DNA of 64,000 nt from an uncultured Thiotrichales bacterium. GTDB taxonomy: Bacteria; Pseudomonadota; Gammaproteobacteria; UWMA-0217. Below, piece by piece: positions 1 through 64,000 of the stretch (position 1 is the stretch's first letter; the number at the start of each line of letters is the position of its first letter). The notes beneath the pieces were generated by a model. That model saw only the letters and a list, made by a program, of their open reading frames with translations, had not been told where the DNA came from and did not search any database. A program made the translations under genes and the position numbers. The stretch is from contig CAZUJU010000001.1 in NCBI GenBank assembly GCA_964620675.1, forward strand, positions 51,576 to 115,575, written 5' to 3'.

Positions 1-2738
1 TGCCTATCCCACAAATCGTCCAGACCGAAATTCATTTCCTGCGCCGGCGCCGATTCTTCGGTGGTCAATTCGAGCCAGTCGCTCAGCGTATCGGGCTCCT
101 CGTCGGCCTCTGTGGCCACCGAGGCGGACTGTTTCGCCACATCCGCTGGAGGCGCTTCCAGCATTTCGACTGCACTGCCGTTCATCACATGCCGTGCGAT
201 GTCGGATGTTGGGCGCCGCCGGTGTTCGAATTGCGTCAGCAGTTTCGGCAGCAATTCGATTCCGCTGCCAATGTAGCGAACCGCGGGTTCACGCGTGGTC
301 ATGCCCTCGTCGAGCAAGCGATTCAGCAACGTTTCATGAGCCCAGGCAAATTCGCCGATCACTTGGGCGCCAATCAAGCGTGAGCTGCCTTTGAGGGTAT
401 GAAAGGCGCGGCGAATCGATGTTAGCAGCTGCTTGTCATCGGGGCGTTCGACCCAACTCGGATAGAGCAGTTGCAGACGCTCGATTTCCTCGTTGAGCTC
501 CTCAACAAAGACCTCGAGGATTTCGGGATCTTCGTCACTCGCAAGCACCGCAAGGCCCGCGAAGGGGTCGCTCGCGGGTGCCGGCTCGTCGCCACCCGCA
601 GGTTCGTTCCCCTGGCCCGCTTCGTCGTACACCTCGGGTGCGAGTTCGAGCGGGCCAGGCGGTTGTTGAGGTTCACGATCGACGCCTTCGTCAGGCGCCT
701 CTTGCTCGCTTTCGACGCCATCATCCAGCCGTAACGCCTCCATCAAGGAGGTGTCCCAAAGATCCGCCTCGAGGGCGTCGTCCTCAAGTTCCGCAGGTGC
801 CTCGGGCGCCCCAAAGTCCTCATCGATCTCGGCGAAATCCGCCAACTCGGGCTCGATCGGAAAGTCGGGCTCGTCACCCGTGATTTCATCAAGGTCGAGA
901 ATCTCCGTACCCGCGACCAAGGCGTCGTCCGCCTCCAGCAGTGCCGGGAGTTCCTGGTCGTCGCCAAAGCCGTCGTCGTCATCGAAATCGGCCGATTCTC
1001 CGCCGCTGGAGCTCGGCGCGGCTTCGGCCAACCGTTGCGCGAGCGCTTGCATCGCTTGCGCACCCGCATCGAGATAGGGTTGATGTTCGGATGCGCTGGT
1101 TTCGACGGATTCCAGGTAGAGCTCGACGCTCGCGACCACGTCCGCCAAACGCTCGATTGCCGGGTCGGGTGCCTTGAGTTGTAGTTCAGCGATTCGAGCG
1201 AGGTGCGGCGCCACTTCGCGCAGCAACCCTGCCGGCGCTTGCATTTCGAGCGAAATCAGGGTCTGACTCAAGTTGATCAGCCATTGCGAAACCGGTGTAA
1301 GCGCACCGGCGTCCTGAACGTCGGCGTTGAGATATTGCTGGATGGCATGCTTGCAGCGCTCGAGCTCATTCAACGACTCGCGGACCGCGACCGCGCGAAC
1401 GCGTACAAACTCCAACTCGCCCAACGCGACTTGCTGGGTTCGGTCAGGCAAAATGGCGCCCAACTCATGGGCGACCATGATGTCCCGCGCGACGATGCCG
1501 AACGAGGCCATCGCGTTTTCGACTTCCAGCAATACCTGGGCCAGCGCTGCGACCTGCGCTTCGCTCGGCGCTTGCCGGCGATCGAGCCGGGGTTCGAGTG
1601 CCTGGTGCTGCGCAAATACGACTTGGCGCAGCTCCCCAAGTCCCAGCATGCCAAGCGTTTCAGCCAAGCGCGCCAATGCAGGCAGCAAGAAAACTCCCGC
1701 GTTGGCCGCGCGATCACTCGATCCTTCGACCGCTTCAAGATAATCCTTGATGTCTTGAACATCCTCGGTCACAGCCTTCGCCACGGAGCGAAACAGCTCG
1801 TTGGTCTGACCTGCCACGCTGATGCGGGCGGCGGACATCGCCTCGGCACTCGGCAGATCACTGCCGAGGAAATAGGCATCGCGCACCGCATCGACGGTTG
1901 GGTTACCTGGTTGCGCGGTCGCGACGTAATGCAGGAGGTTCTTGACCAGATCGAGCGGAATGGTGGGTGCAAATCGTTGCTCGCCGACCTCGAACAGGAG
2001 GCGTATCTGGCGATCGAGTTTTCCGAGTAGCAGCTTGACCGCCGCGGAGGGTTGCAACGACTTGGAGTGCAAGGCCTCGAGCATCGCCTCGGCGACCCAC
2101 CAGAGGCGTTTGCTGGATCGGTACTTGGACGCCAGACGCAGACGTTGGCAGACCAACGACATTTTTTTAAGGTTTGCCGAGACGTTCTTGGCCCGGTACC
2201 ACCCCAGCAAACCCAGCTGGAAAACGTGCCGGGTGAGATGGGCGATCGCTTGTAACTCTTCCCCGGAGGTCGGCTGGCGATCAAGCACGTCGCCGTCATG
2301 CTCCAAGCGCGAGATGGTGATCAACTCGTCGCTGACGAGCGGTTCATCGCGCATCGTGCGCAGGTCGTTGACAATTGACACGAGCACGATCGGCATGTCG
2401 TCGCGACCCGATTGCAGGTACTCGAGATAGTCCGGCAGTTGCAACAAGGCGCGGACCACGAGTTTCGCGGCATCTTCCGGGCGTCGGACCTCCTCTTTGG
2501 CGAGCCTATCCACCAGCGCGAGGATCTCCTGTGCAAGCATCGCTGCACCCGCCAAATCCGCAACTTCGAGCGTTCCCAGCACATCCTTGATCAGGGGCAG
2601 CGCCTCACGCAGGCGCGCGGGTTGCGTCGGTTCATCGAGATAACGAAGCACCGTGGTTCGCGCCGACTCCAGGGAACGGTCGATTTCCCGCTTGACCCAG
2701 GCGAGCGAGTTGAAACGTGATTTGTCTTTGGATTCCAT
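1..2738 (-). CDS. chpA: ChpA-like CheA-family hybrid histidine kinase of the Pil-Chp system. N-terminal ~912 aa only; the gene continues beyond the window's 5' edge.
   Basis: Minus-strand reading frame from ATG at 2736-2738 (GGGAG RBS upstream) is open to position 1. N-terminus MESKDKSRFNSLAWVKREIDRSLESA... is ChpA/FimL-like. A canonical Hpt motif AFHTLKGSSR is encoded around 372-401. Acidic linkers are present. It lies immediately downstream of pilJ. It is absent from the ORF track because it is a partial ORF. Confidence 0.8.
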   Translation of the reverse strand, partial: MESKDKSRFNSLAWVKREIDRSLESARTTVLRYLDEPTQPARLREALPLIKDVLGTLEVADLAGAAMLAQEILALVDRLAKEEVRRPEDAAKLVVRALLQLPDYLEYLQSGRDDMPIVLVSIVNDLRTMRDEPLVSDELITISRLEHDGDVLDRQPTSGEELQAIAHLTRHVFQLGLLGWYRAKNVSANLKKMSLVCQRLRLASKYRSSKRLWWVAEAMLEALHSKSLQPSAAVKLLLGKLDRQIRLLFEVGEQRFAPTIPLDLVKNLLHYVATAQPGNPTVDAVRDAYFLGSDLPSAEAMSAARISVAGQTNELFRSVAKAVTEDVQDIKDYLEAVEGSSDRAANAGVFLLPALARLAETLGMLGLGELRQVVFAQHQALEPRLDRRQAPSEAQVAALAQVLLEVENAMASFGIVARDIMVAHELGAILPDRTQQVALGELEFVRVRAVAVRESLNELERCKHAIQQYLNADVQDAGALTPVSQWLINLSQTLISLEMQAPAGLLREVAPHLARIAELQLKAPDPAIERLADVVASVELYLESVETSASEHQPYLDAGAQAMQALAQRLAEAAPSSSGGESADFDDDDGFGDDQELPALLEADDALVAGTEILDLDEITGDEPDFPIEPELADFAEIDEDFGAPEAPAELEDDALEADLWDTSLMEALRLDDGVESEQEAPDEGVDREPQQPPGPLELAPEVYDEAGQGNEPAGGDEPAPASDPFAGLAVLASDEDPEILEVFVEELNEEIERLQLLYPSWVERPDDKQLLTSIRRAFHTLKGSSRLIGAQVIGEFAWAHETLLNRLLDEGMTTREPAVRYIGSGIELLPKLLTQFEHRRRPTSDIARHVMNGSAVEMLEAPPADVAKQSASVATEADEEPDTLSDWLELTTEESAPAQEMNFGLDDLWDR

Positions 2739-2788
2739 GAGCTCCCTCGAGCAATCTTCTAGCGTGACATCCGTGTCGATGAATTAGT

Positions 2789-4906
2789 TCAATATCGCGC
2801 GACGACCTCATCGGGAGACGCCTGGGGCGACATCTCACCGAGAGACCCGGCGTTGAACGCCTCATCTTGTCCGGGAAGCTTGAAACCCTCTACCGACTTG
2901 CTGAGCTCAGCGGCCTGACCTACCAAATCCGCGAGCGCGACCGCAGTTTCGTTGGTCGAGTTCACGGTTTGCTTGGTGATCTCCTGAATCGACCCCATCG
3001 CCTCGGCAACCACCCCGGATACGATCGCCTGTTCGCGCGCCTCCTCGGAAATGTCCTTGATCAATCCGGCGAGTTTGTGCGTAACCTTCTCAATTTCGCC
3101 GAGCGCTTTGCCGGCATCTTCGGCCTGATTGGCGCCGACCACCACGTTAGCCGTGCTCTTTTCCATCGACCCGATCGCTTCGTGGGTATCGGCCTGAATC
3201 GTCTTGACGAGCATTTCGATCTGTTTACTCGCATTGCCGGCACGCTCAGCGAGGCGCTGCACCTCGTCGGCCACGACCGCGAATCCGCGCCCGCCCTCAC
3301 CTGCCGACGACGCCTGGATCGCCGCGTTGAGCGCGAGGATGTTGGTTTGTTCCGCGATATCCGTAATCATGCCGACGATATCGCCGATCTCCTGCGAGCT
3401 CTCGCCGAGACGCTTGATGCGCTTGGCGGTATCCTGAATGTGCTCACGGATCCGGTCCATGCCGTCGATGGTCCGGTGCACCGTGTCCACACCGCGCTGA
3501 GCGATGACCAGCGATTGCTCCGCAACCTTCGCCGAAATGTCGGCGTTGTTGGAAACCCGCGCGATCGAGTGCGTTAAGTCGTTGATCGAATCGGTCGCGG
3601 ACGCGATCTTGCGCGCCTGCTTCTTGCTTGCCTCGGCCAACTGAATCGAATTTTTTCGGCTCGCCTCGGCACGCTGCGAGACCTTGCCAGCCGATTCGTT
3701 AATCGTGTAGACGAGGGTGCGCAGCGCATCGACCGCGTAATTCACCGAATCGGCGATCGCACCGGTAATGTCCTCGGTGACAGTCGCAGAAACGGTGAGA
3801 TCTCCATCCGCAAGCGTCGCCATCTCGTCCAGCAGGGTCAGAATGGCTTGCTGGTTGCGATCGTTCACGGATTGGGTTTGCTGAAGCTGGCGATTGGTCC
3901 CGCGCAGAACGCCGAAAACCAGCATCAGAAAGCTCGCGATCGCGAGCGCCGCGAGGACGAAACCGGCCGTTGTCCACAGCGCATTGTTGCGATTGTATTC
4001 GTGGATCGCGCGCTCGATCCGCGACACACCTTCGAACAGGGCACGGCCATCCGCCTCGATCGCGCTCGCCGCCTGCTTGACCGCAAGCAGCTGCGGTGCC
4101 AGCTCAACCAGTCGCCCAGCGCTATCGGCCACGTCGCCAAATACCAGCACGATCGCGTCGAGCTGCTTTTGACCGTTGGTCACCGATATGCGATCCAGAC
4201 CGAGCGTCGCGTTTCCGGACCGCATCCCGTCGACGACCTGGCTGAAGGTCGCAACGTCGCGGTTGAGCTCATCGGCGGACTCCAGTGCCCCGCGTTCGCC
4301 TACAAACAAAGCGTTCAGATTGTTTTCGATCCGCTCCGCGAGCACCAGTTGTCGTGTCGCGAGGTAGACCTGGTTGGGGTTAGCTCGGGATTCGCGTAGA
4401 ATCTCGATTATTTTATTCGATGAATCAATAAGTTGTGGGAGCTTCAGTTTGACAGATTCGACCGCGCTCTGGGTCCCGCCGACGATTTCGCGACTGGCGA
4501 GAATCGCCGCGAGTTGGCGATCATAGCGGTCCCAAAGCGTGATATTTTGCTCAAGCTCAGGGGTCAATTCGGCCGGTAGCGGGGGCAAGCCGGTGGCCGA
4601 GTCGCCGTGCAGCAACAAATTGAGATCGGCCTGAAATTCGCCGCGCAGCTGCTTGAGCATCAGGAATGAGGCTTCCGAACCTTGCGCCGCTGACAAGGAC
4701 TGAGTCGTCATCCGCTGCGAAAGCAGTCGCAGGTTGCCCGACGCGTCGAGGTAACGCCGACCGAGTTCATCGAACACCGCGCCTTGGTAAAATGCGATTG
4801 CCATCAAAACGATGAACGCCGCGAACAGGCTTCCCCAGAGCCAAAGGGTACGGCCAATCGCAGTAGACTGCGCACCGCGTGATTGCATGGAGCTGAATGC
4901 TTTCAT
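2789..4906 (-). CDS. pilJ: Methyl-accepting chemotaxis protein of the Pil-Chp system (PilJ-like MCP).
   Basis: 705 aa with an N-terminal TM segment, periplasmic region, HAMP domain and the highly conserved MCP signalling domain (ASATDSINDLTHSIARVSNNADISAKVAEQS... methylation heptads). ATG at 4906 with an AGGA RBS. The track start at 4990 is TTG and would overlap pilI. Confidence 0.85.
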   Translation of the reverse strand: MKAFSSMQSRGAQSTAIGRTLWLWGSLFAAFIVLMAIAFYQGAVFDELGRRYLDASGNLRLLSQRMTTQSLSAAQGSEASFLMLKQLRGEFQADLNLLLHGDSATGLPPLPAELTPELEQNITLWDRYDRQLAAILASREIVGGTQSAVESVKLKLPQLIDSSNKIIEILRESRANPNQVYLATRQLVLAERIENNLNALFVGERGALESADELNRDVATFSQVVDGMRSGNATLGLDRISVTNGQKQLDAIVLVFGDVADSAGRLVELAPQLLAVKQAASAIEADGRALFEGVSRIERAIHEYNRNNALWTTAGFVLAALAIASFLMLVFGVLRGTNRQLQQTQSVNDRNQQAILTLLDEMATLADGDLTVSATVTEDITGAIADSVNYAVDALRTLVYTINESAGKVSQRAEASRKNSIQLAEASKKQARKIASATDSINDLTHSIARVSNNADISAKVAEQSLVIAQRGVDTVHRTIDGMDRIREHIQDTAKRIKRLGESSQEIGDIVGMITDIAEQTNILALNAAIQASSAGEGGRGFAVVADEVQRLAERAGNASKQIEMLVKTIQADTHEAIGSMEKSTANVVVGANQAEDAGKALGEIEKVTHKLAGLIKDISEEAREQAIVSGVVAEAMGSIQEITKQTVNSTNETAVALADLVGQAAELSKSVEGFKLPGQDEAFNAGSLGEMSPQASPDEVVARY

Positions 4907-4955
4907 GATCCTGATACTCGATAAGAGGGCGGAGTTTCGAATTTGAGGTCGGCGT

Positions 4956-5504
4956 TCACAAGGCGGCCTGGGCAAAGGTCGGGTGTACAAGCAGTCGCGG
5001 CAGATCCAACACCGCGAAGTGCTCGCCGTAGCGACGGTAGGCGTGAGCGACGAATTCCGCCAGCCCCGGCGCCAGAGGGGGTGGGTCGGCGCATTTGTCG
5101 CCCGCCCAGTAGTGCTTCATGCCGAAAACTTCGTTGACCAGCAAGCCAAAGCGTTGATTGTTATCGGTCACGACGAGCAAGCGCTGTCCGGTATCGGTTC
5201 GGGAGATCGCGCCGAGGCCGAGAAACGCCGGTAGGTCGACGATCGGAATCAGCGCGCCATGGAGATTTGCCAATCCGAGCAACCAATGCTTGACGCCCGG
5301 CACTCGAACATAGACGGGTAACGGCACGATCTCGGCCAAACTGGGCATAGCCGCCAGCACGCGGTCGTTACCCAGGCGAAACAACACTCCGGTCCATTCG
5401 TGCTGGCCTTGTCCCGCGCCGGGTGCCCCTTCGCGCAGCAGGCGAAAGCGCCGATCGAGTTCACCCAATGCTGCGAAAGGGTCGGATGCCGTGGGAGTTT
5501 CCAT
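4956..5504 (-). CDS. pilI: CheW-like coupling protein.
   Basis: 182 aa CheW fold. ATGA start/stop overlap with pilH. Position matches pilGHIJ order. Confidence 0.75.
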   Translation of the reverse strand: METPTASDPFAALGELDRRFRLLREGAPGAGQGQHEWTGVLFRLGNDRVLAAMPSLAEIVPLPVYVRVPGVKHWLLGLANLHGALIPIVDLPAFLGLGAISRTDTGQRLLVVTDNNQRFGLLVNEVFGMKHYWAGDKCADPPPLAPGLAEFVAHAYRRYGEHFAVLDLPRLLVHPTFAQAAL

Positions 5505-5875
5505 CAGTCGCGAGCCCCCAAAATGTCACGAATGCAGCCAAGCAGCTGCTTTTCATTCGCGGGCTTGACCAGATAGGCCTTCGCCCCTTGACGCTTGGCC
5601 CACAACATGTCGGATTCACCGTCCTTAGTGGTCACCATGACCACGGGAATTGCTTGGGTTTCGGCCCCCTTGCTGAGCTCGCGCGTCGCTTGAAAGCCAT
5701 TGAGTTCAGGCATGACCACATCCATCAGGATCAGATCCGGACCGAGGCGCCGCGCCAGCTGTAAACCTTCCGAACCGTTATTGGCGATGCTGACGGTGTG
5801 GCCGTTTTTTTCCAGCATCCGCTTGAACACGTGCCGGTCGGTCGCTGAATCGTCGACTACCAGAATATGCGCCAT
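5504..5875 (-). CDS. pilH: CheY-like response regulator (PilH).
   Basis: 123 aa single receiver domain: ILVVDDS...LILMDVVMPELNGF...K. Confidence 0.8.
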   Translation of the reverse strand: MAHILVVDDSATDRHVFKRMLEKNGHTVSIANNGSEGLQLARRLGPDLILMDVVMPELNGFQATRELSKGAETQAIPVVMVTTKDGESDMLWAKRQGAKAYLVKPANEKQLLGCIRDILGARD

Positions 5876-5911
5876 TCGAACCCTCCTAAACCCTGCATCT
5901 TGCGGTCGTTG

Positions 5912-6310
5912 TCACTGCACATAATCGCGAATCGCGCCAAGCAGGTCGTCGCGAGTGAACGGCTTGGTCAGGTATTGCTCGGAGCCGACGATGCGGCCCT
6001 TCGCCTTATCGAAGATCCCGTCCTTGCTCGATAACATGATGACGGGCGTGTGGCGAAAACGCTTGTTGTGCTTGATCAACGCGCAGGTCTGATACCCGTC
6101 GAGACGCGGCATCAGGATATCGACGAAGATGATGCTGGGTTCGTGCTCCGCTATTTTCGCCAACGCATCATAGCCATCCACCGCCGTGATCACGTCAAAT
6201 CCGTAATTGCGCAACAAGGCTTCGGCGGTCTTGCGGATCGTCTTGCTGTCGTCAATGACCATCACCCTCAATGGACGTTCCCCGTCCTCATGCTCCCGAA
6301 TCGCCGACAT
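5912..6310 (-). CDS. pilG: CheY-like response regulator (PilG).
   Basis: 132 aa receiver domain, first gene of the pilGHIJ-chpA cluster and divergent from gshB as in Pseudomonas. Confidence 0.8.
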   Translation of the reverse strand: MSAIREHEDGERPLRVMVIDDSKTIRKTAEALLRNYGFDVITAVDGYDALAKIAEHEPSIIFVDILMPRLDGYQTCALIKHNKRFRHTPVIMLSSKDGIFDKAKGRIVGSEQYLTKPFTRDDLLGAIRDYVQ

Positions 6311-6504
6311 TCAAGCCTCTCCCGTGATAATTCCGCCAAGCTTACGCCACTGCCTTCTGAATCTAACGTAAGGTAAAAAACCCAAGCAACCGCGAATGTC
6401 CGAATCTTCCAATCAGTTATCGTTTTCCAAGGAGTTTGCAAGATATCTGTCGTTCATCCACGATGCGTCTTCAATTCGACACCCACCGACCCGGTCTATT
6501 CTGC

Positions 6505-7479
6505 ATGGACATCGATATTGGATTTGTGATGGACCCCTTGGAATCCATCAACCCAAAAAAGGATAGTACGATAGCTATGATGCGCGCGGCACAACGGCGG
6601 GGCTGGCGGGTATGGTATTTCGGTCCAGAGGACATGTTCGTCCGCGACGGCGAACTGCGGGCGCGACGCGCGGCAGTCACGGTGTCGGACGAGACGCAAC
6701 GGTGGTACGACGTGCACGAAATCGTCACGCGGCCGGTACGTGAGCTCGATTTGCTGCTAATGCGCAAGGATCCGCCGTTCGACATGGAGTACATCTATGC
6801 GACCTACCTCCTTGAACAGGCGGAACGCGAGGGGGTCCGGGTCTGCAATCGGCCGCGCGCGCTGCGCGATTGCAACGAAAAGTACGCAACCACCTGGTTT
6901 CCGCACTGCGCGCCACCCACGCTGGTGGGCCGCGAGGCTGAGGTGTTTCGCGATTTCCTCCGCGAGCAGGGCAGCATCGTCGTCAAGCCGCTTGACGGCA
7001 TGGGAGGCGCCTCGATATTTCGGATCGATCAGGGCGACCCAAATACCAATGTCATACTTGAAACCCTGTTGCGCCACGGCCGCTCGACGGCCATCGCGCA
7101 GCGCTTTCTTCCCGAGTACGCCCAAGGCGACAAGCGGATTCTCCTGATCGACGGCGAACCCATTCCGTATGCGCTCGCGCGGATTCCGGCCGCGGGCGAA
7201 GCGCGCGCAAATCTGGCAGTCGGTGGGAAAGGGATCGGGCAACCGCTGTCGGCGCGGGATCTATGGATCTGCGCGGAAATCGCCCCCGAACTCAGACGTC
7301 GCGGTCTCACCTTCGTCGGAATCGATGTGATCGGCGATTACCTGACCGAGATCAACGTCACGAGTCCGACCGGAATCCGCGAACTCGATGCGCAATTCGG
7401 CCTCGATATCGGCGGGGCGCTGATGGATGCCCTCGCCGCGCAACTCGAATCACCGCAGCCGCCACACGTCAAGTGTTAA
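6505..7479 (+). CDS. gshB: Glutathione synthetase, prokaryotic ATP-grasp type.
   Basis: N-terminus MDIDIGFVMDPLESINPKKDSTIAMMRAAQRRGW aligns with E. coli GshB MIKLGIVMDPIANINIKKDSS. ATP-grasp C-terminal half present. The track start at 6436 is TTG. Confidence 0.85.
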   Translation: MDIDIGFVMDPLESINPKKDSTIAMMRAAQRRGWRVWYFGPEDMFVRDGELRARRAAVTVSDETQRWYDVHEIVTRPVRELDLLLMRKDPPFDMEYIYATYLLEQAEREGVRVCNRPRALRDCNEKYATTWFPHCAPPTLVGREAEVFRDFLREQGSIVVKPLDGMGGASIFRIDQGDPNTNVILETLLRHGRSTAIAQRFLPEYAQGDKRILLIDGEPIPYALARIPAAGEARANLAVGGKGIGQPLSARDLWICAEIAPELRRRGLTFVGIDVIGDYLTEINVTSPTGIRELDAQFGLDIGGALMDALAAQLESPQPPHVKC

Positions 7480-7546
7480 CCCGGTCGTGGCCTCGGCGCC
7501 AAAACCGTCTAAAATATCGCGTCTGCAGGAACACCTGACCACCTGA

Positions 7547-8419
7547 ATGTCCGCAATACTGGCACATCCTCACGTTCGCGATGCCGATCGCTTCGGGCTC
7601 ACGCTGTTTGTCGCCAGCGTGTTACACGGAATCGTTATTCTCGGACTGTCATTCGGCTTTGACTTGTCGCGCGGAAAAAGCCTTCAGTCTCCGCTTGATG
7701 TGGTGCTGGTGAACACCGTCAGCCACGAAGCACCGACCGACGCCGAACGCATCGCGCAGTTCAATCAACAACAGAGCGGTAGCAGCGATCTCGATGGGCG
7801 CCCGGCGGAGGAACTCGTCTCGCCGATGCCGAGCATCCAGGAGGGCGCCGCCGATTCACCGCAGGAAATTCGCACCCAGGACGTACGCAAGGTTCGCCAG
7901 GAACAATTTCTTACGAGCGAGCGCTCCACCATCAGGGTCGCCACCGATCGCGAATCCGAGCAGGACAAGCCGGTGGAAGACCTGAGCGAACAGGAGGTCA
8001 TCAAGCGCGACGTCGAGATCGCACGGCTCGCAGCCGAGGTCGAGATCGCACATCAGAACTACGCCAAGCGCCCGCGCATCCATTTCATCGACGCCTTGTC
8101 GGCCAAGAGCGCCGTCGAGGCGAAGTATATCGACTACTGGGTCAAGCGGGTCGAGAGTATCGGCAATCTGAACTATCCCGAGGATGCGCGCCGCGACAGC
8201 GTGAGCGGCAAGCTAATCTTGAATGTCCTGCTGGACAACAACGGCAAAGTCCTCAAGGTTCAAGTCGCTCAATCCTCGGGTAGCAAGATGCTCGACGAAG
8301 CCGCCGTCAGCATCGTCAAGATATCTTCGCCGTTTCCGACATTTCCGCGGGAAATGCGCGGGCAGTATGACCAACTTATGATCACGCGCACCTGGGTGTT
8401 CCACAGCGGCGGGACCTGA
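7547..8419 (+). CDS. TonB-family energy transducer, syntenic with Pseudomonas TonB3.
   Basis: N-terminal TM helix, charged/Pro-poor linker and a C-terminal TonB domain (YPEDARRDSVSGKLILNVLLDNNGKVLKVQVAQSSGSKMLDEAAVSIV). Position between gshB and yqgE matches tonB3 of P. aeruginosa. Confidence 0.65.
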   Translation: MSAILAHPHVRDADRFGLTLFVASVLHGIVILGLSFGFDLSRGKSLQSPLDVVLVNTVSHEAPTDAERIAQFNQQQSGSSDLDGRPAEELVSPMPSIQEGAADSPQEIRTQDVRKVRQEQFLTSERSTIRVATDRESEQDKPVEDLSEQEVIKRDVEIARLAAEVEIAHQNYAKRPRIHFIDALSAKSAVEAKYIDYWVKRVESIGNLNYPEDARRDSVSGKLILNVLLDNNGKVLKVQVAQSSGSKMLDEAAVSIVKISSPFPTFPREMRGQYDQLMITRTWVFHSGGT

Positions 8420-8482
8420 ACCCGCGCCGCGGCGACGCATTCGGGTCTTGCAGTTTCCTTGCGCAAGCGGTACATCTCTCGC

Positions 8483-9043
8483 ATGAATCTGGAGCTCGGC
8501 AACCACTTTTTGATCGCCATGCCTGGCATGGAGGATCCCAATTTTTCGCAAACCCTCACGTTGATCTGCGAACACAACGAGAGTGGCGCGATCGGCTTCG
8601 TCATCAACCGGCCGACCGCGGTCAAACTCAGCTCGTTGGTCGCCGAATACTCGGATGCGACGGAGTTCGCTAGCGAACTCGAAAATCGCTTCCTGTTCGA
8701 AGGCGGGCCGGTCGAAACCGCGCGCGGCTTCATTATGCACAGTGCCGAGCAGACCTGGAAAACCACGTTGCGGGTGAGCGATGCGCTGAGTGTCACAGCC
8801 TCCAGCGACATCATCGCCGCCATCGCCGCCGGTCGCGGCCCCGAGAAATTTCTGTTTCTAATCGGATACGCCGGCTGGGGGCCTGGGCAATTGGAGCAGG
8901 AAATCCTCGACAACGCGTGGTTGACCGGTCCGGCGGACCCGCACATCGTGTTCGACCTCACGCCCGAAGCGCGTTGGCGCGCCGCGGCGTTGAGCCTTGG
9001 GGTCGATCTCGGGCTGATTCCTGCTCAGGCCGGACATGCCTGA
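8483..9043 (+). CDS. yqgE: YqgE/AlgH family protein (UPF0301).
   Basis: MNLELGNHFLIAMPGMEDPNFSQTLTLICEHNESGAIGFVINRP is the family signature. ATG at 8483; the track start at 8459 is TTG. Confidence 0.8.
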   Translation: MNLELGNHFLIAMPGMEDPNFSQTLTLICEHNESGAIGFVINRPTAVKLSSLVAEYSDATEFASELENRFLFEGGPVETARGFIMHSAEQTWKTTLRVSDALSVTASSDIIAAIAAGRGPEKFLFLIGYAGWGPGQLEQEILDNAWLTGPADPHIVFDLTPEARWRAAALSLGVDLGLIPAQAGHA

Positions 9044-9473
9044 TGCGTCGGCGCAAAAAGCGCTCGCGATTGATTACGGCCGCAAGCGCATCGGCATCGC
9101 GCTCGGTATTCGTCTGAGTCAGTCTGCGATTCCGCTTGCGATGCTTGAAAATCGCTCCGAAACTCAGGTACTGGTGCAACTCGACGCCCTGGTGAATGAA
9201 TGGCAGCCCGAGGTGCTGGTACTCGGCGAACCGACCAATTCGGACGGAACCGCGCATCCAATGTCCACGGTCATCGCGCAATTCGGTTCGGTACTAAGAA
9301 ACCGTTACAATTTGCCGCTCATTTACCTGAACGAGGCGTATTCCTCGTTCGAGGCCAATCAGCGACTCAAGCAACTGCGCCAGCAAGGTCGCCGGCGAAA
9401 AATCGCCAAACACGAAATCGATCAACAGGCCGCCGCAATCCTGGCCGAAAGCTGGCTGAACCACCATGACTGA
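9036..9473 (+). CDS. ruvX: Holliday-junction-resolvase-like nuclease YqgF/RuvX.
   Basis: ALAIDYGRKRIGIALG... is the RNase H-like YqgF motif. 8-nt overlap with yqgE, as in the conserved operon. Confidence 0.85.
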   Translation: MPDASAQKALAIDYGRKRIGIALGIRLSQSAIPLAMLENRSETQVLVQLDALVNEWQPEVLVLGEPTNSDGTAHPMSTVIAQFGSVLRNRYNLPLIYLNEAYSSFEANQRLKQLRQQGRRRKIAKHEIDQQAAAILAESWLNHHD

Positions 9474-9969
9474 AACCTTTCCCGCCGATGCCTTGGTCGA
9501 GGAACTCGCCGCGCAGACTCGTGCACTCATCACAACGCGCGGACTTGCCGCACCCGCGATGGTCGGAGTCCATACCGGCGGCGCCTGGGTTGCGCAACGC
9601 CTGCACCGGCTGCTGGGATTGGAGCAACCCCTGGGTACGCTCGACATCAGCTTTTATCGCGACGACTTTACCCGTAAGGGGCTCAATCCGCTCGTCAAGC
9701 CTTCAAATTTGCCGTTCGATATCGACGATCGCAATATCCTGCTCGTCGATGACGTGCTCCACACCGGACGCACGGTGCGCGCAGCGATGAACGAGTTATT
9801 CGATTACGGGCGCCCGGCAAGCATCGTTCTCATCGTTCTGGCCGAACGGCCAGGACGCGAACTGCCGATCGAGCCCGCGATCTGTGGCCGACACTTCGCA
9901 CTCGCCGCACACCAACACATCAAACTGACCGGACCCGATTCATTGCGCCTGGAAGTGCTGGATTCATGA
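9466..9969 (+). CDS. pyrR: Bifunctional pyrimidine regulatory protein / uracil phosphoribosyltransferase PyrR.
   Basis: PRTase motif [17 protein letters not shown]. 167 aa. Overlaps ruvX stop and the pyrB start. Confidence 0.85.
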
Positions 9970-10967
9970 ACCGACCGTATATGCCGTTGCCGGGTCCGGT
10001 CCCGGCATCCCTGCAGCTGAACGCCGAGGGGCGACTGCGCCATTTCCTTACGATCGAAGGGTTGAGCGCACCACTGCTGGAGGAGATCCTCAGCGTTTCC
10101 GAATCGTTCACCGCAGTCACTGCGCAACCCGTGAAGAAGGTTCCGCTGTTGCGCGGCAAGACGATTTTCAACCTGTTTTTCGAGCCGAGCACCCGCACCC
10201 GCACGACCTTCGAACTGGCAGCCAAACGTCTCTCGGCCGACGTCATGAACATGAGTATCAGCACCTCCGCAACGACCAAGGGCGAGAGCCTGCTCGACAC
10301 GTTGCGCAATCTCGAGGCCATGCATAGCGATATGTTCATTGTGCGCCACGGCGAAAGCGGCGCCGCGCAATTAATTGCGCGGCATGTCGCCCCGCACATC
10401 AGCGTGATCAATGCCGGCGATGGCCGGCACGCCCACCCGACGCAGGCGATGCTCGACGTCTTCACGATCCGCCGCCGCAAGGGCGCGCTCAATCATCTGA
10501 CGGTCGCGATTGTCGGCGACATCCTGCATTCCCGTGTCGCGCGCTCCCAGATTCATGCCCTCAACGTGCTCGGTATCGGCGAACTCCGCGTCATCGCGCC
10601 GAAAACACTGCTTCCAGCCGAGGTCGAACAGCTGGGGGTCAAGGTCTACCACTCGCTTCAGGCGGGTCTGCGCGATGTCGATGTGGTTATCATGCTACGC
10701 CTTCAAAAAGAACGCATGAGTGGTGCCTTGCTGCCCTCGGAGAACGAGTATTACCGCCTTTACGGTCTGACCGTGGAGCGTCTGGCGTACGCCAAGCCGG
10801 ACGCGATCGTGATGCATCCCGGCCCGGCCAACCGAGGGGTCGAGATCGCTTCGGAGGTCGCCGATGGGCCGCAGTCCGTCATCCTGGAGCAAGTCAGTAA
10901 CGGCCTGGCGGTTCGCATGGCGGTGATGTCTATGTGCCTTGGCGCACAACCGGCGATAAGCCGATGA
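9966..10967 (+). CDS. pyrB: Aspartate carbamoyltransferase catalytic subunit.
   Basis: [19 protein letters not shown] carbamoyl-phosphate binding motif and an HPxQ-type motif ([10 protein letters not shown]). 333 aa. Confidence 0.9.
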
Positions 10968-12238
10968 AAATTGCGATCGAAAATGGCCATCTCGTCGATC
11001 CGGCCAATCACGTAGACCGGGTTTGCTCGCTTTACATCGATAACAGCCGGGTCGTCGGCGTCGGCACGGCTCCGCCCGGTTTCATCGCCAACCGGATCGT
11101 CGATGCGCGCGACCGCCTGGTCATCCCGGGGCTGATCGACCTTTCGGCGCGCCTCGGCGAACCGGGTTTCGAATACAAGGCGGATATCGACAGCGAGAGC
11201 GAAGCCGCGGTCAGCGCCGGCATCACGACCCTCTGTTGCCCGCCCGATACCGACCCAGTGATCGATACGCCCGCCGGGATCGAGTTCATCGAGCGGCGCC
11301 GCGAGAGCGTTGATCGGTCGCGCATCTATGTTTACGCCGCGCTTACACAGGGACTTGCCGGTGACCAGCTGACCGAGATGGCGAACCTCAAAGCAGCCGG
11401 TTGCATCGCGGTCACCAATCTGGGACAGCCCTTTCGCAGCGCGCGGGTCGCACGCCAGGCGCTGGAGTACGCCGCCAGCCACGATCTCACGGTACTCATC
11501 TACCCCGAAGACACCGAACTTGCCGCCGGCGGTTGCGCCCACGAAGGTTCGGTGGCAACGCGCCTGGGTCTACCGTTCGTGCCTGAAGCGGCGGAAACAT
11601 CCGCAATCGGCTTCTTCTTGCCCTTGATCGAAAAGGCCGACGTGCGGGCGCATTTCTGTCGTCTCTCGACCCTCAAGGGGATGAACATGATTCGCCGCGC
11701 CAAACACGACGGCTTACGCGTCACGGCGGACGTTGCCGCGCATCAATTGTTCCTCACCGAAATGGACATCGCCGACTTCAACTCGCTCTGCCACACACGC
11801 CCCCCGTTACGCAGCCAGCGCGACCGCGACGGCCTGCGGCAGGGATTGACACAATTCGGCATCGACGCGATCTGTTCCGACCATCAACCCCACGAACTTG
11901 ACGCCAAGCTGGCTCCGTTCCGCGAAACCGAACCAGGTATTTCGGCGCTGGAAACCCTACTCCCGTTAACCTTGCGCTTGGTCGACGAGCACGTGCTGAC
12001 GTTGTCTGAAGCGATCGCCCTGGTGACCAGCCGTCCCGCGGCGATCCTCGGACTCCCGCTGGGGCGACTCGGAATCGGCGACCTCGCCGATCTCTGCATC
12101 ATCGACCCGCGGGCCGAATACGAGTGCGATCCACAGCAGTTCTACAGCAAGGGCAAGAACTCCCCGCTTGGTGGGTGGATGCTGCGCGGCCGGGTGACTC
12201 ACACCCTGGTTGACGGGCGCTTCGTCTGGGAGCTTTAG
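10964..12238 (+). CDS. pyrC': Dihydroorotase-like protein, predicted catalytically inactive (PyrC'-type structural partner of ATCase).
   Basis: Amidohydrolase fold and length (424 aa). ATGA overlap with pyrB. The N-terminal metal-binding D-x-H-x-H motif is replaced by [10 protein letters not shown]. Confidence 0.75.
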
Positions 12239-12393
12239 CCCTGCTGCATCACTCAGCGCTGAAGGGCCGCATTGCTGCGTTAACACCGGGCTTCGAATGC
12301 GAATTTGCTGCGTGTAAGTTGCGCCTTATTGACCGGTTTTTCCCTGCCCGGCTTCCCTTAATGCCTTTGTGACACATAAGTACGAGGCACCAC

Positions 12394-13698
<1,305 letters not shown>

Positions 13699-13936
13699 AC
13701 CGCAAGTTTCCTGGCCGACGCCCACAATATGGCGTTGCGTTTAATAGGTTTTTTCATATCCACCAACTGGTTACTCTGCGAGGCGTGCCGCCTTGGACAA
13801 CGCCGCATTCAAACTGAAGAAGGGGCATCATAGCGCTGGCCCCGCGGCTTGGATATCCGGCGTCGAACTCATCGATCGCGGGCGCCGGTAAATGCGACCC
13901 GTGCCGCGATCATGAGTCTCGAATCCGGGCGCGACG

Positions 13937-15103
13937 CTAACGCATCAGATCCTGATCCGAGGGTGGCGGTTGCACCATCAGCGCCTCGGTGCCTTCAAGC
14001 AACGCCTTGCTGGTGGACCGCTTGCTTTCGAGCTTGATCTTCAAGCGTAGGTTGTTGACCGAATCGGCATGCCGCAGCGCCTCCTGGTAAGTGATCGCGC
14101 CCGTTTCGTAGAGGTCGAACAGCGCTTGGTCGAAGGTCTTCATGCCCTGTTCGCGCGAGTTTTGCACCAACTCCTTCATATCCGGAATCCGGCCTTTGAG
14201 AATCAATTCCGCCATCAGCGGGGTATTCAGCAACACCTCTACGGCCGGCACCCGACCGTCCCCATCGGCGCGGCGCACCAACCGCTGCGACAAGACCGCG
14301 CGCAGATTCATAGAGAGGTCCATTTGCACCTGGGCGCGACGGTCCTCGGGGAAAAAATTCAACACCCGCTCCATTGCCTGATTGGCGCTGTTCGCATGCA
14401 CCGTGGACATGCACAGGTGCCCGGTCTCGGCGAAGGTGATCGCATAATCCATCGCGGCACGGTCACGGATCTCGCCGAGCACGATCACATCCGGCGCCTG
14501 CCGCAGCGCATTTTTCAAGGCCACCTCATAGGACTCGGTGTCGATGCCGATCTCGCGTTGGGTCACGATGCATTGATCGTGCTCGTGCACGAATTCGACC
14601 GGATCCTCGATCGTAATGATGTGGCCGCGACTGGTGCGATTGCGAAATCCCAACAGCGCCGCGAGGGTGCTCGATTTCCCGGAGCCGGTCGCACCGACCA
14701 CAAGCACCAACCCGCGCCGCATCATCGCCACTTCGCGCAACGACGAGGGCAGACCGAGTTCTTCGAAGGTCGGGATCTGGTCGTTGATCCGGCGCAACAC
14801 CATCCCGTAAAACCCGCGTTGCATAAAGGCGCTGACCCGAAACCGTGACACCCCGGTCACGGCGATACTGAAGCCGGTCTCCTGATGCTTTTCGAACTCG
14901 CTCAACTGGCGATCGTTCATGAGTGCGCGCGCCAGCATCTGGGTATGTGTCGGCGTAAGCTTATGCTGCGTGATCGGTTGCAGCAGCCCGTTTACCTTCA
15001 TGCTCGGCGGGGCACCAGCGGTGATGAATAAATCCGAGCCCTGCTGTTCTACCATCGTGCGTAACAACTCATGCACGAATTCAATGGCTTTTGCACGATC
15101 CAT
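13937..15103 (-). CDS. pilU: Type IV pilus ATPase PilU.
   Basis: 388 aa. GATGSGKSS Walker A, TVHANSANQAMERV His box, LMAELILKGR in place of the PilT AIRNLIRE motif. Immediately downstream of pilT, separated by 41 bp. Confidence 0.85.
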   Translation of the reverse strand: MDRAKAIEFVHELLRTMVEQQGSDLFITAGAPPSMKVNGLLQPITQHKLTPTHTQMLARALMNDRQLSEFEKHQETGFSIAVTGVSRFRVSAFMQRGFYGMVLRRINDQIPTFEELGLPSSLREVAMMRRGLVLVVGATGSGKSSTLAALLGFRNRTSRGHIITIEDPVEFVHEHDQCIVTQREIGIDTESYEVALKNALRQAPDVIVLGEIRDRAAMDYAITFAETGHLCMSTVHANSANQAMERVLNFFPEDRRAQVQMDLSMNLRAVLSQRLVRRADGDGRVPAVEVLLNTPLMAELILKGRIPDMKELVQNSREQGMKTFDQALFDLYETGAITYQEALRHADSVNNLRLKIKLESKRSTSKALLEGTEALMVQPPPSDQDLMR

Positions 15104-15144
15104 CGTAGTTTCCCGTTACCTCGAGAGTGGCCGTTGACGCGTCA

Positions 15145-16179
15145 TCAGAGCGAATCTGGTGCGACTGCACGCAGTCGCGCCTCTTCACGCGTGACCGTGC
15201 CCTTGGCCAGGAGATTCTTGAGTCCCTGATCGAGTGTGATCATACCCTCACGCTGACCGGTTTGAATTGCCGAGTACATTTGCGCGATCTTGCCTTCCCG
15301 GATCAAATTGCGGATCGCCGGCGTGCCGATCATGATTTCATGCGCTGCGACGCGCCCACCGCCGACCTTCTTAAGCAGGGTCTGCGAGATGACCGCGCGC
15401 AGCGACTCCGAGAGCATCGCCCGCACCATGTCTTTTTCCTCGGCCGGAAACACATCGACGATACGGTCGATCGTTTTTGCGGCCGAGGTGGTGTGCAAGG
15501 TGCCGAACACCAGGTGGCCGGTTTCCGCGGCGGTCAAGGCGAGACGGATGGTCTCAAGGTCCCGCATTTCGCCGACCAGGATCGTATCGGGGTCCTCACG
15601 CAAGGCCGAGCGCAGCGCGGCGTTGAAACTATGGGTATCGCGATGGACTTCACGCTGATTGACCAGACACTTTTTCGATTCATGCACGAATTCGATCGGG
15701 TCTTCGATGGTCAGGATATGCCCGAACTCGCTGTCGTTCTTGTGGTTGATCATCGCCGCCAGCGTGGTCGATTTGCCCGATCCGGTCGGCCCGGTCACCA
15801 GAACCAAACCACGCGGGAGACCGGAGATCTTCTTAAAAACCTCGGGTGCGTCGAGGTCTTCGAGTGTCAGCACCCGCGACGGAATGGTGCGGAATACCGC
15901 CCCGGCGCCACGATCATGCGTGAACGCGTTGACGCGAAACCGTGCCAACTCCTTCACTTCAAAAGAAAAATCTGTTTCGAGAAACTCTTCGTAGTCCTTG
16001 CGCTGCTTGTCGGACATGATGTCGTACACCATCGCGTGAACGTCCTTGTGCGACAATAGCGCGGCATTGAGGCGGCGGATGTCGCCATCGATCCTGACCA
16101 TCGGCGGCAAGCCGGCCGAGAGGTGGAGGTCAGAGGCACCGTTTTTGACACCAAATGCAAGAAGCTGCGTAATATCCAT
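15145..16179 (-). CDS. pilT: Twitching motility ATPase PilT.
   Basis: 344 aa. MDITQLLAFGVKNGASDLHLSAGLPPMVRIDGD, GPTGSGKST, TLHTTSAAKTIDRIVDVF and AIRNLIREGK, all canonical PilT. Confidence 0.9.
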   Translation of the reverse strand: MDITQLLAFGVKNGASDLHLSAGLPPMVRIDGDIRRLNAALLSHKDVHAMVYDIMSDKQRKDYEEFLETDFSFEVKELARFRVNAFTHDRGAGAVFRTIPSRVLTLEDLDAPEVFKKISGLPRGLVLVTGPTGSGKSTTLAAMINHKNDSEFGHILTIEDPIEFVHESKKCLVNQREVHRDTHSFNAALRSALREDPDTILVGEMRDLETIRLALTAAETGHLVFGTLHTTSAAKTIDRIVDVFPAEEKDMVRAMLSESLRAVISQTLLKKVGGGRVAAHEIMIGTPAIRNLIREGKIAQMYSAIQTGQREGMITLDQGLKNLLAKGTVTREEARLRAVAPDSL

Positions 16180-16285
16180 ATCGGTCTGTCATGAGCCTGG
16201 GGGGAGCGTGATTGCGACACCGGCGAGTCGCCATACCGGTAGGTTTTACAACATTCGCGCCGCCCCTGTACACGAATCAAGTCAC

Positions 16286-16981
16286 ATGCCTTACGATACT
16301 TTGTGTCAACGCCTGCAACAATTGCGGAAGGAAATAGCGCGCTGCGCAGCGGAGGCGGAACGCACCGCGGACTGGGTGGGTTTGATCGCAGTGAGCAAAA
16401 CCCACCCAGTCGAGGCGATTCGAATGGCTTATCACTGCGGACAACGGGCATTCGGCGAGAACTATGCCCGTGAACTCGGCGACAAGGTTGCGCAACTCGC
16501 TGATCTGGATCTCGAATGGCATTATATCGGTCCGATTCAGCGCAATAAGACCCGGTCGATAGCCGCCAACGCCGCGTGGGTGCATGGGATCGATCGCTTC
16601 GAAGTCGCATCGCGCTTGGCGGCGCAACGCCCAGCCGAGTTGCCGCCCCTGCAAGTCTGCCTTCAGGTAAATCTCGACGCCGAACCGAGCAAGGCGGGCA
16701 TCGCCCCGCGGGAACTCGCCGGACTCGCTCAAGCGGTCGCGCAACTCGATCCGACCCGGTTACGCCTACGCGGACTGATGTGCATCCCGCGCCCTCAGGT
16801 CGACCCGGTCGCGCAACGCCTCGCCTTCGCGGCGCTACGCGAGTGCCGCGCAACGTTGCGCCGCGAAGGTCTGGCCCTTGATACGCTGTCGATGGGCATG
16901 TCGGACGACTATTGCGCGGCAATCGCCGAAGGGGCGACATTGATCCGCATTGGTACGGCGATTTTTGGCACGCGTCGCTGA
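16286..16981 (+). CDS. yggS: PLP homeostasis protein YggS family.
   Basis: ...VSKTHP...AFGENYARE...SMGMSDDY alanine-racemase N-terminal-like fold. 231 aa. ATG at 16286. Confidence 0.85.
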   Translation: MPYDTLCQRLQQLRKEIARCAAEAERTADWVGLIAVSKTHPVEAIRMAYHCGQRAFGENYARELGDKVAQLADLDLEWHYIGPIQRNKTRSIAANAAWVHGIDRFEVASRLAAQRPAELPPLQVCLQVNLDAEPSKAGIAPRELAGLAQAVAQLDPTRLRLRGLMCIPRPQVDPVAQRLAFAALRECRATLRREGLALDTLSMGMSDDYCAAIAEGATLIRIGTAIFGTRR

Positions 16982-17036
16982 AACTGAAACCCAGCTTGCG
17001 TACAATACGGCCCGGTTAACCATTCACGACAGCTCG

Positions 17037-17873
17037 ATGCAAACGCTACGCTTAGGCTTTATCGGCGGCGGCAACATGTCGCGCAGCCTGGTCGGCGGCC
17101 TGCTCAAGAACGCCTGGCCCGCCAGTACCCTCCATATCGCTGACCCGGATCCAACTCAACGCGCGCGCATCGAGGCACTCGACCCCGCGCTTCACGTCGA
17201 CGCCGACGGACCCCGCGTGGTCGCAAACGTCGACGTCGTCGTGCTCGCGGTCAAGCCCCAAGTGCTGCAAGCCGTCGCACGCGCGATCCGCAGCGAAGTC
17301 CAGGCGCGACGGCCGCTGATCATCTCGATCGCCGCAGGGATCAAAAGCGCCGACATCGAACGCTGGCTCGGCGGTGATCTCGCGATCGTGCGCTGCATGC
17401 CGAATACCCCAGCGCTCGTGATGAGCGGCGCGACCGGTTTGTTCGCCAACCTGAGTACCTCGCAGGGGCAGCGCGAAATCGCGGAACGCCTCATGCGCTC
17501 AGTGGGCGTGACGGTCTGGGTCAACGACGAACGGCAACTCGACGCGGTGACCGCGCTTTCAGGAAGCGGGCCGGCCTACGTGTTCCTGGTGCTGGAGGCA
17601 CTCCAGCATGGCGCCGAAAGCCTCGGACTGGCGCCCGAAGCGGCACGCCTGCTGGCGCTACAAACCGTCGCGGGCGCGGCCAAACTGGCACTTGAAAGCG
17701 ACGAGCCGCCGGCGTTGTTGCGCGAGCGGGTGACCTCAAAAGGTGGCACGACCGAGCGCGCGCTCGCCGAATTCAACGCCGGTGATTTGATCGGTCTTTT
17801 CACCCGCGCGATGCACGCCGCGGCCGCTCGGTCCGAGGAGCTCGCCGAAGTACTTGGGACTGACGCCGCATGA
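17037..17873 (+). CDS. proC: Pyrroline-5-carboxylate reductase.
   Basis: N-terminal Rossmann motif LGFIGGGNMSRSL and the C-terminal TSKGGTTERAL motif. 278 aa. Confidence 0.85.
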   Translation: MQTLRLGFIGGGNMSRSLVGGLLKNAWPASTLHIADPDPTQRARIEALDPALHVDADGPRVVANVDVVVLAVKPQVLQAVARAIRSEVQARRPLIISIAAGIKSADIERWLGGDLAIVRCMPNTPALVMSGATGLFANLSTSQGQREIAERLMRSVGVTVWVNDERQLDAVTALSGSGPAYVFLVLEALQHGAESLGLAPEAARLLALQTVAGAAKLALESDEPPALLRERVTSKGGTTERALAEFNAGDLIGLFTRAMHAAAARSEELAEVLGTDAA

Positions 17874-18427
17874 ACGTTTTCTCCGAGATCGCGTTTTTTC
17901 TGATCGATACGCTGTTCACGCTGTTTATCGCGCTGTTCATGCTTCGGATGTTGCTCGGGTTGTCCCGGGCGGACTTCTACAATCCGTTCTCGCAGTTCAT
18001 CGTCACCGCGACCAACCCACTGCTCAAGCCCTTGCGCCGAATTCTGCCGCCGATCGGGCGCATCGATACCGCAGCGATCGTAATCATGCTGGCGTTGAAA
18101 CTGCTCCAGCTCGCGTTGTTGCTCATGGTCCAGAGCAAGGCGCCGGACCTTGTTTGGCTCGTCGTCACGGCGGTCGTTCAGCTGCTGACGATGTTGATTT
18201 ACCTCTACCTGATTTCGATCATCGTCGAGGCCATTCTGACCTGGGTCAATCCGACCGCGTTCTACGACCGTAAGAATCCGCTGGCTTCGATCCTGCACAG
18301 TATTAATATGCCGCTGCTGCATCCCCTCTCACAGATTGTGCCGCGGATCGGGGTCATCGACATCACCCCGCTGGTCGCGATCCTCCTGTTGAACATTCTT
18401 TTGATTGTCATCCGCTCGTTCGGCTAA
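17870..18427 (+). CDS. yggT: YggT family membrane protein.
   Basis: Two-repeat YggT hydrophobic architecture. ATGA overlap with proC. Confidence 0.8.
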   Translation: MNVFSEIAFFLIDTLFTLFIALFMLRMLLGLSRADFYNPFSQFIVTATNPLLKPLRRILPPIGRIDTAAIVIMLALKLLQLALLLMVQSKAPDLVWLVVTAVVQLLTMLIYLYLISIIVEAILTWVNPTAFYDRKNPLASILHSINMPLLHPLSQIVPRIGVIDITPLVAILLLNILLIVIRSFG

Positions 18428-18813
18428 TGGCCGACAACCGAGGCGCGCGAAGGAACCACGCGAAACGCGCGCCGAGTGCCACTCGAACTCGGCGCGACCT
18501 CGATGCGCCGCACGCGACCGCGACGACGCGCAACGGGTATCGCTGGGAGGGCAATTGCCTGATTCTCAATATCCGCGCTCAACCCCGGTCCTCGTGCGAT
18601 GAGTTCGGCGAGGTGCGGGACGGGTGGATCAAGCTGCGCATCACCGCGCCTCCGGTGGATGGCAAGGCCAACGCGCACATCCTGAAAGTGCTGAGTAAGC
18701 TGTTTCGTGTTCCGGTCCGGCGGGTTGAGCTGCTGAGCGGTGTGACGACGCGCGACAAGACGTTACGCATCGAGGCCCCGGAGCAACTCCCGTCGATGAT
18801 CCGTCGACGGTAA
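18427..18813 (+). CDS. yggU: DUF167 (YggU) family protein.
   Basis: ...ILNIRAQPRSSCDEFGEVRDGWIKLRITAPPVDGKANAHILKVLSKLFRV matches the DUF167 core. Overlaps the yggT stop. Confidence 0.7.
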   Translation: MADNRGARRNHAKRAPSATRTRRDLDAPHATATTRNGYRWEGNCLILNIRAQPRSSCDEFGEVRDGWIKLRITAPPVDGKANAHILKVLSKLFRVPVRRVELLSGVTTRDKTLRIEAPEQLPSMIRRR

Positions 18814-18974
18814 CAAAGTCAGGATTCGACGACCTCGTCGCGGAGCTTTCTCATAAAAAATTATTATCCGCATAAATTCTAGTTATCCAAGAATAAGCAA
18901 AAAGTATTTCCGCCCGGGACCTGGACCAGAGTACCTTTGTATCTATCGCTACCTACTAATGTACTAATTTTCCC

Positions 18975-21866
18975 ATGACCGCCCCATCGGAATCCGTTCA
19001 AGCCCCGAGCCGCGAGGTCAAGACCACGACCTGCTACATGTGCGCCTGCCGTTGCGGCATTCGCGTAACGCTGGAGAACGGGGAGGTACGGTACATCGAA
19101 GGGAACCCGGATCATCCGCTAAATCAGGGCGTGATCTGCGCCAAAGGGGCGTCGGGAATCATGAAGCAGTACTCGCCGGCGCGCCTGACCCTGCCGCTGC
19201 GGCGTAGATCTGGCGCCGAACGCGGCAGCGGTGAGTTCGAGGCGGTCAGCTGGGACGAGGCATTCGGCGTGCTTGCGGAACGTCTCGGCAAGATTCGCTT
19301 GACCGACCCGAAACGCTTCGCCCTATTTACCGGGCGTGATCAGATGCAGGCGTTGACCGGTTTGTTTGCGCGCCAGTTTGGCACCCCCAACTACGCCGCC
19401 CACGGCGGATTTTGTTCGGTGAACATGGCAGCCGGGCTGATCTACACCATCGGCGGATCGTTTTGGGAATTCGGCGGTCCGGATCTGGAACGCTCGAAAC
19501 TGTTCCTGATGTTCGGCACCGCGGAGGACCATCACTCGAATCCGCTCAAGGTGCAGATTGCCAAGTTCAAACGCCAAGGCGGGCGCTTTATCTCGATCAA
19601 TCCAGTGCGTACTGGGTATTCGGCCATCGCCGATGAGTGGGTCCCGATTAAGCCGGGTACCGACGGCGCGCTGCTGCTGGCATTGATTCATGAAGTCATC
19701 AAGCAAGGGCTATACGACCGGGAGTTTCTGGTGCGTTACACCAACGCGCCCGAACTGGTCAATCTCGATCCGAAAAGCAGCGAGTTCGGCATGTTTCTCC
19801 GCTTCGAGATCCCGCCCGAGGAAGGCTGCTTCGATCCGCAAAACAAGCTGTGGTGGGATCGCGAGTTGAACCGTCCGATCTCGACCCACACCGAAGGCGC
19901 CGATCCCTATTTGCTTGGCGAGTTTCGCTGGGACGACGGCACGCCGGTGAAACCGTCCTTCCAGTTGCTGAAGGAGCGTGTGGAGCAATACACCCCCGAG
20001 TGGGCCGCGGGTATCAGTGGCGTACCGGCCGAGACGATCCGCCGTCTCGCCCACGAGATGGGCGTTACCGCGCGCGATCAGCAGATCGAGTTGCCGATTG
20101 CGTGGACCGACGCCTGGGGCAAGGAACACAACTCGGTTGTCGGCAATCCGGTGTCGTTTCACGCCATGCGCGGCCTCGCAGCCCATTCCAACGGGTTTCA
20201 CACGATTCGGGCGCTTGGGATTCTGATGACGTTGCTGGGCACGATCGACCGCCCCGGCGGCTTTCGCCACAAGGCGCCGTTTCCGCGCCCGATTCCGCCG
20301 TGCCCGAAGCCGCCGAAAAGTGAGGCCGACGTCGTTCCCGGCGAGGTATTAAACGGCATGCCCCTCGGTTGGCCGGCCGACCCCGACGACCTCTTCGTCA
20401 GCGACGACGGCGAGCCGTTGCGGATCGACAAGGCGTTCTCCTGGGAGTATCCGCTCTCGGTGCATGGCCTGATGCATAACGTTATCACCAATGCCTGGCG
20501 CGGCGATCCGTACAAGATTGACACGCTGCTTCTATTCATGGCGAACATGGCCTGGAATTCGTCGATGAACACAGCGCGTGTGCGCGAGATGTTGACCGAC
20601 AAGGACGAGACGGGCGAGTACAAGATTCCGTTCCTGGTCGTATGCGATACGTTTCAGTCGGAGACCGTTGCGTTTGCCGATCTGGTCTTGCCGGATACGA
20701 CCTACCTCGAACGTTACGACGTGATGTCGATGCTCGATCGACCGATCTCCGAGTATGACGGGCCGGTCGACTCGGTGCGCATTCCGGTTGTCCCGCCGAA
20801 AGGCGAATGCAAACCCTTTCAGGAGGTGCTGATCGAACTGGGTTCGCGCCTCAAACTGCCCGCGTTCACGCGCCCCGATGGATCGCGCAAATTTCGCGAC
20901 TATCGCGATTTCATCATCAACTACGAAAGTGCACCGGGGTCCGGCATTGGTTTCCTGGCGGGCTGGCGCGGCACCGGCGGCGAAAAATATCTGCGCGGCG
21001 AGCCGAATCCGCGGCAATGGGAGATGTACGCAAAAAATAACTGCGTGTTCCACTATGAACTTCCGCGCTCGTATCAGTACATGCGCAACTGGAACCAGGG
21101 TTACCTGCAATGGGCGCAGGATCACGGCATGACCCGCTACGCCGAGCCGATCAACATTCACATCTACTCCGAAGTACTGCAGAAGTTTCGCCTCGCCGCC
21201 GAAGGCAAATCAGACGGACGGCAACCGCCGGAACGCCTTCGCGAGCGGGTGCGGACCTACTTCGATCCACTACCGTTCTACCATGAGCCGCTGGAATCCC
21301 AGCGTATCGATACCCAACAGTATCCGCTCAGCGCGATCACCCAACGGCCGATGGCGATGTATCACTCGTGGGATTCCCAAAATGCGTGGCTGCGCCAGAT
21401 CCATACCCATAACTACCTGTATCTCAATCCGCAGCTCGGCAAGGCGAACGGATTCAAGGACGGCGACTGGGTCTGGATCGAGTCGCCGTGGGGCAAGGTA
21501 CGCTGCATGTGCAGTTTCAGCGAAGCGGTCGAGCCCGGCACGGTCTGGACCTGGAATGCGATCGGCAAGGCCTCCGGCGCGTGGGCGTTGCATCCCAAGG
21601 CCAACGAATCGCAAAAAGGCTTTTTGCTCAATCACGTGATCACCGAGGAGCTTCCGGCCGGTGACGAAGGCACCACGATCTCGAACTCCGATCCGGTCAC
21701 CGGCCAGGCCGGCTGGTACGACGTGCGGGTGCGGGTTTATAAGGCCGAGCCCGGCGAACCCAAGCAGAGCTGGCCACAGTTTGGCGCGCTAAAGCCGTTT
21801 CCTGGGATGGAGAAGCGTCGCGGTAAATGGCAAGCCTACATCGCCGGTAAATTCGGCAGAAAATAG
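18975..21866 (+). CDS. soeA: Molybdopterin (Mo-bisPGD) oxidoreductase catalytic subunit with no Tat signal; SoeA-like cytoplasmic sulfite dehydrogenase large subunit.
   Basis: 963 aa. N-terminal 4Fe-4S Cys motif CYMCACRCG...C immediately after a 17-residue non-signal N-terminus with no RR twin-arginine motif. Molybdopterin oxidoreductase and C-terminal MopB domains. Size matches SoeA (~109 kDa). Confidence 0.6.
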   Translation: MTAPSESVQAPSREVKTTTCYMCACRCGIRVTLENGEVRYIEGNPDHPLNQGVICAKGASGIMKQYSPARLTLPLRRRSGAERGSGEFEAVSWDEAFGVLAERLGKIRLTDPKRFALFTGRDQMQALTGLFARQFGTPNYAAHGGFCSVNMAAGLIYTIGGSFWEFGGPDLERSKLFLMFGTAEDHHSNPLKVQIAKFKRQGGRFISINPVRTGYSAIADEWVPIKPGTDGALLLALIHEVIKQGLYDREFLVRYTNAPELVNLDPKSSEFGMFLRFEIPPEEGCFDPQNKLWWDRELNRPISTHTEGADPYLLGEFRWDDGTPVKPSFQLLKERVEQYTPEWAAGISGVPAETIRRLAHEMGVTARDQQIELPIAWTDAWGKEHNSVVGNPVSFHAMRGLAAHSNGFHTIRALGILMTLLGTIDRPGGFRHKAPFPRPIPPCPKPPKSEADVVPGEVLNGMPLGWPADPDDLFVSDDGEPLRIDKAFSWEYPLSVHGLMHNVITNAWRGDPYKIDTLLLFMANMAWNSSMNTARVREMLTDKDETGEYKIPFLVVCDTFQSETVAFADLVLPDTTYLERYDVMSMLDRPISEYDGPVDSVRIPVVPPKGECKPFQEVLIELGSRLKLPAFTRPDGSRKFRDYRDFIINYESAPGSGIGFLAGWRGTGGEKYLRGEPNPRQWEMYAKNNCVFHYELPRSYQYMRNWNQGYLQWAQDHGMTRYAEPINIHIYSEVLQKFRLAAEGKSDGRQPPERLRERVRTYFDPLPFYHEPLESQRIDTQQYPLSAITQRPMAMYHSWDSQNAWLRQIHTHNYLYLNPQLGKANGFKDGDWVWIESPWGKVRCMCSFSEAVEPGTVWTWNAIGKASGAWALHPKANESQKGFLLNHVITEELPAGDEGTTISNSDPVTGQAGWYDVRVRVYKAEPGEPKQSWPQFGALKPFPGMEKRRGKWQAYIAGKFGRK

Positions 21867-21881
21867 AGAGCGCACGAATCC

Positions 21882-22610
21882 ATGACTCAACTGGCTTTAG
21901 TGATCGATCTGAATGTTTGCGTCGGTTGTCACGCCTGCGTAACCAGCTGCAAGGAGTGGAATACCTCCGGCAGCGCCGGACCGCTGACGGATTTCAATCC
22001 CTACGCGGCCGACCCGACCGGTACGTTTTTCAATCGGGTTCAAACCTTCGAGATTGGCGAGTTCCCGCGGACCGAAACGGTGCACTTTCCGAAAAGCTGC
22101 CTGCACTGCGAAGAACCCCCGTGCGTACCGGTATGCCCCACGGGGGCCAGCTATAAGCGCGCCGAGGACGGCATCGTCCTGGTGGATTACGACAAATGCA
22201 TCGGCTGCAAATATTGTTCGTGGGCCTGCCCGTATGGAGTCCGCGAACTCGACGAGCAGCAGAAGGTCATGAAGAAATGCACGCTGTGCGTCGACCGGCT
22301 CTACGACACCTCCTTGCCAGAGCGCGAGCGCAAGCCCGCTTGCGTACTCGCCTGCCCGACCAGCGCGCGGCTCTACGGCGACGTGCATGATCCCGATTCG
22401 GAGGTTTCGTGCGCAATCCGCGACAACGGCGGCTACCAACTGATGCCGGAGTGGGGGACCCATCCCGCTAACCACTATCTGCCGCGACGCAAGACCCAGA
22501 TCCGCATCCATCCCGACGAACTCGTGCGGGCAGACAATCCGCTCAAGAAGGAAGATCTGCGCAAATCGAGCGTCAGCGACAAGCCGACGCTGGACGATGT
22601 GGCCTGGTAA
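21882..22610 (+). CDS. soeB: Four-cluster 4Fe-4S ferredoxin-type subunit (DmsB/PsrB family), SoeB-like.
   Basis: 242 aa with four CxxCxxCxxxCP-type motifs (CVGCHACVTSC, CLHCEEPPCVPVCP, CIGCKYCSWACP, CTLC...CVLACP) and no signal peptide. 16 bp downstream of the large subunit. Confidence 0.65.
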   Translation: MTQLALVIDLNVCVGCHACVTSCKEWNTSGSAGPLTDFNPYAADPTGTFFNRVQTFEIGEFPRTETVHFPKSCLHCEEPPCVPVCPTGASYKRAEDGIVLVDYDKCIGCKYCSWACPYGVRELDEQQKVMKKCTLCVDRLYDTSLPERERKPACVLACPTSARLYGDVHDPDSEVSCAIRDNGGYQLMPEWGTHPANHYLPRRKTQIRIHPDELVRADNPLKKEDLRKSSVSDKPTLDDVAW

Positions 22611-22631
22611 CGCGTACCCCTCGGAGAACTC

Positions 22632-23615
22632 ATGCACCCCGCTCTGTCCGTCATTCTGCTCACGACCCTGATCGGCGCCGGTCAGGGGCTGTTTCTCGCT
22701 CTGTTTACCGCACAGATCTACGCTTGGGATGGCCTGCTGCCCACCCAAAGCGGACCGTCCTTCTACGGACCCGGCAGCCTGCTCGCGTTGATACTCTTGA
22801 TCGCCGGTCTGATCGCATCGTTCTTCCACCTGGGGCGCCCCGAACGCGCTTGGCGCAGCGCGACGCAGTGGCGGACGTCGTGGCTCTCGCGCGAGGTGAT
22901 CGTATTGCCGATCGCGATGCTCCTGATTCTTGGATTTGGCGCAGCGCACTCTCTGGAGCTTGAGCGGCCCCTGTTCACACTGCCAGGCGGCAAACCGGTC
23001 GACCCTACCCTGATCATCGGGGTGCTGGCCATGCTCGCGGTCCTTGCGCTCTATCTGTGTACCGCGATGATCTATGCCAGTCTGAAATTCTTGCAGGAAT
23101 GGCACAGCGCACTCACGGTGATCAACTATCTGCTACTGGGCGTTGCATCGGGCTTTACCCTGGCCGCCGCCCTCACCGGCGCGACCGGTAACGAGCTTGC
23201 CGGCTTCTTCACGGGTTGGGCAATCGTGCTGACGCTGCTCGCAATGATCGCACGGGTCGCCACACTGATTCGAAATCGCGGCCTGCGTTGCAAGTCCACC
23301 CTGCGCACCGCAATCGGCGTGCGCCATCCGCGGATTCAACAAAAGTCGCAGGGCTTTATGAGCGGCTCATTCAACACCCGGGAGTTCTTTCACGGCAAGC
23401 GTCCGGCGTTTCTCAAGGGTATCAAGTGGACGTTCCTCGTTATGGCCTTTGTTCTGCCGGTCGCGTTGCTGATCGCCGCCTACCTCGGTGTCGCCCTACA
23501 ATACCTGCCACTGCTCGCGTTTGCGGTTCAGTACCTCGGCCTGCTCGCTGAGCGTTGGTACTTTTTCGCGGAAGCCAATCATCCGCAGAATCTGTATTAC
23601 CAGGCGATCGCCTGA
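22632..23615 (+). CDS. soeC: NrfD/PsrC/DmsC-family polytopic membrane anchor, SoeC-like.
   Basis: 327 aa, about 8 predicted TM helices, no heme-binding or other Cys motifs. Completes the A-B-C operon. Confidence 0.6.
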   Translation: MHPALSVILLTTLIGAGQGLFLALFTAQIYAWDGLLPTQSGPSFYGPGSLLALILLIAGLIASFFHLGRPERAWRSATQWRTSWLSREVIVLPIAMLLILGFGAAHSLELERPLFTLPGGKPVDPTLIIGVLAMLAVLALYLCTAMIYASLKFLQEWHSALTVINYLLLGVASGFTLAAALTGATGNELAGFFTGWAIVLTLLAMIARVATLIRNRGLRCKSTLRTAIGVRHPRIQQKSQGFMSGSFNTREFFHGKRPAFLKGIKWTFLVMAFVLPVALLIAAYLGVALQYLPLLAFAVQYLGLLAERWYFFAEANHPQNLYYQAIA

Positions 23616-23837
23616 TCCCCCTTGCGGTCACTCGGCGGCGGGCTGCGGCCCTGATCGCTGCAGGCAATGGTCGCGCGGATTCGTCGACATCCCGACCGCT
23701 GTCATCAGCGCAGCCTCGCGCCGCGCCGTGTCCGAGAATATGATTGAGTTCACAGCGACCGAGTCGCAAGCCGGCTATGCTTCTGGTTCGAACCCGCGAG
23801 CAGGCTGCTCAAACCGGAAAACAACCAATAATTCTTC

Positions 23838-25049
23838 ATGCGAACGACTTATCTCAAGCACCTCCTCCCAATCATTGTCGCAGTCCTCGTGGTCGGTCTG
23901 TTCGCGCCCCAACCGCTGGTCGCGGCACCGGCATCGCCACTGGACAGTGTCAGTGGACTGAAGCGTTCGAGCCTGCTCGTGCTCGATCAACACGGCAATG
24001 AAAAATTCTCCGTACGCCCGGATGAATTCATGGTGCCGGCGTCAACGCTGAAGATCATGACGGCGCTGCTCGCACTTGAGCACTGGGGTCGCGACTTTCG
24101 CTTTCATACTGATTTTTATATCGACAAGAAAAAGTTTCTTTGGATCAAGGGATATGGAGATCCGTACCTCATCTCGGAAGAGATTACCCGCATTGCTGCG
24201 CGCTTGAAAAAGGCAGGTGTCAAACGCGTTTCCGGTATCGGCGTCGATGGTTCTTTTTTCGCGAAATCCATCTCGATCGATGGCCGCGACCGTAGCCTCA
24301 GTCCCTATGACGCGCCCGTCGGAGCAGTGTCGGCCAATTTCAATACAGTCTTTTTCATCAATGATCCGGTTAACGGGGTGTCTTCGGCTGAACCGCAAAC
24401 GCCGCTCACACCGGTGGTCCACGAGTTGGTGCAGGAATATTCCGACTTCGGTGAACAACGCTTGAATCTGGGTGATCCGAACCGAGTGCCACGCTACTTC
24501 GCCGAGCTATTGCGGGCCAAACTGGGCGCCATCGGGGTCACCGTCGGGGAGCCGATCAAGCTCGGCGCCGTTCCCAAGGGCAGCAAGCGCGTTTATCGCC
24601 ACTTCAACCGTCATACGCTGCAGGAAATCGTCCGCGGCATGCTCAAGGCATCGAATAATTTTATCGCCAATCAACTGTTTCTGATGCTTGGCGCGCAGAC
24701 TTATGGCGCACCCGCCAACCTTGATAAATCGCAACGCTATGCCGCGGAGCGGATCCGCGCGATTTTCGACTGGGAAGAGTTCGATATGGTTGAAGGCTCG
24801 GGCCTGTCGCGCCGCAACCGATTCACCGCCCGCCAACTCGTGACGCTGCTGCAATACTTCAAACCGTACCGCGACCTGATGCCGTCGAATCAACGCTCGA
24901 TCCTCGCCAAAACCGGCACCCTCACTAACGTCAGTTGCTATGCGGGTTACGTCGAGTCGGGTAAGGACTGGGCACCCTTCGCGTTGCTGATCAATCAGCC
25001 AGTCGAACGCGGATTGCGCTATCGTCTCGCACGCTATTTGGTCGACTAG
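23838..25049 (+). CDS. D-alanyl-D-alanine carboxypeptidase/endopeptidase, PBP4 (peptidase S13) family.
   Basis: Signal peptide, an S-T-L-K active-site motif (PASTLKIMTAL) and S13-family conserved blocks. 403 aa. Confidence 0.7.
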   Translation: MRTTYLKHLLPIIVAVLVVGLFAPQPLVAAPASPLDSVSGLKRSSLLVLDQHGNEKFSVRPDEFMVPASTLKIMTALLALEHWGRDFRFHTDFYIDKKKFLWIKGYGDPYLISEEITRIAARLKKAGVKRVSGIGVDGSFFAKSISIDGRDRSLSPYDAPVGAVSANFNTVFFINDPVNGVSSAEPQTPLTPVVHELVQEYSDFGEQRLNLGDPNRVPRYFAELLRAKLGAIGVTVGEPIKLGAVPKGSKRVYRHFNRHTLQEIVRGMLKASNNFIANQLFLMLGAQTYGAPANLDKSQRYAAERIRAIFDWEEFDMVEGSGLSRRNRFTARQLVTLLQYFKPYRDLMPSNQRSILAKTGTLTNVSCYAGYVESGKDWAPFALLINQPVERGLRYRLARYLVD

Positions 25050-25184
25050 TCCGCATGGCACTTCGCCGCATCTCGAGACTCGCGATTCTCGACCCAACCA
25101 AGCGCCGGCGACTCATCTCGAGCGCGTGTTCTTGATCGCAGCGATTGACCTCTCCTCAACAATCCCGCTACTCTCCCCAGCGCT

Positions 25185-25345
25185 TGTAGGTGCCGTTCCG
25201 GGTTTGCCCGGTTAACGGTTAAACGGGAAGCCGGTGCGCAAATCAATTGTTATCCCGGCACTGCCCCCGCAACGGTAAGCGAGTTCAACTTCGGCACGAT
25301 GCCACTGTGTCCCCCTTTCTGGACATGGGAAGGCGCCGAAGCGAG
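25185..25345 (+). promoter_or_regulatory. Cobalamin (AdoCbl) riboswitch aptamer in the btuB leader. The expression platform continues to about 25460.
   Basis: Conserved cobalamin-riboswitch elements are seen directly: GGTGCC...AAACGGGAAGCCGGTGCGCAAATC...CTGCCCCCGCAACGGTAAGCG...GCCACTG (B12 box)...GGGAAGGCG. A downstream short hairpin plus T6 (about 25394-25416) and a sequesterable AGGAG RBS sit before the btuB ATG. Confidence 0.8.
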
Positions 25346-25460
25346 CCATTCACGGCTCACTCGCGAGTCCGGAGACCGGCCTGCAGCAGGCTGCCGTCCA
25401 TGACTGACGGTTTTTTCATCCAGGTTGTGCGGTGGGCACAACGCTCAGGAGTAACACTTT

Positions 25461-27302
25461 ATGTTCACTAGCTTTATGAGCCGACCCCGGCTCACTGCGA
25501 TCTCTTGCGCAACCGCGCTGGCCGTTTCTTTTCCGATAATCGCCGCCGAAACCACCACGCTCACCCCAGTCCAAGTGACCGCGAATCGCCATGCTCAGTC
25601 GAGCGATGAAATTCTCGCGCCAGTTTTGGTCCTGACACGAGACGATATCGAGCGCTCAACGGCACTCGATGTGCCCGGACTACTCCGCGGTCAACCGGGG
25701 CTGCACGTGGCGACGAGCGGCGGCTTGGGCAAGCAAACCTCGGTGTTCATGCGCGGCGCGAACTCCAACCATGTTCTGATCCTGGTCGACGGTGTCCGCT
25801 ACGGATCGGCCACGGCAGGCGCGGTTTCCTGGGAGCACCTCCCGCTCGCGCTGATCGAACGTATCGAAATTGTGCGTGGCCCGCGTTCGAGTGTTTACGG
25901 ATCCGAGGCAATCGCCGGCGTCATTCAAATCTTCACCCGGGCCAGCGTTACCGAGCCCGGGCTCGACGCGGCCATTGAGGTAGGCTCCAACGACACCCGC
26001 CAGCTCACTGCAGGCATCACGCAGCGCCATGGGGATTCGAGCTATTCGGTACGCGCATCGACACTGCGCAGCGCCGGTATCGATGCCTACGAGGGGGTAG
26101 AGCCCGATCGAGATGGTTACCGCAATGATGCGTTCAACGCCGGGTTCCAGTTCGCGCCGACGACACGGAGCACGGTCGGCGCAACCCTGTTGCATGCCAA
26201 AGGACGCACTGAATTTGACGATACCTTCGGTTCAAGCGCGAACTCCGAGACGCGCTTCGTGGAACAATCGGCGCAAATGACATGGGATCTCGCCGCCACC
26301 CGGCAGTGGTCATTTCAAGCGCGGATCGGGGGTAGCCGCGATGAACTCGACTCCGAAGCAAACGGAGCCGACACCTATAAGAGCCATAGTGACGTCAACG
26401 AGTTCGGGGCTCACGCGCGATATCGCGGTAGGAACGGCTTGGAGGTATTGGCGGGCGCCGATTTGCGGCACGACCGTGTCGAATATCGCGACGCTTTCGG
26501 CGGCGATTCCGAAACGTTCGCGCGCCGCTCGCGAGATAACGGTGGCGTTTTTCTGACCGGCGGATCCCCCTTTGCCAGCGGTGGCTTGGCACAGGCCAGT
26601 CTGCGCTTCGACGACAATGACGCCTACGGCGAACATACCAGCGGTAACCTTGAGCTGGGTTGGGAGCTGCGGCCAGCAACCCGGGTCGCGGTTCGTTTTG
26701 GCCAAGCGTTCAAGGCACCAACCTTTCTCGACCTGTACTATCCCGGCTTCAGCAATCCCGACCTCAAACCGGAACAATCCCGAACCGTCGAATTAGGACT
26801 CAAGCATCGCACCGGCGGGATCAACTTGGAGACGCAAATCTATCGCTCGCGAATCAGCGAGCTGATTCAGCGCGCACAAAATATCGGCGAGGCCGAGATC
26901 AACGGCTTTGAATTGGTGTTGGATAAGACCTGGGGCGACTGGTTGACGGGTCTGCGCTTCAGCCATACCCGAACCGAGGATCTCGACCGCGGCGAACGTC
27001 TGATTCGAAGGCCGGTAAACGTCCTGCGCCTGGAGGCGAGTCGGAGCTGGAACGCATGGCAATTCGACGCCGACGCGACTTACACCGGCGCCAGCAAAGA
27101 TCGTGACTTCAGCGCATTTCCGGCGAGAACGGTCACGCTTTCAGATTTCGTGCTCGTCAACCTGCAGCTTCGAAGGGACTTCGGCGATCGCATCAGAGGC
27201 TTTGTCAAGCTCGCAAACCTGATGGATGAGGACTACCAGACGATCTTTGGGTATCGCAACGACGGCCGCTCCGTGAGTGTGGGTGCGGCACTGCGGTACT
27301 GA
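25461..27302 (+). CDS. btuB: TonB-dependent outer-membrane receptor, BtuB-like vitamin B12 transporter.
   Basis: 613 aa with signal peptide, plug domain (MRGANSNHVLILVDGVRYGS) and beta-barrel. Ends in the aromatic C-terminus ...AALRY. Directly downstream of the cobalamin riboswitch. Confidence 0.8.
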   Translation: MFTSFMSRPRLTAISCATALAVSFPIIAAETTTLTPVQVTANRHAQSSDEILAPVLVLTRDDIERSTALDVPGLLRGQPGLHVATSGGLGKQTSVFMRGANSNHVLILVDGVRYGSATAGAVSWEHLPLALIERIEIVRGPRSSVYGSEAIAGVIQIFTRASVTEPGLDAAIEVGSNDTRQLTAGITQRHGDSSYSVRASTLRSAGIDAYEGVEPDRDGYRNDAFNAGFQFAPTTRSTVGATLLHAKGRTEFDDTFGSSANSETRFVEQSAQMTWDLAATRQWSFQARIGGSRDELDSEANGADTYKSHSDVNEFGAHARYRGRNGLEVLAGADLRHDRVEYRDAFGGDSETFARRSRDNGGVFLTGGSPFASGGLAQASLRFDDNDAYGEHTSGNLELGWELRPATRVAVRFGQAFKAPTFLDLYYPGFSNPDLKPEQSRTVELGLKHRTGGINLETQIYRSRISELIQRAQNIGEAEINGFELVLDKTWGDWLTGLRFSHTRTEDLDRGERLIRRPVNVLRLEASRSWNAWQFDADATYTGASKDRDFSAFPARTVTLSDFVLVNLQLRRDFGDRIRGFVKLANLMDEDYQTIFGYRNDGRSVSVGAALRY

Positions 27303-27348
27303 ACGACAACGACTCGGCAACCGCTTGTCGCGCAGCGACGGCTAACTG

Positions 27349-27380
27349 GTGCGATGGCTGACCCGCGTCAGCCATCGCAC
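27349..27380. terminator. Perfect 13-bp stem hairpin (GTGCGATGGCTGA-cccgcg-TCAGCCATCGCAC) between convergent btuB and a small minus-strand gene; putative bidirectional terminator.
   Basis: Seen directly. A weak T-run (tctttt) begins 10 nt after the stem on the plus strand. Confidence 0.45.
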
Positions 27381-27426
27381 TGCGGACAGGCGTCTTTTCG
27401 CTGCGGTTCGCAGCCGCGTCCGACGT

Positions 27427-27702
27427 CTACCAGTCTTCATTTCCGAATAGATTCGAGCCGAGTACGTCGCGGAAATCCGTGATTTCAACGGTGGGTTCGA
27501 ATAGCTCTTCGACCGAGACGATGCCGAGCTCTTGGGTCAAGCTTGAACGATCAAGGGCAATCTTGCTCCGGACGATACGGGTATCTACCGCTTCGGTTTC
27601 GTCACGCCCGGGCGTCGCGTCTTCGAACGATTCGACGTCGTTGTCCCAAGCCTTGAGCTGTTTGTAGACGTCCCATTGTGACGGTTTGCGGATCTCGTTC
27701 AT
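27427..27702 (-). CDS. Small acidic hypothetical protein (91 aa).
   Basis: ATG at 27702 preceded by a GGAGG RBS. 38 bp downstream of, and co-oriented with, the EEP-family gene. The track start at 27894 would overlap that gene. No recognisable domain. Confidence 0.5.
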   Translation of the reverse strand: MNEIRKPSQWDVYKQLKAWDNDVESFEDATPGRDETEAVDTRIVRSKIALDRSSLTQELGIVSVEELFEPTVEITDFRDVLGSNLFGNEDW

Positions 27703-27740
27703 AAGGGCCTTACCTCCTTGTCTGGTTTTGTTTTCAATCG

Positions 27741-28529
27741 TCAGGCGGCGGTCGTGAGACGCATCGCCATTGGTACATCGACTTCCATGCCGACAGGTAA
27801 ATGGTCCGAATGCCGTACGCCATAGGTCTCGGATTCGGTAATGCGGATTTCGGGCGTCACAAAGATATGATCGAATCCGAGGCGCGGCCGCCAACTCGGA
27901 TAGGTACGTGTCAAATTGACCGGCTTGATCAAGTCTGTGCTCTCGAATAGCTCAACCATTTCCGTGCTACTGATCTCGGAGTTGAAATCCCCCATCAATG
28001 CGACGTGGCGTCGACCGCGAATGATCTCTGCGATGTACTGAAGTTGCCGACGGCGGGCTCGCGCAGACAGCGAGAGATGCGCCAACACGACGACGAGGGG
28101 GTCCGACGGCTCACCGAAGTGAACCTCCAACGCGCCGCGCCCCGGAATTGTACTTGGCAAGCGGTGTTCCGACACCGCAATCGGCTCGATCCGGCTCATG
28201 ATCGCAAGGCTGTGTTGTGCCAACAAGCCTAAATCGCGGTTGACCCGATGGTAGCAGTAGGGAAAGCCTGCTTTTAGAGCGAGATACTCCGGCTGGTGTA
28301 CGAACTCACTGCGAATGCTGCCCGCGTCGAGTTCTTGTAGTCCAACGATATCGAAATCGGTAATGAAATCAGCGATACGATCGAGGTTCGACTGCCGCTG
28401 CGGAAAGGGCAGCACATGCTTCCAACTGTGCGTAAAGTAGTGGCGATACTTCTTGGTCGGAATCCCTACCTGGATATTGTAACTGAGGAGTTTGAGACGC
28501 TGACGGTGAGAATGATCCATTGTCGCCAT
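27741..28529 (-). CDS. Endonuclease/exonuclease/phosphatase (EEP) family protein.
   Basis: 262 aa. N-terminal LKLLSYNIQVG and C-terminal SDHLPV motifs typical of the EEP superfamily. Confidence 0.7.
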   Translation of the reverse strand: MATMDHSHRQRLKLLSYNIQVGIPTKKYRHYFTHSWKHVLPFPQRQSNLDRIADFITDFDIVGLQELDAGSIRSEFVHQPEYLALKAGFPYCYHRVNRDLGLLAQHSLAIMSRIEPIAVSEHRLPSTIPGRGALEVHFGEPSDPLVVVLAHLSLSARARRRQLQYIAEIIRGRRHVALMGDFNSEISSTEMVELFESTDLIKPVNLTRTYPSWRPRLGFDHIFVTPEIRITESETYGVRHSDHLPVGMEVDVPMAMRLTTAA

Positions 28530-28639
28530 GGGTTTGATTGTTGGAAACTGTCCGACGTTCCTTTTATCTAAGGCTACAGTCTAACGGACATCCGTGCCGC
28601 TATCACACTCACATTATTGTTGTAACGTTTTCCGCGGCG

Positions 28640-29299
28640 TCAGCCCGAATTCGAGGCCGCGCGGCGCTCGCGCGCCAGCAGAAAGTCAACGATTTGAAAC
28701 ATCTCTTGGTAGTTTGCAGCACCGCTGTTGATGACGCGGTACTTGCCGGCGACAACGAATGCCGGAACGCCCGTTAAACGAAAATTGTTGGCAAGTTCCA
28801 TTGAGCGGCGCACCTTGGAATCCACGCCCATGGACCGCATCGCGTCGCGAAACGCTGCGCCCTCAACCCCCAAGCCGCTGACCAGCTGGATCACCGCCTC
28901 TTCGCTACCGAGGCGCCGCCCCTGATCGTGAATGACCTGAAAGATCGGTTCGTGCACCTTATCAAGCACACCCAGCGCTTCGGCCGCGTAGTAGGCGCGC
29001 GCGAGTAGCGCCCAGCCGGGATTCAATACGCCGGGCATTCGGACGACACGCACGTCCGATCCGGCTGACTCAAGCCACTGTTTAACATGGGGTTCGATCC
29101 GGTAGCAGTGAGGGCAGCCGTACCAGAAGAACTCGATGACTTCGAGCTTATTGTCGGGTGTCGCGACCGGATTGGTTAATACTTCGAAGTGCGTACCCTC
29201 CTCGAACGCCCGCGTTTGTGCAGGGTTGTCCGCCGCTGTCAGCAGCGGCGCGAGTAGCAGCATCAGAAAGCCCACCGATTTGGTCCAGGTCACGCGCAT
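28640..29299 (-). CDS. dsbA: Thiol:disulfide interchange protein DsbA.
   Basis: Signal peptide then FFWYGCPHCYRIEP active site (CPHC). ATG at 29299 with a GGAG RBS. Confidence 0.85.
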   Translation of the reverse strand: MRVTWTKSVGFLMLLLAPLLTAADNPAQTRAFEEGTHFEVLTNPVATPDNKLEVIEFFWYGCPHCYRIEPHVKQWLESAGSDVRVVRMPGVLNPGWALLARAYYAAEALGVLDKVHEPIFQVIHDQGRRLGSEEAVIQLVSGLGVEGAAFRDAMRSMGVDSKVRRSMELANNFRLTGVPAFVVAGKYRVINSGAANYQEMFQIVDFLLARERRAASNSG

Positions 29300-29532
29300 T
29301 GACGAAGGTCTCCAAGTTGTTCGCGAGATTCGGCAACCGCTTACACGCGCGAAGGACGCGGTGGCGGAGCCGGATAGCAATGGCCAGACAGCCATCTTAT
29401 ATCGGAGTGACGCGCCGCGCTCAAGCAGCGACGAGTGGAGTAGGGGTAAGGAGCGATAATTGGCGCCGCCCTCGCTGACAGCGGGCGCGCAACGCACCGA
29501 CGGCGTTTCGCGCCCGGGGCGGAGGCGAGTAC

Positions 29533-30141
29533 TTACTTTAGCCCGGCGACGTACTGCGAGACCGCGTCGATCTCGGCGTCCGTCAACCGCTGCGCCACCA
29601 TGCGCATCATCATGCCCGCGTCGTTGGCACGCGCGCCGCTGCGGAATTCCTTAAGCTGCAGGGCGGTGTAGGTGGCGTGCTGGCCGGAGAGACGCGGAAA
29701 TTTCGCGGCCGGATTACCAACCCCGTTCGGCGCGTGGCAACCGATACAGGCCGGGATTCCGGTCGCGCTATTGCCGCCGCGATATACGGACTCCCCGAGC
29801 GCCACGGCGGTCTCGTCCGCGGTCCCGGGTTTGATCGGCTGGGCCGCGTAGAAAGCCGCCAGATCGGCCATGTCCTGCTCCGAGAGTCCCGCCGCCTGGG
29901 GGTACATCACGGCATTGTCGCGGACCTTGGATTGGTACTCGCGCAACTGCTTGATCAGGTAAACCTCGCCCTGGCCGGCGAGCTTGGGCCATTCCGGGTT
30001 GGCGCTGTTACCATCAAGGCCATGGCATCCGGCGCAGACAGCCGACTTCTCTTTCCCTGCCACCTTGTCACCTTGAGCCACCGCGGGCAAACTCACCGTA
30101 AGAGTCAACGCCGCAAAGCAAACCCAGAACAGCCTATTCAT
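29533..30141 (-). CDS. cc4: Diheme cytochrome c4.
   Basis: Signal peptide and two CxxCH motifs (CAGCHG, CIGCHA), each followed by a Met ligand region. 202 aa. Adjacent to dsbA and engB as in Pseudomonas. Confidence 0.85.
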   Translation of the reverse strand: MNRLFWVCFAALTLTVSLPAVAQGDKVAGKEKSAVCAGCHGLDGNSANPEWPKLAGQGEVYLIKQLREYQSKVRDNAVMYPQAAGLSEQDMADLAAFYAAQPIKPGTADETAVALGESVYRGGNSATGIPACIGCHAPNGVGNPAAKFPRLSGQHATYTALQLKEFRSGARANDAGMMMRMVAQRLTDAEIDAVSQYVAGLK

Positions 30142-30261
30142 ATTTCAACATCTCCTCAGGAACATGCCAAACCGCGCGCTGCGCGCCGAAACCTGCGGGT
30201 TTATATCATAGTCCCGCCTCGCCAGTAAAAGCCTCCGAACCGAACCCGTCCATCCGCCACG

Positions 30262-30873
30262 ATGCAAAACTTTAACGCCGCCACCTTTCTCCTGAGTTGC
30301 GCGCACTTGCGCCAGCTTCCGCCCGCGACCGGACCTGAAGTTGCTGTCGCCGGGCGATCCAACTCGGGAAAATCGAGCACACTTAATCGCCTCTGTCAGC
30401 GACGGCAACTCGCGCGCGTGAGCAAAACTCCGGGGCGCACCCAACTGATCAACTATTTCGCACTGCCGTCGGGCGCTTACCTGGTTGATCTGCCTGGCTA
30501 CGGATTCGCCAAGGTACCGGAGGCAGTGCGGTTGCAATGGGAACGCTTGATGGAGAGCTATCTTACGCGCCGGGAGTCCCTGCGCGGATTGTTGTTGATT
30601 ATGGATATCCGCCACCCCCTCACACCGCTGGATTTACAGATGCTTGACTGGTGCCGCGCGCGCGCGCTGCCGGTGCACATTCTGCTGAACAAAGCCGACA
30701 AGCTCGGACGCGGTGCGCAACAAGCGACCGTACTAGGTGTTCGGCGCCGACTCGCCGAGATGAGTATGAACATGACCGTGCAGGGGTTTTCCGCCAGCAG
30801 CGGAGCAGGACTGGAAGAAGCAATCGCGATATTGGAAGGGTGGTTGACCCCGGAAGAAAAGTCCCCGGCCTGA
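30262..30873 (+). CDS. engB: Ribosome biogenesis GTPase EngB/YihA.
   Basis: G1 GRSNSGKSS, G3 DLPGYG, G4 NKADK. Confidence 0.85.
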   Translation: MQNFNAATFLLSCAHLRQLPPATGPEVAVAGRSNSGKSSTLNRLCQRRQLARVSKTPGRTQLINYFALPSGAYLVDLPGYGFAKVPEAVRLQWERLMESYLTRRESLRGLLLIMDIRHPLTPLDLQMLDWCRARALPVHILLNKADKLGRGAQQATVLGVRRRLAEMSMNMTVQGFSASSGAGLEEAIAILEGWLTPEEKSPA

Positions 30874-30892
30874 GAAGGCCGGGGTAATTTTG
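30863..30892 (+). terminator. Rho-independent terminator of engB.
   Basis: CCCCGGCC-tgagaa-GGCCGGGG followed by TAATTTTG. The engB stop codon lies in the loop. Confidence 0.7.
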
Positions 30893-31240
30893 CGGCCCGA
30901 CTTGGGGATTCGGGCCATCCCGCTCAGGGAGGATAGCGGGAAGCGCTGGGCTTAAGCGCTTATTGCGTTAGTGAGATTAGCACGGTTTTCGTTCCATTTG
31001 AAGTTCAAACTTAAACACAAGGAACCAGATCACAAAAAACATGCCGCCGTTTATCGATGATTTGCTTAATTTCGTCGGAATCTGCGATTTATCTCGTATC
31101 CACCCCTGAACGACCGAGCGCCGAGTGGGCGCTGCGGGATTTGGCAGAGGCAACCCGACGCGCGCCAGATCCGTAGAGCCGCAGCTTCAAGCCTTCCTCG
31201 ATGATGCTGTGACGCCCGGCTCACTCAGCACGGCACTGGG

Positions 31241-33949
31241 TCAATGCGCCTCGTCCCAATTGGCACCGACGCCCGACTCAACGACTAACGGCACGCGAAG
31301 CTCGACAACCTCTTGCATCGCCGCGGTGATTGCTGTCGCGACTTGCGCGATAGCCCCTTCCGCGACCTCTACGACCAACTCATCATGCACCTGCATGATC
31401 ATCGCCGCCGGCGCCGCGGTTGAGCGTAACCACGAATCGGTCGCGATCATGGCGCGCTTGATGATGTCGGCGGCCGTGCCCTGCATGGGCGCGTTGATCG
31501 CGGTGCGCTCGGCGTATTGTCGGCGCTGGGCATTGCGCGAGCGTATTTCGGGCACATACAGGCGCCGCCCGAACAGCGTTTCCACGTAGCCTTGCTCGCG
31601 CGCCCGGACCCGCGTGTCCTCCATATAGGCCTTGACGCCCGGATAGCGCGAAAAATAGAGATCGATATAGTGTTGGGCCTCGTTACGCCCGACGCCGAGT
31701 TGGCGCGCGAGACCGAATGCGGACATGCCGTAGATCAGGCCAAAGTTGATCGCCTTGGCGGCGCGGCGACGCCCGGCGTCGACCTCGGCGACGGGAAGCC
31801 CGAAGACCTCGGCGGCGGTGGCGCGGTGAATGTCGCGCCCCTCAGCGAAGGCGCGCAGGAGCCCCGCGTCGGCGGACAAATGCGCCATGATGCGCAATTC
31901 GATCTGTGAATAGTCGAGCGCCAGAATGCGAAACCCTTCCGGAGCGATGAAGGCGTGGCGAATCTTGCGCCCCTCCTCGGTGCGAATCGGGATGTTTTGC
32001 AGGTTCGGCTCCGAGGAGGAAAGCCTGCCGGTCGAAGCCACCGCCTGGTGATAGGAGGTGTGCACCCGCCCAGTGGCACGATTGATTTGTTGCGGCAGGC
32101 GGTCGGTGTAAGTGGATTTGAGTTTGCTCAGACTGCGGTGTTCAAGCACCAGCCGTGGCAGCGCATAATCCGCCGCGAGCTCCTGCAATACATCCTCGGC
32201 CGTCGAAGCTTGTCCGGTCGGGGTCTTGCTCAGGATGGGCAACTGCAGTTTGTCGAACAGGATTTCCTGAAGCTGCTTCGGAGAAGCGAGATTGAATTCG
32301 GTTCCGGCCTCGCGGTGGGCCTCAGATTCGAGCTCGGCCATCCGGCGAGCCAATTCGACCCCCTGCCGCGCGAGCGCAACCGAATCGATGCACACCCCTT
32401 TCCGCTCGATGCGCGAAAGGACGCCGATCAGCGGTATCTCGATTTGCTCATAGAGCGCACGCAGGCGCGCTTCCTGCTCCAGCCGCGGCCAGAAGTGCTG
32501 GTGCAAGCGCAGGGTAACATCGGCATCTTCCGCCGCGTAAGGCGTGGCCTCCTCCAGCGGGACCTGATCGAAAGTCTTTTGCTTGCTTCCCTTGCCGGCG
32601 ACGTCTTCGAAATGAATCGTCCGGTGCTGCAGATATTTTTCGCTCAGGGTGTCCATGTCGTGGCGACTGGCGGTCGAATTCAACACATACGACTCGAGCA
32701 TGGTGTCGTGCTGCACGCCGGCGAGGGCGATCCCGTGGTTGGCCAACACGCTTTGGTCGTACTTCAAATTGTGTCCGACCTTGGCTCGCGCTGGATCCTC
32801 AAGTAACGGTCGTAATCGCTCCAGCGTCGTGTCGCGATCGAGCTGAGCCGGCGCCCCGAGATAGTTGTGGTCCAATGGCAAGTACGCGGCTTCGTCGGGA
32901 GCGATCGCGAAGGACAAACCCACGATTCGCGCATCGATATACGAAAGCGAGGTCGTCTCGGTATCCAGCGCGAACAACGGTGCGCGTTCGAGACGTTCGA
33001 TCCATGCTTCAAACTCCGCGTCGGTGAGAATTGTCGTGTAGGGGCCGTAGCCGAGCTCGGCGGCGCTCGCCGGTGTCGCCGCATCCGAATCCGACGGCAT
33101 CTCCAGTTCATTCAGCCAGGTTCGAAACTCTAGCTTGCGGTACAGCTCGCGCAGTCGCTCCGGGTCCGGTGCGCGCAGCGCGAGATCGTCGGCATCCGGC
33201 GGTAGACTGAGATCTCGCGCGACGGTGACCAACTGCTGTGACAGCGGTAAGCGCGTCAGCGCAGCACGCAGACGGTCGCCGATCTTGCCCTTAATCTCGT
33301 CGGCACAATCCGCGATCGCGGCCAGCGAGCCGTACTTCTCCAACCACTTGGCCGCAGTTTTCGGCCCGACCCCATCGACCCCCGGCACGTTATCGACCTT
33401 GTCTCCGATCAAGGCGAGATAGTCGACGATCTGGTCGGGCGACACGCCGAATTTCGCGCGTACGCCGGCGGGATCAAGCAACGCATCGGTCATCGTATTG
33501 ATCAAGCGCACACGGTCGTCGACGATTTGCGCGAGATCCTTGTCGCCGGTGGAGATCAGCACCGCTTCGCCGCGCTCACTTGCACGGCGAGCCAGCGTCG
33601 CGATCACGTCGTCGGCCTCGACACCCGGTTCCCGCAAGAGCGGCAGGCCCATCGCCGCAACCCATTCGTGGAGTGGCTCGATCTGGCGCGCAAGCTCGTC
33701 GGGCATCGGTGGCCGGGTCGCCTTGTACGCCGGATAGAGTTCGTCGCGAAAGGTCTTGCCCTTGGCGTCAAACACGACCGCCATTCGGGTGGGACGGTAC
33801 TCCCGAATCAATTTCCTGATCATGTTTGCAACGCCATAGACGGCGCCGGTCGGCTGGCCCTCCGCCGTCGTCAACGGCGGCAACGCGTGAAACGCTCGAT
33901 AAAGATACGACGAGCCATCGACCAGGATTAGCGGGGGCGTTTCAGACAT
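31241..33949 (-). CDS. polA: DNA polymerase I.
   Basis: 902 aa with 5'-3' exonuclease (LILVDGSSYLYRAFHA), 3'-5' exonuclease and polymerase domains (motif A DYSQIELR, motif B RRAAKAINFGLIYG, motif C VHDELV). Confidence 0.95.
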   Translation of the reverse strand: MSETPPLILVDGSSYLYRAFHALPPLTTAEGQPTGAVYGVANMIRKLIREYRPTRMAVVFDAKGKTFRDELYPAYKATRPPMPDELARQIEPLHEWVAAMGLPLLREPGVEADDVIATLARRASERGEAVLISTGDKDLAQIVDDRVRLINTMTDALLDPAGVRAKFGVSPDQIVDYLALIGDKVDNVPGVDGVGPKTAAKWLEKYGSLAAIADCADEIKGKIGDRLRAALTRLPLSQQLVTVARDLSLPPDADDLALRAPDPERLRELYRKLEFRTWLNELEMPSDSDAATPASAAELGYGPYTTILTDAEFEAWIERLERAPLFALDTETTSLSYIDARIVGLSFAIAPDEAAYLPLDHNYLGAPAQLDRDTTLERLRPLLEDPARAKVGHNLKYDQSVLANHGIALAGVQHDTMLESYVLNSTASRHDMDTLSEKYLQHRTIHFEDVAGKGSKQKTFDQVPLEEATPYAAEDADVTLRLHQHFWPRLEQEARLRALYEQIEIPLIGVLSRIERKGVCIDSVALARQGVELARRMAELESEAHREAGTEFNLASPKQLQEILFDKLQLPILSKTPTGQASTAEDVLQELAADYALPRLVLEHRSLSKLKSTYTDRLPQQINRATGRVHTSYHQAVASTGRLSSSEPNLQNIPIRTEEGRKIRHAFIAPEGFRILALDYSQIELRIMAHLSADAGLLRAFAEGRDIHRATAAEVFGLPVAEVDAGRRRAAKAINFGLIYGMSAFGLARQLGVGRNEAQHYIDLYFSRYPGVKAYMEDTRVRAREQGYVETLFGRRLYVPEIRSRNAQRRQYAERTAINAPMQGTAADIIKRAMIATDSWLRSTAAPAAMIMQVHDELVVEVAEGAIAQVATAITAAMQEVVELRVPLVVESGVGANWDEAH

Positions 33950-34078
33950 GGACTACCTCATGCGGTCGGGCGAGCCGCCACTCGCAGCGGTGCTGCGCCA
34001 GCGGGCTTCGACCCGCGTGTTTTCGCGGATGTGGCCCTTATGGTACAACGGTCGACCCACGAGACAGGAACGGAATGC

Positions 34079-34804
34079 ATGAATCACCACACGCGCGGCT
34101 CGCACCCGGTCATGCTGCCGGTCGACGAACAACAGCTCACTCGCGAAAGTTGGAAAATCTTTCAGATCATGGGTGAATTTGTTGAGGGATTCGAGCGTTT
34201 GGCCCGGATCAAGCCATCGGTCAGTATTTTCGGATCCGCCCGCACGCCGCCTGAGGATCCGGTCTATCAACTCGCTGAAGAAATCGCGTTTCAACTCTCG
34301 GAAGCGGGCTTTGCTGTCGTGAGCGGCGGCGGTCCCGGGATCATGGAGGCCGCCAACAAAGGTGCCAAGCGCGGGCGCTCGCCGAGTGTGGGGCTTAATA
34401 TCCAGTTACCGCACGAACAAGTGGGGAACGATTATCAGGATATCGCACTGAGTTTCCGCCATTTTTTCTCACGCAAGGTCATGTTCGTCAAATATGCTTC
34501 GGCCTATGTAGTGCTCCCCGGCGGGTTTGGCACGCTCGACGAACTGGCGGAGATTCTGACCCTCGTACAAACCGGCAAATCGCGGCGCATCCCGATTATC
34601 CTGGTCCATCGGCCGTTCTGGGAGGGCTTGCTGGACTGGTTCGAGACTACGCTCGCGGCCGAAGGTAAGATCTCACCCGACGATTTGCGGCTGTTCAAGG
34701 TTATCGACGATCCCCAGGAAGTCATCGACGCTATTTTTGACTACTACGAAAAACGTGGGTTTGAGCCGACTGCGACGGAGCGAGCCAAGTTGATGGAGTT
34801 GTAG
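34079..34804 (+). CDS. LOG family protein (TIGR00730; cytokinin riboside 5'-monophosphate phosphoribohydrolase-like).
   Basis: PGGFGTLDELAEILTL and GGGPGIMEA motifs. ATG at 34079 with an AGGA RBS. Confidence 0.75.
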   Translation: MNHHTRGSHPVMLPVDEQQLTRESWKIFQIMGEFVEGFERLARIKPSVSIFGSARTPPEDPVYQLAEEIAFQLSEAGFAVVSGGGPGIMEAANKGAKRGRSPSVGLNIQLPHEQVGNDYQDIALSFRHFFSRKVMFVKYASAYVVLPGGFGTLDELAEILTLVQTGKSRRIPIILVHRPFWEGLLDWFETTLAAEGKISPDDLRLFKVIDDPQEVIDAIFDYYEKRGFEPTATERAKLMEL

Positions 34805-35023
34805 CCCAAGCGGATCGGCGACGCGATTATTGTTCGCAATGCCGTGGCCAAGGCGGCCGCCACCTCGCGCTGGATCGTTCAACCGATGCGCGACTGCTGC
34901 GGACCCTTGCCGGCACGAAGGGGGTCGGGCAAGATGACGACATCACAAATAACGTAGGTGTTACACCCCAGCGGCGAGCGCCCCACGACATCGCACCATT
35001 TAGATGCATGGCGCCCACGGAAA

Positions 35024-35107
35024 GCACTAATTTAGTGCACTCTGGACGCCACTTAACATCTCGTCAACCGCGAATGCGTCGTCTGTCAAGGTGGCATGGG
35101 AAATGCT
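35024..35107 (+). promoter_or_regulatory. glnA control region: an NtrC-type enhancer palindrome and a sigma54 (-24/-12) promoter.
   Basis: AGCACTAatttAGTGCA at about 35023-35039 fits TGCACYA-N3-TRGTGCA. TGGCAT-gggaa-ATGCT at about 35092-35107 fits TGGCAC-N5-TTGCW with exact GG/GC spacing, about 95 nt upstream of the glnA ATG. Confidence 0.5.
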
Positions 35108-35203
35108 AAGCAACGCAGCGTGATGCCTTTAAACGACCGCACAGGTGAATGGGATCCATTCGCTTGCGTCAAACCCTTGATCGTTCAATCCCGGAGGAAA
35201 AGC

Positions 35204-36613
35204 ATGTCACCGAGTGACGTTTTGAAAATGATGCAGGAAAAGCAGGTGAAGTACGTCGACCTGCGCTTCACCGACACGCGCGGCAAGGAGCAGCACGTCA
35301 CGCTGCCTGCCAGCCAAGTCGATGACTCGTTCTTCGAAGACGGCAAGATGTTTGATGGATCTTCGATTGGGGGCTGGAAGGGCATCAATGAGTCGGACAT
35401 GATTCTGATGCCGGAAGCGAGCAGCGCGATCATGGATCCGTTCTTTCAGGATCCAACGTTGATCGTCCGCTGCGACATCATCGAACCCACCACAATGCAG
35501 GGTTACGAGCGGGATCCGCGCTCGGTCGCCAAGCGCGCCGAGGAATACCTCAAGTCCACCGGCATCGCGGACACCGCCTATTTCGGCCCCGAGCCGGAAT
35601 TTTTCGTGTTCGACGACGTGCGCTGGGGCGCGACGATGAAAGGCTCATTCTGCGAGATTGACTCGGACGAAGCGGGCTGGAACTCCGAAAAGGTGTTCGA
35701 GGGCGGCAACATCGGCCACCGCCCAACCACCAAGGGCGGGTATTTCCCAGTTCCTCCGGTAGATTCGCTGCAGGATCTGCGCTCAGCGATGTGCGATACC
35801 CTCGAAGAGATGGGCGTTCCCGTCGAAGTTCATCACCATGAGGTCGCAACCGCAGGTCAGTGCGAGATCGGCACCCGTTTTTCGACGCTCGTTGAGCGAG
35901 CCGACTGGACCCAGGTACAAAAATACGTCATCCAAAACGTCGCCCACCAATGGGGCAAGACGGTTACCTTCATGCCGAAACCGCTGGTTGGCGACAACGG
36001 CAGCGGGATGCACGTGCACCAATCGCTCGCGAAAGGTGGCCAGAACCTGTTTGCCGGCGACCTCTACGGCGGATTATCGGACATCGCATTGTTCTATATC
36101 GGCGGTATCATCAAGCACGCCAAGGCGTTGAACGCGTTCTGCAACGCCTCGACCAACAGCTACAAGCGCTTGGTGCCGGGCTTCGAAGCCCCCGTCATGC
36201 TCGCTTATTCGGCACGTAACCGTTCCGCATCGATCCGCATCCCGTGGGTATCCAGTCCGAAAGGCCGCCGAATCGAAGTGCGCTTCCCGGACAGCACCGC
36301 CAACCCGTATCTCGCATTCGCCGCCATGATGATGGCAGGGCTTGACGGTATCCAAAATAAAATCCACCCTGGCGAGGCGATGGACAAGGATCTCTATGAT
36401 CTGCCGGCGGAAGAAGAGAAGAAAATCCCGCAGGTGTGCCACTCCCTCGACATGGCGCTCGACGCGCTCGACCGCGACCGCGAGTTTCTCAAGGCCGGTG
36501 GTGTGTTTACCGACGACATGATTGATGCGTATATCGACCTTAAAATGCAGGATGTCACCCGAATCCGCATGACTACCCACCCGGTCGAGTTTGACATGTA
36601 CTATAGCCTCTGA
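35204..36613 (+). CDS. glnA: Glutamine synthetase type I.
   Basis: 469 aa. Conserved GSI blocks, including the adenylylation-site region (...NLYDLP...) and the Mn/ATP-binding motifs. ATG at 35204 after a GGAGG RBS. Confidence 0.95.
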
Positions 36614-36648
36614 TCGGGGCTCGCGTACCCTTGGTAGCGTCTATCAAA

Positions 36649-36679
36649 CCCCCGCCACCGGCGGGGGTTTTTGTTTTTG
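36649..36679 (+). terminator. Rho-independent terminator of glnA.
   Basis: CCCCCGCC-acc-GGCGGGGG followed by TTTTTGTTTTT. Confidence 0.8.
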
Positions 36680-36711
36680 CGCACAGCCATCGTTTTCGGT
36701 AGATTGCGTCT

Positions 36712-37242
36712 ATGCGTACGCTCATGATCGTCTGCTTGCTCGCTGTGACCTGCCTGGGCCACGCGGAAATCTATCGCTGGAAGGATAAGAGCGGCAATAT
36801 CATCTTTTCCGATCAGCCGCCGCCTGGGCAAAAATCCGAGAAATTCCAAATCACCGCGCCGAATGTTTCCTCGCGCACCGAGTCGCCCTCAACAACCTCA
36901 TCGAATGGAAGCAACACCCCCGAATCGCCGGACGGTGGCGGCTATGAAACGCTACAGATATTGACCCCCAAGCCCGACGAGTCGATCCGCGCCAACAACG
37001 GGATCGTGGACGTGAGCATTTCGCTGACGCCGTCCTTACAAGTCGAACTCGGTCACCGGTTTCGCGTCGTCGTTGATGGCCATCCGGTCCGGGAAGGCGT
37101 CAGCCCTTATGTGGTGCTTGACAATGTCGAACGTGGCACCCACACGGTGCAGGTAATGGTAATTACTCGTGAAGGCGATGTCCTCAAGGAATCATCGTCG
37201 CTTCAGTTTCATATCCAACGCTTTAGTCAAATTAAACCCTGA
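36712..37242 (+). CDS. DUF4124 domain protein, secreted.
   Basis: Signal peptide then EIYRWKDKSGNIIFSDQPPPG (DUF4124 signature). Sits between glnA and ntrB. Confidence 0.6.
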   Translation: MRTLMIVCLLAVTCLGHAEIYRWKDKSGNIIFSDQPPPGQKSEKFQITAPNVSSRTESPSTTSSNGSNTPESPDGGGYETLQILTPKPDESIRANNGIVDVSISLTPSLQVELGHRFRVVVDGHPVREGVSPYVVLDNVERGTHTVQVMVITREGDVLKESSSLQFHIQRFSQIKP

Positions 37243-37459
37243 ACCCGCCGCTACTCCCCGACCGACGCGGCTACCCTCGCACGCGCTGAAGCGCCTTGGT
37301 TCGCGCGCACTAATAGCGCCTGTTATCCTCGATTCCCAAGCGCACCATTCCGGTGCGCCCAAACCATCGAGCAGATACCCGAGATGACCGTCGCGCGTGA
37401 ATTTACCGCGCGTTGCCGTGCATCGACGTTATGGCACCCATATTGCTAGGTTAAATGTC

Positions 37460-38518
37460 ATGGTCGATCTACCCGCCGATACCCATCTTATCCTGGAGCA
37501 CATGGACACCGCCGTGATGCTCCTAGACCCGCGGCTCGGCATCGTATATTTGAATCCAGCCGGGGAGATGCTGCTGGAAAAAAGCCTTAAGCGAATCCGC
37601 AATCGTAAGCTGACGGCGATTTGTCCGACACAACGAGGATTGATCGACCTGATCCAGTCGGCAGTTCGTGAAGGCGCGCCAATCAGCCGTCGCGAACTTC
37701 CCCTTCGGCTCCCATCGGGTCGCGAGGTAATCGTCAACCTGACCTGCACACCGATCAGCGAAGGCGGGGCGTTGATTGAGATTCAACAAATTGCACGACT
37801 ACTGAATATTTCTCAGGACGAGGTGCGGCAGAAGGAGTATGCCGCGCTGCGCCAGCTCGCGCGGGGTTTGGCGCATGAAGTCAAAAACCCCCTCGGCGGC
37901 ATTCGCGGAGCGGCGCAGTTGCTGCAAGCGGAGCTTGAAAATCCTGAACTCCACGAGTACACCCAAGTCATCATCTCGGAAACGGATCGCCTTCAGATAT
38001 TGATCGACCGAATCCTCGGCCCGCGCCGGCCGCCCAACAAACAACGGCTCAGCATTCACGAAGTCACCGAACACGTCCGTCGCTTACTCCAGGCCGAGGC
38101 CGATCGCCATGTCCTCATCACGCGCGATTACGATCCGAGTCTTCCCGAACTCCGGGCCGATCGCGACCAGTTGATACAAGCGGTGCTCAACATCGCCCGC
38201 AACGCGCTGGAAGCACTGGGTAAGAGCGGAGGCACGATCGTGCTGCGGACGCGGGTTTCGCGCCACTATACGATTGACGGTACCTGCCATCCGTTGGTGG
38301 TACGGTTGGAGATCGAAGACGACGGCCCGGGTATCCCCGATTCACTTCAGCCACAGATCTTTTTCCCGATGGTGACGAATAAAGCGAATGGATCGGGACT
38401 CGGGCTCTCCATTGCGGAATCGCTGATCAGCGGCCACGGCGGGCTGATCAAATTTCACTCCGAGCCCGGAAAAACGGTTTTTGAAATTCTAATTCCATTC
38501 GAGAACACCCATGAATGA
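37460..38518 (+). CDS. ntrB: Nitrogen regulation sensor histidine kinase NtrB.
   Basis: N-terminal PAS domain aligning with E. coli NtrB, H-box LAHEVKNPLGGIRGAAQLL, and N, G1 and G2 boxes. ATG at 37460; the track start at 37397 is GTG. Confidence 0.85.
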   Translation: MVDLPADTHLILEHMDTAVMLLDPRLGIVYLNPAGEMLLEKSLKRIRNRKLTAICPTQRGLIDLIQSAVREGAPISRRELPLRLPSGREVIVNLTCTPISEGGALIEIQQIARLLNISQDEVRQKEYAALRQLARGLAHEVKNPLGGIRGAAQLLQAELENPELHEYTQVIISETDRLQILIDRILGPRRPPNKQRLSIHEVTEHVRRLLQAEADRHVLITRDYDPSLPELRADRDQLIQAVLNIARNALEALGKSGGTIVLRTRVSRHYTIDGTCHPLVVRLEIEDDGPGIPDSLQPQIFFPMVTNKANGSGLGLSIAESLISGHGGLIKFHSEPGKTVFEILIPFENTHE

Positions 38519-39926
38519 ACGTGTTTGGGTCGTGGACGACGATCAAGCCATCCGCTGGGTGCTGGAGAAGGCGCTTCAAAAGGCCAAGCTTGGGGTGCGG
38601 ACCTTTTCCAACGCCAATGCTGTGCTCAAGGCCCTCGAACGCGAAGAACCGGACGCCTTGATCACCGACATTCGCATGCCGGAGATGGACGGCCTAGCCT
38701 TGCTTGAGCAGCTGCGAAAGCTCCATACCGCATTGCCCGTTATCGTGATGACGGCTCATTCCGATCTCGATAGCGCGGTTTCCGCGTATCAGGGCGGCGC
38801 ATTCGAATATCTCCCGAAACCGTTCGACATCAACGAGGCGATCACGCTCGTCAGACGAGCGTGCGCGACACGCAAGGAGCACGAACCCAAGGGGCGCGAC
38901 GCCCCGGAGCTAGCCTCGGACATCATCGGCGAATCCCCCGCGATGCAGGATGTGTTTCGCGCGATCGGGCGACTCAGCCATTCCAATATCAACGTCCTCA
39001 TCACTGGCGAGTCCGGCACCGGTAAGGAGCTGGTCGCTCAGGCGCTACATAAACACAGTCCACGCGCCGGTGCGCCTTTCATCGCGCTGAATATGGCCGC
39101 AATTCCGCGCGATCTACTCGAATCCGAGTTGTTCGGTCATGAGAAGGGTTCGTTTACCGGCGCCCATACTGGCCGTAAGGGCCGCTTTGAACAAGCGAAT
39201 CACGGCACCTTGTTCCTCGATGAAATTGGCGATATGCCCGCCGAGATGCAGACCCGCCTCCTACGGGTGCTGTCCGACGGGGTGTTCTACAAGGTCGGCG
39301 GGCACGAACCCATCCAGGTGGACGTGCGAATCGTCGCCGCCACCCACCAGAATCTCGACCGCCTGGTGCAACAGGGCTTATTTCGCGAGGATCTCTATCA
39401 TCGGCTCAACGTCATCAGAATCCAGCTTCCCCCCGTGCGCAAGCGGCGGGAGGACATCCCGCTGATGACGCGGTACTTTCTGATCCGAGCGGCACAGGAG
39501 CTTAAGGTTGAGGCAAAAACGATCCGACCCGAGGTGCTTGAGCACATGTCACACCTGGAATGGCCCGGCAATGTACGCCAACTGCAAAACACCTGCCGCT
39601 GGCTGACCGTGATGGCAGCCGGGCGCGAGATTATGTTTGAGGATCTGCCGCCTGATCTGCTCCAACAACGTGACGACAGCGTGGCGGTGGAAGCCAACTG
39701 GACCACACAACTGGAATCCTGGGCCAATCAGCGTATCGATAACGGGGCAGCGACCCTGCTCGACGAAGCCACTCCGTTGTTTGAAGAAACATTGATCCGG
39801 CTTGCTCTGCGGCATACCCACGGACGCCGCCAGGACGCCGCCCGCTTACTCGGCTGGGGCCGCAACACACTGACGCGAAAAATCAAGGAACTCGCGCTGA
39901 GTGATCTCGAAGGATCGGACGAATAG
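38511..39926 (+). CDS. ntrC: Sigma54-dependent response regulator NtrC.
   Basis: Receiver domain, AAA+ sigma54-interaction domain (GESGTGKE, GAFTGA motif present as GSFTGA) and a C-terminal Fis-type HTH. Confidence 0.9.
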   Translation: MNERVWVVDDDQAIRWVLEKALQKAKLGVRTFSNANAVLKALEREEPDALITDIRMPEMDGLALLEQLRKLHTALPVIVMTAHSDLDSAVSAYQGGAFEYLPKPFDINEAITLVRRACATRKEHEPKGRDAPELASDIIGESPAMQDVFRAIGRLSHSNINVLITGESGTGKELVAQALHKHSPRAGAPFIALNMAAIPRDLLESELFGHEKGSFTGAHTGRKGRFEQANHGTLFLDEIGDMPAEMQTRLLRVLSDGVFYKVGGHEPIQVDVRIVAATHQNLDRLVQQGLFREDLYHRLNVIRIQLPPVRKRREDIPLMTRYFLIRAAQELKVEAKTIRPEVLEHMSHLEWPGNVRQLQNTCRWLTVMAAGREIMFEDLPPDLLQQRDDSVAVEANWTTQLESWANQRIDNGAATLLDEATPLFEETLIRLALRHTHGRRQDAARLLGWGRNTLTRKIKELALSDLEGSDE

Positions 39927-40200
39927 GGAGTCCCGTCGGCGCCCAACGCAAACGCGTATTGCCGCTTCCAGGTATGGCCACAATTACCTGGGCTAGTGCC
40001 GCTTACGATTCGCTACCGTCGCGCGCCCGCCTGGATGCACCGTACTACCCGATGCCACAACTCAATGCTCGCGCGGGACGGCGCGCAGTAGAAAGAGAGA
40101 CACACGACCTAGCGTTCGCTACGGAATTCCACCACCGCAAAGGTTCGGTTAAGATTTTCTGCTGCTCGGGAATTCCGCGACGATGTTCGACCCAACCCGC

Positions 40201-40425
40201 CTAATTCGCGATCTTGGCGGCCTTGATAATCGGCGTGGGCGGCGGCGGAGCGGTGCGATAAGTAGGGATCGTCCATCCGGAGGATGGCGGTTTGCTCAGT
40301 TCGGCGAATTCGGTCGCGCTGATCGAACGCAGGACGGCGACGGTAGTCGCGAGTAAAACGAGCGCGAGAACGATGAAATGTAGCGCCCCCAAACGAATCT
40401 CATGCATTTTTTTCCACTTTCGCAT
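40201..40425 (-). CDS. Small hypothetical membrane protein (74 aa, one TM helix, Pro-rich C-terminus).
   Basis: ATG with an AGGA RBS at -12. Hydrophobic segment LGALHFIVLALVLLATTVAVL. No homolog recognised. Confidence 0.3.
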   Translation of the reverse strand: MRKWKKMHEIRLGALHFIVLALVLLATTVAVLRSISATEFAELSKPPSSGWTIPTYRTAPPPPTPIIKAAKIAN

Positions 40426-40536
40426 GGTTATTGTTCCTGATTAAATCGCCTCACGTGGGCTGAAGTTAGTACAGTTACGGTGGCACCGAAACCGCCAACG
40501 CAGGCTATCCGATCAACGGCTCTTCTTATCGACTGA

Positions 40537-41034
40537 ATGCTGAATATTGTCCTCTACCAACCGGAGATTCCCCCTAACACGGGCAACATTATGCGACTGG
40601 CCGCCAACTGCGGCGCGCGTCTCCACCTGATTCATCCGCTGGGGTTCGTACTGAGTGATCGAAATCTGCGTCGGGCCGGGTTGGATTACCGGGATTTGGC
40701 GCGCTGCGTGGAGCACCCGAGCTTCGACGACTTTATCGAACGGGAACAACCGACCCGCCTGTTCGCGTACTCAACGAAAGGCTCCACCCGGTACAGTGAA
40801 CAGCGTTACCTCGCCGGCGACTACCTTGTCTTCGGACCGGAAACGCGCGGGTTGCCAACATCGGTATTAACAGCGCCAAGCACTGCGGCGGTGCTACGAG
40901 TCCCGATGCGATCAGGCAGCCGCAGCCTCAACTTGTCGAATTGCGTGGCCATTGTGGTGTACGAGGCGTGGCGCCAACTTGACTTCGGCGTGGGAGCCGG
41001 CCCGTTTGATGGCGAAAATGGATCCACCCTTTGA
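40537..41034 (+). CDS. trmL: tRNA (cytidine/uridine-2'-O)-methyltransferase TrmL (SpoU class).
   Basis: MLNIVLYQPEIPPNTGNIMRLAANCGARLHLIHPLGF is canonical TrmL. 165 aa. Confidence 0.85.
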   Translation: MLNIVLYQPEIPPNTGNIMRLAANCGARLHLIHPLGFVLSDRNLRRAGLDYRDLARCVEHPSFDDFIEREQPTRLFAYSTKGSTRYSEQRYLAGDYLVFGPETRGLPTSVLTAPSTAAVLRVPMRSGSRSLNLSNCVAIVVYEAWRQLDFGVGAGPFDGENGSTL

Positions 41035-41119
41035 AGTGTAGCCGGGGGACTCGGAAGTGGCGCGCCCGAACGGCTTAGACGTGCCGGCGACAGTGGGGCT
41101 AAATCGGGGACCGTGGAGA

Positions 41120-42124
41120 CTAGAATTCCGGGCGTAAGCGCCGGCCCAAGAGATCGGCGACGGCTGCGGCAGGTGAAAGCCCTTCGTATAGGATCCGGTA
41201 CACCTCGGTTGCGATCGGCATTTCAACCGCTTCGCGCAGGGCAATCTGATTGAGCATCTCGGCCGTGACCGCCCCCTCCACGACCTGACCGATCTCGGTG
41301 CGGGCCTGAGCGGCGGATTTCCCCTGTCCGAGCGCGAGGCCGAAGCGCCGATTACGCGATTTGTCATCAGTGCAGGTGAGCACCAAATCCCCCAACCCAG
41401 CCAGCCCCATCATCGTTTCGGTTCGCGCCCCGAGCTGAACACCCAAACGCATCATCTCGGCAAGACCGCGCGTAATGAGCGCCGCGCGGGCATTGGCGCC
41501 GAAGCCGAGGCCGTCCGAAACGCCGGCTGCGATCGCGAGAACGTTCTTTACCGCCCCTCCCAATTGCACGCCGACGACATCGGTGCTGCTGTAAACCCGC
41601 AGATGTTCGCCGTGAAACACCCGCACCAAGTCCGCCGCAAGCGTTTCATCCCGCGCGGCCAACGTCATCGCCGTCGGCAGATTGCGTGCCACCTCAACCG
41701 CAAAGGTCGGACCCGATACGATGCCGAACGCGACATTGGCGCCGAGTGCGCTTGCCGCGACCTCGTGCAAAAAACGCCCACTTCCTTTCTCGAATCCCTT
41801 GGTCGCAGAAACGACCCGGGTTTGCGCGTCGACATACGGTTGCAACGCATGCAGTACGTTTGTGAAGCCCTCGCTCGGCACCACAATAACCCAGTACGGC
41901 GAAAACTGCGCGGCTTGCGCGAGGTCCGCTGTCAGACCAATTTCGGCGGGTATAAGGACGTTGGGAAGATAGCGCGGATTGGCGCCCGCAGCCCGCATCT
42001 CGTCGATTTGAGCGGCGTCATGTCCCCAGAGCAACACCTCAAAGCCATTGCGCCGAATCTGGAGCGCGAGCGCAGTGCCCCACGCCCCGGCGCCAAACAC
42101 CGCGACTCGCGCGGTTGCATTCAT
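41120..42124 (-). CDS. gpsA: NAD(P)H-dependent glycerol-3-phosphate dehydrogenase.
   Basis: VAVFGAGAWGTALAL Rossmann motif. 334 aa. Confidence 0.9.
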   Translation of the reverse strand: MNATARVAVFGAGAWGTALALQIRRNGFEVLLWGHDAAQIDEMRAAGANPRYLPNVLIPAEIGLTADLAQAAQFSPYWVIVVPSEGFTNVLHALQPYVDAQTRVVSATKGFEKGSGRFLHEVAASALGANVAFGIVSGPTFAVEVARNLPTAMTLAARDETLAADLVRVFHGEHLRVYSSTDVVGVQLGGAVKNVLAIAAGVSDGLGFGANARAALITRGLAEMMRLGVQLGARTETMMGLAGLGDLVLTCTDDKSRNRRFGLALGQGKSAAQARTEIGQVVEGAVTAEMLNQIALREAVEMPIATEVYRILYEGLSPAAAVADLLGRRLRPEF

Positions 42125-42159
42125 CCCGGCTGGGTGTCCCATAACAGCCGAAGCCGCAC

Positions 42160-42648
42160 TCAGTGGGACGTCGATTCGGCGGCAGCCGCGTTCTCCGTGG
42201 CTTTTTGGCGTTCGATCAAGTGCTGTTGGTACAACGCATCGAAGTTGATCGGCGCAAGTAACATTTGCGGAAAGCCGCCCTTCACCACGAGATCACTGAT
42301 CGCTTCGCGCGCGAACGGATACAGGATATTTGGGCAATAGCTGCCTAGCAGTTGGGCCAACTGATCGTCAGGATACCCTGAGATGCTGAATATCCCCGAT
42401 TGCTTGAGTTCCACCAGATAGGCCGTTTCGTCTTCCGATTTGACCGTAACGGTGAGATTGAGATCCACCTCGTAGACGCGTTCGGCGAGACGCTTGAACG
42501 CCGAGTTAAGATCCACGTTGGTGGCGGGTTTGAACGCCTTGGTGAAGATCGCCGGTGCGTTAGGCGTCTCCCAGGAAACGTCCTTCAGATAAACGCGCTG
42601 GATCTCGAAAACGACTTGCGGTTGCTGATCTTGGGCGGCATCGGCCAT
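42160..42648 (-). CDS. secB: Protein-export chaperone SecB.
   Basis: FEIQRVYLKDVSWETPNAP aligns with E. coli FQIQRIYTKDISFEAPNAP. ATG at 42648 with an AAGGA RBS. Confidence 0.85.
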   Translation of the reverse strand: MADAAQDQQPQVVFEIQRVYLKDVSWETPNAPAIFTKAFKPATNVDLNSAFKRLAERVYEVDLNLTVTVKSEDETAYLVELKQSGIFSISGYPDDQLAQLLGSYCPNILYPFAREAISDLVVKGGFPQMLLAPINFDALYQQHLIERQKATENAAAAESTSH

Positions 42649-42677
42649 AGTGAATTCCTTAGCTTTCGTGGTGTTAG

Positions 42678-43118
42678 TCAATTGATGTACTGGCGCAGCC
42701 ACGCCTTGAGCTGGGTAACGTTCATTGCCCCAGACATGCGCGATCGCTCCGCGCCGTTTTCGAACAGGATCAACGTTGGAATGCTACGGATCCCAAACGG
42801 CTCAGCGGCCAACGGGTGAGCGTCGGTATTTACCTTGGCAAAGCGCAGGCCTGGCTCTAGATCACGCGCCGCTTGCGCGAACGCTGGCGCCATCATCTTA
42901 CAGGGACCACACCAAGGCGCCCAGAAATCGACGACCAAAGGTATGCGATCGCGCTCAATATGTCGCACCAAGCGGTTCGAATCGAGTTCCAGCGGATTTC
43001 CGTTAAACAGGGGCTGGTGACAGGATCCGCAACGTGCATCATCGTTGAGCCGTTGCTTGGGCACGCGGTTGGTTTTACCGCACTCGGGACAGACGATTTC
43101 AAGCGAAGCTTGCGCCAC
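42678..43118 (-). CDS. trxC: Thioredoxin 2 (TrxC-type, with N-terminal zinc-finger).
   Basis: CPECGKTNRVP...CGSCHQ zinc-binding pair followed by WAPWCGPCK. Confidence 0.8.
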   Translation of the reverse strand: MAQASLEIVCPECGKTNRVPKQRLNDDARCGSCHQPLFNGNPLELDSNRLVRHIERDRIPLVVDFWAPWCGPCKMMAPAFAQAARDLEPGLRFAKVNTDAHPLAAEPFGIRSIPTLILFENGAERSRMSGAMNVTQLKAWLRQYIN

Positions 43119-43123
43119 GGTGT

Positions 43124-43381
43124 TTAGCCCTCAAGCAGCGGATCCAACTTTCCCGCTCGATCGAGTGCCGCTAAATCGTCGTATCCACCGACGTGAAAGT
43201 CGCCGATAAAAATCTGCGGCACGGTAACGCGACCAGAGCGTTGAACCATCAGCTCGCCCTGAGCAGGGTCACGATCGACGCGGACTTCTTCATAGCCCGC
43301 GTTTTTGCGCTGCAACAACTGCTTGGCCCAAATGCAATAGGGGCAAAACGCCGAGGTGTAAATCGTGATCTTGCCGGCCAC
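43124..43381 (-). CDS. grxC: Glutaredoxin 3.
   Basis: ITIYTSAFCPYCIWAKQLL (CPYC). A GTG start at 43381 gives 85 aa; the track M at 43420 overlaps the rhodanese gene. Confidence 0.8.
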   Translation of the reverse strand: MAGKITIYTSAFCPYCIWAKQLLQRKNAGYEEVRVDRDPAQGELMVQRSGRVTVPQIFIGDFHVGGYDDLAALDRAGKLDPLLEG

Positions 43382-43383
43382 TG

Positions 43384-43809
43384 TTATTTCTTCTTGAGCG
43401 GTAGGTTTTCCGACTGCCAAGCAACGACGCCGCCGCGGAGGTTGTAAACATCTTCGAACCCCTGTTTTTTCAACAGGCTACAAGCCAATTGAGAGCGGTT
43501 CCCGGAGCGACAAAATGCCACTACCTTTTTACCTTTGAACTTGTCCAGCTCACCCATGCGAGACTTGAGTAGGCTCATCGGGAGGTGTTTGGCGCCATTA
43601 ATCGTGCCCTGACCGACCTCGCTGTCTTCGCGGACATCGAGCAAAAACGCCGCATCGCCGTTCATCAACCGAACCGTCTCTTGCGGTGAGATCTCTTTGA
43701 AATTACGCGTTAAACGCCGGATCTCAGTCCACAGTGTCAGCGCTAGCAGCGCAAAAAAACCCAACACGAGAAACAGATGTTTCTCCGCGAAAACGATATA
43801 TTCCTGCAT
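43384..43809 (-). CDS. yibN: Membrane-anchored rhodanese-domain protein (YibN-like).
   Basis: N-terminal TM helix then a rhodanese fold with the active-site CRSGNRS loop. 141 aa. Confidence 0.75.
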   Translation of the reverse strand: MQEYIVFAEKHLFLVLGFFALLALTLWTEIRRLTRNFKEISPQETVRLMNGDAAFLLDVREDSEVGQGTINGAKHLPMSLLKSRMGELDKFKGKKVVAFCRSGNRSQLACSLLKKQGFEDVYNLRGGVVAWQSENLPLKKK

Positions 43810-43852
43810 CGAAGAACCCTTGATCGCAACAGAAGTGCGCGATGCGCCCCGA

Positions 43853-44185
43853 TCAGGTGCAGAACACCTCTTGCATCATATCAATCAGACGCAACGTGCG
43901 CGCATCGCCGACTCGGTAGTATACCTTGTTTGCATCCTTGCGAGCCGCGAGAATACCCTTGTCACGCAAAATGGCGAGATGTTGGGAGATGTTGCTCTGC
44001 GAGGTACCGACACATTCGACGATATCTTGCACGCTAACTTCACGATCGCCCAGCGTGCAAAGGATCCGCAACCGCAGTGGGTGCGACATGGCTTTCAAGG
44101 AACGCGAGGCACGTTCGATGTCTTCTTCCCGCTTCATGAGTTCGGAGGCACGAAACCCGACGCACCCGGTTTTTTGGTCGATCAA
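43853..44185 (-). CDS. ArsR/SmtB-family transcriptional regulator, BigR/SqrR-like by Cys spacing.
   Basis: HTH core HPLRLRILCTL...VQDIVECVGTSQSNISQHLAILRDKGIL. Two Cys (ILCTL and C-terminal EVFCT) are 66 residues apart. Proposed TTG start at 44185 (GAGGG RBS, 110 aa); alternative ATG at 44137 (94 aa). The track start at 44314 would run through the operator palindrome. Confidence 0.65.
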   Translation of the reverse strand: MIDQKTGCVGFRASELMKREEDIERASRSLKAMSHPLRLRILCTLGDREVSVQDIVECVGTSQSNISQHLAILRDKGILAARKDANKVYYRVGDARTLRLIDMMQEVFCT

Positions 44186-44207
44186 TGCGAGACCCTCATT
44201 TTGTATT

Positions 44208-44221
44208 TTACTATATAGTAA
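44208..44221. promoter_or_regulatory. Perfect 14-bp AT-rich palindrome TTACTATATAGTAA in the divergent arsR-like/envC intergenic region; candidate operator.
   Basis: Seen directly. About 23 bp upstream of the proposed regulator start. Confidence 0.4.
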
Positions 44222-44280
44222 TATTACATCCAAACTGGCGGAATGAATAGACGATTGGTTTTTTTTCAGTTGCGTGTCAT

Positions 44281-45462
44281 ATGAACCGTCCGAACGCGAT
44301 CCGAATTTGGGCACTGCGACCGGGCAAGCAGCGAAAACTCCTCGCGATTTGCGTGGCGTTGGCTTGCGTAGCGAGCCCCGCGTTTGCTGCGGAGGATGGC
44401 AAGATGTCGAACATCAAGAAAGAGCTCGACTCGATCGTCGAAAAGTTGCGTTCGCTCAAAGGCCAACAATCATCGCAGCAAAGTGACCTCGGCAAGCGCG
44501 AGGCCGCCGTAGTCGCCATCGATCGTGAGATCTCGCAAACCGTGCGCCAATTGCGGACTTTGGAACGCGACATCGCGAAGCAGCAAGCTGAGCTCAAGCG
44601 TCTGGAAAGTCAGCGCGCGGCGCGCGCGACCGAAATCGATCGCCATAGGACTCTGCTCGGTAATCATCTAACGGCTTTGTTCCAGTCGGGACAACACGTG
44701 CAGTGGCATGCGGCGCTTGAACCACAACGATTGAACGAGTTTTTGCGAACACAGACCAACCTGCACTATCTCCAAAGTGCGCGTGAGCGCAAGGTGGAGC
44801 AATTGCGCAATCAAACCACCGAACTCGACCGTATCGCACGGGAAATCCAGGTGACTCGCGAGGCTTTGGCGCGCGAGCAAGTAACACTTCGCGGGCAACA
44901 GGAAACCTTCAAGGCCCAAAAGAAGCAGCAAACCCAGGTAGTCGCCGAACTCAAGCGTGAGCTAGGCACGACTCAGGCCAATATCAATCAACTCAATACC
45001 GATCGTCAGGCGCTCAACGATTTGCTCAAACGCTTGCGCGCAGAAGCCCAAAAGCGACAAGCAGACGGCAGGGGATCCCACTTCGACGGAGATTCGCCCT
45101 TCGCCAAGTTAAGGGGCAAGCTACCTTGGCCCGCCAAGGGTAAATTGGTGCAATACGCCAGTGGGGTAAAAATTCAGGCTGCCGAGGGTACGGAAGTTCG
45201 CGCGATCGGTGAAGGCGAGGTGGTGTTTTCCGATTGGATGCGCGGCCTCGGTTGGCTCGCAATCGTCAATCACGGGTCCGGTTACCTCTCGCTCTACGGC
45301 CACAATGAAGCGCTTTTGGTCAAGCAGGGCGAGCGGGTCAAGGCCAGCGCGGTTATCGCGACAGCCGGGCGAAGTGGTGGTCAGTCCGAGTCCGGGGTTT
45401 ACTTTGAACTGCGGGAAAACACAAAGGCGCTCGATCCCTTTGTTTGGTGCGTACGCGGCTAG
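44281..45462 (+). CDS. envC: Murein hydrolase activator EnvC (coiled-coil + LytM/M23 domain).
   Basis: Signal peptide, long Q/E/R/L-rich coiled coil, and a C-terminal degenerate M23 domain (GLGWLAIVNHGSGYLSLYGHN). Confidence 0.8.
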   Translation: MNRPNAIRIWALRPGKQRKLLAICVALACVASPAFAAEDGKMSNIKKELDSIVEKLRSLKGQQSSQQSDLGKREAAVVAIDREISQTVRQLRTLERDIAKQQAELKRLESQRAARATEIDRHRTLLGNHLTALFQSGQHVQWHAALEPQRLNEFLRTQTNLHYLQSARERKVEQLRNQTTELDRIAREIQVTREALAREQVTLRGQQETFKAQKKQQTQVVAELKRELGTTQANINQLNTDRQALNDLLKRLRAEAQKRQADGRGSHFDGDSPFAKLRGKLPWPAKGKLVQYASGVKIQAAEGTEVRAIGEGEVVFSDWMRGLGWLAIVNHGSGYLSLYGHNEALLVKQGERVKASAVIATAGRSGGQSESGVYFELRENTKALDPFVWCVRG

Positions 45463-45554
45463 AGTTTGGATGGGCTTCGCACTTCAAGCGGAATTCTAAT
45501 GATACACTTTAACGCATTAAACGTTTCGGCGAGTTCGGTCTTTCTAGGAGCTTA

Positions 45555-46889
45555 TTGATGAAATCAAGGTCACGCATCGGGTTGGGTTTGCTCTTGGGTG
45601 TCGCCTTGGGCCTCCCGCTGGGTACCGTCTACAACGTCGTAGCCGAAAAGCCGGTCGCGCTTCAGCCGCTGCCGCTTGAGGAGTTACGGGTTTTTTCCGA
45701 TGTCTATGCGCGGATTAAAAACGACTATGTAGAGGACGTGGAAGACAAGACGCTGATCGAGTACGCGATCCGCGGAATGCTCACCGGTCTCGATCCGCAT
45801 TCGTCCTACCTCAACAAGGAGGAGTTTCGCGATCTCCAGATTGGTACTACCGGCGAGTTCGGCGGTCTCGGTATTGAGGTCGGGATGGAAGACGGTTTCG
45901 TCAAAGTTATTTCGCCGATCGACGATACCCCGGCGCAGCGGGCGGGCATCAAGGCGGGCGATCTGATCATTCGGCTCGATGATACTCCGGTCAAAGGAAT
46001 GACGCTTCAGGAAGCGGTCAACACCATGCGCGGGAAGAAGGGTACGCCCATCGTGCTGACCGTCGTAAGAGAAGGCGAGGACAAACCGCTAAAAATCACA
46101 ATTGTTCGTGACATCATTCGCGTCGAGAGCGTGAAAACTCGTACGCTCGAGCCAGGTTTCGCCTATGTACGAATCACAAACTTCCAGTCCAAAACCGTAG
46201 ACTCGCTCAAAGACATGATCGAGAAGATCCAGGCGGAGCAAAAAGACGGCTTGAAAGGTCTGATTCTTGACCTGCGCAACAACCCCGGCGGCGTCCTGAA
46301 TGCCGCGGTCGGGGTCGCGGACACGTTTCTGGACAGCGGCCTAGTGGTCTATACCGAAGGACGCGTCGCGGATTCGAAGATGCGCTACGACGCAACGCCT
46401 GGCGATATGCTCAGCGGCGCCCCGATTGTGGTTCTGGTCAATTCCGGGTCGGCGTCGGCGTCGGAGATCGTGGCCGGCGCACTGCAGGATCACAAACGCG
46501 CAGTTATTGTCGGGGTGGCGAAGACCTTCGGCAAGGGCTCGGTACAAACCATCCTGCCGCTGAAAGAGGATAGCGCGCTCAAACTCACTACCGCTCGGTA
46601 TTTTACGCCGTCGGGACGATCGATTCAGGCTGAGGGTATTGCACCCGACATTCAACTAGAGTCGCTGGAACTCGCGAAACGCGCCGAATCGGGCGTCGAT
46701 CCCATCAAGGAGGCCAATCTAAGCGGGCATTTGAAGAACGGAGGCACCAACTCGGCGAAGGAAACGGCTAAGGACGCGACAAAGGACGAGTCGCAGGGTT
46801 CGACGACAGCAACGCTTGCGCAGGAAGATTACGAGCTCTACGAGGCGCTTAACCTGCTGAAAGGGCTTGCAATCATTTCCAAACGTTAA
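45555..46889 (+). CDS. ctpA: Carboxyl-terminal processing protease (S41, CtpA/Prc family).
   Basis: Signal peptide, PDZ domain (GDLIIRLDDTPVKGMTL) and S41 catalytic domain (GSASASEIVAGAL; catalytic Ser/Lys region). Confidence 0.85.
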   Translation: MMKSRSRIGLGLLLGVALGLPLGTVYNVVAEKPVALQPLPLEELRVFSDVYARIKNDYVEDVEDKTLIEYAIRGMLTGLDPHSSYLNKEEFRDLQIGTTGEFGGLGIEVGMEDGFVKVISPIDDTPAQRAGIKAGDLIIRLDDTPVKGMTLQEAVNTMRGKKGTPIVLTVVREGEDKPLKITIVRDIIRVESVKTRTLEPGFAYVRITNFQSKTVDSLKDMIEKIQAEQKDGLKGLILDLRNNPGGVLNAAVGVADTFLDSGLVVYTEGRVADSKMRYDATPGDMLSGAPIVVLVNSGSASASEIVAGALQDHKRAVIVGVAKTFGKGSVQTILPLKEDSALKLTTARYFTPSGRSIQAEGIAPDIQLESLELAKRAESGVDPIKEANLSGHLKNGGTNSAKETAKDATKDESQGSTTATLAQEDYELYEALNLLKGLAIISKR

Positions 46890-46922
46890 GCGCCTCAACG
46901 ACGACGAGAGGTCCATACCGTT

Positions 46923-47483
46923 ATGCCGCGCGTATTGATTCCGCTCGCAACTGGTTTCGAGGAACTTGAAGCCGTGACGATGATCGATTTGCTGCGGCGT
47001 GCCGGGATCGAGGTCGTCACGGCCGGACTCGAATCGCAACCTGCGGTACGCGCGGCGCGTGGGACCGTTATCGTGGCAGATACCCTGTTGGCGGAAGTCC
47101 AAGATCAAACATTCGACATGGTCGCCTTACCGGGCGGCTTACCCGGCGCAGATCATCTTCGCGATGACCCTCGGATAGCGAGGCTCTTGAGCCGCCACAA
47201 CCTCGCCGGGCACTTCACTGCCGCAATTTGCGCCGCACCGAAGGTACTGGCCGCAGCCGGTGTGCTCAAGAATCGCACCGCGACCGCCTATCCAGGGGTA
47301 CTCGAAGCGCTGGAACTCTCATCGACCGCCCTCAGCAATGCCGCGGTCGAGGTGGACGGAAAAGTGGTTACATCTCGCGGTCCCGGTACCGCGATGGATT
47401 TCGCGCTGGTATTGATTGAGTTGCTCGTTGGGGCGGCGCGACGAAACGAGGTAGAAGCGGCTTTGTGCCGCGATTCGCGATAA
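46923..47483 (+). CDS. yajL: DJ-1/PfpI family protein (YajL/ThiJ-like).
   Basis: VLIPLATGFEELEAVTMIDLLRRAGIEV...AICAAP nucleophile-elbow Cys. Confidence 0.8.
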   Translation: MPRVLIPLATGFEELEAVTMIDLLRRAGIEVVTAGLESQPAVRAARGTVIVADTLLAEVQDQTFDMVALPGGLPGADHLRDDPRIARLLSRHNLAGHFTAAICAAPKVLAAAGVLKNRTATAYPGVLEALELSSTALSNAAVEVDGKVVTSRGPGTAMDFALVLIELLVGAARRNEVEAALCRDSR

Positions 47484-47710
47484 GCCGCGGGTAAGGGTTT
47501 TCCGAGTATCGCTCCCACCCGCGTGGCCCGGTTGGAGATGGATTGTAACGAGCGCGTACCGCGGCCGTGGTTTTTGGACCTTAGCTGGCGATTCGTCTGA
47601 TGCTGCGGCGGGGTGCTAAGACCGCGGTGACGACTGAAATCAGCACAAGCTCGCAGCATGACCCGGTCGCCAACAGCTAAAATCCAATGATCAGATGATC
47701 GGATGCTGTC

Positions 47711-48070
47711 ATGGAAGAGTTAAATGCTAATCTCGACCCAGATCTTCTCCTGAACGTCGCCGCCTTCAGGGCCGGATGTTGCTTAGGTTTAGCGCCGGCC
47801 GATGTCGAGACCTTCTTGTCTGTCGATCGCGTACACGGTGCACGCGCGCCATTAGACACCGGGCGACAGCTATTACTCATTCGGCTCAGCCGGGCGCTAG
47901 ACTGCCTTTATTGCGGCGATCTCGGTGCTGAGCAAAGTTGGTTCACGCAGTTCGACCCGGAGCTAGCTGCAATTCCGTGCGACTTGATTCGATCGAGCGA
48001 TGGATTGGGGCGGGTCACTCAATGTGTCGAACGCCGGGTCGTTGATGTAGCCGTTACGGCAGACTTCTAA
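47711..48070 (+). CDS. Hypothetical protein with a DUF2384-like (Xre/ParS/MbcA-type antitoxin) C-terminal signature; apparent orphan.
   Basis: C-terminal ...EQSWFTQFDPELAAIPCDLIRSSDGLGRVTQCVERRVVDV resembles the DUF2384 W...P..L....P.dLi.s..G...V...l.r pattern. Followed by a hairpin + TATTTT terminator at about 48082-48115. No RES-domain partner nearby. Confidence 0.45.
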   Translation: MEELNANLDPDLLLNVAAFRAGCCLGLAPADVETFLSVDRVHGARAPLDTGRQLLLIRLSRALDCLYCGDLGAEQSWFTQFDPELAAIPCDLIRSSDGLGRVTQCVERRVVDVAVTADF

Positions 48071-48132
48071 ATCGGAATATGCCCGCGCCGCGGAGAGCCA
48101 CCGCGCGGCTATTTTCGCGACGCGGTTGTGGG

Positions 48133-49965
48133 TTATTCCACTGTCACGCTCTTAGCGAGGTTCCGCGGTTGATCAACGTCGGTACCCTTCAGAACGGCCG
48201 TGTGATAAGCCAACAACTGCAGAAAAACCACATTCACGATCGGCGCGATGACGTTTGGCACATGCGGCGTCAGCACAACCGTGACGCCGTCACTGTCGGC
48301 GAACCCGGATTGCGCTGGCGCAAATACGTATAAGCGACCGCCGCGCGCGCGCACCTCCTCAAGATTCGAGCGCAGTTTTTCCAAGAGTTCGTTATTGGGC
48401 GCTACCGTCACGACGGGCATGTTTTCATCGACAAGTGCGAGCGGCCCGTGCTTGAGCTCCCCGGCTGGATAAGCCTCGGCGTGAATATAGGAGATCTCCT
48501 TGAGCTTGAGCGCGCCTTCCATGGCGATCGGGAATTCGACGCCGCGACCGAGAAATAGCGCGTGCTGCTTGTCGACGAATTGCTCGCAGAGACGTTCGAT
48601 CACGCTATCGCTACCTAGCGCGGCCTCGATAAATCGCGGCAATTGTTGCAGTGCGTCAACCGATTCCGCGATTAAGGCCGCAGCGGCGCCTTTGCGCTTG
48701 GCAATTGCCAGCACCATGATCAGCAGCGCGACCAATTGGGTGGTAAATGCCTTCGTCGAGGCGACGCCGATCTCTGGACCCGCGAGCGTCATCAAGCTCA
48801 GATCCGACTCGCGCACGAGCGAACTCTCAGGCACGTTACAGATCGTGAGAGTCCCGAGGTAATCACGCTGCTTCGCTTGCATCAAGGCGGCCAATGTATC
48901 GGCCGTTTCCCCCGATTGAGAGATGCTGACAAACAAGGTGTCGGCCGGAACGAGCGTCTTGCGATAGCGAAACTCGCTCGCGACTTCGACCTGGCATGGT
49001 ACGCCAGCGATCGCTTCCATCCAGTACTTGCCGACGAGACCGGCGTGGTAGCTCGTACCGCAAGCAATGATCTGGATATTCTTGACGCGATCAAAGAGCT
49101 CGTTGCTTTTGACCCCGAATACCTGCTCCATGACGTCATCGGCCGAAATCCGCCCTTCGACGGTCGCGCGTATCGCTGCCGGCTGCTCGTAGATCTCCTT
49201 GAGCATGAAATGCTTAAAGCCTGCACGATCGGTCGCGCCTGCGTTTAAGGTACTGGTCTTGACCTCGCGGCGTACCGGTTGCAGATCGCGATCAAAGACT
49301 TCAACGGTTTGGCGCGTGATGCGCGCAATGTCCCCATTTTCCAGGTAAATGAAGCGATGCGTCACGGGCAACAAGGCCTGGACATCGGAGGCAATGAAGT
49401 TCTCGCCGATTCCGAGACCAATTACGAGTGGGCTGCCTTCGCGCGCGGCAATCAGCGTATCGGGCTGTTCCTGTGAAATCACCCCGAGCGCATATGCCCC
49501 GCGGAAATCGCGCACTGCGCGCTGAACCGCGTTAAGTAAGTCACCGTTATCACGCAGATAATGCATGACCTGGTGGGCAACGACCTCGGTATCGGTCTCC
49601 GAAGTGAAGCGAAATCCGCGCTCGCGCTGAATTTCACGCAGTTGCTCATGATTTTCGATGATACCGTTGTGCACGACCGCTACGGTTCGGTCACAGACAT
49701 GGGGGTGTGCATTGCGTTCCGAAGGTACCCCATGCGTCGCCCACCGGGTATGGGCAATTCCAAGTCCACCGGGAAGCGGTTCCGCGTTTAGCGCCGCCTC
49801 GAGCTCTACAACCTTTCCGAGACGCCGATAGCGAGTGAGTACGCCCGCCCGCGGCACGACCGCGAGACCGGAGGAGTCGTAACCGCGATACTCCAGGCGT
49901 CGTAACCCCTCCATTAAGATCGGATGAATATCCCTTTGCGCGATACCGCCGACAATTCCACACAT
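48133..49965 (-). CDS. glmS: Glutamine--fructose-6-phosphate aminotransferase.
   Basis: [13 protein letters not shown]-terminal nucleophile Cys2, two SIS domains and the C-terminal ...VTVE. 610 aa. Confidence 0.95.
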
Positions 49966-49966
49966 A

Positions 49967-51328
49967 TCAGCCTTTCCTCTTAACTGGGCGTTCCCAGCGC
50001 TCGATAGTAGTTTGACGCCCGCGCGCAACGGTCAACTTGTGCGCGGGCGCGTCCTTGGTCACGACGGAACCGGCGCCAATCGTCGCCCCGGTGCCTAGTC
50101 TTACTGGCGCGACCAGCGCCGTGTTGGAACCCACAAAAACGTGATCTTCAACCACGGTACGGTGCTTGTTGGCACCATCATAATTACAGGTGATGGTGCC
50201 AGCGCCGACGTTGACGTGTTCGCCGATGCTCGCGTCGCCGACATAGCTCAGATGGTTTACCTTGCTATTGCGCCCTATGGCGCTTTTTTTGATTTCAACG
50301 AAGTTTCCTACCTTTACCCCGCTCGCGAGTTCGGTGCCGGGTCGAATGCGCGCGAATGGCCCGACAATTGCAGATTCGCCGATGGTCGCTTGCTCAATCA
50401 TCGTATTCGCGAGCACCTGAACCTCATTGGCAAGGCGCGTATCCTTGAGATAGCAATTGGGGCCGATACGAACGCCGTCACCGAGGTAAACGTTGCCCTC
50501 AAAGACACAGTTGATATCGATAAAGATATCCTGGCCCGCGCTTAACTCACCACGAATGTCGATTCGAGTACGATCCGCGAGTCCCACCGCCCTATCGAGT
50601 AAGGCGTCGGCCTGCTTGAGTTGAAAGGCACGCTCTAGGCGCTCGAGATGTTGTTTGGTATTGACGCCGCTCACTTCAATTTCGGTCCCGGCCTTGGTCG
50701 CGAGAACGAGACCGTGATCGGAAAGGCAATGCTCGACACAATCCGTCAAATAGTATTCGCCCTGCGCGTTGCGATTTTCGAGCCGCCCGAGCCAGCGCTC
50801 GAAATCGTTCCGATAGGCACACATCACACCCGTGTTGCCTTCCTTGATGGCCTTGATCTCTGGCGAGGCGTCCTTTTCCTCAACGATGCGGCGCACCGCA
50901 CCGACGGCATCGCGTTCGATACGGCCATAACCGTGAGGATCGTCGAGATCCACCGTCAGTAGCGCGAGCGAACCCGGTCGAACGGAATCGATCAACGGCT
51001 TAAGGGTGGACGCCTGAAGTAAAGGTACGTCACCATACACCACCAATACGCGTTCCGTCTTCAGCGTCGGCATAGCCTGCTGGAGCGCATGGCCCGTCCC
51101 GAGTTGTTGGTGTTGAACAACCCAATCGTAGCGACCCGAAATTTTCTCACGTACGCGGTCGGCGCCGTGGCCAACAACGATACAGATTTGTGCGGGTTCC
51201 AAGGCCTGGCAAGTCGTAATGACGTGTTGAACAAGCGGGCGCCCGGCGAGCTCATGGAGCACTTTTGGAAGCGCGGAACGCATACGGGTACCTTGCCCGG
51301 CGGCGAGGATAACAACTCCTAAACTCAT
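49967..51328 (-). CDS. glmU: Bifunctional GlcNAc-1-P uridyltransferase / GlcN-1-P acetyltransferase.
   Basis: LAAGQGTRM nucleotidyltransferase motif and C-terminal left-handed beta-helix hexapeptide repeats. 453 aa. Confidence 0.9.
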
Positions 51329-51382
51329 GGCGCGAAAGGTCCGTGGCCGATTTGACGCGGGCATTTTACAACGGGTAAAAAT

Positions 51383-51409
51383 AAAAAAAGGCAGCGATCG
51401 CTGCCTTTT
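51383..51409 (-). terminator. Rho-independent terminator after atpC (palindromic, potentially bidirectional).
   Basis: AAAAAAA-GGCAGCGATCGCTGCC-TTTT. On the minus strand the hairpin is followed by TTTTTTTATTTTT. Confidence 0.75.
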
Positions 51410-51444
51410 GGACGTCGTTCACAGTTTGTTGATCCGACGTACGT

Positions 51445-51870
51445 TTATCTTAGACGCTTGCGCAGTTTCGCGATGAGTTGCAGTTGCGCCGCCGCTTCGA
51501 TCAATTCTGCTTGGGCCCGGGCATAGTCGATTCCGGTTTGACGGTTACGCAACGCCTCTTCAGCGCGTTGCTTGGCTTCCAGCGCTTTTGCCTCGTCCAA
51601 GTCCTCGGCCCGAATACCGGTGTCGGCGAGTACCGTCACGACATGGGGTTGAATCTCCAGGATTCCGCCACTGACGAAAATGTGAATGAAGTCCTTGTCG
51701 CCGGGTGCCTTGATACGAACCTCGCCCGGTTTCAAGCGCGTCACGAGCTGCGCGTGCCGCGGCAGGATTCCGATCTCGCCCATTTCGGCGGGCGCGATCA
51801 CCTCCTCTGCGGTACCGGAGTAAATCGCGGCCTCGGCAGAGACGATTTCGACATGCATGGTCATAGCCAT
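51445..51870 (-). CDS. atpC: ATP synthase F1 epsilon subunit.
   Basis: 141 aa. N-terminal beta-sandwich and C-terminal helical hairpin. Last gene of the atp operon. Confidence 0.9.
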
Positions 51871-51893
51871 AACAGAGTTACCGCTGCTGGGGT

Positions 51894-53297
<1,404 letters not shown>

Positions 53298-53316
53298 TTA
53301 AATTTGGATGGGTTCA

Positions 53317-54174
53317 CTAGACCGCTGCGGCGCCACCGACGATTTCGGAGATCTCCTGCGTAATCGCGGCCTGGCGTGCTTTGTTGTAAATCAGTTGAAG
53401 CTCGTCAATGAGTTCGCCGGCGTTGTCGGACGCGCTTTTCATCGCAACCATGCGCGCGGCCATTTCGCAGGCCACGTTTTCAACAACCGCCTGATAGACC
53501 ACGGATTCGACGTATCGCGTCAGCAGGCCGTCCAGCACTTCCTTCGAGTCGGGTTCGTAAATGTAATCCCAATAGTGCTTTAGCGATTCTTCGCCGGAGG
53601 CCTCAATGGGGACCAGCGTTGAAATTTTTGCCTGTTGCGTCATCGTGTTGACGAACTCATTTTCGACGAGATCGATGCGATCGATCGCGCCTGCTTCATA
53701 CGCATCAAGCATCACCTTGATGGTCCCGATAAGATCATCGACGTGGGGAACATCGCCCAAATGAATCACGGTTGAGCGGACGTCGCCGAGTCGCTTGAAG
53801 AACCCCTGGGCTTTGGTACCGATCAAGCAAAACTCGACCTCCGTACCTTGCTCGCGCCATTGCTTGACCGCGAAAACGGCCTTTTTGAACAAGTTGATGT
53901 TCAGGCCGCCACACAGTCCGCGATCGGTGGAGACCACGATCAGACCGACCCGTTTTACTTCTCGCTCGATGAGATACGGGTGCTTGTACTCTGGATGTGC
54001 CATTGCCAAGTGACTGATAACACCTCGAATTTTTTGCGCATAGGGCTTCGATGCCGCCATCCGGTCTTGCGCCTTGCGCATTTTCGAGGCCGCGACCATT
54101 TCCATCGCTTTGGTGATCTTTTGAGTACTTTTGATACTCTTGATCTTGGTTCGAATCTCTTTGGCGCCTGCCAT
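53317..54174 (-). CDS. atpG: ATP synthase F1 gamma subunit.
   Basis: 285 aa. [37 protein letters not shown]-terminus. Confidence 0.9.
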
Positions 54175-54186
54175 GATCGTTACCGC

Positions 54187-55728
54187 TTACCAGCTGTGAG
54201 AGTTTTTAAATGACTCCAACGCCGCACGGATGCTCTGCGCGATTTCATCGTTGAAATCGCCGCTTGCGTTGATCGAATCGAGCAACGCACCCTGCTCGGA
54301 TCGGATGTAGCTCAGCAGCGCCGCTTCAAAATCGACGACTTTGTTGACTTCGACATCGTCGAGGAAACCCTCGTTGACCGCAAACAGCGAAAACGCCATC
54401 TCCGCGACCGACAACGGTGAGTATTGCGGCTGCTTCATCATTTCCGTTACCCGACGCCCGCGTTCGAGTTGCTTGCGGGTCTGTTCATCGAGATCGGATG
54501 CAAATTGCGAAAACGCCGCAAGTTCGCGGAACTGAGCAAGTGCGAGGCGCACGCCGCCGCCGAGTTTCTTGATGATCTTAGTCTGCGCGGCGCCCCCAAC
54601 GCGAGACACCGACAGACCGGCGTTGATCGCCGGACGGATGTTCGCATTGAACAGATCGGTTTCGAGAAAGATCTGGCCGTCGGTAATCGAGATCACGTTG
54701 GTCGGAACGAATGCGGAAACGTCGCCGGCCTGGGTTTCGATAATCGGCAACGCCGTCAGCGATCCAGTCTTGCCTTTGACCTCACCCTTCGTATAGGCCT
54801 CGACGTAAGCCTCATTGACCCGGGCCGCCCGTTCGAGCAAACGGGAATGGAGATAGAAAACATCGCCAGGATAGGCTTCCCGGCCGGGCGGGCGACGCAG
54901 CAGCAGTGAGACTTGACGATAGGCCCACGCCTGTTTCGTCAGATCGTCGTAGACGATCAATGCGTCTTCGCCGCGGTCGCGGAAATATTCACCCATTGAG
55001 CAGCCGGAATACGGGGCGATGTACTGCATCGCAGCCGACTCGGCCGCGGATGCGGCAACCACGATGGTGTGCTCCATCGCGCCATGCTCTTCGAGCTTGC
55101 GTACGACGTTCGCGATCGAAGAGGCCTTTTGGCCGACGGCGACGTATACGCACGTAATACCGGTGCCGCATTGATTGATGATTGCATCGATCGCGACGGC
55201 GGACTTACCGGTCTGGCGGTCACCGATAATCAACTCGCGTTGGCCACGGCCGATTGGCACCATCGCGTCGATGGCCTTCAAGCCGGTTTGTACCGGTTGC
55301 GAAACGGACTTCCGTTCGATGACTCCCGGCGCAATTTTTTCGATGGGCTCGTAACCGTCGGCCTCAATCGGACCGCGGCCGTCGATCGGGTTGCCGAGGG
55401 CGTCCACCACGCGCCCGAGCAAACCGCGCCCAACCGGAACTTGTAAGATTCGGCCGGTGCATTTCGCAGTATCGCCTTCGGTAATGTGTTTGTAATCCCC
55501 GAGCACCACCGCGCCGACCGAATCACGCTCCAGGTTCAGCGCAAGGCCAAAGGTGTCGCCGGGAAACTCAATCATTTCACCGGCCATGACTTCGCCCAGA
55601 CCATGCAGGCGAACAATGCCGTCAGTGACGTTGACGACGGTTCCCTCGGTGCGCGCCTCGGATACGACTTCGAAATCGGCGATTCGCTTCTTGATTAATT
55701 CACTGATTTCAGTGGAATTTAATTGCAT
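54187..55728 (-). CDS. atpA: ATP synthase F1 alpha subunit.
   Basis: GDRQTGKS Walker A. 513 aa. Confidence 0.95.
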
Positions 55729-55742
55729 TTGAAAATTCCTCG

Positions 55743-56279
55743 TTAGCGATTCATGACGCTGGTCAGTTTATCCAGGCGGCCTTTGATCGAACCATCGATA
55801 ACCAAATCCCCGGCGCGCACGATGGCACCGCCAATCAAACTGGGATCTATTCGGGTTGAGGTCTTCACCTCGCGACCCAAGCGTTGCTGCAACGCATTCG
55901 CGATCGCCTGATGCTGCGTTGGATCGATTTCCATGGCAGTGATGATCTCGGCTTCGACTACGCCTTCGGCTTCGGCACGCAGATTCTCGTAAAGCGCGGA
56001 GATTTGCGGCAGTACCGCCAGACGTCCATTGTCCGCCAATACACGAACGAGGTTCTTCGCGGACTCGTCGATCTGCACCCCGCAGGACTTGATCAATAAG
56101 CCGGCCGCTTCTTCGCGACTGAGACTCGGTTGCTGCAGCATGCGGTGCAACGAGGGGTCCGCGGCGAATGCCGACAAAACCTCAAGGCTTTCCGACCAAG
56201 ACTCGAGCTTGCCGCTATCGCGGGCCGTTTCAAACAGAGCCCGAGCGTAGGGTCGGGCGACGGTGTTTAAGTCAGACAT
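55743..56279 (-). CDS. atpH: ATP synthase F1 delta subunit.
   Basis: 178 aa OSCP/delta family ([10 protein letters not shown]...). Confidence 0.85.
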
Positions 56280-56289
56280 GATTGGGCCT

Positions 56290-56760
56290 TCAGATCCGGG
56301 CGATCAAGTCGTCCAGCACCTGGCTATGGACTTTCGGGTCGATCTCCTTGCCGATGATTTTCTTCGCGGCGTCGAGCGCGATCGACGAGACCTGGGCGCG
56401 CAGCTGCTCACGCGCCTGATTGACCTCTTGCGAAATTTCAGCTTGCGCTGCGTTTTTCAGGCGGTCGCCTTCATCGCGCGCCGCGACTTTCGCTTCGTCG
56501 ACGATTTCGCCGGCACGGCGCTGAGCTTGGGCGATGATCTCGGCCGCTTGTTGCTTGGCGGCGCGCATCGAATCGCCAGCGCGCTCATGGGCGAGTTCCT
56601 GTTCATGCCGACCACGTTCGGCGGCGGCGAGACCTTCGGCGATACGCTTTTTACGATCTTCGAGCATCTTGATCATCGGATCCCAGAGCACCGCCCTGAT
56701 GAACCATACCAAGATGGCGAAAACCAGCATCTGACCGATAAGAGTAGCGGTGATGTTCAC
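56290..56760 (-). CDS. atpF: ATP synthase Fo subunit b.
   Basis: 156 aa. N-terminal TM then a long charged coiled coil. Confidence 0.85.
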
Positions 56761-56812
56761 GACGACGCTCTCTCTTTGCTAGTGATTGAGGATGTTCGCG
56801 ACCAGCCGGTAT

Positions 56813-57097
56813 TCACCCGCCGAGCGCCGCCTTGGCCGCTCCCACGAAGGGGTTCGCAAAGATGAACCACATCGAGATACCCAGCACGATCATCGGGAAT
56901 GCTTCCATCAATCCGCCGGTGAACAACATCTGACCCGTCAATTGCGGACGCATTTCCGGCTGCCTGGCGATGCCTTCCATGAATTTCGAGCAGATCAGGC
57001 CCCACCCGAGTGCCGAGCCGAGTCCGGCGGCAGCAAGAATGATCCCTACGCCTAGGGCGGTGTACGCGTAAATCATGGCTAGTTCAGCAGGACTCAT
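56813..57097 (-). CDS. atpE: ATP synthase Fo subunit c.
   Basis: Two-TM hairpin with ...KFMEGIARQPEM... loop and a C-terminal FANPFVG. ATG at 57097 with an AGGAGA RBS; the track start at 57103 is TTG. Confidence 0.85.
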   Translation of the reverse strand: MSPAELAMIYAYTALGVGIILAAAGLGSALGWGLICSKFMEGIARQPEMRPQLTGQMLFTGGLMEAFPMIVLGISMWFIFANPFVGAAKAALGG

Positions 57098-57134
57098 GAT
57101 CAAGATCTCCTAGATTGGACGTTGATTTTAAAAG

Positions 57135-57995
57135 CTAGTGGTGTTCGTCGGATTGATGCGCCAGACCCAGATACACGATCGTCAGGAGCATGAAGATAAA
57201 CGCTTGGAGGCTAATCACCAAGATGTGGAAGATCGCCCACAAGGTACCGAGCACGATGTGGCCAAGGCTCGCGTAGATCGAAAACGAGAGCAGCGCGATC
57301 AATAGGAACAGCAACTCGCCGGCAAACATGTTTCCAAACAGACGCAGCGCGAGGCTCACGGGTTTGGCGATTTCCTCGATCGTGGTCATCACGATGTTGA
57401 TCGGGATCGCGTATTTTCCGAACGGGTGAAACAGAAACTGCTTGGCGTAGCCGACCGCACCCTTGACCTTGATGTTGTAGTAGATACTCAACGCAAAGAC
57501 GGAGAGCGCAAGAGCGAAGGTGGTATCGAGGTTCGTCGTCGGGACGACCTTCATGTATACGTGGTGGGGATCCGCACCGAACCAACCGGCAATGGTGGTC
57601 GTGATGGCCGGAATCAGGTCGACAGGTACCAGATCCATCGCATTCATCAGGAACACCCAGATGAAGATTGTTAGCGAGAGCGGTCCTATGATGGGATTCG
57701 AGCCGGGGAAAATATCCTTGATTTGTTGGTTGACGAACTCCACGATCGCTTCGACAACGTTTTGAAACCCTGAAGGATTATCGGCACTGAGGTTTCTCCC
57801 GACGCGCCAGGCGAAATATCCGAACAGAACTGCGAGCGCAACACTCCAGAGAAAGGTGTCGATGAAAAATGCGCCAAAATCAACGATGCTTGACGGTTTA
57901 TGGGTTTCGGGATCACATCCGATGCACCAGTTCGTCAAGTGGTGCTGGATATACTGCACCGGATTTGAGGAAATCGGCTCTTCGACAGTACTCAC
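57135..57995 (-). CDS. atpB: ATP synthase Fo subunit a.
   Basis: 286 aa polytopic protein. Conserved LRLFGNMFAGE motif containing the essential Arg. Confidence 0.9.
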   Translation of the reverse strand: MSTVEEPISSNPVQYIQHHLTNWCIGCDPETHKPSSIVDFGAFFIDTFLWSVALAVLFGYFAWRVGRNLSADNPSGFQNVVEAIVEFVNQQIKDIFPGSNPIIGPLSLTIFIWVFLMNAMDLVPVDLIPAITTTIAGWFGADPHHVYMKVVPTTNLDTTFALALSVFALSIYYNIKVKGAVGYAKQFLFHPFGKYAIPINIVMTTIEEIAKPVSLALRLFGNMFAGELLFLLIALLSFSIYASLGHIVLGTLWAIFHILVISLQAFIFMLLTIVYLGLAHQSDEHH

Positions 57996-58011
57996 GTCGG
58001 TCCTCTTGTTG

Positions 58012-58368
58012 TTAAACGCCGATGGCAGCCTTGCCTGAGATCAGGTAGGCAAGCTGAGCGACGGCAAAACTCGCGAGCAATGGTATCGCGTCCAAATGCA
58101 AAGCCCCAAGCCCGACGCCCAACATGACCAAGGCGAACACGAAACGTTGCATTGCGCCGAAATATAGGGCGTATACACCCTGCTTGGGATCATCCTTGGC
58201 GAGTACGCCCGCTTGCACGATCCGCCGATTCAACCAATAGCTGTTGATCAACGCGACTGCCCCGCCGTACAGGCCCGCGAGTACTCCATCGAGTTGATGG
58301 TAGTACCCGGAAACGCCGACCACGAGTGCGACCAGGATGAACTGCGTCAGGAAAAGTCGATGGTGCAT
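58012..58368 (-). CDS. atpI: ATP synthase protein I.
   Basis: 118 aa hydrophobic protein immediately upstream of atpB. Confidence 0.7.
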   Translation of the reverse strand: MHHRLFLTQFILVALVVGVSGYYHQLDGVLAGLYGGAVALINSYWLNRRIVQAGVLAKDDPKQGVYALYFGAMQRFVFALVMLGVGLGALHLDAIPLLASFAVAQLAYLISGKAAIGV

Positions 58369-58503
58369 GGCTTGCTATGCGTTAACCACGCGCTGCCCGG
58401 ATCCTGGGACGCCGCCGCCGTTGCGCGCGTACGCTCATCGTCGCGTGCGGCAGTATAGGGAGCATCCTTAAACGGGTCAATAATCGAGCAACCAAGCATT
58501 GGA

Positions 58504-59364
58504 TCATTTAATGTGTGCCAGGATGCCGTCGAGCTCGTCGAGATCGTTGTAGTTGATCACGAGTTTGCCCTTGCCGTGTTGGTTGTATTGAATCTCGACC
58601 CGCGCGCCGAGACGATCGGCGAGGTCTGATTCGAGGCGCACGAGATCCGGTGACCGCAATCGAGGCGGCCTCGCGTCTGCCGGCCGATCGGTTTTGAGCA
58701 GATTCACGTAGCGCTCGGTTTCACGCACGGTGAGGCCGCGCGCGACCACGTGCTGCGCGGCCTGAACCTGCGTCGTACCGCTGAGCGCCAGCAGGGCACG
58801 GGCATGGCCCATTTCGAGCTTGCCGACCTCGAGCAATTCCCGGGTTGGCTCCTCGAGATCACGTAAGCGCAGCAAATTGCTGACTGCGGCGCGTGAACGC
58901 CCGACCGATTCGGCGGCCTGCTGGTGGGTCATGCCAAACTCGTTGATTAGCCGCTGGAGTGCGTTGGCTTCCTCGAGGGGATTGAGGTTTTCGCGCTGGA
59001 TATTTTCGATCAACGCCATCGCCGCGGCGGCTTGGTCGGGAATCTCGCGGATAATTGAGGGGATTTCCTTAAGCCCGGCCAGTTGTGCCGCGCGCCAACG
59101 CCGTTCACCGGCAACGAGTTCGTAGCCGTCGCCAATTGGCCGCACTACGATGGGCTGGACCACACCTTGTGCACGGATCGATTCGGCGAGTTCCTCCAGC
59201 GCGGTGGGATCGATGTAAGTCCTTGGCTGATACTGGCCACGGTGGATTTTTTCCACCGCCAGATCGCGCAGGACCGTGGCGTCCTTCGCGTGGTCACGCA
59301 GACCGGTTGCCGCACTCAACAAAGCGTCGAGGCCACGCCCAAGGCCCGGTTTTTTCTGGACCAT
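58504..59364 (-). CDS. parB: Chromosome partitioning protein ParB.
   Basis: KPGLGRGLDALL, ParB box GERRWRAAQLAGL and an HTH. ATG at 59364, 4 bp after the parA stop. The track start at 59505 is an upstream extension. Confidence 0.9.
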   Translation of the reverse strand: MVQKKPGLGRGLDALLSAATGLRDHAKDATVLRDLAVEKIHRGQYQPRTYIDPTALEELAESIRAQGVVQPIVVRPIGDGYELVAGERRWRAAQLAGLKEIPSIIREIPDQAAAAMALIENIQRENLNPLEEANALQRLINEFGMTHQQAAESVGRSRAAVSNLLRLRDLEEPTRELLEVGKLEMGHARALLALSGTTQVQAAQHVVARGLTVRETERYVNLLKTDRPADARPPRLRSPDLVRLESDLADRLGARVEIQYNQHGKGKLVINYNDLDELDGILAHIK

Positions 59365-59368
59365 GCTG

Positions 59369-60151
59369 TTATCCCGTGACCGTTCTGGGCGCGTTGCGCC
59401 GCAACATTTCGCCGGCAAGGGCGAGATACGCCAGGGCGCCGCGCGACTCGCGATCATAATGAAGCACGGGAGTACCGTGCGATGGTGCCTCGGCGAGCCG
59501 GACATTGCGGGGAATGATCGTGTTGTACACGCGATTGCCGAAATGCGCGGTGAGCTGCTCGGAGACGTCGTTCGACAGGTTATTGCGCGGATCGTACATG
59601 GTGCGCAGGAGGCCTTCGATCTCGAGTTCCTCGTTGACCGAACCGCGGATCTCTTCGATGGTCTTGACCAGAGCGCTTAGACCTTCGAGCGCGTAGTACT
59701 CACACTGCATCGGGATCAGTACACCTTTCGCGGCGACCATCGCGTTGACAGTCAGCATATTGAGCGCTGGCGGGCAATCGATGATGATGAACTCGTAGCG
59801 CGCGATATCGGGTTCAATCGCCTTGCGCAGCCGAAACTCGCGTCCGAACACGGTCATCAGTTTGACCTCCGCGACGGTCAAATCGGAATTGGCGGGCAAT
59901 AAGTCGAATCCCCATTGCGCGAGCGTGATGGTGGCTTGCGCAACGGTGGCATCGCCCAGCAGCACATCGCAACTGGATCGCGCCAACGCATACTTGTCGA
60001 CCCCACAGCCCATGGTCGCGTTGCCTTGTGGGTCGAGGTCGATCAGCAATACCCGACGCTTGGTCGCGGCGAGGGAGGCCGCGAGATTTACGCTGGTGGT
60101 CGTCTTGCCGACGCCGCCTTTCTGGTTGGCGACTGCGAGTATTTTGGTCAT
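59369..60151 (-). CDS. parA: Chromosome partitioning ATPase ParA (Soj).
   Basis: Deviant Walker A KGGVGKTT. 260 aa. Confidence 0.9.
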   Translation of the reverse strand: MTKILAVANQKGGVGKTTTSVNLAASLAATKRRVLLIDLDPQGNATMGCGVDKYALARSSCDVLLGDATVAQATITLAQWGFDLLPANSDLTVAEVKLMTVFGREFRLRKAIEPDIARYEFIIIDCPPALNMLTVNAMVAAKGVLIPMQCEYYALEGLSALVKTIEEIRGSVNEELEIEGLLRTMYDPRNNLSNDVSEQLTAHFGNRVYNTIIPRNVRLAEAPSHGTPVLHYDRESRGALAYLALAGEMLRRNAPRTVTG

Positions 60152-60154
60152 CGC

Positions 60155-60817
60155 TCAGTTTGCAATTATCACGAGGTGCCGTTCCGCCGCGAGCCCGGGC
60201 ACCGTCAAGGGCTCGACCCGGTAGTCGCAGTCGGACTCAATCGCGGCGAGTTCATCCGATTGTAGTCTCGCCTTCATCGCCAGTAAGACCCCGCCCGGTG
60301 CACATAGCCGCCGCGCGTCGTCAACGAACTGTCGCAGGCTTGAATAGGCGCGACTGACGATGCAGTCGAACTCGCTCGGCGGTTGAAAGTCCGCGACTCG
60401 CGTTTGCACTGCGGCAGCATTAGTGAGGCGCAACTCTATCATCGCCTGACGGATAAAACGAATCTTCTTGCCGTTGGCGTCGAGGAGTGTAAAGCGCCGC
60501 GCAGGTTGATCGATAGCAAGAGGAATACCGGGTAAACCCGCCCCAGTACCCAGATCCAGGGCCGCGTTGCCCGAAAGAAAGCGAGCTACGGCGAGACTGT
60601 CGAAAAGGTGTTGCACCAGCATCTGCTGCGGATCGGTGATGGCGGTGAGGTTAAAGGCCGCATTCCAGCGTTGCAGCAGGGCAAGGTAATGAACTGCGGC
60701 GCCGACCTGCGACGGCTTCCAGGCGAGATCGATTTGCGCCAGCGCAGCGTCAATCCGCTCCGACCAGAGGGGTTCGTTCCATGGCGGACTCAACGCCCTC
60801 GGAACCGGATGCGTCAT
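60155..60817 (-). CDS. rsmG: 16S rRNA (guanine527-N7)-methyltransferase RsmG (GidB).
   Basis: SAM-binding [15 protein letters not shown]. 220 aa. Overlaps the mnmG stop. Confidence 0.85.
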
Positions 60818-62703
60818 GCGCGACGCTTCTTCAAATGAATTCGCAACAAAGAGATTGCCGCTGGCGTGATACCCGGTATTCGCGAGGCCTGACCGAGTGT
60901 CACGGGCCGGTGCCGTTGCAACTTGTGTAGGACTTCATGAGATAAGCCGATGACGTTTTCATAGTCGAGGTCGTCGGGAAGACGGGTTTGCTCCTGGCTT
61001 TGGATCTTGGCGATGTCCACGATCTGGCGCTCTATGTATCCCTCGTACTTGATCTGTATCTCGACCTGCTCGGCAACGTCGGCGCGATCGACGCCGGGAC
61101 CGGCGGCCTCTAGTCGCATCAAGGTGCGATAGTCGATTTCCGGGCGGCGCAATACCTCTTCGAGGCGATACTCCCGTTGCAAAGCGGTACCGAGCACGGT
61201 GCGGGCCTCCGCATCGGCAACCCGGCCCGGATGGATCCAGGTGTCGCGCAAGCGCTCGCGTTCGCGTTCGATGGCGTCGCGTTTGCTCGCGAATGCGCGC
61301 CATTGGGCTTCGCCAACGAGTCCAAGTTCATGCCCGCGTTCGGTGAGGCGAAGATCAGCGTTGTCTTCGCGCAGGAGTAGCCGATGCTCGGCGCGACTGG
61401 TGAACATGCGGTAAGGTTCCTGGGTACCCTGAGTCAACAGGTCGTCCACCAGTACCGCGAGATAGGCCTCGTGGCGTAACGGGGTCCACGAATCTCGTCC
61501 GAGTACCGCCAAAGCGGCGTTGAGCCCCGCAAGCAAGCCCTGTGCCGCGGCTTCTTCGTAACCGGTGGTGCCGTTGATCTGGCCGGCAAAGTACAAGCCA
61601 TGGATCGCACGCGTCTCCAACGAGGGTTTGAGGTCACGCGGATCGAAGTAGTCGTATTCGATCGCGTAGCCGGGGCGCGTGATGTGCGCGCGTTCTAGGC
61701 CACGAATCGAGCGCACCAGCGCAAGCTGTACGTCGAACGGCAGGCTGGTCGAGATCCCGTTCGGGTAAACCTCATGGGTATTCAGGCCCTCGGGTTCGAG
61801 GAAGATCTGGTGACTTGATTTGTCGGCAAATCGCACCACCTTGTCCTCGATCGACGGACAATAGCGTGGACCGATCCCTTCGATGCGGCCGCTGTACAAG
61901 GGCGAGCGGTCGAGTCCCCCGCGGATCACCTCATGGGTGGAAACGTTGGTGTGCGTGATATGGCAGAGGACTTGCCGCGGATGATCAGCAACGCCGCCGC
62001 GATACGAAAACACGGGTAAGGGGTCGTCGCCCGGTTGCGGTTCAAGCACACTGAAATCGATACTGCGGGCGTCGAGGCGCGGAGGTGTTCCGGTCTTGAG
62101 GCGCGCGACCCGCAGCGGCAGTTCGCGTAACCGCTCAGCGAGGGTTAACGCGGCCGGGTCACCCGCACGTCCACCGCGATGGTGGCTCTCGCCAATATGG
62201 ATCTTACCACCGAGAAACGTACCCACCGTGAGTACGACTGCGGCGGCTAAAAAATCGAGTCCCATCTGAGTTCGCACGCCCACGACGCGGTCACCATCGA
62301 GCAACAGATCGTCGACGGATTGCTGAAACAAGATCAGGTTTTCCTGATGTTCGAGCATCGCGCGAATCGCAGCCTTGTAGAGTTGGCGGTCGGCTTGCGC
62401 ACGGGTCGCGCGCACGGCTGGACCTTTGCGTCGATTGAGGATGCGAAACTGAATACCGGATCGATCCGCCGCCAGCGCCATCGCACCGCCGAGTGCATCG
62501 ATTTCCTTGACCAGATGACCCTTGCCGATACCGCCGATGGCCGGGTTGCAGCTCATCTGACCGAGGGTTTCGATGTTATGGGTGAGTAATAAGGTCTTGA
62601 CGCCGATGCGGGCAGCGGCCAAGGCGGCTTCGGTGCCCGCGTGACCTCCGCCAACGACGATCAATTCAAAGGCTTCAGGGTAACGCATGGCGTTCGTTTG
62701 CAA
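60814..62703 (-). CDS. mnmG: tRNA uridine 5-carboxymethylaminomethyl modification enzyme MnmG (GidA).
   Basis: FAD-binding [19 protein letters not shown]. 629 aa. Confidence 0.95.
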
Positions 62704-62785
62704 TCGGTATATCGAGTTTAGATAGTCTAGGGCGTGCGGGCTGATGGGCCAAGATTACCACGCCGTCCGGTAACGTGCGGTCGGG

Positions 62786-64000
62786 CTACTTCCCGATACA
62801 GAAACTGCTAAACACGCGTTCGAGCAGATCTTCGGTGGTAAATCGTCCGGTGATGCGTCCCAAGGCCTCCAGTGCGACCCGCAACTCTTCAGCTACCAGT
62901 TCCCCGGCGCGGGTCTCTACCAGCAGCTCGCGCGCCTTTAACACCGCGGCCTGGGATTCCGAGAGCGCGTCCAGGTGGCGCCGACGTGCCATGAAACTGT
63001 CTTCAATCTCGGCGCGGTACCCGATTTGCGCGAGCAATGCATCACGCAATGCATCGATCCCTTCGCCGGAGCGCGCCGCGATAAAGACGCGATCTCCCTC
63101 ACGCCCCGCGGGATGTCCGGTCAAGTCGATTTTGTTGTGAACTTCAAGCACGGCGATATCCGGTGGGAGGCGCCGCTGAATCGCCGCGTCTTCGGCGGTA
63201 AATCCGCGCGTATCATCGAGTAAATGCAGGATTACGTCGGCCCCTTCAATCTCGCGCCAGGCGCGCTCGATGCCGATGCGTTCGACGGGATCTGAGCTAT
63301 CGCGCAACCCGGCGGTATCGACCAGATGGACCGGAATTCCGTTCAGCTGGATCCGCTCACGCAAGACGTCACGCGTGGTGCCCGCGACCTCGGTGACGAT
63401 CGCGGCGTCCGTCTCGGCGAGCGCATTTAATAAACTGGATTTTCCTGCATTCGGCAGCCCGGCGATCACCAAGTGCAATCCTTCGCGCAACAGACTGCCT
63501 TGTCGCGCCTTGAGGGTGATCTGGTCGAGTGCGTCGAGGGTTTGCGCCAGACGTTGGGTAAGTTCCGTGTCGGCGAGGAAATCGATTTCCTCTTCCGGGA
63601 AATCCAGCGCGGCCTCAACGAAGACGCGCAGATCGATCAGCTGCGCCTGTAGCGCAAGGATCGCCGCGGAGAACGCCCCACGCAGCGAGCGCAACGCGCT
63701 ACGCGCGGCCTGTGCCGTTGTACTTTCGATTAAATCGGCGATTGCCTCGGCCTGCGCGAGGTCAAGCTTGTCGTTTAAAAATGCGCGCTCGCTGAATTCA
63801 CCTGGTCGTGCGAGTCGCGCGCCGCAAGCGATGCAATATTGCAACAACAGATCAAGGACGATCGGACCGCCGTGGGCTTGAAGTTCGAGGACATCCTCGC
63901 CGGTGAATGAATTCGGAGCCGGGAAATAAAGGCCGATTCCTTGATCGAGAACGTCACCCTCGGCATCGACGAAGGTTTGGTAGGTCGCGTGACGCGGTCG
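62786..64000 (-). CDS. mnmE: tRNA modification GTPase MnmE (TrmE). C-terminal ~400 aa only; the N-terminus is beyond the window's 3' edge.
   Basis: The in-frame translation continues to position 64000 (...DVLDQGIGLYFPAPNSFTGEDVLELQAHGGPIVLDLLLQYC...). G-domain motifs (GLPNAGKSSLLNAL) and the C-terminal CIGK are present. Confidence 0.9.
   Translation of the reverse strand, partial: RPRHATYQTFVDAEGDVLDQGIGLYFPAPNSFTGEDVLELQAHGGPIVLDLLLQYCIACGARLARPGEFSERAFLNDKLDLAQAEAIADLIESTTAQAARSALRSLRGAFSAAILALQAQLIDLRVFVEAALDFPEEEIDFLADTELTQRLAQTLDALDQITLKARQGSLLREGLHLVIAGLPNAGKSSLLNALAETDAAIVTEVAGTTRDVLRERIQLNGIPVHLVDTAGLRDSSDPVERIGIERAWREIEGADVILHLLDDTRGFTAEDAAIQRRLPPDIAVLEVHNKIDLTGHPAGREGDRVFIAARSGEGIDALRDALLAQIGYRAEIEDSFMARRRHLDALSESQAAVLKARELLVETRAGELVAEELRVALEALGRITGRFTTEDLLERVFSSFCIGK

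Follow-up and report, generated by a model that had tools for sequence, protein, structure and literature searches.

The sulfite:quinone oxidoreductase SoeABC is known from Allochromatium vinosum (Alvin_2491-2489), Aquifex aeolicus (aq_1234/1232/1231), and Ruegeria pomeroyi (SPO3559-3557). In each, the genes stand in the order A-B-C. The Mo-bisPGD subunit has an FS0 motif and lacks a Tat leader, the ferredoxin subunit carries four clusters, and the anchor is NrfD/DmsC-like and contains no haem. The A. vinosum subunits have masses of about 109, 27, and 36 kDa. As related by papers citing the genetic work, genetic evidence from A. vinosum assigns SoeABC to sulfite oxidation; soeABC is universally kept among dsr- or sHdr-positive sulfur oxidisers (PMC6397845). 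The window (i.e., the whole 64,000-nucleotide stretch analysed here) contains three co-directional genes that, judged by sequence, very probably form a SoeABC operon with the catalytic side of its product facing the cytoplasm (Table 1). The system is already known, the operon is an ordinary member of its family, and inversion of the anchor has been predicted before in the literature. No substantive difference from the known SoeABC systems was found; the genomic context differs, with no sulfur genes in the neighbourhood.

Table 1 Features of the soeABC locus, with positions in the window
Feature	Position	Strand	Description
AT-rich intergenic region 5' of soeA	18814..18974	+	probably promoter, operator, 5' leader
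soeA	18975..21866	+	Mo-bisPGD catalytic subunit, 963 aa, 108.9 kDa, signal peptide absent
FS0 [4Fe-4S] motif of SoeA	19032..19139	+	Cys20, Cys23, Cys27, Cys55; invariant, 32 homologues
Cys147 codon of SoeA	19413..19415	+	predicted molybdenum ligand, from alignment to PsrA and ArrA
soeB	21882..22610	+	four-cluster ferredoxin subunit, 242 aa, 27.1 kDa
soeC	22632..23615	+	predicted quinone-binding membrane anchor, 8-helix, haem-less, 327 aa, 35.8 kDa, predicted N-in/C-in
Quinone-site segment of SoeC	22827..22895	+	His66 to Glu88, flanking loop 2; hhalign vs E. coli DmsC
Loop 6 of SoeC	23253..23435	+	61 residues, 14 K+R, highly conserved, predicted cytoplasmic

Gene structure and genomic setting

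The gene structure, cofactor motifs, missing export signal, clade membership, and charge-bias topology of the system are read directly from the sequences here, the topology as a prediction. Gaps of 15 nt and 21 nt separate soeA from soeB and soeB from soeC, respectively. The A-B-C order, which the first-pass annotation had called Soe-like, recurred in all 74 informative homologous loci (i.e., those long enough), spanning alpha-, beta-, and gammaproteobacteria. The coordinates and subunit sizes in that annotation, where stated, agree with those in Table 1, and the computed masses resemble those of A. vinosum SoeABC. The soeA start is unique, since an in-frame stop lies six codons 5' of the ATG and no ATG, GTG, or TTG occurs between the two. 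The 161-bp region upstream of soeA is sharply AT-rich, as had been noted, with a GC content of 41% against 59% for the window, which ranks it among the bottom 0.05% when compared with 161-bp windows. From position ∼18850 to the soeA ATG the sequence is strongly conserved with a sister MAG (L075), and the sequence just upstream is unaligned. Promoter, operator, and 5' leader probably all lie in this region; within it, a sigma-70 scan gave no match above shuffle expectation, Rfam gave no match, and no Shine-Dalgarno sequence precedes the soeA ATG.

Upstream of the operon lie genes for YggS, ProC, YggT, and YggU (DUF167), and downstream those for PBP4 (TIGR00666, over cut-off) and a BtuB-like TonB-dependent receptor, so the placement between a yggSTU cluster and a PBP4/btuB block holds. 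A cobalamin riboswitch precedes the receptor gene. The genome was described earlier as Pseudomonas-syntenic; it is instead a sulfur-bacterium-like MAG of the Thiotrichales, assembled from a stromatolite metagenome, and the arrangement pilT-yggS-proC-yggT-yggU is present both here and in the sister MAG. The flanks of soeABC are common to only one sister MAG, and the operon is therefore a self-contained module.

Relatives and export signals of the catalytic and ferredoxin subunits

SoeA contains the Pfam domains Molybdop_Fe4S4 (PF04879, residues 15-66), Molybdopterin (PF00384), and Molydop_binding (PF01568). Cys147, which is invariant within the motif HGGFCSVN (32 homologues), falls opposite a cysteine in alignments to both Thermus thermophilus PsrA (2vpw_A, position 173) and ArrA (6cz7_A), and we take these two cysteines to be Mo ligands. 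The AF2 model of SoeA was of too low a quality for active-site inspection. One Thiotrichales MAG protein is 100% identical to SoeA, and a sister-MAG protein named SoeA is 94% identical; for the SoeA proteins from Sulfurivermis, Thiolapillus, and Chromatiaceae the figure is ∼80%. The nearest relatives (76-94% identical) come from sulfur oxidisers, including these taxa and Thioalkalivibrio, and are named SoeA ("sulfite dehydrogenase subunit SoeA" at NCBI, "sulfite dehydrogenase (quinone) subunit SoeA" at JGI); SoeC homologues likewise carry the name SoeC. Across genome loci, identity to annotated SoeA/SoeB/SoeC of sulfur oxidisers ranged over 68-94%, 74-95%, and 47-88%, and that to soeABC of Thioalkalivibrio sp. 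ALJ3 (L028) was 77, 81, and 58%. The group to which ALJ3 belongs is reported to have single-copy soeABC, on the basis of searches that used A. vinosum SoeABC as query (PMC6382920). In a quick neighbour-joining (NJ) tree, SoeA fell inside a signal-less Soe clade whose other members include sequences from Chromatiaceae, Thioalkalivibrio, and Sulfurivermis. The comparison set comprised 80 genome loci and 240 listed homologues, Alvin_2491, aq_1234, and SPO3559 not among them, and the suggested link to the characterised A. vinosum, A. aeolicus, and R. pomeroyi enzymes is transitive.

Database labels for the window proteins are more general, namely "molybdopterin oxidoreductase family protein" for SoeA and "dimethyl sulfoxide reductase anchor subunit family protein" for SoeC at NCBI, and no NCBIfam model reached its cut-off for SoeA, SoeB, or SoeC. 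All three subunits are related to the Psr/Phs/Ttr/Arr/Dms families, and among the closest relatives beyond the core Soe clade are proteins bearing a Tat signal; both observations would fit a periplasm-facing reductase of one of these types with an overlooked signal peptide. The named periplasmic families all scored far under cut-off. PhsA was the best-scoring curated model for SoeA; its 236.3 bits are one third of the cut-off (694; NF012032, PhsA/PsrA), with the alignment beginning at model position 42; scores were 129.2 bits for TtrA (cut-off 1750), 133.2 for ArrA (1600), and 177.9 and 128.4 for DmsA (777.7 and 1600). Thus, the models for Psr, Phs, Ttr, Arr, and Dms all stayed well short of their cut-offs, and these scores, the names of the relatives, and the NJ placement bear out the earlier preference for SoeABC over Psr, Phs, Ttr, and Dms.

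An overlooked signal is likewise contradicted by the N terminus of SoeA. The alignments to the rival models begin at model positions 38-43 but at SoeA residues 8-16, and the leader segment is therefore missing. The protein begins MTAPSESVQAPSREVKTTTCYMCACRCG, with 19 residues ahead of the first Fe-S cysteine, and neither SoeA nor SoeB has an RR pair within its first 60 residues, as expected from the first-pass claim that SoeA has neither a twin-arginine motif nor room for a signal peptide. A Tat leader from an upstream alternative start is impossible because the in-frame stop lies just before the only usable start. None of 78 SoeA homologues has a Tat leader or room for its motif. In contrast, PsrA of T. 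thermophilus PsrABC (PDB 2vpw) is Tat-exported and periplasmic, its alignment beginning at residue 23 of the deposited chain and at SoeA residue 3; SoeA is ∼200 residues longer than PsrA because of insertions. E. coli DmsA, 29% identical, also differs from SoeA in carrying a twin-arginine leader (MKTKIPDAVLAAEVSRRGLVK...).

SoeB matches Pfam Fer4_11 and has four motifs, which begin at residues 13, 73, 106, and 133 and together hold 16 cysteines; the string CVGCH belongs to the first of these ferredoxin motifs and does not mark a haem site. Its best solved relative is PsrB (2vpw_B, E 5e-39), and its N terminus, MTQLALVIDLNVC, recurs at the start of the homologues listed, out of 79 examined. The reported absence of a signal on SoeB is correct, only 12 residues preceding the first cysteine, but its value as a discriminator did not stand, because PsrB and E. 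coli DmsB, which belong to periplasm-facing enzymes, also lack a signal of their own.

Predicted topology and quinone site of the SoeC anchor

SoeC matches PF04976 DmsC at 58.6 bits, the only Pfam family reported for it; PF03916 NrfD did not exceed its gathering score in the window protein, and some close homologues carry both domains. Pfam DmsC and NrfD belong to the same structural superfamily, and the fold of SoeC matches PsrC and ActC. The description of the anchor as NrfD/PsrC-type is thus right in its PsrC-like fold and wrong in its Pfam family. SoeC has only two cysteines and no CxxCH motif, so the claim that heme motifs are absent stands, and the protein fits a haem-less NrfD/PsrC/DmsC-like anchor with eight helices.

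Positive charge is distributed very unevenly in SoeC, with 21 Lys and Arg residues on the N/C-terminal face and 2 on the other, and means of 18.8 and 1.1 among homologues (n = 71). E. coli DmsC, included as a control, has the reverse bias (4 versus 8). By the positive-inside rule this pattern supports a SoeC inverted relative to other NrfD-like anchors, with the quinone site and the SoeB face predicted to be cytoplasmic. The charge test provides independent backing for the cytoplasmic orientation proposed in the first-pass annotation and agrees with the inverted SoeC predicted in the literature (PMC8076601). Loop 6 averages 11 K+R across the 71 homologues, and many of its columns are invariant; AF2 confidence is low at residues 229-251. 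Its counterpart in E. coli DmsC has 23 residues and no Lys or Arg. Relative to PsrABC, SoeC would likewise be inverted and has the 61-residue basic loop 6, at sequence identities of only ∼15-30%. The extreme positive-inside bias, opposite to that of DmsC, is a further argument against a periplasm-facing reductase with a missed signal; together with the upstream stop, the leaderless homologues, and the low model scores, it refutes that reading at the sequence level and leaves it a vanishingly small probability.

The predicted quinone site resembles that of E. coli DmsC, a member of the same Pfam family, in which His65 and Glu87 are needed for quinol oxidation; in an hhalign comparison these residues lie opposite SoeC His66 and Glu88. 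The residues listed for the site in the biochemically studied A. aeolicus SoeC (Ser6, His65, Ser82, Ser85, and Glu87) are conserved in the window protein, where Ser6, His66, Ser83, and Glu88 are invariant among 71 homologues and Ser86 is present in 68 of them.

Proposed function, lifestyle, and origin of the family

For the proposed SoeABC complex, we infer the substrate, the catalytic direction, and quinone as acceptor from what is known of the family. The Mo-bisPGD centre of SoeA, with Cys147 as the predicted Mo ligand, would oxidise sulfite arising in the cytoplasm to sulfate, and two electrons would pass from the FS0 cluster through the four Fe-S clusters of SoeB to the SoeC quinone site (Ser6, His66, Ser83, Ser86, and Glu88). 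SoeC would lie upside-down relative to DmsC and PsrC, so that its quinone site and the surface on which SoeB docks would both be cytoplasmic, and energy would be conserved downstream, at quinol re-oxidation. In vitro, Aquifex SoeABC can additionally act as a reductase of S0, thiosulfate, and tetrathionate (PMC12102312), and the direction in vivo is therefore not fixed by sequence. The same complex could accordingly be read as a cytoplasm-facing, quinol-fed reductase of S0 or polysulfide, thiosulfate, tetrathionate, or sulfite, as the closest solved relatives (polysulfide reductase PsrA, PsrB, and PsrC) and the top-scoring PhsA model might suggest. This is very unlikely given the low PhsA score, the assignment of A. 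vinosum SoeABC to sulfite oxidation in the papers citing that work, the universal retention of soeABC in dsr- or sHdr-positive sulfur oxidisers, and the oxidative AprBA-Sat and DsrE2 genes that adjoin soeABC in relatives. Adjoining genes encode DsrE2 (12 loci), Sat (8), AprA (7), AprB (7), and MoaA (8), all of them scoring over the respective curated cut-off; DsrE2, AprBA, or Sat stands beside soeABC in roughly 10-15% of loci, and the window locus has no such neighbours.

The dissimilatory sulfur-oxidising lifestyle that the first-pass annotation took the operon to imply was put too firmly there. No dsr, sox, apr, sat, or sHdr gene occurs in ∼84 kb of the contig (the window and ∼20 kb beyond, housekeeping genes only), so that such a lifestyle of the source organism is only plausible. 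Sulfite oxidation by SoeABC could instead serve a non-lithotrophic role, acting on sulfite derived from organosulfonates or cysteine, or in detoxification, an alternative that touches the lifestyle and not the identity of the complex. It would suit the housekeeping surroundings and the self-contained character of the operon, the occurrence of Soe loci in Magnetospirillum, Paraburkholderia, and Rhodobium, and the heterotroph R. pomeroyi, in which soeABC (SPO3557-3559) has pta as its neighbour and the taurine regulator gene tauR nearby (PMC4334477). Such a role is nonetheless rather unlikely here, as the MAG is classified as Thiotrichales and every one of the closest SoeA sequences belongs to a sulfur oxidiser or a chemosynthetic symbiont; moreover, sulfur-oxidation genes are usually scattered, and their absence from 84 kb therefore says little.

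Two uncharacterised SoeA-like proteins, alignable with SoeA along their full length, bear on the origin of the family. P0321 is 41% identical to SoeA, bears a Tat leader, and starts MSIRRRHFLQG; P0317 is 43% identical and has a probable Tat leader. Both are longer than SoeA (1183 and 1074 aa, respectively), neither reached the cut-off of a curated family model, and the NJ tree places the pair as sister to the Soe clade. With their N-terminal Tat leaders, they are presumably periplasmic. One tentative reading, for which the odds are somewhat unfavourable, is that the Soe clade arose from a Tat-exported periplasmic ancestor, the leader having been lost and the anchor flipped, with SoeC loop 6 as topology determinant and SoeB docking surface. 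The inversion itself was predicted earlier (PMC8076601); if this origin is true, the Soe family would be a natural example of an entire respiratory module that has inverted its topology, a trait that would characterise the family rather than the window.

Family identity of the operon

The three open reading frames (ORFs) claimed in the first-pass annotation for positions 18975–23615 were confirmed at their exact places and sizes (see table). All three genes run in the same direction, with intergenic gaps of 15 and 21 nt and a GC content of 60.5%, in line with their surroundings. Opposite-strand ORFs inside the operon (e.g., 21897–23105, 402 aa) were rejected as shadows of high-GC coding, the homology lying entirely on the plus strand. 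Pfam assigned Molybdop_Fe4S4, Molybdopterin, and Molydop_binding domains to SoeA and four-cluster ferredoxin domains to SoeB, whose 16 cysteines are arranged in four cluster motifs. The Mo ligand is predicted to be SoeA Cys147, which is invariant within the motif HGGFCSVN and is aligned with the cysteine at position 173 of PsrA. The anchor SoeC had been described as an NrfD/PsrC-type protein without heme motifs; it has two cysteines and indeed no CxxCH motif, but its Pfam match is PF04976 (DmsC), with no match to PF03916 (NrfD). No SoeABC structure has been solved; among proteins of solved structure, the Thermus thermophilus subunits PsrA, PsrB, and PsrC are the best relatives. An AlphaFold2 model of SoeA, computed from 32 homologues each at least 76% identical, was discarded as too poor for fold search or active-site inspection (mean pLDDT 51.6).

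Coordinates of features in the window
Feature	Position	Strand	Description
AT-rich soeA leader	18850–18974		
soeA	18975–21866	+	963 aa, 108.9 kDa calculated
soeB	21882–22610	+	242 aa, 27.1 kDa calculated
soeC	22632–23615	+	327 aa, 35.8 kDa calculated
SoeC loop 6	23253–23435		SoeC residues 208–268
Cobalamin riboswitch (RF00174)	25171–25398	+	103.7 bits (gathering score 31.5)
TonB-dependent receptor ORF	25461–27302		directly 3′ of the riboswitch
Anti-hemB sRNA (RF02837)	30854–30942	−	50.5 bits (gathering score 49.5), marginal; between engB and polA
Redox cluster	42600–44300 (derived from the coordinates of locus L083)	−	ArsR-type regulator, rhodanese, glutaredoxin, thioredoxin, SecB, GpsA
Replication-origin neighbourhood	51900–64000 and ~8 kb past the right end		

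Each of the three proteins was found 100% identical in a MAG labelled “Thiotrichales bacterium” at NCBI, where SoeA is called a “molybdopterin oxidoreductase family protein” and the anchor a “dimethyl sulfoxide reductase anchor subunit family protein”; the same sequence is present in the ENA assembly of a stromatolite metagenome (SRR3310977, PRJNA315555). The nearest relatives of SoeA (79–94% identity) are, where named, SoeA: “sulfite dehydrogenase subunit SoeA” at NCBI for a sister Thiotrichales MAG, Sulfurivermis fontis, Thiolapillus, Thiosocius, Thiococcus pfennigii, Thiorhodococcus minor, and Candidatus Thiodiazotropha, and “sulfite dehydrogenase (quinone) subunit SoeA” at JGI. SoeC homologues carry the names SoeC or DmsC/YnfH family. 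In a neighbour-joining tree that combined named SoeA proteins with sequences representing more distant clusters and with Escherichia coli DmsA, the SoeA of the window was placed beside that of the sister MAG, within a tight SoeA clade of sulfur oxidisers.

Gene order was compared across 80 loci from alpha-, beta-, and gammaproteobacteria, taken from one genome per species and none from Allochromatium. The A-B-C order was kept in all 74 loci long enough to judge, with identities to the window proteins of 68–94% (A), 74–95% (B), and 47–88% (C). The sole interrupted operon among the scanned loci was that of a Sulfuricella MAG (L015:8858–11137), in which a 759-aa PAS-domain histidine-kinase-like ORF splits soeA from soeB; this could be a real insertion or an artefact of MAG assembly. 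None of the curated NCBIfam models attained its cut-off on the window proteins: the best on SoeA was PhsA, at 236 bits against a cut-off of 694, with TtrA at 129 (1750), ArrA at 133 (1600), and DmsA at 128–178 (778–1600). Together with the SoeA-named relatives, the clade, and the gene order, these sub-cut-off scores support the SoeABC identity proposed from the sequence. A Chromatiaceae-seeded protein search returned Thiococcus, Thiorhodococcus, and Thioflavicoccus, A. vinosum SoeA being absent from it. The soe locus of Thioalkalivibrio sp. ALJ3, 77/81/58% identical (A/B/C) to that of the window, connects the operon transitively with the enzyme characterised by genetics: a published survey that searched with the A. 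vinosum proteins recovered soeABC from all of the 75 Thioalkalivibrio genomes, in single copy in the group containing ALJ3 (PMC6382920). The three MAG proteins can safely be renamed SoeA, SoeB, and SoeC; the sister-species copy is already annotated as SoeA, and the operon is a routine orthologue of a known, widespread enzyme.

Membrane orientation

SoeA begins MTAPSESVQAPSREVKTTTCYMCACRCG, with only 19 residues ahead of the first Fe–S cysteine. An in-frame stop lies six codons 5′ of the ATG with no ATG, GTG, or TTG in between, so that a longer N terminus is impossible. When upstream frames were read to the preceding stop, neither this protein nor any of 78 homologues proved to have space for a Tat leader, bearing out the claim that the catalytic subunit is signal-less. 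Alignments to Tat-exported families start at model positions 38–43 but at SoeA residues 8–16. A periplasmic reductase of the Psr, Phs, Ttr, or Dms type is excluded on sequence grounds. Pattern searches of the upstream open frames gave two “Tat-like” matches for SoeA and 11 for SoeB, every one of which was rejected: those of SoeB all precede the conserved Met, in high-GC noncoding or out-of-frame sequence, while of the two SoeA matches, one lies ahead of the Met and the other, PRREIK, is basic but has no hydrophobic region.

SoeB starts 12 residues before its first cysteine, and its N terminus (MTQLALVIDLNVC) recurs among the homologues listed. It is without a signal, as had been noted, but this argues less strongly for the orientation than the first-pass annotation assumed, since neither Thermus PsrB nor E. 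coli DmsB has a signal of its own. A hydropathy scan of SoeC detected eight hydrophobic segments, matched by long helices in an AlphaFold2 model (pLDDT 82, pTM 0.85). The face carrying the N and C termini and interhelix loops 2, 4, and 6 contains 21 Lys and Arg residues versus two on the opposite face; among 71 SoeC homologues the means were 18.8 versus 1.1, with zero exceptions. In contrast, the same analysis of E. coli DmsC gave 4 versus 8, a bias opposite to that of SoeC. An inverted insertion of SoeC, compared with DmsC and PsrC, had been predicted in the literature, and the bias among homologues supports it in a simple quantitative way. Leader absence, the SoeB start, and the anchor charge bias are thus three agreeing lines on orientation.

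Loop 6 comprises 61 residues, 14 of them Lys or Arg, and many of its positions are invariant (e.g., F247-N248-T249-R250-E251), whereas the equivalent E. coli DmsC loop is 23 residues long and lacks both Lys and Arg. Model confidence is low here, residues 229 to 251 falling below pLDDT 50. This loop is a candidate SoeB-docking and topology-determining element, and the charge bias, concentrated in it, goes slightly beyond the literature consulted in how large and how consistent it is. The same is true of two Tat-bearing proteins that rank, over the full length, among the nearest relatives beyond the core Soe clade: P0321 (1183 aa, starting MSIRRRHFLQG, 41% identical to SoeA) and P0317 (1074 aa, with a probable leader, 43% identical). 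In the neighbour-joining tree the two are sister to the signal-less Soe clade; they attain no NCBIfam cut-off, belong to no curated family, and look like an uncharacterised family of periplasmic SoeA-like enzymes. Both the charge bias with loop 6 and these relatives are properties of the family rather than of the locus.

Upstream region and chromosomal setting

The 161-bp stretch 5′ of soeA, described as sharply AT-rich, has a GC content of 41% versus 59% for the window, placing it in the lowest 0.05% of equal-size windows. The soeA leader is strongly conserved with the sister MAG, and the sequence just upstream is not alignable. No Shine–Dalgarno sequence precedes the soeA ATG. A scan of 18400–24000 gave two promoter-like and six terminator-like sites versus 1.8 and 5.1 in shuffles, i.e., no excess, with no promoter- or terminator-like site on the plus strand upstream of soeA and no terminator after soeC; Rfam searches of the whole window gave no match upstream of soeA and no Moco riboswitch. 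Within the leader, TTATCC occurs twice at a spacing of 17 nt (TTATCCGCA and TTATCCAAG); the first copy is one mismatch off a DnaA-box consensus.

The flanking genes were found as described: YggS, ProC, YggT, and YggU are encoded upstream, and the downstream genes encode PBP4 and a BtuB-like TonB-dependent receptor; these flanks are common only to the sister MAG. The “btuB” label is backed by the cobalamin riboswitch and by the vitamin B12 receptor model TIGR01779, which is the best model at 446 bits, under its cut-off of 599.7. Housekeeping genes make up the rest of the window (pilGHIJ-chpA, gshB, tonB, pyrBC, pilT/U, polA, glnA-ntrBC, secB, glmSU, the atp operon, parAB, gidAB, and mnmE). The last four lie in the replication-origin neighbourhood, followed past the right end by yidC, rnpA, rpmH, dnaA, dnaN, recF, and gyrB, which places soeABC ~45 kb from the dnaA/replication-origin region of the chromosome. 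The anti-hemB sRNA family, with one marginal match, was described from Burkholderia. The redox cluster is similar to the widespread yibN-grxC-secB-gpsA arrangement and probably has no specific tie to sulfur oxidation.

Function and lifestyle

With its gene structure, cofactor motifs, absence of export signals, clade membership, and predicted topology, the operon most likely encodes an enzyme that would oxidise sulfite to sulfate in the cytoplasm at a Mo-bisPGD centre, as described for SoeABC. Substrate, direction, and acceptor would be those of the family, by analogy with A. vinosum genetics and A. aeolicus biochemistry. Because S0, thiosulfate, and tetrathionate are all reduced in vitro by the enzyme from Aquifex, a physiological role as a reductase is conceivable, but it is unlikely in view of the genetic and contextual evidence. 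Beside soeABC in relatives, DsrE2 was found at 12 loci, an HdrA/QmoA-like flavoprotein at 10, Sat and MoaA at eight each, and AprA and AprB at seven each, all calls except the HdrA/QmoA-like protein being above curated cut-offs. This context supports a role in sulfur metabolism; none of these genes adjoins the window's operon.

A sulfur-oxidising lifestyle, which the first-pass annotation took to be implied, is plausible for the organism from the Thiotrichales label and the closest company of SoeA, but not established: no dsr, sox, apr, or sat gene was found in ~84 kb of contig (the window and ~10 kb on each side), and SoeABC also serves heterotrophs, as in Ruegeria pomeroyi, where soeABC adjoins pta, close to tauR. 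The proposed interpretation is supported overall, with four side claims corrected. Although the significance beyond annotation is little, naming SoeABC gives the metabolic model of this stromatolite Thiotrichales population a cytoplasmic step of sulfite oxidation.

Follow-up and report, generated by a model that had tools for sequence, protein, structure and literature searches.

The window, as the whole 64-kb stretch of DNA analysed here is called, contains a small regulator of the ArsR/SmtB family at the head of a string of same-strand genes, with envC on the opposite strand in front of it. The segment picked out by an earlier note, made from the sequence alone, ends at 44280 and comprises the regulator gene together with the full intergenic region as far as envC. 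The gene order is the same in the nearest relative, a stromatolite-metagenome contig (L161) whose regulator is 99% identical. The genes and the ribosome-binding signal are the following.

44281-45462, plus strand: envC, an M23 peptidase activator, divergent from the regulator (PF01551; synteny)
44193-44197, minus strand: Shine-Dalgarno-like GAGGG, read from the sequence and also found in L161 and L001
43853-44185, minus strand: coding sequence of the ArsR/SmtB-family regulator (110 amino acids, TTG start; range including the stop codon)
43384-43809, minus strand: YibN-like membrane-anchored single-domain rhodanese (Pfam Rhodanese 6.2e-18, domain 41-133)
43124-43420, minus strand: grxC, glutaredoxin 3 (TIGR02181, 117 bits against a cutoff of 90)
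42678-43118, minus strand: trxC, thioredoxin 2 with an N-terminal Zn ribbon (NF008229, 146 bits against a cutoff of 125; PF21352)
42160-42702, minus strand: secB (PF02556, 5.4e-55)
41120-42142, minus strand: gpsA, the final gene of the same-strand string (open reading frame; synteny by tblastn; Pfam families in the L161 orthologue)

The regulator thus lies directly upstream of the yibN rhodanese-grxC-trxC module and on the same strand, as the earlier note had it, and shares with envC an intergenic region of 95 nt (44186-44280) that is 35% GC, compared with 59% for the window. The stop codon of the regulator reading frame is at 43853-43855 on the minus strand, as given by the list of open reading frames and their translations. 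The likely start is a TTG at 44185-44183, with GAGGG (44197-44193) 7 nt 5' of it; the alternative start, an ATG at 44137, would give a product of 94 amino acids that corresponds to the conserved core, and has no preceding Shine-Dalgarno sequence. Because the TTG is invariant when the window is aligned with five close relatives, a GAGG-like motif is present in most of them (degenerate in L165, L162 and L081, which have GGAG, AGAGG and GAGGA) and the 110-residue product is exactly the form in an NCBI record, numbering from the TTG is adopted throughout.

The rhodanese has an N-terminal hydrophobic helix (LFLVLGFFALLALTLW) and the active-site loop CRSGNRS, and its description as YibN-like is based on the anchor, the single Rhodanese domain and the gene order, with the Escherichia coli operon taken as published (PMC11997395). 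The 43-nt gap between regulator and rhodanese contains no terminator-like fold, its stability not exceeding that of shuffled sequence, and no Rfam family was matched between 43700 and 44400. The grxC gene probably begins at a GTG near 43381, right behind the rhodanese stop codon, as gene calls in L161 indicate. Neither sqr nor pdo is present in the regulator's gene string, and neither a transporter nor an ars gene lies near the regulator.

This arrangement is strongly conserved. In all 71 related loci with enough flanking sequence, the rhodanese follows directly 3' of the regulator on the same strand; gpsA is also present in 71/71, secB in 69/71, grxC in 37/71 and trxC in 23/71. On the other side envC-ctpA lies divergently upstream of the regulator, with gpmI inserted in between in about half of the loci. 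In E. coli, yibN-grxC-secB-gpsA is a known operon with no such regulator in front of it (PMC11997395). Most simply, a redox sensor would have been gained at the front of an ancestral housekeeping string in this bacterial group, and in some lineages trxC as well.

The regulator is an ArsR-family winged-helix protein, as proposed in the earlier note: it matches HTH_5 (Pfam PF01022, 5.6e-12), and its AlphaFold model (mean pLDDT 73, with 77-89 in the core and residues 1-17 disordered) has the canonical ArsR/SmtB topology alpha1-alpha2-alpha3-alpha4-beta1-beta2-alpha5, with helices at 20-33, 36-45, 52-59 and 63-75, strands at 79-84 and 87-92 and a final helix at 95-108. A Foldseek search with the model returned 77 PDB matches at E <= 1e-3; all of the 50 listed are ArsR-family chains, headed by HlyU, BigR, NolR, YgaV and SqrR with TM-scores of 0.7-0.95. 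When PDB sequences were searched with the regulator, the best match was BigR (1.6e-17), followed by YgaV, two HlyU proteins and SqrR.

The protein contains cysteines at positions 8, 43, 58 and 109 and histidines at 35 and 69 only. C43 (within ILCTL) lies in helix alpha2 (36-45) and C109 (within EVFCT) immediately after alpha5 (95-108), so that the spacing of 66 residues and the approximate numbering reported from the sequence alone are borne out. In gapless HMMER alignments both residues fall on the two sensing cysteines of BigR and SqrR, as had been claimed, and equally on those of HlyU and YgaV, whereas C58 lies opposite a non-cysteine residue in these proteins. Among distinct orthologue core sequences 144/144 retain C43 and 143/143 retain C109, but only 10/144 retain C58. 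The proximal cysteine pair in alpha3 that is typical of RexT is absent, cysteines occurring only at the four positions given. The sequence also has no CXC in alpha3, no alpha3N set and no His/Asp/Glu cluster in alpha5, so that it contains no metal site.

The class to which these features point is cluster 4 of the ArsR superfamily, the persulfide sensors (BigR, SqrR, HlyU, YgaV, PigS and SoxR), which the Giedroc and Capdevila groups define by a cysteine pair in alpha2 and alpha5; its members are often encoded near rhodanese genes and link the two cysteines by a polysulfide bridge within one protomer (PMC10509353). The regulator carries a cysteine pair of this type, and three cluster-4 hallmarks (the alpha2/alpha5 cysteine columns, the lack of a metal site and a rhodanese neighbour) are present. 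The likeness to BigR and SqrR described earlier therefore stands for the class and the cysteine columns, but does not extend to orthology. Identity to BigR, SqrR, HlyU and YgaV is 33-38%, and is below 40% to every characterised sensor; the score with the NCBIfam BigR equivalog NF040642 is 78.9 bits, below the cutoff of 155; blh/PDO is lacking; and the SqrR-type box ATTC-N8-GAAT is missing from the promoter. For these reasons the regulator is not orthologous to any characterised member, BigR and SqrR included, and forms a distinct subfamily.

The published cluster-4 similarity network draws its edges at about 40% identity or more. Relatives of the regulator grade continuously from 86% down to 40% identity into other ArsR proteins, and most keep the cysteine pair, so a connection to cluster 4 through intermediates is likely on sequence grounds. 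No description of a yibN-linked ArsR subfamily was found in full-text searches of the literature, which does not prove that none exists. The regulator represents an uncharacterised subfamily within a known class of sensors rather than a novel type of system.

Database matches to the regulator number more than 8000 proteins, the best 120 of them with 84-99% identity, and relatives occur in at least 595 species (one genome per species). The best 80 of these species are all Gammaproteobacteria, and the carriers are mostly sulfur-oxidising lineages; those named among the best 80 are Thiothrix lacustris, Guyparkeria hydrothermalis, Ectothiorhodospira shaposhnikovii, Thioalkalivibrio, Cocleimonas, Sulfuriflexus, Thiohalobacter and Competibacteraceae. 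Across 80 genome loci, which had been picked by regulator similarity, median identity to the window is 86% for the regulator, compared with 44% for the rhodanese, 55% for SecB, 52% for GpsA and 62% for CtpA. The recognition helix, GTSQSNISQHLAILRDKGIL, is invariant across orthologues (144 distinct core sequences). Judged from these identities, the constraint on this small transcription factor is unusually strong, and the contrast is large even within the same genomes.

The intergenic region between the regulator and envC holds several overlapping features, as follows.

44202-44228, minus strand: 27-nt block TGTAATATTACTATATAGTAAAATACA, identical in L161 with diverged flanks (alignment of the window with L161)
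44208-44221, strand-neutral: perfect 14-bp palindrome TTACTATATAGTAA, the candidate operator core, which holds the −10-like hexamer TATAGT
44209-44223, minus strand: window copy of the family-wide box, TATTACTATATAGTA compared with TATTATTGTATAATG, matching the strict consensus at 11/15 positions
44205-44233, minus strand: possible sigma-70 promoter TTGGAT-17 nt-TAAAAT enclosing the palindrome, read from the sequence and a weak match

The perfect palindrome noticed earlier in the divergent promoter region is present, and it occurs once in the 64-kb window, with no other copies there at up to 3 mismatches. A perfect palindrome of at least 14 bp has a chance of about 0.007 of arising in a 95-nt region of 35% GC, and the window as a whole has 11 such palindromes where first-order Markov simulations give 7.8 +/- 2.5. 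The comparison with L161 carries more weight as evidence than these chance statistics. When the intergenic region was aligned at the nucleotide level to 160 related loci, L161 alone aligned; the conserved 27-nt block also includes a second, overlapping palindrome, GTAATATTAC, at 44218-44227. The exact 14-mer occurs only in the window and L161; further close relatives differ at the equivalent site, L001 for instance having TGGCGTTAGTATTAACGCCA.

Known binding sites were also sought. The SqrR-type ATTC-N8-GAAT was not found in 44186-44280 at up to 1 mismatch, and its 16 matches elsewhere in the window are below the chance expectation of 26.8. A TTAGAC-N3-GTCTAA palindrome known from related loci is absent from the window. 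The box was considered by eye as a Fur, Zur or CRP site and these identities were dropped, with at most 8/19 positions matching or half-sites missing. A scan with the sigma-70 consensus called no promoter on the regulator strand, and the TTGGAT −35 element matches at 3/6 positions, so the TTGGAT-17-TAAAAT proposal is weak.

Across the subfamily a broader element is conserved, an AT-rich box of the form TATTATTGTATAAT (extended form gGt.TATTATTGTATaaTgttTTa.TaATaaa). Matches of at least 12/15 to TATTATTGTATAATG occur in 84/158 upstream regions, compared with 3/149 shuffled and 0/146 coding controls, and of the position weight matrix (PWM) hits on both strands of 813 kb of loci, 116/117 fall 5' of the regulator gene and share its orientation. 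The window copy, TATTACTATATAGTA, departs from the family at one high-information position only (G8 to A), and when the window is left out of the PWM, the best-scoring site in all 64 kb is the minus-strand stretch 44194-44229, on the palindrome. Its score of −3.0 is, however, reached in 5/20 shuffled windows and is thus not above the shuffle maxima.

The main dyad of the family box is centred on this G (ATTAT-TGT-ATAAT) and is 64% complementary, against a null maximum of 37%; a second, weaker dyad lies 1.5 bp further on and is 53% complementary, and it is this second dyad of which the window palindrome is the perfected version. On these comparisons the palindrome is real as a conserved element, and its perfect symmetry is lineage-specific. 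The proposal that it serves as an operator is strengthened by a box conserved upstream of the regulator family-wide, and weakened in that the exact palindrome is kept only in L161. Scans with the degenerate box and with the PWM, covering the Soe-like genes as well, found no second box in the 64-kb window. The suggested tie to the Soe-like operon and sulfur oxidation was not borne out, since no other gene of the 64-kb stretch has a further copy of the palindrome or box nearby, which leaves a link to sulfur oxidation genes without support here.

The family box includes a perfect TATAAT, to which TATAGT corresponds in the window, and is strictly orientation-specific, so that it could be a promoter element only. 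The palindrome and box would then be core promoter (the −10 with a flanking A/T tract), or the site of another AT-binding protein, and the true operator would lie elsewhere, possibly outside the locus. The incomplete complementarity of the best dyad, the lineage-specific symmetry of the palindrome and the insignificance of the window copy on PWM score alone all fit such a reading, which we regard as a serious minority possibility. Nevertheless, the conserved stretch continues 5' of the hexamer for about 9 nt (TATTATTG), in lineages in which SecB and GpsA are only about 50-55% identical, and both dyad signals (0.64 and 0.53) exceed the null maximum (0.37). The invariance of the regulator's recognition helix leads one to expect a conserved operator, and autoregulation is usual for ArsR-family regulators at the head of an operon. 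BigR, moreover, binds exactly the −10 region of its own operon (PMC5823870), which the −10-like hexamer in the box fits.

The reading that we favour, with somewhat better than even confidence, is that the regulator is an autoregulated dithiol-switch repressor of the BigR/SqrR/HlyU/YgaV (cluster-4) type that responds to persulfides and is reset by enzymes of its own operon. The observed basis is the fold, the position and invariance of the two cysteines, the absence of a metal site, the operon-like synteny and the conserved upstream box; that the protein binds this box and represses from it, what induces it and how it is reset are predictions. In this model the reduced homodimer would bind the AT-rich box over the −10 of its own promoter (44202-44228) and hold down regulator-yibN(rhodanese)-grxC-trxC-secB-gpsA. 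A rise of sulfane sulfur (persulfides or polysulfides) in the cytoplasm would join Cys43 and Cys109 of one protomer by a di- to tetrasulfide link, which would distort the winged-helix domains, release the repressor from DNA and derepress the operon. The induced rhodanese, glutaredoxin and thioredoxin-2 would then clear sulfane sulfur and re-reduce the sensor, giving negative feedback.

The re-reduction step is proposed by analogy with SqrR of Rhodobacter capsulatus, in which TrxC reduces the polysulfide link and is required for restored repression (PMC10044876), and in which loss of an SqrR-regulated rhodanese prolongs induction, making the rhodanese an off-switch (PMC9995734). Some observations weigh against persulfide-responsive autoregulation with reset: the string behind the regulator consists largely of the genes of an E. 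coli housekeeping operon (PMC11997395), it has no gene for a sulfide-oxidising enzyme (sqr, pdo), and many orthologous loci are without grxC and trxC.

An autoregulated operon and the same protein class would also suit a different signal, namely general thiol oxidation (disulfide stress, H2O2 or electrophiles), in which a plain Cys43-Cys109 disulfide would turn on a Grx/Trx repair module. The products of grxC and trxC are classical disulfide reductants, sqr and pdo are absent from the operon, and BigR was first described as a disulfide switch, its cysteines being sulfenylated or glutathionylated in vitro (PMC5823870). We nonetheless consider this signal unlikely: in biochemical tests the cluster-4 proteins SqrR, HlyU and SoxR proved reactive towards persulfides but not towards H2O2 or GSSG (PMC10509353, PMC10451225), the invariant partner of the regulator is the rhodanese (71/71) rather than Grx (37/71) or Trx (23/71), and the carriers are mostly sulfur-oxidising lineages.

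The proposed persulfide-responsive repressor can be set beside several characterised systems. BigR of Xylella fastidiosa and Agrobacterium tumefaciens shares the ArsR winged helix and the alpha2/alpha5 cysteine pair 66 residues apart, and is the best match among solved structures. It is likewise the first gene of the operon that it controls, with its operator over the −10 (PMC5823870), where the regulator's own operator is only a candidate. In contrast, the regulator is just 33% identical to BigR and falls below the NF040642 cutoff, and the cargo of BigR is blh (a fusion of rhodanese-like and persulfide dioxygenase parts; DUF442-ETHE1) with a TauE-type sulfite exporter, instead of yibN-grxC-trxC-secB-gpsA.

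SqrR of R. capsulatus has the corresponding pair C41/C107 and an extra N-terminal cysteine that HMMER aligns with C8 of the regulator; it controls a rhodanese and is reset by TrxC (PMC9995734, PMC10044876). It differs in its identity of 37%, in its ATTC-N8-GAAT operator, which the regulator promoter does not have, and in acting as a global regulator whose gene lies away from trxC; here, by contrast, a single gene string encodes the sensor together with rhodanese, Grx and TrxC. YgaV of E. coli (ygaVP), at 38% identity the highest among the characterised relatives, has the matching cysteine pair and lies directly upstream of the membrane-anchored rhodanese YgaP (PMC9774250), while the partner rhodanese here is YibN-like, with an N-terminal anchor, and sits in a grxC-secB-gpsA context. 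The locus looks like YgaV-YgaP merged with the yibN-grxC-secB-gpsA string, plus TrxC. SoxR and sHdrR (Hyphomicrobium denitrificans, Paracoccus) are cluster-4-type sulfane-sulfur repressors of sulfur oxidisers with the matching pair (PMC10451225, PMC12423496), but they control sox and shdr genes, and no box lies near the Soe-like genes of the window.

HlyU of Vibrio cholerae and V. vulnificus is a persulfide-specific tetrasulfide switch (PMC10509353) and is the best structural match to the regulator (TM 0.80/0.95). Its recognition helix (SQSALSQHLAWLR) is the closest to that of the regulator (SQSNISQHLAILR), and its target DNA is AT-rich, as is, strongly, the candidate target region here in a 59% GC genome. 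HlyU differs in that it activates virulence genes by countering H-NS, has no link to a rhodanese operon and is 37% identical. These likenesses could mean that the regulator is itself an activator or anti-silencer of the Vibrio HlyU kind, displacing a nucleoid protein from AT-rich DNA, and not a repressor. That reading is very unlikely, as the box lies at or over the −10 and near the start codon, where the site of a repressor would be, the regulator is the first gene of the operon it would control, and cluster-4 members are mostly repressors (PMC10509353). Finally, that the regulator is a metal- or metalloid-sensing ArsR/SmtB repressor, as might be read from its 83.9 bits with the NCBIfam subfamily model 'metalloregulator ArsR/SmtB' (cutoff 55), is rejected as scarcely credible because the ligand residues of alpha3, alpha3N and alpha5 are absent, the only histidines being the structural H35 and the recognition-helix H69; in addition, no transporter or ars gene is nearby, and the nearest characterised relatives are all non-metal sensors.

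The autoregulated repressor model admits a bolder extension, a self-contained sense-and-reset circuit specific to sulfur-oxidising Gammaproteobacteria. The sensor would be co-transcribed with its own reset enzymes (TrxC, Grx and the YibN-type rhodanese), and their shared transcript would link the amount of sulfane sulfur in the cytoplasm to the export of proteins and the making of membrane lipids through SecB, GpsA and the YidC partner YibN. We put this forward as speculative and rather improbable. If it were true, the median 86% identity of the regulator, compared with about 52-55% for SecB and GpsA in the same genomes, would reflect constraint exerted by several partners at once.

Work on ArsR regulators that sense persulfides has covered a few heterotrophs, phototrophs and pathogens, and far less is known of the sensing of cytoplasmic sulfane sulfur in dedicated sulfur-oxidising Gammaproteobacteria. 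The existence of such a subfamily would not surprise a specialist; its interest lies in the very high conservation, in carriers that are mostly sulfur oxidisers and in a sensor that is co-encoded with probable reset enzymes. Its occurrence in hundreds of species, with a fixed neighbourhood and a recognisable upstream box, makes the subfamily a well-defined candidate. As TrxC and a rhodanese, both of them types of off-switch for SqrR in Rhodobacter, lie beside the sensor, the feedback model is directly testable. The link to secB and gpsA may be mere inherited gene order, since these genes are strung together in E. coli too, where the regulator is missing; a functional link would connect sulfur stress with envelope biogenesis.

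Across the 80 genome loci that carry the regulator (L001-L080), the 110-residue ArsR/SmtB-type protein has a median identity of 86% to its counterpart in the window, which is far above that of the adjoining housekeeping genes of the same genomes, namely the rhodanese (44%), SecB (55%), GpsA (52%), CtpA (62%) and EnvC (29%).

In addition to the two sensing cysteines, Cys43 in α2 and Cys109 after α5, the regulator contains an extra cysteine within a disordered N-terminal extension, encoded as follows:

44162-44164 (-), codon for Cys8 of the regulator, an extra N-terminal cysteine

Cys8 is retained in 8 of the 23 sequences of one regulator alignment, all from the window's nearest clade, and its context is KTGCVG in the window, whereas the closest relatives show LCG or SCS there. 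In a HMMER alignment its partner is the non-essential N-terminal cysteine of SqrR, a characterised persulfide-type sensor.

Another alignment shows that, of the more distant relatives (46-63% identity), a few (P0180, P0211 and P0136) are missing one of the two sensing cysteines, with the α2 cysteine replaced by alanine or the C-terminal one by tyrosine; these proteins may be natural non-sensing variants. A 929-residue representative protein (P0138) carries at its C-terminus, residues 830-928, a copy of the regulator that is 72% identical; the arrangement is due either to fused genes or to an error of gene calling.

Another palindrome, TTAGAY-N3-DTCTAA (e.g. AATTAGACTAAGTCTAATT), is also conserved: it is present in the related locus L070 (L070:3785-3803) and in 21 further related loci, where it precedes the regulator core by 185-284 nt, and it has AGACTAA in common with the Vibrio cholerae HlyU operator. 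Its gene context was read in one locus, L070, where it sits in the spacer between the regulator and a divergently oriented gpmI, preceding the latter by ~40-60 nt. The window lacks this palindrome and carries no gpmI at the corresponding position. Of the perfect palindromes in the window, GCCGCGCAATTAATTGCGCGGC (22 bp, 10362-10383) and AAAAGGCAGCGATCGCTGCCTTTT (24 bp, 51386-51409) are the longest, the latter flanked on both sides by A and T runs and resembling a bidirectional terminator.

The longest grxC open reading frame begins with a TTG (43420) and shares 37 nt with the end of the rhodanese gene (region 43381-43420). Because the orthologue in L161, the window's nearest relative, is called at 85 aa, the real start is suggested to be a GTG near 43381, directly past the rhodanese stop codon.

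Elsewhere, the window encodes a molybdoenzyme gene set:

18975-23615, three genes: 963-aa molybdopterin oxidoreductase, 4Fe-4S subunit and DmsC-type membrane anchor

NCBIfam matches to subunits A and B all fall below the curated cutoffs, and the anchor has no match in that collection. The 963-aa oxidoreductase lacks a Tat signal, and the architecture of the set is consistent with a predicted cytoplasm-facing, SoeABC-like sulfite dehydrogenase.
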